Source: Sphaerochaeta halotolerans
GTDB taxonomy: Bacteria > Spirochaetota > Spirochaetia > Sphaerochaetales > Sphaerochaetaceae
Direction: 5' to 3'
Assembly: GCF_003429665.1 (NCBI RefSeq)
Contig: NZ_QUWK01000002.1
Span: 168,990-200,989 of the forward strand
DNA: 32,000 nt
The position numbers were made by a program, and so were the translations under genes. Below, piece after piece: positions 1 to 32,000 of this stretch. Within the stretch, counting starts at the first letter, position 1. Every line of letters begins with the position of its first letter. The notes under the pieces are model-generated. The model did not search any database. It was not told where the DNA came from and worked only from the letters and a program-made list of their open reading frames with translations.

Positions 1-82
1 TACGTTCCCAACCATGTCAGGATAGCATAAAAGTTGGCCTCATCGAGACCGACCTTTTCTGCATCCTTCCTATAAGAAAATG

Positions 83-1366
83 TTACTGTTTCTTTATATG
101 GGAGAGGAACTCCTCAAATCCATTTCCCTTACCCGTTGGTTCATACTCCACAAGGGGGTAGTGTTCCAGGACATAATCAATATCCTTGTCACCACGACCA
201 GAGAGATTGACCAAGATTATCTCATCCTTCTTCATAGTCTTCGCTAGCTTGATGGCGTGAGCTACTGCATGACTCGATTCCAGGGCTGGGATGATACCTT
301 CCATTCTGCTCAGTCCGTAGAAAGCCTCGACAGCCTCATGGTCGGTTGCACTGTCATAATTAACTCTTCCGATGGTCTTCAGGTAGCTGTGCTGGGGACC
401 AACACCTGGATAATCCAAGCCACTTGCGATGGAGTAGACAGGCAGGGCCTCGCCGCTCTCATCTTGCAGTAGGAAGCTCTTGAACCCATGTAGGATCCCT
501 ACCGAGCCCTTTGTAATGGTTGCTGCATGATCCGGGGTATCCAAACCCTTGCCTGCTGGTTCAACTCCGTAGAGCGTAACCTCAGAGTCTTCAAGAAATG
601 CACTGAAAATACCCATGGCATTCGAACCTCCACCTACACATGCAACCACAGCTTCAGGGAGACGGCCGGCCAACTCTTGAATCTGTGCCTTTGCCTCGAT
701 TCCCACCACGCTCTGGAAATCTCTGACCATCATAGGGAAAGGGTGGGGCCCCACCACAGAGCCTATGCAGTAGATTTGGGTATCGGGATCTTCCAGGTAT
801 GCTTCAAATGCTGCATCCACTGCATCCTTGAGTGTTTTTGTTCCTCTGGTAACTTCGATTACCTGGGCCCCAAGGATTTTCATCCTGCTTACATTGGGCG
901 CTTCTTTCTTAATATCGACTTCTCCCATGTAGATATCACACTCAAGTCCGAGTAAGGCTGCTGCAGTTGCAAGGGCAACACCATGTTGTCCCGCACCTGT
1001 TTCTGCAATGACTTTCTTCTTACCCATCTTCTTTGCAAGCAGGACTTCCCCAATGCAGTGGTTGATCTTGTGTGCACCTGTATGGTTCAAGTCTTCGCGT
1101 TTCAGATAGATCTGCGCTCCTCCTACCGCTTCGCTGAGGCGTTTTGCATGATAGACAGGACTTGGCCTTCCCACATAGTGCCTTTGAAGGGAGCTTAGTT
1201 CTTCAAGAAATACTGGATCTTGTACAATATTCTCATATTCCTTGGTTACCTCATCCATGACTGTTTGTAGCTGGGGAGGTATATAGGAACCTCCGAACTC
1301 GCCGAAACGACCATTTGAGTCGGGAAGGTTGGTGGTATTGATTTCTTTGGTAAGTATGTTCTGCAT
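83..1366 (-). CDS. trpB: Tryptophan synthase beta chain (PLP-dependent)
   Basis: 427-aa ORF with TrpB landmarks ([26 protein letters not shown] with the PLP lysine, GGGSNAMG loop). AAGGAG lies about 7 nt upstream of the ATG. Confidence 0.9.
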
Positions 1367-1391
1367 AGGGTATCTCCTTGTGTTGGGTGTG

Positions 1392-1421
1392 ATGTTACTA
1401 TAAAGAGAAACAAACTGTCAA
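1392..1421 (-). promoter_or_regulatory. Candidate sigma70 promoter for trpB
   Basis: On the minus strand: TTGACA (1416-1421), an 18-nt spacer, then TAACAT (1392-1397), about 25 nt upstream of the trpB ATG. Pattern match only. Confidence 0.3.
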
Positions 1422-1459
1422 TACAAAGCATGTAAGTTTCTATAAAAAGAGTCATGCAT

Positions 1460-1495
1460 ACACAAAACAACCCACAGAGTCATGCCCTGTGGGTC
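1460..1495 (-). terminator. Rho-independent terminator downstream of trxA
   Basis: Stem ACCCACAG/CTGTGGGT (1470-1477 and 1487-1494). On the minus strand it is followed by GTTGTTTTGTGT, about 20 nt after the trxA stop. Confidence 0.6.
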
Positions 1496-1516
1496 TGTAT
1501 GTGATAGTGTTTCGAC

Positions 1517-1828
1517 CTAGATGCCAAGAGCCTTCTTCACAGCTGTTGCGTCACGTACGCCAATTGCCTTGTCCACAACTTTGCCGTCCTTGTAGAAGAG
1601 CAAGGTGGGAATGGACTGTACGCCAAAGGTCATGGCAAGTTCGCCTTCCTCATCAACATTAACTTTTACAACCTTCATTTTCCCATCCAACTCTTTATCG
1701 AGCTGGTCAAGGATGGGGCCCTGCATGCGGCAAGGACCGCACCATGGTGCCCAGAAATCAACTACAACGGGAACGTTGCTTTTTAAAACTTCAGCTTCAT
1801 ATGTGCTCTTTGTTGCGTGTTTTACCAT
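1517..1828 (-). CDS. trxA: Thioredoxin
   Basis: 103-aa ORF with the canonical WCGPC active site and thioredoxin-fold length. AGGAG lies upstream of the ATG. Confidence 0.92.
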   Translation of the reverse strand: MVKHATKSTYEAEVLKSNVPVVVDFWAPWCGPCRMQGPILDQLDKELDGKMKVVKVNVDEEGELAMTFGVQSIPTLLFYKDGKVVDKAIGVRDATAVKKALGI

Positions 1829-1974
1829 GTTTAACTCCTATTCTGTACGTTTACTATGTTTTGTACTTCTTGTGTTGTATAGGTAGCATACTATAATTAT
1901 TTGCTATCGGCAACTACCCGGGGGGAACTTTTTATGTATCCACCACCGATTTACACTGTGACACTATCTATGCA

Positions 1975-2594
1975 TTGGAGGCTGGAAAATCACATGGTTC
2001 TCCCATCGAGAATGATGGACACACTGATGTGAGATGGATGGAGATGGCAGGAAGCATTACCACAATCTTTGCCCTGTATGTTCTCCTAGAACATGGTATC
2101 TTTCCCTCTAGGAGCGACGGATTGTACTCCCCAAGAGATAGTCTGTGGACTGAAACCATTCTGCTACGATGTGATTACGGAGATGGAACGTCATACCATC
2201 CTGGTTGATGTTTCGCATCTCAATGATGAGGGTTTCTATGATATGGCGAAGGTTGCTGGAAGACCTTTCATCGGGAGTCTTTCCAACTGTAGGTAGGGCC
2301 ATTACCAACCATAGCAGGAACCCCAGAGATGCAATGATTCGAAAGATGGCGGATGTATGAGGGGTGGTTGGCCTGAATTTCCGCCCTTCTTTTCTTTCGG
2401 AGGATTGGCAGCACAGTAGCTTGGAGGCTATGGTGAGGCATGCATGTCATCTCAAACTAGTTGGTGGAGCTCAGGTCATTGCCGTGGGAACTGACTTTGG
2501 GAAGCACTTGCCAAGTACGGTTTCTCAACGAAGGACCTTGAAGGGGTATGGTCAGAGAATGCGCTCAGGGTTTTTTCCTGAGAACCTTGAGTAG
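1975..2594 (+). pseudogene. Membrane dipeptidase (peptidase M19) remnant, frameshifted and shortened
   Basis: M19-like fragments are spread over three frames: IENDGHTDV, then ILVDVSHLNDEGFYDMAKVAGRPFIGSLSN, then LKLVGGAQVIAVGTDFG, then a shifted YGFSTKDLEGVWSENALRVF. Total length is about 0.6 kb, against about 1 kb for an intact gene. Confidence 0.55.
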
Positions 2595-3263
2595 AGCCTT
2601 GTCCTCATCACTGACCAAGCGTGATTCAATGCACTTCTGGATCGTTTTCCTTCTCACTGTCTCAGCAAGCCTGCCTGGTTGCATGTAGGGAAGGGTCTTC
2701 TCCTTGTCCTTGCAGTATGCGGTTGCAAATGCCCAAGCAAGTGCCATCATGACATAGTAATGCCCACTCTCAACATGAGAGAGTCTCTTTAAGACCTCTT
2801 CAATGGTGGTCGACTCAAGGTAGTAAAGCATCAGGGTGACAATCCCCAGGCGCTTGTCATAGGGAGCTTTATGGTTCAGTAATGTGCTGAAGTAGGGGTA
2901 GTAGAATTCCCTGTTCTTACGTATCCATTTCATCTCAGAGGCGAGGCAGTCATTGGTGGCCCAACTATGATTATAGGGCAACATATTTGGCAGATAGGAA
3001 AGTCTTTCTTCTTCTGTAAGCGTGATCTGGCCGAAAAGCTTGTAAAGAATGATCGTCTCTTCATAGGAAAGGGAGTCATAACTGAGTAGTTTTTTAAGAG
3101 CGAGGGTACCATGAGTAGAAGCAATTTGCTTTGCCAGGTTCTGCAATGCTTTGGCCCTAACCCCATACACCTGGCCTTCTGAGACCTGTAGTTTCTGTTG
3201 AAATGAACGATAAGAAGGCTCAGCAAGTTCGCTGAGCCTCTCTATCAATTCTATACGGTTCAT
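2565..3263 (-). CDS. DNA alkylation repair protein (AlkD-like HEAT-repeat family)
   Basis: 232-aa ORF. The N-terminus (LAEPSYRSFQQKL....VYGVRAKALQNLAK) and all-helical repeat composition match the DNA_alkylation family. Its start overlaps the glycerate kinase stop by 4 nt. Confidence 0.7.
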   Translation of the reverse strand: MNRIELIERLSELAEPSYRSFQQKLQVSEGQVYGVRAKALQNLAKQIASTHGTLALKKLLSYDSLSYEETIILYKLFGQITLTEEERLSYLPNMLPYNHSWATNDCLASEMKWIRKNREFYYPYFSTLLNHKAPYDKRLGIVTLMLYYLESTTIEEVLKRLSHVESGHYYVMMALAWAFATAYCKDKEKTLPYMQPGRLAETVRRKTIQKCIESRLVSDEDKALLKVLRKKP

Positions 3264-4393
3264 AGTCCCATCTGCTTGGTGAATCGCATCAAGTTATCGA
3301 TGGTCTTATCCATATCCTCAGGAGCACGGCCCTTGGCCTTCTTGAACTCGACAGCGACTCGGTTGATGGAGAAGATGCCGGTAACACCTTCATCATATGC
3401 ACCGTCCACATCGTCCCCAATATCACCTACAATAGCGAGTACCGGAACCTTTGCTTTCTTGGCACGCCTCGATACCCCGATAACAACCTTGCCTCTGAGT
3501 GACTGTCCATCGATCTTTCCTTCTCCGGTCAGAACTAGGTCTGCGTCCTTAAGCAGGGAGTCGAAGTTGACGGTCTCCAGAACAGTCTCAATTCCCATCT
3601 GCAGGGTAGAAGAGAAGAAGGCAGCCATGCCACCACCCATTCCGCCCGCTGCTCCACTGCCCGGGATGGCTTGTACGTCTATATCCAAATCTTTCTGGAT
3701 TACTCCAGCAAGGCTTTTTAGGTTTGCATCCAGGACCTTTACCATTTCAGGGTCTGCACCTTTCTGGGGTCCAAAGATATAAGCTGCACCATTCGTTCCG
3801 TAGAACGGGTTGTCAATGTCACACATCGTGGTGATGGTTACTTGCTTGAGAGCTGGATCGAGCTCTGATGTGTCAATGGATGCGACCCGACCCATGGTTC
3901 CACCGGTAGGAACAAATGCATTATCATCCTTGTCCTTGAATACTACCCCGCAAGCAGCTGCAACGCCGCATCCACCATCATTGGTGGCACTGCCACCGAG
4001 ACCGACGATGATGTGCTTGCATCCGTTTTTTGCTGCATCAAGCATCAGCTGTCCAACGCCATAGGTTGTGGTCTTGTCGGGACGTAGTTCATCACCCACC
4101 AGTGGGAGCCCAGCGCAAGATGCCATCTCGATAACAGCAGTATCGTCCTTGATGATGCCATAGAAGCTTTCCATGAGTTCACCAAAGGGACCTTGCACAG
4201 TCAGGTTTCGTTTCTCCCCACCGAGTGCCTGAAGGAATGCGTCAACACTTCCTTCTCCTCCATCTGCAACCGGAATGCTGGTGACTTTCGTATCAGGATA
4301 GTGGCGCTTGATAGCTCTGTTCATGATGGAACAAATTTGTTCAGAACTCATCGTTCCCTTGAAGGAATCGGGGATCAACAGGATGTTTTTCAT
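3260..4393 (-). CDS. Glycerate kinase
   Basis: 377-aa ORF. The N-terminal motif ILLIPDSFKGTMSS....PVADGGEGSVDAF and the C-terminal LVLTGEGKIDGQS are characteristic of glycerate kinase (GlxK/GarK family). GGAG lies upstream of the ATG. Confidence 0.9.
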   Translation of the reverse strand: MKNILLIPDSFKGTMSSEQICSIMNRAIKRHYPDTKVTSIPVADGGEGSVDAFLQALGGEKRNLTVQGPFGELMESFYGIIKDDTAVIEMASCAGLPLVGDELRPDKTTTYGVGQLMLDAAKNGCKHIIVGLGGSATNDGGCGVAAACGVVFKDKDDNAFVPTGGTMGRVASIDTSELDPALKQVTITTMCDIDNPFYGTNGAAYIFGPQKGADPEMVKVLDANLKSLAGVIQKDLDIDVQAIPGSGAAGGMGGGMAAFFSSTLQMGIETVLETVNFDSLLKDADLVLTGEGKIDGQSLRGKVVIGVSRRAKKAKVPVLAIVGDIGDDVDGAYDEGVTGIFSINRVAVEFKKAKGRAPEDMDKTIDNLMRFTKQMGL

Positions 4394-4501
4394 CTAAGGC
4401 TCCTCTCTCATATCGGGTGTGATTTGTCCCGGTTTTTTTGCATCTTATGGAATCTGTGGAAAAAAATCCACCCACATGTCAGACAGGTTGTTATTTTTCT
4501 A

Positions 4502-5290
4502 TCAACGTTTCCAAAAATGCTTTGGGAACAGGGTAAAAACGGTGAATAATTCTAAACGGTTTACCAACATCAGGAAGGAACACACCCCCTTAAGCGCTGA
4601 AGAGAGAAAGACAAAATTCCCGGTAGGACCGACCTGTCCAAATCCAATTCCGATGTTGCCAAGACAGAGGAATGAGGTTGCAATGGACGGCATTGAATCT
4701 TCAAGTATGGTGGTACTCCCAACCCTGACCTGGAAAATTCCCTTTGGGTGTATTCTTTGTTTACTATGGGCTTTCCCCATCTTGAAGAGTGTGGCAACTC
4801 TGACCACCTTTACGCCGTCACCTGCAGATCCTGCCAATCCTCCGATGAAGAAAAGCAAGAAGAACAGAAGCGGGGGAAAAGCAGGCCAGGGGACATAGTC
4901 AGTTGTAGCAAACCCTGTGGTAGTGAGTATGGGTGCGGTTAGAAATGCACGATAGCGGAAAGATTCGCCGAACGATCCATACGTATTGGAAACGGTAAGA
5001 TTCCATGCAGCAAGGATTGAAACCACCGTCCAGATGCCAAGATAGAAACGAAGCTCTCCATCAATCAGCACTGATTTTAATTTCCCGCTGATGGCTTTGT
5101 AGTAGAGGGTGAAGTTGGTCCCTGCAATAAGCATGAATATGGTTGCCACGAAGTCGACATAGAGGCTGGAGAAGGTAACAGTTACCGTGTCATAGGGGGA
5201 GAGTCCTCCTAAGCGGAGCAGGATGGTTTCAAGAACGGAAAATCCGATATACATAGTCCAGTGAATGAGGTCTAGTTTCCAGTTTATCAT
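4502..5290 (-). pseudogene. TrkH/KtrB-family K+ transporter, C-terminal half only (probable pseudogene)
   Basis: Contains TrkH D3/D4 landmarks (LTTTGFATTD, FIGGLAGSAGDGVKVVR, LGNIGIGFGQVGP, final HFWKR) but lacks the N-terminal half. It also has shortened linkers. The likely ATG is at 5290 (MINWK). The 302-aa ORF in the track simply reads on upstream into the trkA tail. Confidence 0.55.
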
Positions 5291-5297
5291 GGTAATC

Positions 5298-6060
5298 CTA
5301 CCCAAAGAGTTTTTGGATGAACTTAGTAGCTTGTCTGAGTACAGCAACAACAACAGTATCCCCTTCCTTGAGGGTGGAATACCCATTGGGAATGATGCTC
5401 TTCCCTGCACCGTTGGTAATTCCTGTTACTATTGCCTTTTTTCCTTATATTGATGTCTGTCACAAACAGCGCTGTTTGGATGGGCGACAAATTCATAGAC
5501 TTCAAGCTGTCCGTTAAACAGAGCATGTACACTTGGGACATTGGTGCCCCTAAAATACAGGAGCAAGGACTCCACCGTGGTATCGGTTGTAGAGATGACC
5601 ACATCGATACCGATGTGTTTTGCATAACTTGCGGTGATGATATTCAGCCCGTCATTGTCGGTAAAGGAAATGATCATAGGTTCCCAGTTGTTCTTCTGCC
5701 ATGATGCTAAGAGTATCTTTCCCTTGAATGATTGTCTCTAATGGGGGAGCCTACATAGGTGCTGTGCTCCTCTGTATAAAAGTTATAGAGCAGTAGCTTG
5801 GAATTGCTGAATGCCAAAACAGTTCCATTTACCCCTTGTTTGATGATTTTAAAGATCGATCGTGCTGTTTCTGCATTGGGGTTTACAATATAACCAATAC
5901 CCAGCAACCATTCCCCCACTCCCTGGCACCGTTATAGATCAGTGAGCGTATTGCAGCAACTGTTTTGGTGTTAGGGAATGAAGAGGAGACCGAACCACAC
6001 GGGACAAGATTAATCTCGTCACTGTTGGCTACCGCTTGTTCTACTTCTGCTTCGACTTTA
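5298..6060 (-). pseudogene. TrkA (K+ uptake NAD-binding subunit) remnant with multiple frameshifts
   Basis: TrkA-like pieces occur in different minus-strand frames: VANSDEINLV..., GIGYIVNPNAETARSIFKII, DNDGLNIITASYAKHIGIDVVIST, and IIPNGYSTLKEGDTVVVAV...KFIQKLFG* with the stop at 5298-5300. No frame stays open across the region. Confidence 0.55.
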
Positions 6061-6140
6061 ATGTGATGAAATCACATACTCAATAACTACAACTAACAAA
6101 AGGTATTAAATTATTTTTATAGCATTAATTACAATGCTGG

Positions 6141-6169
6141 TTGACAAGATTTTCCTTTTTCCGTATAGT
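6141..6169 (+). promoter_or_regulatory. Candidate sigma70 promoter of the tRNA gene
   Basis: TTGACA (6141-6146), a 17-nt spacer, then TATAGT (6164-6169), ending 15 nt before the first tRNA nucleotide. Confidence 0.55.
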
Positions 6170-6184
6170 ACAGAAGAAATTCGA

Positions 6185-6257
<73 letters not shown>

Positions 6258-6285
6258 AACAGTTGGTTTGATGAATGGACTGTCG

Positions 6286-6410
6286 GATGTACAAAGGTAC
6301 ACGGCAGGACGGTGATTCCTGATTCTACCAGGCTACTAGGCAACTTGTTAAGACGGCAATGGTCGTATGACGGGTTGCCTTTCTTGTGTCTTGAGCCTGG
6401 ACTGTGGCCA
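6286..6410. repeat. 125-bp direct repeat, copy A (left flank of the AbiE cassette)
   Basis: Aligns base for base with 8147-8271 with 4 mismatches (6296, 6300, 6310, 6388). It starts 29 nt after the tRNA. Confidence 0.95.
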
Positions 6411-6485
6411 GATTGCAGAAGAACTTACTCTTCGGTATTCACATAGGGCCCCATCAGAATGGATGTACTTCCTTCTGGTCTCGTT

Positions 6486-7484
6486 TTACGATAATGAGTT
6501 TGGACTTTGGTTGTTTATCTGTTCTTCTAGTTCCCGTAACGTCTCGAATATCTCAGAAAGTGAGATCTTCTTACCAAATATCATATCTTGCATTTCTCGG
6601 TAATCTCGAATTAGTAGTTGCTTTATTCTTTCTGGAGGAATCAATTTGAATGATCCAGGAATAGCTGTTTCATAATGTGCCCACCTAACAGGATAGAACT
6701 TCTTTTTGAAATCTATGACCTCTTTGAGAAGATGCAGATCAGATAATGCAGAGGTCTTAATCTCAGTATGAGCCAGCATCGCCAAATCATAGTAATGTCG
6801 GGAATAGCGGGCAGGTTGTAGTTTATCTTCTGGGCGATGGGCTTCCTGATGTAGGATAGTAGCCTTCTCCCAAAAGGTTCGTTTCCCTTTTATTGCTCTC
6901 ACTCGAATTTTTTTCAGATTAAAAATCTGTGGAAGATACTGTGCAACATATGGAGTTATCGTGAATTCCTGACTGGGCTGCCATGAAGAGAGAGGGCCGA
7001 TTTCCAAACGAACCTCCGGACGGATATATGCATTATCAAATGCATTGGGATATTTTACATTCACGCAATGAGGATCGTTTATATCTATTTCAAGTTGACA
7101 AACGGGAAAATACAGGCCCTCTAATTTGGGTAAGAGCATGAAAGCGATAAACTCTTGGGCGTTTTTATTGATCTGTTTATTGAACTTGTCTTGTTTATTA
7201 TTTGAACGATCCTTGTTGGGATTTTCAGAAGATACTAGATTCCAGTCAAGAATCAAATCGATGTCTTCAGAGAATCTTTGAATTACGTTATAGACCTTTG
7301 AAAGGCTAGTACCTCCCTTGAATAGTAATATGTTCTTAAGACTCTCAGTATCGTAGATCTTTTGTAGAACCCAACAAACCCAGAAATCCTTTTCAACGAT
7401 TGCAGCTGTTGTTCCCATTTGGGCTGCTGCCTCTGCAAAAATCTGGCCCCTTTCTTCTTGTGAAAATAAGGCAACATTATCCAT
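6486..7484 (-). CDS. abiEii: AbiEii/AbiGii-family nucleotidyltransferase toxin (type IV TA)
   Basis: 332-aa ORF. The N-terminus (AIVEKDFWVCWVL....LLFKGGTSLSKVY..IQRFSEDIDL) is the hallmark of the DUF1814/AbiEii nucleotidyltransferase family. It overlaps the upstream antitoxin gene by 8 nt (ATGGATAA). Confidence 0.85.
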   Translation of the reverse strand: MDNVALFSQEERGQIFAEAAAQMGTTAAIVEKDFWVCWVLQKIYDTESLKNILLFKGGTSLSKVYNVIQRFSEDIDLILDWNLVSSENPNKDRSNNKQDKFNKQINKNAQEFIAFMLLPKLEGLYFPVCQLEIDINDPHCVNVKYPNAFDNAYIRPEVRLEIGPLSSWQPSQEFTITPYVAQYLPQIFNLKKIRVRAIKGKRTFWEKATILHQEAHRPEDKLQPARYSRHYYDLAMLAHTEIKTSALSDLHLLKEVIDFKKKFYPVRWAHYETAIPGSFKLIPPERIKQLLIRDYREMQDMIFGKKISLSEIFETLRELEEQINNQSPNSLS

Positions 7485-8091
7485 CTTGTGATCCTTTGAG
7501 AATTTGCTCTATCGCCTCATATATCCAAACACTTACCTGTTGGGTATCGCGGAGGATTTTGTCGGCAGGGACATTTCCCATTGTCTTAGTTATCTTTTTA
7601 ATAATTTCCGGAGTTATGTGTTCCTTCCCCAGGGCTCTAAGCGCTTGCACGAGCAACCTGCTCTCACGATACTTTAAACCAGTCTCTTTCATTGCCATAT
7701 GCTTAAATTCCAGAGATTGATTTCCGATTGAATACACACGGCTTGGTCCGTCAGAAATGTAAAGATGACGAGCGGATACCTGAGTGGAAAGTCCCAGATA
7801 ATTTAGTGCCGTGTTCCCCGAAGGTTGAATACGCCAATTAAATTTTCGCGCATATGCATAAGCAACTTGTTCCATATCTGGACTAAGATACTGTTGAAGA
7901 ATCTCACTGTAGTGGGGATAGTGATAGATTCCCTGAGAAACTCGGCATATAGTTCCTTTTTTTGTAAAATCAGAAAGAGCTTTTCGCACTGCTGTATCAG
8001 AGAATGGGGGAATGAAATCAATCTTAGAGAAAGCCCAACCCCTACCATGGCTATATATTCTTGCAAGTATTTTATTTGAAACGGATTGCAT
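7477..8091 (-). CDS. abiEi: AbiEi-family antitoxin/transcriptional regulator (type IV TA)
   Basis: 204-aa ORF directly upstream of abiEii and overlapping it. The N-terminal wHTH-like region (ILARIYSHGRGWAFSKIDF....AVRKALSDFTKKGTICRVSQGIYHYP) is typical of AbiEi antitoxins. Confidence 0.8.
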   Translation of the reverse strand: MQSVSNKILARIYSHGRGWAFSKIDFIPPFSDTAVRKALSDFTKKGTICRVSQGIYHYPHYSEILQQYLSPDMEQVAYAYARKFNWRIQPSGNTALNYLGLSTQVSARHLYISDGPSRVYSIGNQSLEFKHMAMKETGLKYRESRLLVQALRALGKEHITPEIIKKITKTMGNVPADKILRDTQQVSVWIYEAIEQILKGSQDG

Positions 8092-8134
8092 ATAGTAATA
8101 TTAGTATATAATTTCACAAAAAGATAGTAATATT
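8092..8134 (-). promoter_or_regulatory. Candidate AbiEi operator pair / TA promoter region
   Basis: The 11-bp direct repeat ATAGTAATATT occurs at 8092-8102 (abutting the start codon) and again at 8124-8134, 32 bp centre to centre, in AT-rich DNA upstream of abiEi. Confidence 0.4.
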
Positions 8135-8146
8135 TGAGAAAATATT

Positions 8147-8271
8147 GATGTACAAAAGTAAACGGCAGGACAGTGATTCCTGATTCTACCAGGCTACTAG
8201 GCAACTTGTTAAGACGGCAATGGTCGTATGACGGGTTGCCTTTCTTGTGCCTTGAGCCTGGACTGTGGCCA
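8147..8271. repeat. 125-bp direct repeat, copy B (right flank of the AbiE cassette)
   Basis: 121 of 125 positions are identical to 6286-6410. Confidence 0.95.
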
Positions 8272-8628
8272 CTTTGGCCTTAAGCATCTGTTTTTTCAGA
8301 TGGTATTTTCTTGACTTTCCGGTTGGTTATAGGATCTCAAGATGCTTATTGGCAAAATTGAAATTCACAATAGTAATATACCTACCATGTATTGATGAAA
8401 ATTACAATGAAATGCGCGTTTTACTTCGTAGCTATATTTACAATTAGTGGTATCAGTAGTATTTTCTTTTTGTGAGGTATTGAGAATGCTTCATCCGCAG
8501 ATACTGCAAAATGAAGCTATGGTCATCTGGACTATTGCTGCAACCTGAGCATCTGTCAAACTAGATGTGTGGGCGGTTCATGTTACGGATTGTGTGGTTC
8601 TGCGTAGCCTAACAATGAGGTCTCAGAA

Positions 8629-8763
8629 ATGCCAAATACTTCAGTACCTGTAAAAAAGCATCGTAGATCAACTCCTTCATATCCGCCATTCAAAGGTCCT
8701 GGAAACAAACCTGGCCCAAAGTCGGTACCAGTGAAGCAGCACCATCGTACATCACCCAAATAA
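8629..8763 (+). CDS. Hypothetical 44-aa basic peptide with an internal repeat
   Basis: ATG with GAGG 8 nt upstream. Translation is MPNTSVPVKKHRRSTPSYPPFKGPGNKPGPKSVPVKQHHRTSPK, in which VPVK-x-H-x-R-[ST]-[ST]-P occurs twice. It is below the 60-aa cutoff of the ORF track. Coding status is unproven. Confidence 0.3.
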   Translation: MPNTSVPVKKHRRSTPSYPPFKGPGNKPGPKSVPVKQHHRTSPK

Positions 8764-8799
8764 CGGGAACTCTGATTCTTTTCGACAATGATACAGCTT

Positions 8800-8828
8800 A
8801 ATGGCCGTACAACGGATTGCCTTTCATG
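8800..8828. repeat. Third, partial copy of the core of the 125-bp repeat
   Basis: AATGGCCGTACAACGGATTGCCTTTCATG matches 6358-6386 (AATGGTCGTATGACGGGTTGCCTTTCTTG) at 24 of 29 positions. Confidence 0.5.
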
Positions 8829-9238
8829 AGATTTGACAAGGAAACTAAGTCATCCTTTGAAATCGAGCACATACAATCCAACGCCTCCCGAACTGAAAAC
8901 TTTATTACATCACTGGAGCATGCCGAAGAGAAAGACTTCTGTAATAAAGAAAAGCTACTAGAACTTCAAAACCTTTCGAGGAAGGAAACGGACGAATCCA
9001 TCGATTCTTGATACACAACATCTTACCCCCGCGGGAAGTGGTGCCACGAGGACTCATGTTCCCGGTCTCGGCAGTCACGCTTAAGAATCCTCTTGATTAT
9101 GCTTTATCATTGGGGGTTTTTTTCCGATCATTGCTGCACTTGGTTGATTATCGACTGGATGAAGAGGTATCGGCAAGGGAAGAAGCAGTAATGGATGGTT
9201 ATGGAAACAGTGGTTCAGCCATGAACTGAAGGTGGAAG

Positions 9239-9470
9239 CACGTTGTCCTACCGTATTTCATAGCAAACATGGTGACTGGTTTACCTCGAAGAGGCCCTTG
9301 ATACACTCAAACCAACAGTGAAAAATTCTCTTTGTTATATCCTATCCTTGCAAACTCCTTTGTATGCTCTATCATAGATACGGTACACCAGTGAGGAGGG
9401 CCTATCTTTCATGCAGGATTCAAAGCGTTGCATCGGAGTGCTACTTGGTGAACTTTTTATCGATGAACCG
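9239..9470. repeat. Left copy of the ~230-bp imperfect direct repeat bounding the BREX island
   Basis: About 80% identical by eye to 26172-26410, with one indel of about 7 nt. It includes the same TTGCAA-16 nt-TATCAT promoter-like element (9348-9375), a GAGGAGGG RBS, and an ATGCAGGAT...CGTTGCATCGG start. Confidence 0.8.
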
Positions 9471-9545
9471 TTTAGAAAGAGATGGTCCATGGAAACTTTC
9501 TTTAATACCACAGGTTTCAGCGTAACAAAAAAAACGGGACCATGA
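9411..9545 (+). pseudogene. Truncated 5' remnant homologous to the sensor kinase gene at 26352
   Basis: The 44-codon ORF MQDSKRCIGVLLGELFIDEP... parallels MQDTPRCIGIFTAGLDDEYQ... of the 770-aa kinase. It then diverges and stops at 9543-9545. Confidence 0.65.
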
Positions 9546-9634
9546 AACCATTGGTATAACAGGTTCTGATCTCTCTTAATATCATCATATGTTGGATTAT
9601 CCGACTCTATTTAGCAATATTCGATAATTTATTC

Positions 9635-9663
9635 TTGATTTACATGTACTCTAAGCATAGAAT
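9635..9663 (+). promoter_or_regulatory. Candidate sigma70 promoter for the HTH gene / BREX operon
   Basis: TTGATT (9635-9640), a 17-nt spacer, then TAGAAT (9658-9663), 65 nt upstream of the HTH start in AT-rich DNA. Confidence 0.45.
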
Positions 9664-9680
9664 GAATGGTAAAAGGTGAT

Positions 9681-9708
9681 GCATAAGTATGCTTTGATAG
9701 TTATACTT
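9681..9708. promoter_or_regulatory. Palindromic candidate operator between the promoter and the HTH gene
   Basis: GCATA-AG-TATGC palindrome at 9681-9692. In addition, AAGTAT (9685-9690) and ATACTT (9703-9708) form an inverted repeat. Confidence 0.3.
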
Positions 9709-9727
9709 GTAGCAAGAGGGATTAAAA

Positions 9728-9907
9728 ATGGATGAGAGATGGCTAACTGTTGAGGACATTCGTCAGTATTTGAATGTCAGTAAAGAGACCATATACAGGT
9801 GGATTGAACACAACTCTATGCCCGGGCATAGAGTTGGCAGGCGATGGATGTTTAAGCAAAATGAAGTGGATACCTGGGTCCGCTCAGGTGGAGCATCCGA
9901 GAAATGA
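9728..9907 (+). CDS. Small helix-turn-helix protein, excisionase/AlpA (HTH_17) family
   Basis: 59-aa ORF, just under the track cutoff: MDERWLTVEDIRQYLNVSKETIYRWIEHNSMPGHRVGRRWMFKQNEVDTWVRSGGASEK. The pattern LT..e...yL.vS..TiYrW......P....G.rw.F...evd.W is the HTH_17 signature. GAGGG lies about 9 nt upstream. Confidence 0.75.
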   Translation: MDERWLTVEDIRQYLNVSKETIYRWIEHNSMPGHRVGRRWMFKQNEVDTWVRSGGASEK

Positions 9908-10038
9908 AAGGTATCAATACCTCAGGGCAAGAGCTGAACTCAGGAGGCGTTGCCTTCTTTCCGCCCCAAGGGACGGGGTATCTCACCTTGCTTTCCCTGC
10001 ACTCGCTCGGGAATGAGGTTGCTGAAAGGTAAAAGGGT

Positions 10039-10515
10039 ATGTCAATAACAGATTCTCAACTGCAAACAATTTTTAGCTCTCTTAAGACTGCAAAGGACAT
10101 GTATCATCAGCTCATTCTCGTTGTAGGTCCTTCAGGATCTGGGAAGACAGGAATTCTTAAGCAGATAGCTGAAAAAGAAAAAACCTCTGTTATCAATGTA
10201 AATCTAGAGATCTCCTCCCGTCTGCTTGAATTGACGAGAAAACAGAGGAAAACAAAACTTCAAACAATTTTTAATGATATAGTTGACCAAGCTCAGGCAC
10301 CTGTAATTCTCGATAATCTTGAGATTCTTTTTGATATAGAACTTGAGCAGGACCCGCTTCGCTTACTACAACATGCTTCAAGAAATACGCTCATTCTCGC
10401 TTCCTGGAATGGAATACTACAGGGCAAGAAACTGATATATGCAGAGATTACGCATCCTGAGTACAGGGTGTACGAAACATCGGATACGGTAACAATTGAT
10501 ATTGATAATGCATGA
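10039..10515 (+). CDS. brxF: BREX type 3 small P-loop ATPase BrxF
   Basis: 158-aa ORF with Walker [11 protein letters not shown] and a Walker-B-like VILDNLE. Its size and its position immediately upstream of brxC (ATGA stop/start overlap) match BrxF. Confidence 0.75.
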
Positions 10516-13500
10516 AATCACTTCAACAAGGAAAGGACATGAAATACGGCGACCTTATACAATTTGACCCAATAGAAACAGTTGTTCAATTGAGAGATGC
10601 TGATAAAAAGAACGCAGCAAAAACCTTGGTAGAAACGTATGTGATCTCAGATGAGATGGCCGAGAAACTGACTGAGATTGTCATCAAACAGCTGCAATTC
10701 GATACACCTGTTGATAACAAGGGGTTATTGGTAGTAGGTAACTATGGTACTGGTAAATCGCATTTAATGTCTGTGATCTCCAGTATTGCTGCTGATGCAT
10801 CACTCCTTGAAAGCTTGAGAAATGATGTTGTAAAAGAATCAGCTAAACAGATTGCTGGCAAGTTCAAGGTCTTGCGTACGGAAATCGGGGCTACAACCAT
10901 GTCACTCAGAGATATTATTGTAGCTGAATTGGAGGACTATCTTGAAAGGATAGATGTTGATTATTCGTTCCCCGCTGCAGATACAATCACAAATCATAAA
11001 CGGGCTTTTGAAGATCTGATGGAAGTATTCGCTGAAGTCTATCCTGACCAGGGACTCCTTCTTGTTGTAGATGAGCTCTTAGATTTCTTGAGAACCCGAA
11101 AAGACCATGATCTTGTTCTTGATCTGAATTTCCTACGGGAGATTGGTGAGGTTTGCAAAGATCTCAGATTCCGCTTTGTTGCCGGAGTCCAGGAAGCAAT
11201 ATTTGAAAGCCATCGTTTTGCCTTTGTTGCTGAGAGTATCCGCCGAGTACAGCAGCGATTCGATCAAATACTAATTGCCAGAAAAGATATCAAGTTCGTT
11301 GTAGCACAGCGACTTCTGAAGAAAACAGCAGCGCAGACTTCAAACATACGTGAACATCTCACCCCCTTTGCAAAATACTATAATGGATTGAATGAACGGA
11401 TGGATGAATTCGTGAATCTTTTCCCGGTCCATCCTGATTACATAGACACATTTGAAAGAATCACGGTAGTAGAAAAGCGAGAGATCCTTAAGACTTTGTC
11501 CAACAGCATGAAAGAGCTCCTGCTCACAGATGTTCCCAAGGATAAACCGGGGCTCATTGCTTTTGACAGCTATTGGAAAACCCTCATTCAGAATGCTGCG
11601 AATAGAGCGATCCCTGATATAAGGGAAGTTATGGACTGTAGCAATGTCCTGGAATCACGCATAGAAAATGCAATCACTCGAAAGCAATATAAACCTATGG
11701 CTATCAGATTAATCAATGCCTTATCTGTACACAGACTTACTACCGGTGATATCCATGCCCCGATGGGAGCAAGTGCAAGGGAATTACGTGACAGGCTCTG
11801 TCTCTTTGATCCAATGATCGAAGAATTGGGAAGTGATGAGCCAGAGAAAGATCTTGAAACACAGGTGGAGGTTGTCCTAAAAGAAATTCTTAAAACAGTC
11901 AGTGGGCAATTCATTTCTTTCAATTCCGACAACCGCCAGTACTACCTCGATCTGAAAAAGACGGAAGATTATGATGCAATCATCGAAAAGCGGGCAGAAA
12001 GCATGGGCGATTCCCAACTTGATCGTTTTTACTACGAAGCATTAAAGCAAGTTATGGAGTGTCAGGATGGCACCTATGTCTCCGGCTATAGAATCTGGCA
12101 GCATGAACTAGTCTGGCAAAGTCGAAAAGCTGCAAGAACCGGGTACCTCTTTTTTGGCGCTCCCAATGAGAGATCTACTGCTACTCCCACTCGTGATTTC
12201 TATATCTACTTTCTCCAGCCTTTTGATCCCCCACGCTTCCAGGATATGAAAAAAAGCGATGAGGTTTTCTTCAGACTTAAGCCAATTAAAGATCAAAGTG
12301 AAGAGTTCAATGTGAACCTTAAAAATTATGCTGCTGCTTTGGATCTTACAACTACCTCTTCCGGCCATGCGAAAGCAACGTATCAGGACAAGGCTAATGG
12401 TCATCTAAGAAAATTAGTCCAATGGCTCCAAAAGCATATGTCGGATGCTTTCACTGTCACTTATCAAGGACGAACAAAACCTATCCTGGAATGGGTAAAA
12501 GGGAAACCTATTCGTGACCTCTCAGGGATATCTCCGCAGGAGACCATCAACTTTAGGGACCATGTCAATACTATTGCAGGTTTGTGTCTGGAGCCACATT
12601 TTGAGAATCTTGCACCTGGGTATCCTGCTTTCTCAATTCTCATCACCGGCAGCAACAGGGCACAAGCAGCAAAGGATGCTCTCAGAGCAATTGCAGGACA
12701 GAACAGTACCAAACAGGCCAGTGCAGTATTAGATGCATTAGGATTACTTGATGGAGATAAGCTCGATCCTTACCATTCACCCTTCACAAAACACATCCTT
12801 GATATTGTAAAATCAAAAGGACATGGGCAAGTAATCAACAGGACAGAAATCTTCACTGATGACCACGGAGTGGAATTCATGTCTCCCTCTGCCTTCCGTC
12901 TTGAACCAGATTGGGTGGTAGTAATTATAGCAGCTCTTGTCTATTCAGGTGATCTCGTATTAGCAATCCCAGGTAAGAAGTTCGATGCGACAGCTGTCCA
13001 ACAGCTCGCTTCAGTTCAGATCGATGAACTTGTAAACTTCAAACACCTGGAACAGCCAAAGGAATGGAATCTTCCCGCATTGAAAGCATTGTTTGAACTA
13101 CTGGACCTTACTCCAGGTATGGCCCAATTGATAACCCAAGGAGACAGTGAACCAATTCAGGAAATGCAGAAGAAAGTGAGCAAACTGGTAGATCGAATTG
13201 TGTTAGCTCAGAAATCCTGCAGAGAAGGTATTGCTTTCTGGGATACCAATCTCCTCCAAGAAATGAACTATATGAACTTGCTAGCAGATCTCGATGCATC
13301 AAAGGATTTCGTCGAATCACTTCAGGTCTATTCATCACCTGGAAAACTCAAAAACTTCCGCTATAGTGTTGATGAGGTAAAGAGCTATAAGAAATCAATT
13401 GTCATGATTGAGGATATAGAGATTCTTAAAGAATTTGCTGTCTCCCAGAGCACCATCATATCTTGGCTTTCAACTGCTGAAGGGACACTGCCAAAAGAAC

Positions 13501-14279
13501 ATGTTTGGGTTGATCGGTTACATACTGCCAAGCAGGATATTATTGATCTGTTGCAGAAAACAACTCCACAGGATATCAAGAAGCAAGCTCAAACTATCGG
13601 TTTAGCCTTGAATGATCTAAAAAAAGAGTTCATTAAAACGTATTCTGATTTACACACACGCTTCCGGCTTGGAGTGAATGAATACAATCGAAAAGCAAAG
13701 CTGATGACTGATCAAAGACTGCAGACTCTCCAGAAACTTGCAGGTATCGATCTTATGCCGATCCAACAGCTCAAAGATTTCCAGAGCAGGTTGGCTGAAC
13801 TGAAAAGCTGTTCCAATCTGACAGAACAAGAGTTGGAATCATCACCTGTGTGCCGTCATTGTGGTTACCGCCCAATTAACGAGACGGGATCAGCTGCTAG
13901 CAAACACATGATTGATACTCTTGATGATGAACTTGACTCACTCGTTAAGGGCTGGACTAAAACCCTTATAGGGAATCTGGAAGATCCTATTACTCAATCA
14001 AACCTGAATCTCTTAAAGCTTGAGGAAAGAAAAAGCATCGAGGAGTTCATCAACTCTGGAGAACTACCGACACCGGTTGATTCAGATTTCGTTCATTCTT
14101 TAAAGGAAGTATTGTCTGGTCTTATCAAGGTTGCTGTAAAATCCCAGGATCTGCAGAAAGCCCTTCAACTGGACCAAGGCCCAACTACTCCAATTGAGAT
14201 GAAGAAGAGGTTTGAAGAGTATATAGATAAGCTTACCCAGGGTAAAGATCAGGCCAAAGTCCGCATAGTAGTAGAATAA
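10512..14279 (+). CDS. brxC: BREX ATPase BrxC/PglY (large P-loop protein, DUF6079-like)
   Basis: 1255-aa ORF with Walker [10 protein letters not shown] and Walker [12 protein letters not shown]. Size and position between brxF and pglXI fit BrxC/PglY. An alternative start at 10539 ([18 protein letters not shown]) follows AAGGAAAGG. Confidence 0.85.
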
Positions 14280-14297
14280 ATCACAAAGGATATATAC

Positions 14298-17114
14298 ATG
14301 AGCAAACAGGGAAACCTTTTTAACTCACAGATAGTCCCGGGCAAACCGGGAAGTGGCAATCTTTTCGATGAAGAGTTTGTAATAGATAAAGGACCAGTAG
14401 TGTGTTTAGGGCTTGAATTCGATAATGATGAAGCAAGACGAACATATTTCACTGAAGAGTTAAGAAAAAAACTTAATGACCCAGAATTCAGAAACATAGA
14501 AGGCTTCCCCATAGGAGAAGACGAAGATATCCTCAAGCTAAGTGACCCACCTTACTACACAGCCTGTCCCAATCCATGGATACCTGACTTCATAGAGCAG
14601 TGGGAGAAAGAAAAACCAGAGAAGCCAGATGATTTTCATTACCATCGAGAACCCTTTGCTGCAGATGTGAGCGAAGGGAAAAATGATCCGATCTATAATG
14701 CTCACTCCTATCATACAAAGGTTCCACATAAGGCTGTTATGCGATATATCCTTCATTACACTGATCCTGGTGATATTGTATTTGATGGATTTGCAGGGAC
14801 TGGTATGACAGGAGTCGCTGCTCAGATGTGTGGCGATAGAGAAGCCATACTATCATTAGGGTATCAAGTAAAAAACGATGGGACCATTCTTCAGGAGGAA
14901 GAGGATGAGAACGGTAAGAAAACCTGGAAGCCTTTCTCAAAGCTGGGTGCTCGAAAAGCAGTTCTCAATGACCTTTCTCCTGCTGCAACCTTTATTGCGT
15001 ATAACTATAACACCCCAGTTGATGTAAAGGAATTCGAACGAGAAGCGAAACGAATCCTTGCTGAAGTCGAGGAAGAATGCGGCTGGATGTACGAGACCTC
15101 ACATACTGATGGCCGAAAAGGCAGAATCAACTATACGGTGTGGTCTGATGTCTTCACCTGCCCTGAATGTGCCGGTGAAGTTGTATTCTGGGAAGCTGCT
15201 GTAGACAAACAAGCTGGAAAAGTACAGGACGAATTCCCGTGCCCACATTGCAAAGCTGAACTGACAAAAAGAAAAATGGACCGTGCCTGGACAACAAAAT
15301 ATGATTCAGCTCTAAATGAATCTGTAAGACAAGCAAAGCAGGTTCCTGTACTGATCAATTATACTGTAGACGGTACAAAGAGGAGGTTTGAAAAAACTCC
15401 AGATGAGCATGATTTAAAGCTTATTAATACGATTGAAAACAGTGAGATTCCGTATTGGTTTCCAACCAACATCATTATTGATGGCAAAGAAATTGGCCGT
15501 TTAAAATCTCTAGAGATAAAAAATATCCATCAAATACTACCCAAAAGGAGTAATTGGATTCTTAGTTCTTTTCAAGATAAATGTAGCAGTAATTCAAAAT
15601 TATTTATTATAGCCACTTCCGCACTTCATAATTTGAGCTGGATGTATCGCTGGCGAGCAAATGGTAAAGGTGGAACTACCTCTGGCACTTATTATATATG
15701 CGCAACACCTCAAGAAAACAGTCCGTTTAATCAGCTTAGAGCTAAACTTGACGATATGCTTAAAGCTATTAACTATCGGATCAACACAGTTTCTACTCAA
15801 GATTCTAGCAATCTAAGAATGCTAGATGAATCAATCGACTACCTTTTTTTTGATCCCCCATTTGGGGCAAATTTGATGTACTCTGAATTAAGTTACATTT
15901 GGGAATCATGGTTGAAGGTTTCTACAAATAACAAGTCGGAAGCTATTGAAAATCCTGTTCAAGGTAAAGGACCAGATGAATATCGGCAATTGATGACAGC
16001 TTGTTTCAAAGAAGCTTATAGAGTGCTAAAGCCAGGTCGCTGGATGACTGTTGAATTTTCAAACACGAAAGCATCTGTATGGAATAGCATTCAAGCTGCC
16101 ATAAATGAAGCTGGATTTATCATTGCAAATGTATCAGCTTTGGACAAGAAGCAAGGCAGTTTCAAGGCAGTTACAACTCCAACCGCAGTAAAACAAGACC
16201 TGGTAATCTCAGCATACAAACCGAATGGAGGCTTTGAAGAGCGCTTTCTGAAAGAAGCTCGGACAGAAGAAGGTGTATGGGATTTCATTCATACGCATCT
16301 CCAGTATTTACCGGTCACCAAACTTCAGGGAACAGACCTTATAGTCATACCGGAAAGAGATCCAAGAATCCTGTATGATCAGGTAATTACTTATTATGTG
16401 AGAAAAGGGTATGGTGTTCCCATTGATAGTCAGGAATTCCAAGTCGGCTTATCTCAGAGGTTCTCTGAACGTGATGGTATGTATTTCTTGCCTGAACAGG
16501 TTGCTGAGTATGATCAGAAGAAATTGCGCCTTGGAAACAAGACAGTATTACAATCACTCTTTATTTCCGATGAAGCTTCTGCTATTGAGTGGCTAAGAAG
16601 TTTGCTAAGGGAAAAACCTCAAAGTTATCAAGATATAAATCCACAGTTTATGAAAGAAATTAGTGGCTGGAGTAAAAATGAAACTGGACTAGAATTGTCT
16701 ATACTTTTAGAACAGAACTTCCTTGTATATGATGGAGCTGGTTCTGTTCCTGAGCAGATTCATAGTTATTTATCCACTAACTGGAAAGATTTAAGAAATC
16801 TCTCAAAGCAAGATCCAACCTTAATTGCTAAAGCAAAAGGACGTTGGTATGTACCTGATCCAAGCAAAGCTGGAGATTTAGAAAAATTACGAGAAAGAGC
16901 CTTACTCAAGGAATTTGAACAGTACAAACAATATAATAAGAAACTAAAAGTGTTCAGACTTGAGGCTGTTAGAACTGGCTTTAAGAGAGCGTGGCAAGAA
17001 AGAGATTATCAAACTATCGTTTCTATAGCTGAAAAAATCCCTTCTAGTGTTCTAGAAGAAGATCCAAAGTTGCTGATGTGGTATGATCAAGCAATGACAA
17101 GATTGGGAGATTAA
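14298..17114 (+). CDS. pglX: BREX type 3 DNA methyltransferase PglXI (N6/N4 methylase family)
   Basis: 938-aa ORF with SAM-binding motif I VFDGFAGTGMTG. A CxxC...CxxC zinc ribbon is present (CPECAGEV...CPHCKAEL). The catalytic motif IV FFDPPFG has its D at 15852-15854. An N-terminal SDPPYYTACPNPW box is also present. Confidence 0.85.
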   Translation: MSKQGNLFNSQIVPGKPGSGNLFDEEFVIDKGPVVCLGLEFDNDEARRTYFTEELRKKLNDPEFRNIEGFPIGEDEDILKLSDPPYYTACPNPWIPDFIEQWEKEKPEKPDDFHYHREPFAADVSEGKNDPIYNAHSYHTKVPHKAVMRYILHYTDPGDIVFDGFAGTGMTGVAAQMCGDREAILSLGYQVKNDGTILQEEEDENGKKTWKPFSKLGARKAVLNDLSPAATFIAYNYNTPVDVKEFEREAKRILAEVEEECGWMYETSHTDGRKGRINYTVWSDVFTCPECAGEVVFWEAAVDKQAGKVQDEFPCPHCKAELTKRKMDRAWTTKYDSALNESVRQAKQVPVLINYTVDGTKRRFEKTPDEHDLKLINTIENSEIPYWFPTNIIIDGKEIGRLKSLEIKNIHQILPKRSNWILSSFQDKCSSNSKLFIIATSALHNLSWMYRWRANGKGGTTSGTYYICATPQENSPFNQLRAKLDDMLKAINYRINTVSTQDSSNLRMLDESIDYLFFDPPFGANLMYSELSYIWESWLKVSTNNKSEAIENPVQGKGPDEYRQLMTACFKEAYRVLKPGRWMTVEFSNTKASVWNSIQAAINEAGFIIANVSALDKKQGSFKAVTTPTAVKQDLVISAYKPNGGFEERFLKEARTEEGVWDFIHTHLQYLPVTKLQGTDLIVIPERDPRILYDQVITYYVRKGYGVPIDSQEFQVGLSQRFSERDGMYFLPEQVAEYDQKKLRLGNKTVLQSLFISDEASAIEWLRSLLREKPQSYQDINPQFMKEISGWSKNETGLELSILLEQNFLVYDGAGSVPEQIHSYLSTNWKDLRNLSKQDPTLIAKAKGRWYVPDPSKAGDLEKLRERALLKEFEQYKQYNKKLKVFRLEAVRTGFKRAWQERDYQTIVSIAEKIPSSVLEEDPKLLMWYDQAMTRLGD

Positions 17115-17120
17115 AACCTT

Positions 17121-17966
17121 ATGGTAATTACATTTTTAAAAAAGATAGCTTGGTACTACCCAAAATCTGTCTTTGCAGCATTGGGGTTATTTTGGTTAGT
17201 CATCGAACCAATTATTGGACTGACCGGTAATACTATAAATCTATCATATTGGCAATTATTTGGTTTGTCTGCGTCTATTGGAGTTATTTGGTTCATACTC
17301 GACGGAATATGGTTTTCTGGCTACCTAAAAAATAGAATAGAGATAACAAGTAACGGATTCGACACCAAAATAATAATTAAGTTTAGCGATCTATTTAATG
17401 AAGAAGGCTGGAAAGCAATACCAGTAAATGATTTTTTTGATTCAATTGTTGATGACAGACATATTTCGTCGAAAAGCCTCCATGGAATTCTCATTAAGAG
17501 ATACTGGGGAGGAAATACTAATGACTGGGATCAACAAGTCGAAGAACAGTTAAGTGATCTCACAGTTACCGATGAAACAAGACCCAAGGGAAAGACAAAA
17601 CGATATAAGATTGGTACGGCAGCAGTTTTAAGAAAAGATGGTGATAGGTTTATTTGTGTAGCATCCACGCATACCAATATCTCGAATTTAGAAACCAAAG
17701 CTAACACTGTTGATCTACACCATGCGATTTGTGGAGTCCTTGAGACATCCCGATCATGTTGTAGCAATGAAACATTATCAATTCCCTTATTTGGGTCAGG
17801 TCTTTCACGGATTGGGCTAAAGAATAATATTTTGGTTGATCACATTTTAACTGCTATTTTTGAAGAATCAAAAAAGAGCAAAGTTACCGACGTAATTCAA
17901 ATTATTTTACCTAAAAACAAAAGAGATGATATCAACCTTTTATCAATAAAAAGAGACTGGAGTTAA
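17121..17966 (+). CDS. thsA: Two-TM protein with a C-terminal Macro-like domain (candidate type II Thoeris ThsA effector)
   Basis: 281-aa ORF with two N-terminal hydrophobic helices (SVFAALGLFWLVIEPIIGL and WQLFGLSASIGVIWFILDGIWF). A soluble domain follows, with Macro-like landmarks WKAIPVNDFFDS and LSIPLFGSGLSRIG. It starts 6 nt after the pglXI stop. The domain call is by eye only. Confidence 0.55.
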   Translation: MVITFLKKIAWYYPKSVFAALGLFWLVIEPIIGLTGNTINLSYWQLFGLSASIGVIWFILDGIWFSGYLKNRIEITSNGFDTKIIIKFSDLFNEEGWKAIPVNDFFDSIVDDRHISSKSLHGILIKRYWGGNTNDWDQQVEEQLSDLTVTDETRPKGKTKRYKIGTAAVLRKDGDRFICVASTHTNISNLETKANTVDLHHAICGVLETSRSCCSNETLSIPLFGSGLSRIGLKNNILVDHILTAIFEESKKSKVTDVIQIILPKNKRDDINLLSIKRDWS

Positions 17967-17969
17967 ATT

Positions 17970-18551
17970 ATGGCATATAGAAGCGGTACATATATTGCAT
18001 TTGATGGGCTAGGACAAGAAAATCCTACATTATCAGATTTCAAGTATTACTCTACAATTCAAGCATGGGCTAGAAACACAGAGATCGATTTTAAATATGT
18101 TGATAGTCATGCAAAAACTAGTGCAGTAAGGGATACTAGTCTGAGGACAACTCTTCAATTAAGAATTCGAGAGCGTTTATCAAACTCAAAAAATGTAGTG
18201 GTAATACTAAGCAGTGATACCAGAAAAACAGGTAGTATGCTTTCTTATGAAATTGAGCAAGCTGTAGATACATATTTTCTACCATTAATCATTGCATATG
18301 TAGATTATAGTGCAATCGCAGATCCATCTCAGCTCTCATCGTACTGGCCAAATGCACTTAGTACACGAATCTCGAAAGGAACTGCAAAGGCTATTCATAT
18401 CCCATTCCTGAAGAATGCCATCTTGGATGCAATTAGCCAATTTTCATTTAATAATCTCCCGAAAACCAGTTTGAATTATTATTGCCGAGATGCTCATATG
18501 CAATTTGGTTGTATATCGGTAGCATCCCCTTTCATAAACACAATGAAATAA
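17970..18551 (+). CDS. thsB: TIR-like protein, DUF1863/ThsB family (candidate Thoeris ThsB)
   Basis: 193-aa ORF. The pattern TYIAFDG...DFKYYSTIQAW..N..IDFKYVDSH...LRIRERLSNSKNVVVILSSDT....SYEIEQA matches the ThsB/Tir TIR-like domain. It includes the conserved Glu (E94, 18249-18251) in the [RS]YEI context. The gap after the preceding gene is 3 nt. Confidence 0.7.
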   Translation: MAYRSGTYIAFDGLGQENPTLSDFKYYSTIQAWARNTEIDFKYVDSHAKTSAVRDTSLRTTLQLRIRERLSNSKNVVVILSSDTRKTGSMLSYEIEQAVDTYFLPLIIAYVDYSAIADPSQLSSYWPNALSTRISKGTAKAIHIPFLKNAILDAISQFSFNNLPKTSLNYYCRDAHMQFGCISVASPFINTMK

Positions 18552-18583
18552 CCAGTTAATAATTATTGTGAAGGAGTTAAATA

Positions 18584-20362
18584 ATGACAGAACAGGAAAT
18601 AATAGAACTCCTCAACCAACACGAATGGAAAGATGTTGAATTCAAAGAAGCAAAGACAGCTGTTCCCAAGAATGCTTACGAAACGGTATCTGCCTTTGCA
18701 AACACAGAAGGAGGGTATCTCGTTTTTGGTGTAAAAAAGAATGGTTCTGAGTATGAGCTTGTTGGGGTAAAAGATGTTGATAAAGTTCAAAATGACTTCA
18801 TTACAACGCTAAGACAAAAGAACAAAATTAGTTGCATCATTGAAGTTACAGAGACTATAAAAACTGTGGATGGAAGAGATCTAATTGTATTCTATATCTC
18901 AGAAGTTAACCGACACAAGAAACCTGTATATTTGGATGGAAATATCAAAAGAAGTTATATTCGGAAGGGTGCATGTGATGTCAAATGTTCTGATGTAGAA
19001 TTAAAGCGACTCCTTAATGATGCCTCTACCGACCGCTATGACGGCACTACAATAGACCACTTTGACATAACCAAGTGTTTTAGCAGTAAAGATATTACAT
19101 GGTATCGACGCCAGTATGAAGGAAGGATTGGAAATCGTAGCTATGCAGAATTAGACGATGAAGAGTTTCTCTTTCAGTTCGGATTGATCAAAGAAACTCC
19201 ATCTGGGAGAAAGCCTACCATTGCTTCTATTTTGCTGTTTGGTCAGGATGGCTACCTAAGAGATGTACTTCCACGACCTGTCATAGATTGTCAGCGTTTT
19301 CTATATAACTCAACTTCAACAGATGAAGGAAGATGGCATGATAGAGTTGTCTGTGATTATAATCTCATTCAAACATGGACATCGGTATTGGAATGGTACT
19401 ATCGATTTGCAGAAATCCCTTTCACAGTAGATCCAATGACAATGCAGCGAAAAGACCAACCAGTAGATTTTATTGCATTCAGAGAATCCATCGTAAATAT
19501 TTTAATCCATCAAGACTATTCGGATCAAACTCGAAAACCTGTTATACAACACTTTACGGATCTAACTCGATTTTGGAATCCTGGGGATGCATTTGCTTCT
19601 GTCGAAGAATTGCTTGAACCGGGAGAGAAAGAAGTTAGGAACCCACTCATTGTTACAGCCTTTCGGAGAATTGGTTTTAGCGAGAATGCTGGGTGGGGAT
19701 TGCGTGATGTATGTATCTCTTGGCGAAAATTAGGTCGAATGCCTCCTGTAATTATCAATGATAAGGAAAAAAAGGCATTTGAACTTAATCTTAAGCAGGA
19801 GATACTTCTTTCCGAAGATCAAATAGCATTTCAAAAGACAATTGGTGTGCAACTTTCGCAAGATGAAGCAGAAGTATTTGCTTATGCATGTAAAAACCTT
19901 TCAATATTTTCTATACATGAGATTAAGACGGTTATTAATAAACCTGTGTCTACATGCGTTGAATTAGCGGGGCATCTGGTAGATCAACAGTTATTGGTTA
20001 GTAATTCAGATAAATCATTCAGCCTAGCTCCAAAGATGAAACAAAGGTTTCTCGCTACACTTAATTCCAAGGCCCATGACGAGGCCCATGACGAGGCCCA
20101 TGATGAGACCCATGACGAACTAAACGAAACTGAAACAATAATCCTTAAGAGTTGTATATCTGCATCCAGTTCAGAAGAGTTGTTGAAAGTTTTAGGATAT
20201 AAAAGCAGAACTGGAAATTTTAAGTCAGCCTTAGGTAATCTCCTAAGATTACACTTAATAAAAATGACAATTCCTGAAAGTCCGAGGAGTAAATCACAGA
20301 AGTATGTTCTTTCTGAGAAAGGGTTTGATTTATTAAAAAAATTGGAGAAATTCAGTGATTAG
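18584..20362 (+). CDS. AlbA_2 (Schlafen-like) + HATPase_c_4 + wHTH protein (RecG-like putative DNA-binding/ATP-binding regulator)
   Basis: 592-aa ORF. The N-terminus EWKDVEFKEAK....VSAFANTEGGYLVFGV is an AlbA_2 domain. The middle ESIVNILIHQDYS...RNPLIVTAFRRIGFSENAGWGL resembles HATPase_c_4. The C-terminal LGYKSRTGNFKSALGNLL...SKSQKYVLSEKG tail is typical of this family. GAAGGAG RBS. Confidence 0.8.
   Translation: MTEQEIIELLNQHEWKDVEFKEAKTAVPKNAYETVSAFANTEGGYLVFGVKKNGSEYELVGVKDVDKVQNDFITTLRQKNKISCIIEVTETIKTVDGRDLIVFYISEVNRHKKPVYLDGNIKRSYIRKGACDVKCSDVELKRLLNDASTDRYDGTTIDHFDITKCFSSKDITWYRRQYEGRIGNRSYAELDDEEFLFQFGLIKETPSGRKPTIASILLFGQDGYLRDVLPRPVIDCQRFLYNSTSTDEGRWHDRVVCDYNLIQTWTSVLEWYYRFAEIPFTVDPMTMQRKDQPVDFIAFRESIVNILIHQDYSDQTRKPVIQHFTDLTRFWNPGDAFASVEELLEPGEKEVRNPLIVTAFRRIGFSENAGWGLRDVCISWRKLGRMPPVIINDKEKKAFELNLKQEILLSEDQIAFQKTIGVQLSQDEAEVFAYACKNLSIFSIHEIKTVINKPVSTCVELAGHLVDQQLLVSNSDKSFSLAPKMKQRFLATLNSKAHDEAHDEAHDETHDELNETETIILKSCISASSSEELLKVLGYKSRTGNFKSALGNLLRLHLIKMTIPESPRSKSQKYVLSEKGFDLLKKLEKFSD
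20072..20119 (+). repeat. 12-bp in-frame tandem repeat x4 encoding (A/T)HDE
   Basis: GCCCATGACGAG, GCCCATGACGAG, GCCCATGATGAG, ACCCATGACGAA occur back to back. They translate to AHDEAHDEAHDETHDE inside the 592-aa ORF. Confidence 0.95.
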
Positions 20363-20478
20363 TTTAATTCAAACTATCAAGCAAAGTAAAGAATTGGATC
20401 TATACCTCACATATTTTCTCAATGGACAAGTTTGCGCCCGTCCAAATGCTTCTTTAATAATTACAAGCCGGAGGATGG

Positions 20479-23349
20479 ATGAATAATTGGAAATTTAGCA
20501 CACACTATTCATCCATATGTATGGTCTTAGATGAACAATATCTTTGGGGCCAAATAATCTGTCGCATTTGGCTACCATCACAACATGCAATTGTACGTGT
20601 ATCGGAGGCAGATCTAAAACCTCTACATTCAGAGAGAATCAGTAAAACTGAAGAGTTTAGAATCTCATATATTGCTACAGCAGCAAAAATAGCAGAACTA
20701 TTAGAGAATACCTCTGAGGATAATGACAGCACAGTTTTATTAGCTCCTATGGAATCAAATGTAATTCCTCTTCCCCATCAGCTTCATGCTTTGTCACGAG
20801 CTATTTCAGGTGATAGAGTACGGTACCTTCTTGCTGATGAAGTCGGCCTTGGTAAAACTATTGAAGCTGGACTAATTATGCAGGAGCTTAAGCTTCGTGG
20901 TTTGGTACGGCGAACACTAGTTGTTGCTCCTAAAAGCCTGGCTATGCAGTGGGTAGCAGAAATGGAAACCCACTTCAATGAGAATTTCGCATTGATAAAT
21001 CCAGGAGATCTTGATGCTCTGGAACGACTAGAATGCTCAACCTCCTATATCGACGGAGCAGAGAGCTCTTCAGATTATAACCCCTGGTTGAAATTCAATC
21101 ATGCGGTCGTAACATTGGATGCAGTCAAACCAGTGAGGCGTCGAAAAGGCTGGTCTGAAGAAAAAGTTCATCAGTACAATAAAAACAGATATGAAAGACT
21201 GCTCCAAGGCCAATGGGATCTTATTATTGTTGATGAGTCTCACCGTATTGGAGGTAGTACTGATCAGGTCTCCCGTTACAAACTTGGCCAGGGATTAGCA
21301 GAAGCAGCCACTTATCTTTTGCTCCTTTCAGCAACTCCTCATCAAGGGAAGTCGGATGCCTTCCACCGGTTAATCAGTCTGCTTGATCCAATGTCTTTTC
21401 CCGATCAAGAAAGTGTTACCCGAGAGAAAGTCTCTGAGTTCGTTATCAGAACAGAGAAGAGAAAAGCGCTGACCGCTGAAGGTGAACCTCTATTCAAACC
21501 TCGAACAACACAGACAATGGGAATCGATCTGAGTAGAAACCCCTCCCAAGTTGCTTTATATGAGGCTGTCACTGATTATGTTCGATTAGGCTATAATCGT
21601 GCAATCAAAGACAAGAAGCCTCATATAGGCTTTCTTATGGTGTTACTGCAGCGAATTGTTACCTCGAGTTCCCATGCCATCAGGACAACTCTGGAAAGAC
21701 GTTTGAATGTGCTTGAGAATCTTAAATCTTCTCTCCATATTCCTACTTCTGATGAGTTAGAGGAACTAGTAGATCTCGATGGTCAGATGCAATTGGATTT
21801 CTTAATAGAGGTAGATGAAAAGGGCAGACATAATGAGATAGAAGAAGTTTCTTTCTTGCTTGGTCTGGCAAAAAAGGCTGAGCAAACGGGACCCGATATC
21901 AAGACAGATATCCTCATGGACCAGATATTCAGACTTCAAGGAGAAGAGAATAACGATCAATTGAAAATTATCATCTTTACGGAGTTTGTTGCTACCCAAT
22001 CCATGCTGCAAACTTTTCTTGAAGAGAGGAATTTTCCGTGTTCAATCATCAATGGCTCCATGAGTATGGAGGAACGAAGAAAAGCTCAAAGAGATTTTAG
22101 AGAAAAGAATAGGATACTCATTGCCACTGATGCGGGAGGAGAAGGTCTAAACCTGCAGTTTTGCCATGTAGTTATCAATTATGACCTACCCTGGAATCCT
22201 ATGCGTATAGAACAGAGAATCGGCAGGGTAGATCGTATCGGACAGTCGAAGATCGTAAGAGCTATTAATTTCGTGTATGAAGACTCTGTGGAAAGTAGGG
22301 TTCGTGAAGTTTTAGAGAGGAAATTATCGATCATCTTTGATGAAATGGGGATCGACAAATCCAATGATATCCTTGATACATCTCTTTCTGGTGAGCTGGT
22401 AGAGAAGATGATGACTCACATCATCATGGAAGAGGCTGACCCTGAAAAAGAAATAGAGCGGACTGTGAGAACAATCCAATTTGATTTGGCACAGGAACGC
22501 AATAAATGTGCTGTGTACAAGATATCAGAAGACCCCGAACCAGCTGCTGCTGTGAAGGTCAAGAATCATCCACTTCCCTTCTGGGTGGAACGAATGGTGA
22601 TCAATTACGTAAAAATGAATGAACTGTCCGTAGAGAAAGATCTACTGGGCTGGAACTTCGTATGGCCGGATGGCGAAAAAGTATCTGGTGCAATATTTCA
22701 CTCTCCTGATTCCACCTCAGATTCATTGAGATTGTCTTTGGAAAACCCAAAGGTCCGTGGTCTTATTCTCAACCTGCCACAACTGTTCTCTGGTCAGCCA
22801 GTACCATTAGTAGCGTTAGAAGGAGTTCCAGAAACAGTTAATGGCTATTGGGGACTATTTGAGATTACACTCACCATTCACAGTAACGAAACCAATCAAA
22901 TACGACTTCCCGCAAAAAGGAAAGGGTATCAATGCGTGTTTGTCAGCAACAAGGGTAAACTATTCATACCTACTGCAAGATTCATCTGGGATCAGTTATT
23001 AACACTGGAACCTCAGATACTTCGAATGCTATCACCAGAGGAGTCTGTTCATTGCTTTGAAACCCTTTATGAAGCAGCTGCAACTGCTGGAGAGGAGCTT
23101 TTTAACCAGCTTAAGAATTCTCATGAAAAAGCAATTGAGAGAGAAAATCAGCGAGGAATGACAGCTTTTACTTTTCGGAGAAGATCGATACATAAAGTAG
23201 GTTTACCGGAAGTGAGAAATTACCGATTGCATAGACTGGAAGAAGATAAGCTTCAATGGCAGAGGGAACTAAAAAGCGCTGCCCAAGTGATCCCTGATAT
23301 TCGTCCTTTATTAATCTTTTCTATTGGGGAGGTTCCTGGAGATGAGTAG
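20479..23349 (+). CDS. brxHII: BREX type 3 helicase BrxHII (SNF2/RapA-like, COG0553-type)
   Basis: 956-aa ORF with helicase motif I LLADEVGLGKT, motif II LIIVDESHR, motif III LLLSATP, and C-terminal motifs ATDAGGEGLNLQ and QRIGRVDRIGQ. GGAGGA RBS. It sits upstream of pglZ with an 8-nt overlap. Confidence 0.85.
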   Translation: MNNWKFSTHYSSICMVLDEQYLWGQIICRIWLPSQHAIVRVSEADLKPLHSERISKTEEFRISYIATAAKIAELLENTSEDNDSTVLLAPMESNVIPLPHQLHALSRAISGDRVRYLLADEVGLGKTIEAGLIMQELKLRGLVRRTLVVAPKSLAMQWVAEMETHFNENFALINPGDLDALERLECSTSYIDGAESSSDYNPWLKFNHAVVTLDAVKPVRRRKGWSEEKVHQYNKNRYERLLQGQWDLIIVDESHRIGGSTDQVSRYKLGQGLAEAATYLLLLSATPHQGKSDAFHRLISLLDPMSFPDQESVTREKVSEFVIRTEKRKALTAEGEPLFKPRTTQTMGIDLSRNPSQVALYEAVTDYVRLGYNRAIKDKKPHIGFLMVLLQRIVTSSSHAIRTTLERRLNVLENLKSSLHIPTSDELEELVDLDGQMQLDFLIEVDEKGRHNEIEEVSFLLGLAKKAEQTGPDIKTDILMDQIFRLQGEENNDQLKIIIFTEFVATQSMLQTFLEERNFPCSIINGSMSMEERRKAQRDFREKNRILIATDAGGEGLNLQFCHVVINYDLPWNPMRIEQRIGRVDRIGQSKIVRAINFVYEDSVESRVREVLERKLSIIFDEMGIDKSNDILDTSLSGELVEKMMTHIIMEEADPEKEIERTVRTIQFDLAQERNKCAVYKISEDPEPAAAVKVKNHPLPFWVERMVINYVKMNELSVEKDLLGWNFVWPDGEKVSGAIFHSPDSTSDSLRLSLENPKVRGLILNLPQLFSGQPVPLVALEGVPETVNGYWGLFEITLTIHSNETNQIRLPAKRKGYQCVFVSNKGKLFIPTARFIWDQLLTLEPQILRMLSPEESVHCFETLYEAAATAGEELFNQLKNSHEKAIERENQRGMTAFTFRRRSIHKVGLPEVRNYRLHRLEEDKLQWQRELKSAAQVIPDIRPLLIFSIGEVPGDE

Positions 23350-25339
23350 CTGGAGAGATAATATCCTAAAGGAGTTCATTCCAAATATTTCTAAACTCAC
23401 ATTAGTAGCAGACCCAGATAGTCTACTATCAGAAGAAAAACTCTCGTCTGAGTTGCGAAAAAGAGGCTTTGATCTTATAGAATTCGATGATTCCATAGAA
23501 TTCCGCTATGCCTATGAATCTAAATATCGATCTATCTGGGATCAAGGATTACATACAGACTTGGTTGTTATCTTGAGAGTTCAGAACTCAGAGCTATCAA
23601 ATCTCCCTTATGATTTGCTTCAAGCAGGAAGAATTCTCTCTTTCAGTTTGGGAGCTATCTTCCCAAACTTCAGTTATCCAATTCTGGATTGTTTGGAACA
23701 GCATGTATTTGATGCTCTATTCAGAGCTCAAGAAGACACCTCCCCTGGGATTATGGGGGATAATGGCACTAAGGATTTCATACTGCGACATATATACAGT
23801 ATTGCTCCTGAACTGATTAATACCGAAGTAGATCTTCTCCGATCACTACTAAGATTGCATTACGGTACAATAGAAATTCCAGAACCATTAGCTGATCGAT
23901 TAGTCTCCCTCCTCCAGAATAATGTAACGTTCAAAGAATGGCCACTTGAAAGCATTGTCAAAGATTCCAAAGTTTTCTATGCCTTCATCCAGGAGCGATG
24001 GTCAATTTTCTTGGACAGCTACGATCAAGTCGAGCAGGTTATGGATTCGCCTTCCCCTTACGGGTTGCAGGTTTCAGGGCCTGCCCTTCTTCCTTTTGAA
24101 CACCAGGATATCAGAATTTATATCGACAATCTGTTCGTTGAAGGAAAGCTATCGCCTGTTGAATATTCAAAACACAGTGTTCCAGCCAATTCCTGGATGT
24201 CCTGTGGGATAAAGACCGCTTCAGGTGATACAGAAGCTATACGAATAAATCGCCTATTTTCTATCGTAACTTCAAATTTGCCGAATGCCCAATCTCGTTA
24301 CAATGAATGGCTGTCAATTGCCCTGCAATGGGGAGAACTCTCAGTATTAATTCATAACAACTCTGACGTAACGCTTCTTGAAAGATTTACATCACTGCAG
24401 ACCGAGATTAATGGTATTTTTGCTGGATGGTTAACTGAATACTATGCAAGTCTTATAAATCTACCACCATCCACCCCTGTGATGGTTCATCATATTCCTC
24501 GGTTTCTCTCAAGGCAACTAGAAAGTAGTGATACGAAGAAAATAGCCTTATTAGTAATCGATGGTATGGCGTTTGATCAATGGATAACAGTAAAACACTC
24601 ACTACAATCACAGGATCCAACACTGCTCTTCCGTGACTCGGCTGTTTTTGCTTGGATACCAACATTGACCTCTGTCTCAAGACAAGCAATCTTTGCCGGG
24701 AAACCACCCATATATTTCCCTAATTCAATATACAGTACAAACAGTGAAGAGAAATTATGGAAGCAATTCTGGCAAAGTCAGGGACTTCAGAAACAAGAGA
24801 TTGCCTATAGAAGAAGTTTGGGTGATGAAAATATTGAAGACTGCCTAGAGGCCGTCATCAACCCGTATAAAACAACTGTTGCAGGTATGGTCATAGATAC
24901 AGTTGATAAGATCATGCATGGTATGCAACTTGGGGCTCCCGGCATGCATAACCAGATTGCACAATGGTGTAAAACGGGATATTTGAAGAAAACCTTAGAC
25001 TACCTTGATGAGCTCGGCTATGAGGTATGGCTGACTTCTGATCACGGTAATATTGAAGCTGTTGGGACCGGAAGAATTGCCGAAGGCTCATTGGTAGATA
25101 GTCGAGGTGAGAGGGTCAGGATATATCCTAATGTAGAATTAAGAAACCAAATTGCAGCTTCTTCAGTAGGCACTCGACTTTGGGCCCCTATAGGCTTGCC
25201 AGAAGATTTCTTTCCATTACTTGCAGATAATAACACTGCTTTCATCAAAGAAGGTGCAACTACAGTTGCCCATGGAGGGATCTCCATAGAAGAAGTCATT
25301 GTTCCACTTATTAAAATTGAAAGGATACCCCATAGATGA
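23342..25339 (+). CDS. pglZ: BREX alkaline-phosphatase-superfamily protein PglZ
   Basis: PglZ-domain landmarks: LLVIDGMAFDQW, PTLTSVSRQAIFAG, LTSDHGN. I prefer the ATG at 23342, which has GGGGAGG about 10 nt upstream and overlaps the brxHII stop. The track ORF starts in the same frame at 23324. Confidence 0.85.
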   Translation: MSSWRDNILKEFIPNISKLTLVADPDSLLSEEKLSSELRKRGFDLIEFDDSIEFRYAYESKYRSIWDQGLHTDLVVILRVQNSELSNLPYDLLQAGRILSFSLGAIFPNFSYPILDCLEQHVFDALFRAQEDTSPGIMGDNGTKDFILRHIYSIAPELINTEVDLLRSLLRLHYGTIEIPEPLADRLVSLLQNNVTFKEWPLESIVKDSKVFYAFIQERWSIFLDSYDQVEQVMDSPSPYGLQVSGPALLPFEHQDIRIYIDNLFVEGKLSPVEYSKHSVPANSWMSCGIKTASGDTEAIRINRLFSIVTSNLPNAQSRYNEWLSIALQWGELSVLIHNNSDVTLLERFTSLQTEINGIFAGWLTEYYASLINLPPSTPVMVHHIPRFLSRQLESSDTKKIALLVIDGMAFDQWITVKHSLQSQDPTLLFRDSAVFAWIPTLTSVSRQAIFAGKPPIYFPNSIYSTNSEEKLWKQFWQSQGLQKQEIAYRRSLGDENIEDCLEAVINPYKTTVAGMVIDTVDKIMHGMQLGAPGMHNQIAQWCKTGYLKKTLDYLDELGYEVWLTSDHGNIEAVGTGRIAEGSLVDSRGERVRIYPNVELRNQIAASSVGTRLWAPIGLPEDFFPLLADNNTAFIKEGATTVAHGGISIEEVIVPLIKIERIPHR

Positions 25340-26091
25340 ACAACAGGTATAACAAATTAGGTATTAAACAAACCATCCAGAAACACTGGATGGACTACAC
25401 ACTAAATATGCTGCTTGCAGGCTTGTCAGAAAAGGAGATTCGTTCAGAACTGGATACCTATCTATCAACCCAGAAACAAAGCGGTGGCATCGGAGAACGT
25501 GGTCAAAAAACCTATGGGATGGCAATCAGTATTCTATCATCCTGGATCTCTCCAGAGAAAGAATTGATTCCTTTCCGGGATAAAGCATTGAACTTGGCAA
25601 AAGTTATTCCTGATAGTGAATGGCTCCCTCTTCATTGGGCTGTGATTTCAGCTTCTTATCCTTTCTGGTTCAATACTGCAAAACAGACTGGTAGACTTTT
25701 TAATCTTCAGGAGAAAATAACCAAAGCTCAGGTTTTCAATAGATTAAAAGAATGTTATGGAGACAGGGAAACCGTTTCAAGAAATGCTCGTTATACTGTA
25801 CGATCTTTTGTTGCTTGGGGAATTTTACAAGACACTGAAACCAAGGGAGTCTATACCAAAGCAAACCCCTTCATGATCGATAATCCTCAACAAGCGATAC
25901 TGCTATTTGAAGCATACTTGCATACCCTTCCGGAAGCAAAAGCTGAATTAGGTTCGATCATCCATAACCCCGGATTCTTTCCCTTCCAAATGCAAAGCAT
26001 GACAGGTGAGTACATTGCACAGAACAGTGATTTTTTGGAGGTTTCGAGATACAGCCTAGATAACGAGATTCTCAAGTTGAAGAACAATTAA
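25336..26091 (+). CDS. brxA: Probable BrxA (DUF1819-like) terminal gene of type 3 BREX
   Basis: 251-aa ORF with a 4-nt overlap with pglZ. It is helical, with a BrxA-like N-terminal pattern (LLAGLSEKEIRSEL..YL). The call rests mainly on its position as the last gene in the canonical type 3 order. Confidence 0.55.
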   Translation: MNNRYNKLGIKQTIQKHWMDYTLNMLLAGLSEKEIRSELDTYLSTQKQSGGIGERGQKTYGMAISILSSWISPEKELIPFRDKALNLAKVIPDSEWLPLHWAVISASYPFWFNTAKQTGRLFNLQEKITKAQVFNRLKECYGDRETVSRNARYTVRSFVAWGILQDTETKGVYTKANPFMIDNPQQAILLFEAYLHTLPEAKAELGSIIHNPGFFPFQMQSMTGEYIAQNSDFLEVSRYSLDNEILKLKNN

Positions 26092-26171
26092 AAGCAACTT
26101 AGCAAATTGCGATCTTGGGTATACGTGATCAATTGTACTCTACATGAGGAATTTGTTTGTTTCTTCATAAC

Positions 26172-26410
26172 CACGATGTCCTACCGTATTTCATGGCAAC
26201 CATGGGTACCAGATTTACCATGAAGAGGCCCATGATACAATCCAACTAACAGAGAGAAATCATCTTTGTTATATTTTCACCCCTATCCTTGCAAACTCCT
26301 TTGTATGGTCTATCATGAAAAAGGTACACCAATGAGGAGGGATCATTTTTCATGCAGGATACACCCCGTTGCATCGGTATATTCACCGCAGGTTTGGACG
26401 ATGAATATCA
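26172..26410. repeat. Right copy of the ~230-bp imperfect direct repeat bounding the BREX island
   Basis: Homologous to 9239-9470. It carries the promoter-like element, the RBS and the first ~20 codons of the intact kinase gene. Confidence 0.8.
26289..26316 (+). promoter_or_regulatory. Candidate promoter of the sensor kinase operon
   Basis: TTGCAA (26289-26294), a 16-nt spacer, then TATCAT (26311-26316), 35 nt upstream of the ATG. The same element is conserved at 9348-9375. Confidence 0.4.
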
Positions 26411-28664
26411 GTCAGCCATCTGGCATGCCATTGAAAGGGAAGCAGAGAAGCGGAAGATGGGCACCATCTCCTTCATCGGTTCCCGACTTGGTTCGCCCAT
26501 CGCCAGTGAAGCCTCCTCCAACCTTGCCTACCATCTTGCCTCCGAACAGACCATTGATGGTCTGATTATCATTGCATCTTCCCTTGCATCTTATTTCACC
26601 ACCATGGACCTGAATAAATTTTTTGCCCCCTGGTCCTCGCTCCCCAGGGTGTCCATAGGTATGCACATGCAGGGTATGAGCGACATTACCGCTGAGGGGG
26701 AGGAGAGCATGCGTGCCTTGGTGGATCACCTGGTTTCGGTTCATCACAGGCATCGTTTTGCCATCATCACCGGGCCTAAAACCCATGAAGAATCAGTCAA
26801 AAGGCTTCATGCTTGTAGGCAGGCACTTGCAGAAAATGCTATCCCAATTGACGAGAAATTGATCAGGTCTGGGACATTCACCGATGAATCGGGTAGAGAG
26901 GTGGTACAGTACTTTATGGAATCGAAATGTTCTTTTGATGCCCTGATCTGCCTCAATGACCGAATGGCTTTCGGTGCCATGCAAGAACTTTCCAAATGGA
27001 ATGTACATGTACCTGATGATGTATCCCTTATCGGATTTGATGGGATTGACCCCTCTCGCTACAGCATCCCTCCCTTGACGACGGTTGTGCAACCATTGCA
27101 TGAGATGGGAGTCATCGCTGTTGATATTCTCGATAGGATTATGGCAGGGGGGGACGAGGAACACATTTCCCTGCCTTGTTCTCCGGTGATCAGGGAATCA
27201 TGTGGCTGTAATCCGCACGTGCACTTTACCCCCGGCCTCCATGAGATGCCGAACTATGCAACCCCAGCCGAACATTTGGCCGTGGAAGACTTAATCCTTC
27301 TTGTCCAGCGAGGGGACTACCATCAGATGATTGCCCGCCTCAACCGTGCACTTGATGATACTGCCTCAGAAAGTGGTTCTCTTCACCTATGGAACGAGTA
27401 TCTCTCGGTGGTGGAGTATAAATCGCGCAATCAGAGTACCCTCAGTGCCAAAACCCTCGCAATGCTCATGGGGGCAGCCCGTGCATTGACAGGCGATAAG
27501 ATAGGGCGCTTCCAGGCAGCAAAACGTGTGGCAGCAGAAAACTCGTTTGAAACCCTCAGAAAGGTGAGCGCCATGCTCAGCGGAACCTTCGAGATAGGGG
27601 AGTTGATTACCAATTTGAAACACGGGTTGCAGTTATTTGGCATTGACCGAGGGTACCTGGTAAGATTCCTGAACCACAGCCGAAAAGCCAGGCTTATAAT
27701 GACCGTTCAACAGGAAGTGCTCCCGCTTTCAGCCTTTTCGATGGATTTTCCTGCCCATCAGATTCTCCCTCCAAGCCTAGGCCCCCAGTGGAGGACTCAC
27801 CGCTGGGTCTTGCTACCCTTGGTATATCTTGATGAACCACTTGGATACTTTCTGGTTCCCTTTGGCACCGTACGTCCTGCACTCTACGATGTGTTGCAAG
27901 AACAGATTTCCAGCAATTTGAAAGGTTCACTGCTTTTGCAGCAGATCAGGGAACATGAGAAGAATCTCGAGGAACAGGTCGCCTTACGTACAAGGGACCT
28001 TTCTCAGGAAATAAAGCGGAGAACTGAACTGGAACAAGAGGTCATGGACATTTCCACCAGGACAATGGAACGCATTGGGCAGGAACTGCATGATGACTTG
28101 TGCCAATACCTACTTGGCATCTCCCTGCTCGCCTCATCCGCAAAACAACAACTCGAAAACAATCAAGCATTGCAGAAAGAGAGCCTCGGGAAAATCAGCG
28201 AGCACCTCAGCGAAGCAATTAGAAAAATCAAGACCATCAGCCGTGGCTTGATGCCAATGGAATTGGAACCACACAGCTTTCTTGAGCGTCTGGAAGCCTT
28301 GGTAGGAGATAATCTCCGCTTGGGGTCAATTGATATCGATGTAAATGTGGACCCTGGTTTTGCCATACAGGACAGAACCCGGGAATTGAATATTTTCAGG
28401 ATTGTCCAAGAAGCACTGACCAATGCCATCAAGCACTCACAGGCAAAGCATATTGAGATATCCTCATCAAAGAAGATTGACTCTCAAGGTGCGACTTTCC
28501 TCTTCCTGGAGGTCCGTGATGATGGAAATGGACTCCCCAAGCAGATGCAAGGGGATGGGCTTGGCCTGAGGATCATGCAGAACCGAGCTGCCATGGCTGA
28601 TGCCAAGCTCACCCTCGAAAGTGATGACGAAGGAACCACGGTACAGATTGAGTTCAAGGAGTAG
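26352..28664 (+). CDS. Soluble hybrid sensor: LacI/periplasmic-binding-protein-like sugar-binding domain fused to a HisKA_3/HATPase_c histidine kinase
   Basis: 770-aa ORF with no obvious TM segment or signal peptide. The N-terminal ~280 aa resemble Peripla_BP_3 (ICLNDRMAFGAM...VSLIGFDGI). H-box ELHDDLCQYL is present. N-box EALTNAIKHS, G1 VRDDGNGLP and G2 GLGLRIM follow. Confidence 0.85.
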   Translation: MQDTPRCIGIFTAGLDDEYQSAIWHAIEREAEKRKMGTISFIGSRLGSPIASEASSNLAYHLASEQTIDGLIIIASSLASYFTTMDLNKFFAPWSSLPRVSIGMHMQGMSDITAEGEESMRALVDHLVSVHHRHRFAIITGPKTHEESVKRLHACRQALAENAIPIDEKLIRSGTFTDESGREVVQYFMESKCSFDALICLNDRMAFGAMQELSKWNVHVPDDVSLIGFDGIDPSRYSIPPLTTVVQPLHEMGVIAVDILDRIMAGGDEEHISLPCSPVIRESCGCNPHVHFTPGLHEMPNYATPAEHLAVEDLILLVQRGDYHQMIARLNRALDDTASESGSLHLWNEYLSVVEYKSRNQSTLSAKTLAMLMGAARALTGDKIGRFQAAKRVAAENSFETLRKVSAMLSGTFEIGELITNLKHGLQLFGIDRGYLVRFLNHSRKARLIMTVQQEVLPLSAFSMDFPAHQILPPSLGPQWRTHRWVLLPLVYLDEPLGYFLVPFGTVRPALYDVLQEQISSNLKGSLLLQQIREHEKNLEEQVALRTRDLSQEIKRRTELEQEVMDISTRTMERIGQELHDDLCQYLLGISLLASSAKQQLENNQALQKESLGKISEHLSEAIRKIKTISRGLMPMELEPHSFLERLEALVGDNLRLGSIDIDVNVDPGFAIQDRTRELNIFRIVQEALTNAIKHSQAKHIEISSSKKIDSQGATFLFLEVRDDGNGLPKQMQGDGLGLRIMQNRAAMADAKLTLESDDEGTTVQIEFKE

Positions 28665-28667
28665 GAA

Positions 28668-29324
28668 ATGTCCAACATTGTTCGATTTCTTATTGTAGAT
28701 GACCACCCACTTTTCCGCCAAGGTTTGGTAAGTGTCATAGAGAATGTACGAACCTATCAAGTACAAGCCCAGGCAACCACCATCGCTGAGGCACTTTCCT
28801 TGTTGGATAAAACGGAGGTAGATGTTGCCCTTATCGATATCTCTCTGCAACAAGAGAACGGATTGGAGCTGGTAAAAACACTCAAGACGAGCAAGCCGGA
28901 AGTACAGTCAATCGTTGTCTCCATGTATGATGAGTTGATTTATGCCTCCAGTGCACTCAAGGCAGGTGCACGAGGCTACGTCATGAAACAGGAGGCAGCC
29001 TCCTCACTCTTGAAAGCCATTGATACAGTACTGAAAGGAAAGATATATCTTTCCGATGATATGCGGGAGCGGATATTGGACACCATGCTCCTGCAGGAAT
29101 CTGCACAGGAGATTGACCCGGTGGAGTTGCTCAGTCTCCGCGAAATGGAAGTGCTGCGTCTGCTCGGACAGGGATATGGAGTGTCAGAAATCGGCAAGAC
29201 GCTCAACCTCTCAGTGAAGACGATAAACGTCTACAGGGACAATATCCGCCACAAGCTCTCCATCAGTGATGCAGGAGCACTGCGTAAATTTGCCATCAAA
29301 TGGGTGAAAAGCAACGAAATGTAA
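28668..29324 (+). CDS. Response regulator, NarL/LuxR family
   Basis: 218-aa ORF with receiver motifs (LIVDDHPLFRQGL, the phospho-acceptor context VALIDISL). The C-terminal LuxR HTH reads LSLREMEVLRLLGQGYGVSEIGKTLNLSVKTINVYR. It starts 3 nt after the kinase stop. Confidence 0.9.
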   Translation: MSNIVRFLIVDDHPLFRQGLVSVIENVRTYQVQAQATTIAEALSLLDKTEVDVALIDISLQQENGLELVKTLKTSKPEVQSIVVSMYDELIYASSALKAGARGYVMKQEAASSLLKAIDTVLKGKIYLSDDMRERILDTMLLQESAQEIDPVELLSLREMEVLRLLGQGYGVSEIGKTLNLSVKTINVYRDNIRHKLSISDAGALRKFAIKWVKSNEM

Positions 29325-29473
29325 TTTCCCTAGGATATTTGTCCTATCCAATTTCAAGGTAAAAGCCCAGTGGCGCTCTCCATACTGTTCACATAGCATT
29401 GTAATAGTAGGGCTCCCTAACCAGTACAGGCGTTGTACGAATACATGAGGAGAACTATGCAAGTCTCATTTAT

Positions 29474-29488
29474 ATGTCAGTTTGACAT
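29474..29488. promoter_or_regulatory. Perfect palindrome upstream of the ABC operon (candidate operator)
   Basis: ATGTCA-GTT-TGACAT sits 25 nt upstream of the binding-protein ATG, just before the AAGGAGG RBS. Confidence 0.3.
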
Positions 29489-29512
29489 AGCGTTAAGTAA
29501 GGAGGAATCTGT

Positions 29513-30865
29513 ATGAAACGGAACATGCGTATTGTAGTCAGTCTGTTACTGATATGTTGCATGAGTCTCTCTCTGTTCGCTGGTGGCCAGGCAGAAGGGG
29601 CAACGAAACCTGCTCGTAAGGTGATCAACCTGTGGAGCTTCACTGATGAAGTCCCCAAAATGTTGGAGAAGTACAAAGAACTGAATCCTGATTTCGATTA
29701 TGAGATCAACACCACCATTATCGCTACCACCGATGGTGCCTATCAGCCAGCACTTGACCAGGCATTGGCTAGTAGCGGAGAGAATGCTCCTGACATCTAC
29801 TGTGCTGAGTCTGCATTTGTCCTCAAGTACACCCAAGGCGACGCAGCTTACTTTGCAGCTCCCTACAAGGATCTGGGAATTGATGTAGACGCCAAGCTCA
29901 AGGAAGCTGACATTGCACAGTATACCGTTGATATCGGTACCAATCCTAACGGTGATTTGGTTGGCCTTGGTTACCAGGCTACCGGTGGTGCATTCATCTA
30001 CCGTCGTTCTATCGCCAAGGATGTTTGGGGAACTGACGATCCTGCAGTAATCACCTCCAAAGTCGGTCCAGGTTGGGATAAATTCTTCAAGGCTGCTGAA
30101 GACCTGAAGAAGAAAGGCTACGGAATCATCAGTGGTGATGGAGACATCTGGCATGCCATTGAAGGCAGCAGTGAGAAGGGCTGGATTGTAGACGGAAAGC
30201 TCTACATTGATCCCGATCGTGAAGCATTCCTTGACATTGCAAAGATGCTGATTGACAAGGGCTACCACAATGATACCCGTGACTGGACTGATGCATGGTT
30301 TGCTGACATGAAAGACGCCGGTGACAAGCAGATCTTCGGTTTCTTTGGCCCAGCTTGGTTGATCAACTACGTCATGGCTGGCAACAGCGGTGGTACCAAG
30401 CCTGGTGAAGGCACCTATGGTGACTGGGCTGTTTGTGAACCTCCTGTTGGATTCTTCTGGGGTGGCACATGGGTACTCGCAAACAACAATAGTCCTGTCA
30501 AGGACGCAGTTGGTGACATCATCGAGTGGATTACGCTTGACAGCTCCAACACCGGTTTGCAGTATTACTGGGCCAACGGTACGCTCAACGGTCCTGGTGG
30601 AACCAAGGATACCGTTGCCTCAGGTACTGTCATGAGAAAGAGTGACGGAACTCTGGACTTCCTTGGTGGACAGGATATGTTTGATGTATTCGTTCCTGCT
30701 GGCAAGTTTGCTACTGGTAAGAATAAGACCCAGTATGATGAGACCATCAACATGTATTGGCGTGATCAAGTCCGTGAATACAGCTACGGCAAGAAGAGCC
30801 GCAGCCAGGCAATTGCAGACTTCAAGCAACAGGTTGCAGACAACCTCGCTATCGACGTTGATTAA
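29513..30865 (+). CDS. ABC transporter extracellular solute-binding protein (carbohydrate type)
   Basis: 450-aa ORF with an N-terminal signal peptide (MKRNMRIVVSLLLICCMSLSLFAGGQAEG, possibly lipidated at Cys). Composition and length are family-1 SBP-like. It is followed by permease genes. AAGGAGG RBS. Confidence 0.8.
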   Translation: MKRNMRIVVSLLLICCMSLSLFAGGQAEGATKPARKVINLWSFTDEVPKMLEKYKELNPDFDYEINTTIIATTDGAYQPALDQALASSGENAPDIYCAESAFVLKYTQGDAAYFAAPYKDLGIDVDAKLKEADIAQYTVDIGTNPNGDLVGLGYQATGGAFIYRRSIAKDVWGTDDPAVITSKVGPGWDKFFKAAEDLKKKGYGIISGDGDIWHAIEGSSEKGWIVDGKLYIDPDREAFLDIAKMLIDKGYHNDTRDWTDAWFADMKDAGDKQIFGFFGPAWLINYVMAGNSGGTKPGEGTYGDWAVCEPPVGFFWGGTWVLANNNSPVKDAVGDIIEWITLDSSNTGLQYYWANGTLNGPGGTKDTVASGTVMRKSDGTLDFLGGQDMFDVFVPAGKFATGKNKTQYDETINMYWRDQVREYSYGKKSRSQAIADFKQQVADNLAIDVD

Positions 30866-30874
30866 TCAATGACT

Positions 30875-30912
30875 GCCAGGTGTAGGACACTCCTGCACCT
30901 GGCTTCCTTTGC
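30875..30912 (+). terminator. Intercistronic hairpin / partial terminator after the binding-protein gene
   Basis: 8-bp stem GCCAGGTG/CACCTGGC (30875-30882 and 30896-30903) followed by TTCCTTTGC. This is the typical position for attenuating permease expression relative to the SBP. Confidence 0.45.
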
Positions 30913-30973
30913 TCCAAGCATCGTAGGGAAGATATCGGTCGATGCACGGTGAATTTTTCTGGAGGACTTGCTC

Positions 30974-31939
30974 ATGCGCAAAAACAACATCAGCTATGCA
31001 AAGTACGGGTATCTATTTTCCATCCCTTTCGTGCTTGCCTTTTTGATTTTCAATCTGTATCCGACAATATACACCGTTATTATAGGGTTTACTGACCTTA
31101 GGGGGCTAGGTCGTACTACCTTCAAGTTCTTGGAAGACCCTTTCGAGAATTACAAAAGTATCTTGAACAACGCAACCTTCATACGGTCGCTGCAAACTAC
31201 CTTTATCATTTGGATTTTCAACTTCATCCCCCAGGTTCTCTTGGCACTACTGTTGACCGCATGGTTTACCAATCGACGGTTGAAGGTGAAGGCACAAGGC
31301 CTATTCAAGGTATTGATTTACATGCCGAATATCATTACCGCTGCGACCATCGCAATCCTATTTAATTCCCTTACCGGGTATCCCAAGGGACCACTCAATG
31401 ATTTATTGATGAAACTAGGCATCCTGGATGCACCTATGAACTTCCACTTGCAAAGTGGAACAGCCCGCGGTGTTGTGTCCTTCATTCAGTTTTGGATGTG
31501 GTATGGCCACTCCATGATTATCTTGATCGCTGGCGTTTTGGGTATCAACCCGACGCTGTTTGAGGCTGCCGAGGTGGATGGGGCAACACCTACCCAGATT
31601 TTCTTCAAGATAACCTTGCCCAGACTGAAAACAATCCTGCTGTATGTACTGGTAACCGGCCTCATTGGCGGTATCCAGATGTTCGATATTCCGCGACTCT
31701 TCCTCTGGGGAGGTCCGGACAATGCAACACTCACCTCAAGTGTGTTCATCTACAACCAAGCCTTTGCGGGAAGCTATCTGTACAACCGTGCGTCAGCTGC
31801 AAGCATGATAGTCTTCATCATTATCCTGGTTCTTTCAGGCATCCTGTTCTACTCCATGCGTGACAGGGCTGAGATCAAGCTCAAGAAAACCGAAAGAAAT
31901 AGGCTGAAGGAAGAAAAGAGGATGGGGGCAGTACGATGA
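30974..31939 (+). CDS. Carbohydrate ABC transporter permease (MalF/UgpA-like)
   Basis: Multi-TM ORF with the EAA-type loop FEAAEVDGATPTQIFFKITLP. The ATG at 30974 is 7 nt after GGAGGA. The track uses an in-frame TTG at 30968. Confidence 0.85.
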   Translation: MRKNNISYAKYGYLFSIPFVLAFLIFNLYPTIYTVIIGFTDLRGLGRTTFKFLEDPFENYKSILNNATFIRSLQTTFIIWIFNFIPQVLLALLLTAWFTNRRLKVKAQGLFKVLIYMPNIITAATIAILFNSLTGYPKGPLNDLLMKLGILDAPMNFHLQSGTARGVVSFIQFWMWYGHSMIILIAGVLGINPTLFEAAEVDGATPTQIFFKITLPRLKTILLYVLVTGLIGGIQMFDIPRLFLWGGPDNATLTSSVFIYNQAFAGSYLYNRASAASMIVFIIILVLSGILFYSMRDRAEIKLKKTERNRLKEEKRMGAVR

Positions 31940-32000
31940 AAGGAATGAGAGCAACAACCAACCTGACAAAGACAGGAATTTACATTGTTTGCATATTCTT
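31936..32000 (+). CDS. Second ABC permease, 5' end only (runs off the window)
   Basis: ATGA overlap with the previous permease stop. MKGMRATTNLTKTGIYIVCIF starts a hydrophobic segment. The call is based on position. Confidence 0.45.
   Translation, partial: MKGMRATTNLTKTGIYIVCIF

What the first reader, a model, noticed from the sequence alone, without database searches (positions are those of the whole stretch)
17115..20478. Three-gene cassette splits the canonical pglXI-brxHII junction with operon-tight spacing
The type 3 BREX order is brxF, brxC, pglXI, brxHII, pglZ, brxA. Here 3.3 kb carrying three same-strand genes is inserted exactly between pglXI and brxHII.

The spacing is very tight:
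- 6 nt from the pglXI stop to gene 1
- 3 nt from gene 1 to gene 2
- 32 nt from gene 2 to gene 3
- 116 nt from gene 3 to brxHII

I see no terminator hairpin in any of these gaps. The cassette therefore probably rides on the BREX transcript.

Hand GC counts on single 60-nt lines give 33-35% in the cassette (21/60 at 17281-17340 and 20/60 at 18061-18120). Core BREX genes give about 50% (30/60 at 12601-12660 and 30/60 at 21001-21060). This points to a separately acquired module.

It suggests a composite immune operon, with BREX plus a TIR-signalling abortive-infection layer plus a Schlafen-like protein, whose components may be co-regulated or functionally coupled.
Basis: partly seen in the sequence, partly recalled or inferred. 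Interest (0 to 1): 0.8.

Follow-up and report, generated by a model that had tools for sequence, protein, structure and literature searches.

The report
Thoeris and Schlafen genes inside BREX
A phage-defence operon (type 3 BREX) in a spirochaete carries two extra, independent defence modules in a slot that usually holds such add-ons, and the Thoeris module belongs to a lineage mostly found in that same slot in other microbes.

Summary
The coordinates, spacings and gene identities are correct. The window (Sphaerochaeta halotolerans) reads brxF-brxC-pglXI-thsA-thsB-slfn-brxHII-pglZ-brxA on one strand, with no terminator-like site in the insert.

It is not one three-gene cassette.
- Among close relatives the slot has four states: empty; thsAB only; Ppl + Schlafen; thsAB + Schlafen (this window).
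- The Schlafen-GHKL-wHTH gene is 91% identical in a sister locus, like the BREX core. It is a published, widespread BREX accessory.
- thsAB is a complete type II Thoeris pair. Sister loci keep a thsB 3' relic, so thsAB was ancestral there and Ppl displaced it.

The pglXI-brxHII junction is not normally closed: 32 of 43 scorable type 3 BREX loci carry 0.5-4.5 kb of same-strand defence genes there.

The GC dip is about 6 points, not 15. thsAB is GC-poorer than BREX in all 16 loci checked, so the dip does not show recent acquisition.

The less expected result is that 14 of 20 informative ThsA relatives at 50% identity or more sit in type 3 BREX, including an archaeon, against 0 of 30 below 50%.

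Embedded defences in BREX are already described, so this is a new member of a known kind.

The parts
9728..9907 (+). 59-aa HTH_17 / mad1-like small DNA-binding protein upstream of brxF; candidate operon regulator (peripheral part)
   Evidence: PADLOC mad1, E = 1.6e-13. DNA is 84-86% identical in relatives L082-L085, where an HTH_17 gene is called in L082, L084 and L085.
10039..17114 (+). Type 3 BREX 5' block: brxF (10039-10515), brxC (10512-14279), pglXI (14298-17114)
   Evidence: PADLOC BrxF 6e-54, BrxC E=0, PglXI E=0. Pfam DUF6079 and N6_N4_Mtase. PglXI is 100% identical to a Sphaerochaeta halotolerans protein.
17121..17966 (+). thsA: type II Thoeris effector, two N-terminal TM helices (about aa 16-36 and 45-66) plus a Macro domain (aa 71-277)
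   Evidence: Pfam ThsA_Macro 3.7e-39 and PADLOC ThsA 2e-52. PDB matches 8V6Q, 8V6S, 9UUZ and 8R66. Hydropathy analysis.
17970..18551 (+). thsB: TIR-domain sensor and signal synthase, full length, with the C-terminal tail typical of ThsBs that pair with TM-Macro ThsA
   Evidence: Pfam ThsB_TIR 7.6e-15 and PADLOC ThsB 4.5e-65. PDB matches 3HYN, 8V6T and 9UV0. It aligns end to end with seven other ThsBs of this lineage, with E94 invariant.
17111..18508 (+). The only segment without DNA homology in the closest BREX relatives: the variable module (thsA plus most of thsB)
   Evidence: blastn against L081-L084 ends at 17109-17110 and resumes at 18501-18509. GC is 0.351.
18509..18583 (+). thsB 3' end plus the slfn leader; conserved in sister loci, where it survives as an untranslated thsB relic
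   Evidence: Alignment A5. L081/L082 encode the relic 'CISGASPFANTRK*' and L083/L084 encode 'SILSPFTNLRK*' at the homologous position. This matches the family C-terminus F-x-N-T-x-K*.
18584..20362 (+). pSlfn: Schlafen/AlbA_2 RNase-like domain, GHKL-type HATPase_c_4 and C-terminal wHTH; a recurrent BREX accessory
   Evidence: Pfam SLFN_AlbA_2 4e-17, HATPase_c_4 2e-9, Fic-like_C 2e-7. Intact E14-x4-E19-x-K21 motif (motif defined in 10.1101/2025.07.24.666596). 91% identical to the L081/L082 copy. The same architecture is present in 14 brxC-pglXI slots and 4-5 pglXI-brxHII slots.
20363..20478 (+). 116-nt slfn-brxHII spacer with the brxHII RBS (GGAGGA); conserved with relatives, with no significant structure or terminator
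   Evidence: Alignment A6, 85% mean column identity. Fold z = -0.04. No Rfam match.
20479..26091 (+). Type 3 BREX 3' block: brxHII (20479-23349), pglZ (23324-25339), brxA (25336-26091)
   Evidence: PADLOC BrxHI|BrxHII model E=0, PglZ 8.5e-295, BrxA 8e-86. Pfam SNF2-rel_dom/Helicase_C and PglZ.

Best explanation
The 3.3-kb stretch is two independent accessory defence modules, not one cassette. Both sit in a variable slot of a type 3 BREX operon, between the methyltransferase gene pglXI and the helicase gene brxHII.

Module 1 is a complete type II Thoeris pair. By inference from the characterised family, the TIR protein ThsB senses infection and makes an ADP-ribose-derived signal of the His-ADPR type. 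The Macro domain of ThsA binds that signal. ThsA then oligomerises and its two transmembrane helices damage the membrane, giving abortive infection.

Module 2 is a prokaryotic Schlafen protein with an intact RNase motif fused to a GHKL ATPase-like domain and a winged helix. It is a known, widespread BREX companion, inferred to be a tRNA-cleaving backup effector or a regulator.

Both modules are probably transcribed with the BREX genes. They would act as second-line, cell-sacrificing layers behind the methylation-based first line.

In evolutionary terms the slot turns over by recombination between BREX-3 loci. In this clade thsAB was the earlier occupant. It was replaced by the Ppl defence gene in sister lineages, the Schlafen gene is absent in another relative, and the slot is empty in a fourth. 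The Thoeris lineage involved is largely confined to this slot of type 3 BREX operons in bacteria and at least one archaeon.
For: Shown:
- Gene identities and complete domain sets.
- Full-length ThsA (281 aa, family 279-283) and ThsB.
- Intact Schlafen Ex4ExK motif.
- Four slot states among relatives whose BREX core is 88-94% identical.
- Homology breakpoints at 17110 and 18509.
- A thsB 3' relic in L081-L084.
- The sister-locus occupant is Ppl, E = 4.8e-153.
- The slot is occupied in 32 of 43 loci, almost always by same-strand genes matching IetAS, AriA, HEC-01, Ppl, AbiL, NsnB, Old, PIN and Schlafen models.
- ThsA relatives at 50% identity or more are embedded in BREX-3 in 14 of 20 informative loci, against 0 of 30 below 50%. 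Methanosarcina sp. WWM596 adds one more.
- BREX-resident ThsAs form one NJ clade.
- ThsA and BREX divergence are incongruent. L086 vs L097 gives ThsA 86%, PglXI 57%, BrxHII 68%. L100 vs L097 gives ThsA 48%, BrxHII 73%.
- No terminator-like site or structured spacer in the insert.

From the literature:
- Type II Thoeris mechanism (10.1101/2024.01.03.573942; PMC11204291).
- Schlafen-HisKinase-wHTH closely linked to BREX cores in at least 1017 taxa (PMC12839542).
- Embedded genes share the host system's orientation in 96.7% of cases (10.1101/2024.01.29.577857).
- BxaP, an abortive-infection gene, lies at this same junction (PMC10799925).
Against: - No expression or phenotype data exist for this locus. 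Co-transcription is inferred only from spacing and the absence of terminator-like sites. Internal promoters cannot be excluded: weak promoter-like matches occur at 18535-18585 and 20460-20487, although the scan as a whole is at chance level (43 found, 43.3 expected).
- Only 3 of 6 published His-ADPR contact residues are conserved (D90, S182, R230 kept; N133->H121, Q135->I123, Y277->P264). The signal may differ.
- The HisKinase-HTH Schlafen class has not itself been shown to defend.
- Trees are neighbour-joining without support values.
- The ThsA locus sample is biased towards relatives of the query, and many contigs are short.
- The relic match is short: 10 of 13 residues, convincing mainly through its position and its DNA-level alignment.
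Confidence: 0.75

Rival explanations
1. A single, recently acquired three-gene cassette (ThsA-ThsB-Schlafen) was inserted into an otherwise closed pglXI-brxHII junction, and its three products work together as one TIR-signalling plus Schlafen abortive-infection unit.
For: The three genes are contiguous, on the same strand and tightly spaced. All three are GC-poorer than the BREX core. thsB and slfn share a near-identical RBS and start context.
Against: - L147 has thsAB directly followed by brxHII, with no Schlafen gene.
- L081-L084 have the Schlafen gene without thsAB.
- L086, L089, L090, L099 and L148 place the Schlafen gene in the other slot (brxC-pglXI) while thsAB stays after pglXI.
- The window-specific DNA covers only thsA and most of thsB.
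- The junction is occupied in most BREX-3 loci.
- The GC dip is a constant property of thsAB in 16 of 16 loci.
Confidence: 0.05
2. Guard model. This Thoeris lineage is functionally wired to BREX as PrrC is to the EcoprrI restriction system. ThsB is held inactive by, or monitors, a BREX component such as PglXI or the SNF2 helicase. It fires when a phage anti-BREX factor disables that component.
For: - The lineage shows strong fidelity to BREX-3: 14 of 20 against 0 of 30, a single clade, and presence in an archaeon.
- The position is constant, downstream of pglXI and usually 10-39 nt upstream of brxHII.
- The nested exceptions L092/L095 again sit 11 nt upstream of a DrmD-like SNF2 helicase.
- PARIS-like AriA/AriB modules, which sense anti-restriction proteins, occupy the same slot.
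- The concept is discussed for embedded systems in 10.1101/2024.01.29.577857.
Against: - There is no direct evidence of interaction.
- Fidelity can arise simply because the module spreads by homologous recombination between BREX-3 loci.
- L087 has thsAB but no brxHII.
- In this window the Schlafen gene separates thsB from brxHII.
- Standalone relatives at 52-56% identity exist on a mobile element and beside AbiEi, so the proteins can evidently persist without BREX.
Confidence: 0.15
3. Regulator model for gene 3. The AlbA_2-GHKL-wHTH protein is mainly a DNA-binding transcriptional regulator or sensor of the BREX operon, analogous to BrxR in type 1 loci, and not a nuclease effector.
For: It has a C-terminal winged helix (Fic-like_C). 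It recurs inside BREX-3 operons in either slot. It has its own conserved 75-nt leader. COG2865-type proteins have long been annotated as predicted regulators (my own background knowledge, not a tool result).
Against: The Ex4ExK catalytic motif is intact. PMC12839542 classes it as a backup RNase effector. It is absent from many BREX-3 loci, including close relatives L085 and L147, so it cannot be an essential regulator.
Confidence: 0.2

Closest known systems
BxaP in type 3 BREX (Duan et al. 2024, PMC10799925)
   Same: It is a non-core gene inserted exactly between PglXI and BrxHII of type 3 BREX. It confers phage immunity on its own, probably by abortive infection.
   Different: BxaP is a single rare gene (21 of 7308 BREX-bearing MAGs) unrelated to TIR, Macro or Schlafen proteins. 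Here the slot holds a two-gene signalling system plus a Schlafen gene.
Embedded defence systems in BREX, DISARM, type I R-M and Hma (Payne et al. 2024 preprint, 10.1101/2024.01.29.577857), including BrxU in pEFER BREX and PrrC in EcoprrI
   Same: Defence genes are nested between the core genes of a larger system. They share its orientation in 96.7% of cases, and the authors propose co-regulation and backup or guard roles. HEC-01, AriA, Ppl and IetAS models match occupants of the same slot here.
   Different: Thoeris is not mentioned in that paper's main text. The lineage-level fidelity of a type II Thoeris clade to one slot of type 3 BREX, reminiscent of PrrC's exclusivity, is not described there.
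Type II Thoeris (B. amyloliquefaciens Y2, E. coli CFT073; 10.1101/2024.01.03.573942, PMC11204291)
   Same: ThsA has two TM helices and a Macro domain. The adjacent ThsB has a TIR domain with a C-terminal tail. Sequence matches the solved structures 8R66, 8V6Q and 8V6T.
   Different: Identity to characterised members is low (phmmer bit scores 54-75). Three of six His-ADPR contact residues differ. The genes sit inside a BREX operon and do not form a stand-alone two-gene locus.
Schlafen-minimal histidine kinase-wHTH 'backup effectors' of BREX (PMC12839542); pSlfn HisKinase-HTH class (10.1101/2025.07.24.666596)
   Same: The domain architecture and catalytic motif are identical. The protein is closely linked to BREX core genes.
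   Different: Nothing substantive; gene 3 is a member of this described class. In most sampled BREX-3 loci it lies between brxC and pglXI, whereas here it lies between thsB and brxHII.

Membership tests
Type 3 BREX | [quoted passage not shown] | tested here: met
   All six have top PADLOC hits at E <= 6e-54 with near full-length coverage, all on the + strand.
Type II Thoeris | ThsA effector with N-terminal transmembrane helices and a C-terminal Macro domain | tested here: met
   Hydrophobic 19-mers at aa 16-36 and 45-66. ThsA_Macro 3.7e-39. PDB 8V6Q and 8R66 align over aa 62-277.
Type II Thoeris | Adjacent ThsB with a TIR domain and a conserved active-site glutamate | tested here: met
   ThsB_TIR 7.6e-15 and PADLOC ThsB 4.5e-65. 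thsB starts 3 nt after thsA. E94 aligns with the Glu of the 'HEI' motif of 8V6T and is invariant in 8 ThsBs. That this Glu is the catalytic one is inferred, not verified by residue number.
Type II Thoeris | Macro pocket residues that bind His-ADPR (D100, N133, Q135, S194, R240, Y277 in ThsA of B. amyloliquefaciens) | tested here: inconclusive
   Mapped through the 8R66 alignment, with the numbering offset checked on three residues. D90, S182 and R230 are kept; H121, I123 and P264 differ. R230 corresponds to the residue that contacts the histidine carboxylate.
Type II Thoeris | Infection-triggered signal production and abortive infection | not testable with these tools
   Requires phage challenge and LC-MS.
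Prokaryotic Schlafen (pSlfn), HisKinase-HTH class | Schlafen/AlbA_2 domain with the Ex4(E/D)xK motif, a GHKL/HATPase_c_4 domain and a C-terminal (w)HTH | tested here: met
   Pfam SLFN_AlbA_2, HATPase_c_4 and Fic-like_C. E14-WKDV-E19-F-K21 (motif).
Prokaryotic Schlafen (pSlfn), HisKinase-HTH class | Phage-activated tRNase activity | not testable with these tools
   This was shown only for other pSlfn architectures in 10.1101/2025.07.24.666596.
Embedded defence system (sensu Payne et al.) | Nested between core genes of a larger defence system, in the same orientation | tested here: met
   The genes lie between pglXI and brxHII on the + strand. The same arrangement is seen in 14 further BREX-3 loci and in L148.
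   thsAB occurs without slfn (L147). slfn occurs without thsAB (L081-L084). slfn lies in the other slot in L086, L089, L090, L099 and L148. No convincing flanking repeats surround thsAB.

The most novel reading that the evidence does not exclude
A distinct lineage of type II Thoeris has become a dedicated partner of type 3 BREX and of related SNF2-helicase systems. Its TIR sensor would be held in check by, or would monitor, a BREX component. It would fire when phage anti-BREX factors disable the first line, making it a PrrC-like guard built on TIR signalling and conserved from bacteria to methanogenic archaea.
Probability: 0.15. Interest if true: 0.75.

Novelty: new member of a known kind. Interest (0 to 1): 0.42.

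Why it matters
Embedding of defence genes inside BREX, the Schlafen-BREX link and even an abortive-infection gene at this exact junction are all published. The locus is therefore an instance of a known design rather than a new one.

Three things go beyond the papers I could read:
1. A concrete map of the pglXI-brxHII slot as the usual place for add-on modules in type 3 BREX. The brxC-pglXI slot is a second such place.
2. A natural swap series (empty, thsAB, thsAB + Schlafen, Ppl + Schlafen) on near-identical backbones, with a relic that gives the direction of one replacement.
3. A type II Thoeris lineage found mostly inside BREX-3, including in an archaeon.

The third point gives a clean test system. 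It can show whether embedded abortive-infection modules are merely co-regulated passengers or are wired to the host system, and it supplies natural constructs for synergy experiments.

Tried and rejected
- **E. coli genomes:** a megablast of the 9-kb region against all complete E. coli genomes found no match. The organism was identified instead through the PglXI protein.
- **Promoter scan:** 43 sites found against 43.3 expected. It is uninformative and was not used as evidence for or against internal promoters.
- **RNA elements:** Rfam at E <= 0.1 over 9000-26500 found nothing. Folding of the three junction spacers and the post-brxA region gave z-scores between -0.21 and +0.96, so there is no structured element or intrinsic terminator.
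- **Mobility signatures around thsAB:** repeat searches over 16900-18700 found only short 12-22-nt imperfect matches of the kind expected by chance. No att-like or integron-like signature was seen, so turnover by homologous recombination in the flanking BREX genes is preferred.
- **Plasmids and phages:** tblastn of ThsA found nothing above 29% identity, so no vector for the module was identified.
- **GC as a marker of recent horizontal acquisition:** rejected after finding the same dip in all 16 loci.
- **thsB as a chimera with backbone sequence:** I first read the 75 nt upstream of slfn as backbone supplying a foreign C-terminus to ThsB. This was rejected after alignment A8 showed that the C-terminus is native to the ThsB family, which reversed the inferred direction of the event.
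- **Simple vertical co-inheritance of thsAB with BREX-3:** rejected because of incongruent pairwise identities and interleaving in the BrxHII tree.


Full report
**What is in the window.** The window comes from Sphaerochaeta halotolerans: its PglXI is 100% identical to a protein from that species. ORF coordinates and gaps match the finding exactly.

| Gene | Coordinates | Gap to previous gene |
|---|---|---|
| brxF | 10039-10515 | - |
| brxC | 10512-14279 | overlaps brxF |
| pglXI | 14298-17114 | 18 nt |
| gene 1 (thsA) | 17121-17966 | 6 nt |
| gene 2 (thsB) | 17970-18551 | 3 nt |
| gene 3 (slfn) | 18584-20362 | 32 nt |
| brxHII | 20479-23349 | 116 nt |
| pglZ | 23324-25339 | overlaps brxHII |
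| brxA | 25336-26091 | overlaps pglZ |

Profile searches confirm all six type 3 BREX genes. They identify gene 1 as ThsA (Macro domain), gene 2 as ThsB (TIR-like) and gene 3 as SLFN_AlbA_2 + HATPase_c_4 + a Fic-like C-terminal winged helix.

**Composition.** Only 6% of 60-nt lines in the BREX core reach 30/60. Whole-gene GC is 0.348 (thsA), 0.359 (thsB), 0.377 (slfn), 0.413 (BREX core) and 0.482 (host flanks). The whole BREX island is GC-poor relative to the genome, and the insert is about 6 points lower again. The thsAB-specific segment (0.351) lies below every 1.4-kb core window (0.378-0.443). The break is real but much smaller than claimed.

It is also not informative about recent acquisition. 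In all 16 loci that carry related thsAB genes, thsAB is GC-poorer than its flanking core genes, by 8 points on average, on backbones from about 37% to 61% GC.

**Transcription signals.** No terminator-like site lies on the + strand between 17000 and 20500. The junction spacers fold no better than shuffled sequence, and Rfam finds nothing. Promoter-like matches occur at chance frequency and prove nothing either way. Co-transcription with BREX is therefore plausible but untested.

**Is pglXI-brxHII normally a closed junction? No.** I fetched 80 type 3 BREX loci from species-representative genomes using a PglXI alignment and mapped the window's proteins onto them.
- Of 43 loci where the junction can be scored, 10 have gaps of 66 nt or less, one has 285 nt, and 32 have 0.5-4.5 kb.
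- The brxC-pglXI junction is likewise occupied in 31 of 57 loci.
- The gap ORFs are almost all on the BREX strand.
- In the pglXI-brxHII slot they match models for IetA/IetS, PARIS AriA, HEC-01, Ppl, AbiL, Menshen NsnB, Old, PIN and Schlafen/HATPase_c_4 proteins.
- In the brxC-pglXI slot the commonest occupant, in 14 loci, has exactly the architecture of gene 3.
- ThsA and ThsB occur in none of the 80 loci.

**The three genes are not one unit.** The nearest BREX relatives (BrxC 92-94%, BrxHII 91-94% amino-acid identity) show four states of the slot.

| Locus | Order across the slot |
|---|---|
| L085 | pglXI, then brxHII 7 nt later (empty) |
| L081-L084 | pglXI - 920-aa protein - Schlafen - brxHII |
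| L147 | pglXI - thsA - thsB - brxHII (no Schlafen gene) |
| Window | pglXI - thsA - thsB - Schlafen - brxHII |

- The 920-aa protein in L081-L084 is a full-length match to the Ppl defence protein (E = 4.8e-153).
- L147 is 87.5% identical at the DNA level to window 16461-18551.
- DNA homology between the window and L081/L082 stops at 17110 and resumes at 18509. Only thsA and most of thsB are window-specific.
- The Schlafen gene (91% identical), its 75-nt leader and the 116-nt spacer before brxHII are shared backbone.

**Direction of the event.** The window's ThsB aligns to its very last residue with ThsBs from loci that have no Schlafen gene downstream, sharing a C-terminal F-x-N-T-x-K*. The homologous, untranslated stretch in L081/L082 still reads CISGASPFANTRK*, and in L083/L084 it reads SILSPFTNLRK*. 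These are relics of a thsB 3' end. In the common ancestor of these loci thsAB was therefore already present upstream of the Schlafen gene, and Ppl later displaced it in the sister lineages. This is the opposite of a recent thsAB insertion.

**Module 1: a type II Thoeris pair.**
- ThsA has two N-terminal hydrophobic helices (about aa 16-36 and 45-66) and a Macro domain that matches the solved ThsA Macro structures 8V6Q, 8V6S, 9UUZ and 8R66.
- ThsB matches 8V6T, 9UV0 and 3HYN and keeps an invariant glutamate, E94.
- In the characterised systems the TIR protein makes His-ADPR on infection. The Macro domain binds it, and the TM-Macro effector oligomerises and is thought to damage the membrane (10.1101/2024.01.03.573942, PMC11204291, 10.64898/2025.12.03.692087).
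- Mapping the six published ligand contacts through the 8R66 alignment gives D90, S182 and R230 conserved. R230 is the counterpart of the residue that touches the histidine carboxylate. H121, I123 and P264 differ.
- The mechanism is therefore inferred by homology, and the exact signal is uncertain.

**Module 2: a prokaryotic Schlafen.** Gene 3 has an intact E-x4-E-x-K motif (E14, E19, K21). It belongs to the common HisKinase-HTH class of prokaryotic Schlafens. PMC12839542 already reports this architecture as closely linked to BREX and BREX-related cores in at least 1017 taxa and interprets it as a backup RNase effector. That particular class has not itself been shown to defend, and a regulatory role through its winged helix remains possible.

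**The less expected result.** The nearest ThsA relatives on long contigs (62-67% identity) are all inside type 3 BREX operons, downstream of pglXI. A metagenome scan with a ThsA alignment gives these counts among loci with informative flanks.

| ThsA identity to the window | Embedded in BREX-3 |
|---|---|
| 50% or more | 14 of 20 |
| below 50% | 0 of 30 |

- An independent look-up adds the complete genome of the archaeon Methanosarcina sp. WWM596, with the order brxC-slfn-pglXI-pglXI-thsA-thsB-ATPase-DUF4276-brxHII-pglZ-brxA. Two standalone cases at 52-56% identity also turned up.
- In a neighbour-joining ThsA tree the BREX-resident proteins form one clade plus a small second pair. The three non-BREX cases in that clade are nested deep inside it. 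At least L092 and L095 lie 11 nt upstream of a DrmD-like SNF2 helicase in another defence operon.
- In the BrxHII tree, thsAB-bearing loci are confined to one half (10 of 22 leaves against 0 of 22) but are interleaved with loci that lack thsAB.
- Pairwise identities are incongruent. L086 vs L097 gives ThsA 86%, PglXI 57%, BrxHII 68%. L100 vs L097 gives ThsA 48%, BrxHII 73%. The Mantel correlation is r = 0.62 for ThsA against BrxHII.
- The simplest reading is long residence of this Thoeris lineage in BREX-3, with exchange of the module between BREX-3 backbones by recombination.
- No close relative is present on sequenced plasmids or phages.

**Comparison with what is known.**
- Embedding of defence genes within BREX, DISARM, type I R-M and Hma systems is established. 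The embedded genes share the host system's orientation in 96.7% of cases, and co-regulation, backup and guard rationales have been proposed (10.1101/2024.01.29.577857).
- A single abortive-infection gene, BxaP, has been reported at exactly the PglXI-BrxHII junction of type 3 BREX (PMC10799925).
- Neither those papers' main texts, nor the 2026 BREX survey (PMC12839542), nor the two Thoeris papers I searched mention Thoeris inside BREX. The only paper holding both 'Thoeris' and a type 3 BREX term is PMC10799925, where the two are unrelated. Supplementary tables were not searched.

**Verdict.** It is wrong on the unit (two independent modules), on the 'canonical' closed junction, on GC as evidence of acquisition, and on polarity (thsAB is the older occupant in this clade).

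This is a new member of a known kind. The residual novelty is the BREX-3-resident type II Thoeris lineage, which could be a passenger that spreads between BREX loci (my preferred reading) or a PrrC-like guard wired to BREX (about 15%).

Noticed in passing
window 9236-9436 and 26169-26377: Direct repeats of about 200 nt (80-89% identical, spacing about 16.93 kb) bracket the entire BREX operon, from the small HTH gene to brxA. The right copy overlaps the start of the host sensor gene at 26352. The whole BREX locus looks like an inserted block with a duplicated target.
   Followed up: partly
window 6185-6257, 6286-6415, 8147-8276, 6486-8091: A tRNA-Met gene sits where GC drops. Just downstream, 130-nt direct repeats (95% identical) bracket an AbiEii/AbiEi pair on the minus strand (PADLOC 3e-105 and 4e-63). 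A second defence module therefore lies next to BREX and has its own repeat boundaries.
   Followed up: partly
window 15500-15831 (PglXI residues about 401-511): This segment has no detectable DNA homology even in relatives that are about 87-91% identical on the 5' side and 78-89% on the 3' side, and it is GC-poor (0.343). PglXI is only 79-84% identical while the other core proteins are 88-94%. It is probably a swapped specificity (TRD-like) region of the methyltransferase.
   Followed up: partly
window 9728-9907: A 59-aa HTH_17 protein matching PADLOC 'mad1' (E = 1.6e-13) lies upstream of brxF. The DNA is 84-86% identical in L082-L085, and an HTH_17 gene is called in L082, L084 and L085. It is a candidate regulator of the operon.
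   Followed up: partly
window 20074-20116, 26218-26236, 9284-9302: The Schlafen linker contains a 12-nt tandem repeat (x3) encoding AHDE-AHDE-AHDE-THDE. A 19-nt sequence 95% identical to it occurs inside the right BREX-flanking repeat, and a 79% match occurs in the left one. The reason is unknown.
   Followed up: no
window 17959-17975 and 18573-18589: thsB and the Schlafen gene share an almost identical ribosome-binding and start context, GGAGTTAAAT(T/A)ATG(G/A)CA.
   Followed up: no
L092 3738-18078 (and L095): A thsAB pair from the BREX-resident clade sits between a C5-methylase, helicase-nuclease and Vsr block and a 1198-aa DrmD-like SNF2 helicase that starts 11 nt after thsB. A TmtA-like protein follows. 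The module is again embedded just upstream of an SNF2 helicase.
   Followed up: partly
L148 (Methanosarcina sp. WWM596, CP009503.1) 3290-8999: This archaeal type 3 BREX locus has two tandem 936-aa PglXI genes, followed by thsAB, an AAA_15/AAA_21 ATPase and a DUF4276 protein before brxHII.
   Followed up: no
L147 2155-2343 versus window 20479-20712: L147 is 87.5% identical at the DNA level to the window across the pglXI 3' end and thsAB, but its BrxHII N-terminus is only 59% identical at the protein level. The locus is mosaic, with a breakpoint at the slot.
   Followed up: partly
L081/L082 (229-aa ORF) and L088 (898-aa UvrD-like) between brxHII and pglZ: Extra same-strand genes also occur between brxHII and pglZ in some relatives. 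This suggests a third, less used insertion point in type 3 BREX.
   Followed up: no
window 4502-5410 (minus strand): This 302-aa ORF matches only positions 218-393 of the 483-residue TrkH profile. It may be a truncated or frameshifted potassium-transporter gene near the island boundary.
   Followed up: no

Follow-up and report, generated by a model that had tools for sequence, protein, structure and literature searches.

A type II Thoeris gene pair between pglXI and brxHII in a type 3 BREX operon of Sphaerochaeta halotolerans

The window, by which we mean the whole 32,000-nucleotide stretch of DNA that was analyzed, carries a type 3 BREX operon on its + strand. Taking the canonical gene list of type 3 BREX from PMC10799925, we found all six members with PADLOC: an upstream core (10039-17114) composed of brxF (10039-10515, E-value 6.4e-54), brxC (10512-14279, E-value 0), and pglXI (14298-17114, E-value 0), and a downstream core (20479-26091) composed of brxHII (20479-23349, E-value 0 for BrxH), pglZ (23324-25339, E-value 8.5e-295), and brxA (25336-26091, E-value 8e-86). 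[quoted passage not shown] A second embedded accessory gene follows at 18584-20362 (+ strand, 592 aa), whose product combines Schlafen/AlbA_2, HATPase_c_4, and Fic-like C-terminal wHTH domains (Pfam PF04326, 4.4e-17; PF13749, 1.9e-9; PF21247, 2e-7). This Schlafen-HATPase-wHTH architecture is associated with BREX in at least 1017 taxa (PMC12839542); in related BREX loci the orthologues of the gene are mostly located between BrxC and PglXI. Ahead of the operon there is a small HTH_17 gene (9728-9907, + strand; Pfam PF12728, 4.4e-16), which also precedes BrxF in loci L135, L137, and L139. The open reading frame fragments at 8817-9229 gave no Pfam match, and an Rfam scan of the whole window returned a tRNA-Met alone.

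The spacing of the embedded genes is tight, with 6 nt between pglXI and thsA and 32 nt between thsB and the Schlafen gene, and Shine-Dalgarno-like sequences are found upstream of both the thsA and the thsB start. Scanning positions 9000-26800, we detected no terminator-like site on the + strand from 11802 to 24067. Given these gaps and this stretch free of terminator-like sites, co-transcription of thsAB with the BREX genes is plausible. The same scan for promoters and terminators performed no better than shuffled sequence (43 versus 41 and 14 versus 13.4), so co-transcription should be regarded as plausible rather than demonstrated.

The original prediction described the 281-aa protein as two N-terminal transmembrane-like helices followed by a ThsA-type Macro domain, and both parts agree with our results. 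The Pfam profile ThsA_Macro (PF20016) matched over 182 of its 183 positions (3.7e-39; envelope aa 84-263, positions 17370-17909, + strand), and the PADLOC ThsA model matched over its full length (2.2e-52). Sequence matches in the PDB were 8v6q, 8v6s, 9uuz, and 8r66, which include EcThsA, PcThsA, and BaThsA, and when an AlphaFold model (mean pLDDT 87) was submitted to Foldseek, the top eight hits were all solved ThsA Macro structures (target-normalized TM 0.80-0.85). The membrane segments were predicted from hydropathy (Kyte-Doolittle 19-residue mean of at least 1.6) together with the AlphaFold model. Two hydrophobic segments, at about aa 15-36 and 46-65, overlap modeled helices 2-35 and 43-65. 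The first predicted TM helix (about aa 16-36; 17166-17228, + strand) reaches a mean of 2.04 and contains the conserved Glu29, and the second (about aa 46-65; 17256-17315, + strand) has a mean of 1.73 and leads into a conserved D61-G62 motif. Across 46 ThsA homologs the hydrophobic character of both segments is kept and G62 and G67 are invariant; an N-in topology would fit the Lys-rich N-terminus.

Likewise, the 193-aa protein had been read as a ThsB-type TIR, and we were able to confirm that assignment with Pfam (ThsB_TIR, PF08937, 7.6e-15) and with PADLOC (ThsB, 4.5e-65, full-length), which makes it a predicted TIR-like signal synthase. It matches 3hyn, 8v6t (EcThsB2), and 9uv0 by sequence, and Foldseek with its model recovered 3hyn and EcThsB2 (TM 0.73-0.78). 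The motifs quoted in the prediction are all present, namely WKAIPVNDFFDS (aa 97-108) and LSIPLFGSGLSRIG (aa 219-232) in ThsA, and YIAFDG, YYSTIQAW, VVVILSSDT, and E94 (codon 18249-18251) in ThsB. The Foldseek match to the Bacillus cereus type I ThsB (6lhy) was weak (E 0.3), so we discarded that protein as a catalytic reference and used EcThsB2 instead. [quoted passage not shown] The catalytic glutamate was thus correctly located by the original prediction, but the tyrosine that marks the class is Y8 and not Y93 of the SYEI context in which the glutamate had been noticed. ThsB proteins of the Tyr-Glu class are confined to TM-Macro Thoeris and include the His-ADPR-producing BaThsB (PMC11204291). 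The DSHxKT..VRD motif of our ThsB is also found in 9uv0, 3hyn, and EcThsB2, and an adjacent ThsB is likewise present in 47 of 53 loci that carry ThsA relatives. Taken together, the Pfam, PADLOC, PDB, AlphaFold, and Foldseek analyses support a type II Thoeris identity, and on its sequence features thsAB is an intact type II Thoeris pair. It is a diverged but recognizable member, one that the existing PADLOC ThsA and ThsB models already match nearly full length.

We then mapped the predicted signal-binding pocket of the Macro domain by phmmer alignment to 8r66 and 8v6q, a mapping by sequence alignment alone, using the ligand contacts reported in bioRxiv 10.1101/2024.01.03.573942 and PMC11204291. 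The predicted pocket comprises D90, L120, H121, G225-S226-G227, R230, P264, and K267, with P264 falling just beyond the Pfam envelope. In the alignment, D90, R230, and G225-G227 correspond to D100, R240, and the GSG phosphate loop of BaThsA, and K267 corresponds to K262 of EcThsA. Two positions are unlike those in any of the four solved ThsA Macro structures: His121, invariant in 46 of 46 clade members, takes the place of the Asn in contact with the distal ribose (N133 in BaThsA, N114 in EcThsA), and Pro264, found in at least 90% of the 46, takes the place of the Tyr or His that stacks on adenine (Y277 in BaThsA, H259 in EcThsA). Because of these substitutions, the ligand may differ somewhat from His-ADPR. 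Extended to the whole system, this would make thsAB a type II Thoeris-like variant that signals through another ADPR conjugate by way of a remodeled pocket. The distance from the characterized and solved ThsA and ThsB proteins (24-31% identity) is in keeping with such a variant, as are the binding of ADPR and IAD by EcThsA and PcThsA and the pairing of related TIR clusters with several effectors and signals (bioRxiv 10.64898/2025.12.03.692087). On the other hand, R230 preserves the arginine that in BaThsA (R240) binds the histidine carboxylate (bioRxiv 10.1101/2024.01.03.573942), the active site and the DSHxKT..VRD motif of ThsB are those of 9uv0, 3hyn, and EcThsB2, a His side chain could still hydrogen-bond the ribose hydroxyl, and an EcThsA N114A mutant retained ADPR binding (PMC11204291). 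Weighing these points, we regard a signal other than His-ADPR as a tentative proposal, on the unlikely side. In either case, studies of how ThsA Macro domains select their ligands could make use of the His121/Pro264 pocket as a naturally occurring variant.

Both thsA and thsB evolve under purifying selection: compared with two relatives, dN/dS is about 0.2 for thsA and 0.10-0.18 for thsB. The GC content of thsAB (0.35-0.36) is below that of most core genes (0.40-0.43; brxF, 0.39), and the closest BREX relative, locus L002, carries Ppl in the place of ThsAB together with an apparent 3′ remnant of thsB. Both observations would fit a decaying passenger left over from a past insertion and devoid of current function, the L002 remnant indicating that such cassettes do decay or are replaced. 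We nevertheless consider this extremely improbable, as neither protein is shortened compared with its homologs, the catalytic residues are all intact and the binding residues mostly so, dN/dS values span 0.10-0.22, and a 99%-identical ThsA was found in independent samples. Nor is ThsAB a fixed component of BREX inherited with it over the long term, a scenario rejected by a Mantel test in which ThsAB and PglXI identities were uncorrelated (r=0.19, p=0.22; 11 loci). This absence of co-divergence, the lower GC content, and the Ppl gene and thsB remnant of L002 led us to conclude that ThsAB is an exchangeable cassette.

The original prediction regarded placement within another defense operon as unusual, and here our results disagree. 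Of 66 related type 3 BREX loci, 56 have other cargo of 0.78 kb or more at the PglXI-BrxHII junction, mostly systems of the OLD-ABC (OLD-family ABC ATPase), PARIS, Gabija, HEC-01, or Ppl-like kinds, with OLD-ABC predominating. Defense genes embedded in BREX have already been published (PMC10799925; PMC12839542; bioRxiv 10.1101/2024.01.29.577857), together with the concept of guilt by embedding for defense systems inside BREX (bioRxiv 10.1101/2024.01.29.577857), and the clade of ThsAB to which our pair belongs usually occupies this slot. ThsAB is rare among BREX loci: ThsA and ThsB were absent from the genome contigs of the best 79 PglXI relatives (0/79), which by itself hinted at a one-off insertion. 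A metagenome scan anchored on ThsA overturned that idea: of the 21 close ThsA relatives that could be assessed, 15 lie in the same type 3 BREX slot immediately upstream of BrxHII, one of them in Methanosarcina, and the close relatives in BREX3 are separated from their flanking genes by 10-39 nt. Among more distant ThsAB pairs, some have a DrmD-like helicase on one side and type III R-M genes on the other, and others are bracketed by a C5-MTase module and a DrmD-like helicase. Further relatives occur in prophage, integrase, or RHS contexts where neither BREX nor R-M is present. In some relatives, the Schlafen gene is missing although ThsAB is there. Thoeris as cargo embedded in BREX was named in none of the literature we searched.

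This distribution bears on whether the pair is wired to its host operon. Examples of backup triggered by anti-restriction are PrrC/EcoprrI and PARIS with Ocr, and Thoeris might similarly be a functionally coupled backup of BREX that fires once the first line has been knocked out by anti-BREX or anti-restriction proteins of a phage, or that depends on the neighboring SNF2 helicase. The strong bias of the ThsAB clade toward modification-based operons adjoining an SNF2 helicase, seen in the 15 of 21 BREX3 placements directly upstream of BrxHII and in the DrmD-like helicases beside the more distant relatives, speaks for such coupling, as do the very tight spacing of the flanking genes and the publication of the backup concept for other embedded systems. 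However, unrelated systems replace the cassette at the same site, ThsAB and PglXI do not co-diverge, loci L135 and L136 keep ThsAB in BREX loci from which BrxHII is missing, and the relatives in prophage, integrase, or RHS contexts live apart from BREX and R-M altogether. Moreover, BxaP, another gene of the PglXI-BrxHII slot, functions without BREX (PMC10799925), and characterized type II Thoeris systems suffice alone in heterologous hosts. For these reasons we consider a coupled backup improbable, and thsAB probably acts independently of BREX. A bolder version, in which the His121/Pro264 clade is a dedicated lineage inside methylation-based defense operons beside SNF2 helicases, functionally wired to them (for example, firing when a phage anti-restriction protein inhibits the host system) and possibly using a signal slightly unlike His-ADPR, seems to us quite improbable. 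The operons meant here are type 3 BREX and those combining a DrmD-like helicase with type III R-M.

The reading we favor, and hold with considerable confidence, is that thsAB encodes a functional type II Thoeris module and occupies the pglXI-brxHII variable slot of type 3 BREX as exchangeable cargo. By analogy with characterized members, phage infection would lead ThsB, through Tyr8 and Glu94, to cleave NAD+ and to couple the ADP-ribose to an imidazole base, either histidine or one resembling it. The resulting signal would be bound by the cytoplasmic Macro domain of ThsA, whose oligomerization would cluster the two TM helices, impairing membrane integrity or cell growth and halting phage propagation. 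One type II Thoeris system was described in a recent preprint as causing growth arrest with no cell-death markers. Within the operon, thsAB is probably co-transcribed with BREX and would back up a methylation-based first line with a second layer of the abortive or growth-arrest type. The genomic context is the modestly useful part of these results, as members of a single ThsAB clade are found repeatedly in the pglXI-brxHII slot, in Bacteria as well as in Methanosarcina. This recurrence could serve as a natural test of whether signaling systems of the embedded kind are merely co-transferred and co-transcribed with BREX or functionally layered behind it.

Finally, we compared the locus with the systems it most resembles. 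It shares its two-gene architecture with the type II Thoeris system of Bacillus amyloliquefaciens Y2 (BaThsA, a TM-Macro protein, and BaThsB; signal His-ADPR; 8r66). In both effectors, TM helices at the N-terminus precede a ThsA-type Macro domain (TM 0.85 against 8r66 in Foldseek), both systems have a single ThsB with a Tyr-Glu active site, and BaThsA D100, R240, and the GSG loop are kept. The two effectors are about 27% identical, and besides the changes at N133 and Y277, Q135 of BaThsA is replaced by Ile123; the B. amyloliquefaciens pair is free-standing, whereas ours is inside a BREX operon and its signal is putative. The TM-Macro Thoeris of E. coli CFT073 provides the best PDB matches of our ThsA in both sequence and structure (EcThsA, 8v6q/8v6r) and the best characterized match of our ThsB (EcThsB2, 8v6t), with Y8/E89 of EcThsB2 corresponding to Y8/E94. 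EcThsA L113, S217-G218, and K262 are retained as L120, S226-G227, and K267, while N114 and H259 correspond to His121 and Pro264 at an overall identity of 24-26%, and E. coli CFT073 has two ThsB genes where our locus has one. The third comparison is with the accessory genes embedded in other BREX operons, that is, BxaP between PglXI and BrxHII, BrxU, the PARIS and OLD-ABC modules, and the Schlafen-HATPase-wHTH genes. Like these, thsAB occupies the same slot and orientation in the core operon and is swappable between loci, but the cargo here is a TIR-signaling Thoeris pair.

Two genes, thsA (17121-17966, 281 aa) and thsB (17970-18551, 193 aa), lie 3 nt apart on the + strand with the coordinates and sizes given in the original prediction, and all the motifs it had quoted from both ORFs were found. 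Each of thsA, thsB and the gene after them is preceded by a Shine-Dalgarno-like sequence (GGGAGA, GGAG, AAGGAG). The ThsA-type Macro fold, first called by eye, was confirmed by several searches. Pfam ThsA_Macro (PF20016) matched ThsA at 3.7e-39 over 182 of its 183 profile positions, six PADLOC ThsA models matched near full length (best 2.2e-52), and the only significant PDB sequence matches were ThsA Macro domains: EcThsA (8v6q/8v6r), PcThsA (8v6s), 9uuz and BaThsA (8r66). An AlphaFold model built with 46 homologs (mean pLDDT 87, pTM 0.78) consists of helices at residues 2-35 and 43-65 followed by an alpha/beta domain, and its best eight Foldseek matches were those same crystal structures (target-normalised TM 0.80-0.85, rmsd 2.5-3.6 Å), with generic macro domains ranking far behind. 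The two N-terminal transmembrane-like helices that had been predicted agree with these model helices and with two segments whose Kyte-Doolittle 19-residue mean exceeds 1.6 (approximately residues 15-36 and 46-65); ThsB has no segment above this value. Inside both predicted helices, acidic residues are conserved across the clade of 46 ThsA homologs sharing His121: E29 (17205-17207), in a WLxxE context in TM1, and D61 (17301-17303), in an IDG that ends TM2.

The ThsB-type TIR assignment likewise stood, as ThsB matched Pfam ThsB_TIR (PF08937) at 7.6e-15, the PADLOC ThsB model at 4.5e-65, and the PDB sequences 3hyn, EcThsB2 (8v6t) and the ThsB entry 9uv0. Foldseek placed its model (mean pLDDT 78) at TM 0.73-0.78 to 3hyn and EcThsB2, above weak matches to DNPH1 and nucleoside deoxyribosyltransferases, a pattern reported for the ThsB class specific to TM-Macro ThsA (Shi et al., PMC11204291). 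Residues Y8, Y93 and E94 (codon 18249-18251, as predicted) are invariant across 44 ThsB homologs, and a phmmer alignment pairs Y8 and E94 with Y8 and E89 of EcThsB2, both named as active-site residues (PMC11204291). The proposal of E94 as the catalytic Glu was therefore right; the Tyr of its SYEI context is not the diagnostic one, which is Y8 and not Y93. ThsBs bearing the active-site Tyr are found only alongside TM-Macro ThsA, and their class includes BaThsB, which makes His-ADPR (PMC11204291). Both products are full length when set against homologs, their dN/dS against two relatives is about 0.20-0.22 for ThsA and 0.10-0.18 for ThsB, and the function of both appears to be maintained.

As had been claimed, the pair sits inside a BREX operon, between PglXI and BrxHII of a complete type 3 set: BrxF (10039-10515), BrxC (10512-14279), PglXI (14298-17114), BrxHII (20479-23349), PglZ (23324-25339) and BrxA (25336-26091), with an HTH_17 gene (9728-9907) ahead of brxF. 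Between thsB and BrxHII lies a Schlafen/AlbA_2-HATPase_c_4-wHTH gene (18584-20362), of a type published as a BREX accessory in at least 1017 taxa (PMC12839542). The successive gaps, running from PglXI through ThsA, ThsB and the Schlafen gene to BrxHII, are 6, 3, 32 and 116 nt, and no terminator-like site was found on the + strand at 11802-24067, in a scan that overall did no better than on shuffled sequence. The Schlafen gene, whose wHTH is Fic-like, includes a repeat of acidic character, His-Asp-Glu-Ala (AHDEAHDEAHDETHDE). Unlike in the window, orthologues of this gene lie between BrxC and PglXI in the majority of related BREX loci. The margin of the defence island holds a tRNA-Met (6185-6257, +) and, after it, an AbiEii toxin/DUF6088 pair on the minus strand (6486-8091), and the related locus L137 also has an AbiEii gene upstream of BREX. 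The ~1.5 kb from the AbiE pair to the HTH_17 gene (8200-9700) has no ORF longer than 80 aa, and neither Pfam, searched with its ORF fragments, nor Rfam gave a match there. On the other side lie a histidine kinase with a periplasmic binding domain (26352-28664), a LuxR-type response regulator (28668-29324) and, downstream of this two-component system, a 450-aa ORF (29513-30865) with no Pfam match.

The original prediction considered placement within another defence operon unusual, but this did not hold. In 79 loci with the closest PglXI relatives (59-79% identity), taken from species-representative genomes, 56 of the 66 having a next core gene carried additional DNA of 0.78-6.4 kb separating PglXI from BrxHII/PglZ, and in only 10 was PglXI contiguous with that gene; the BrxC-PglXI junction was likewise variable. 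The 118 cargo ORFs belong mostly to OLD-family ABC ATPase systems (AriA/PARIS, HEC-01, Gabija, Ppl-like; 33 members match AAA_21), together with Schlafen, RNA ligase, UvrD helicase and AIPR genes, while ThsA/ThsB occurred in none of the 79 loci. BrxHII was undetected between PglXI (or cargo) and PglZ in nine otherwise complete type 3 loci (L016, L023, L030, L044, L056, L057, L077, L135 and L136).

Searching from the other side, we ran a metagenome scan anchored on the ThsA alignment (53 loci, 47 with ThsB adjacent to ThsA) and supplemented it with three look-ups on long contigs carrying homologs. Where ThsA was at least 50% identical to that of the window, 15 of 21 assessable loci (13 distinct ThsA sequences) lay in type 3 BREX downstream of PglXI, compared with 0 of 12 below 50%; the closest relatives (99% and 89%) are also BREX-embedded. 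Embedded copies usually start 13-23 nt after PglXI and end 10-39 nt before BrxHII, and they share the slot with AAA_21 pairs in L087, L135 and L134 and with the Schlafen gene in the window. L134 is an archaeal case, from Methanosarcina sp. WWM596, whose genome is complete (CP009503.1, 3346892-3367716); there, two PglXI-like methyltransferase genes encoding 936 aa each stand in tandem ahead of ThsA and ThsB, after which come a pair of AAA_21 ATPase and DUF4276 genes and then BrxHII. DrmD-like helicase/type III R-M operons are a second kind of modification-based host for the cassette. In L102 (960-9822) and L108 (7014-16866), ThsAB lies between a DrmD-like SNF2 helicase and a type III methyltransferase (scanned in L102 only) with a restriction enzyme, and L116 (435-6522) resembles them by ORF layout alone (~956-aa protein, ThsAB, 594-aa protein); their ThsAs are 40-44% identical to ours. 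L082 reads C5-MTase, unknown, helicase/REase-like, ThsAB, DrmD-like helicase and TmtA-like, and the ORF layouts of L084 and L085 match it. The remaining non-BREX relatives adjoin RHS toxins, phage capsid/primase genes, integrases or AAA_21 genes.

These contexts could reflect a BREX component co-evolving with its operon or a mobile cassette. In a rough NJ tree, nearly all BREX-embedded pairs form one large clade, with C5-MTase/DrmD-context copies nested within. ThsAB identity did not track that of the adjacent PglXI C-terminal region in 11 loci (Mantel r=0.19, p=0.22), and L081 and L137, for example, are 90% identical in ThsAB and 66% in PglXI. Inside the lineage to which the window belongs, the BREX locus is a mosaic, with dS against L139 of 0.02 for ThsA, 0.36 for ThsB, 0.33 for BrxC and 1.84 for PglXI. 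At the protein level PglXI (14298-17114 vs L139:6302-9145) is 76% identical, far more diverged than BrxC (95%) and ThsA (99%), a pattern suggestive of recombination inside the methyltransferase or of a swap of its specificity domain. GC content is 0.35-0.38 in ThsA, ThsB and the Schlafen gene, against 0.40-0.43 in most BREX core genes (brxF, 0.39). Finally, in the closest BREX relative, the Sphaerochaeta MAG locus L002 (JAVERP010000040.1, BrxC 92% identical), a 920-aa Ppl gene (L002:12829-15591) occupies the ThsAB position. Homology with the window is lost precisely where the PglXI stop codon lies and returns about 50 nt before thsB ends, where the tails before the stop read QFFSLSILSPFTNLRK in L002 and QFGCISVASPFINTMK in the window; the former is a 16-codon ORF tail (L002:15745-15795) directly upstream of the Schlafen gene. 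The terminal F-x-N-T-x-K is native to ThsB, because it is present in loci without a downstream Schlafen gene. L002 thus most likely retains a remnant of thsB, ThsAB having been replaced by Ppl; our confidence is moderate, as the peptide match alone gives E=0.14 in a 3-kb search. Together, the tree, the Mantel result, the mosaic dS, the low GC and the probable replacement in L002 point to ThsAB being a mobile cassette that favours the pglXI-brxHII slot, and not a co-evolving part of BREX.

By analogy with characterised homologous systems, from which every step is drawn, infection would activate ThsB, which would use NAD+ to produce a conjugate of ADPR with histidine or an imidazole, and this would be bound by the cytoplasmic Macro domain of ThsA. 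Oligomerisation of the Macro domains on ligand binding would bring the TM helices together in clusters, causing membrane damage or growth arrest. The Lys-rich N-terminus and the basic stretch after TM2 are consistent with an N-in, C-in topology. What we observed directly are the architecture, residues, selection and context of the pair. Defence genes embedded in BREX are already known; in the literature searched, largely outside subscription journals, Thoeris or TIR genes were not found named as such cargo. That this clade repeatedly occurs in type 3 BREX and in other SNF2-helicase operons is put forward as a modest new observation.

The pair itself is a diverged new type II Thoeris pair that PADLOC models already cover near full length. 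Contacts published for EcThsA and BaThsA (bioRxiv 10.1101/2024.01.03.573942; PMC11204291) were transferred by phmmer sequence alignment alone, and the predicted pocket is largely conserved: D90 corresponds to BaThsA D100/EcThsA D83 (adenine N6), L120 to EcThsA L113 (adenine stacking), S226-G227 to EcThsA S217-G218 of the GSG loop (proximal ribose, phosphate), R230 to BaThsA R240 (histidine carboxylate) and K267 to EcThsA K262 (proximal ribose). Two substitutions are clade-specific: H121, invariant in 46/46 members, replaces BaThsA N133/EcThsA N114 (distal ribose), and P264, present in at least 90%, replaces BaThsA Y277/EcThsA H259 (adenine stacking). This His121/Pro264 pocket is a second modest new observation.
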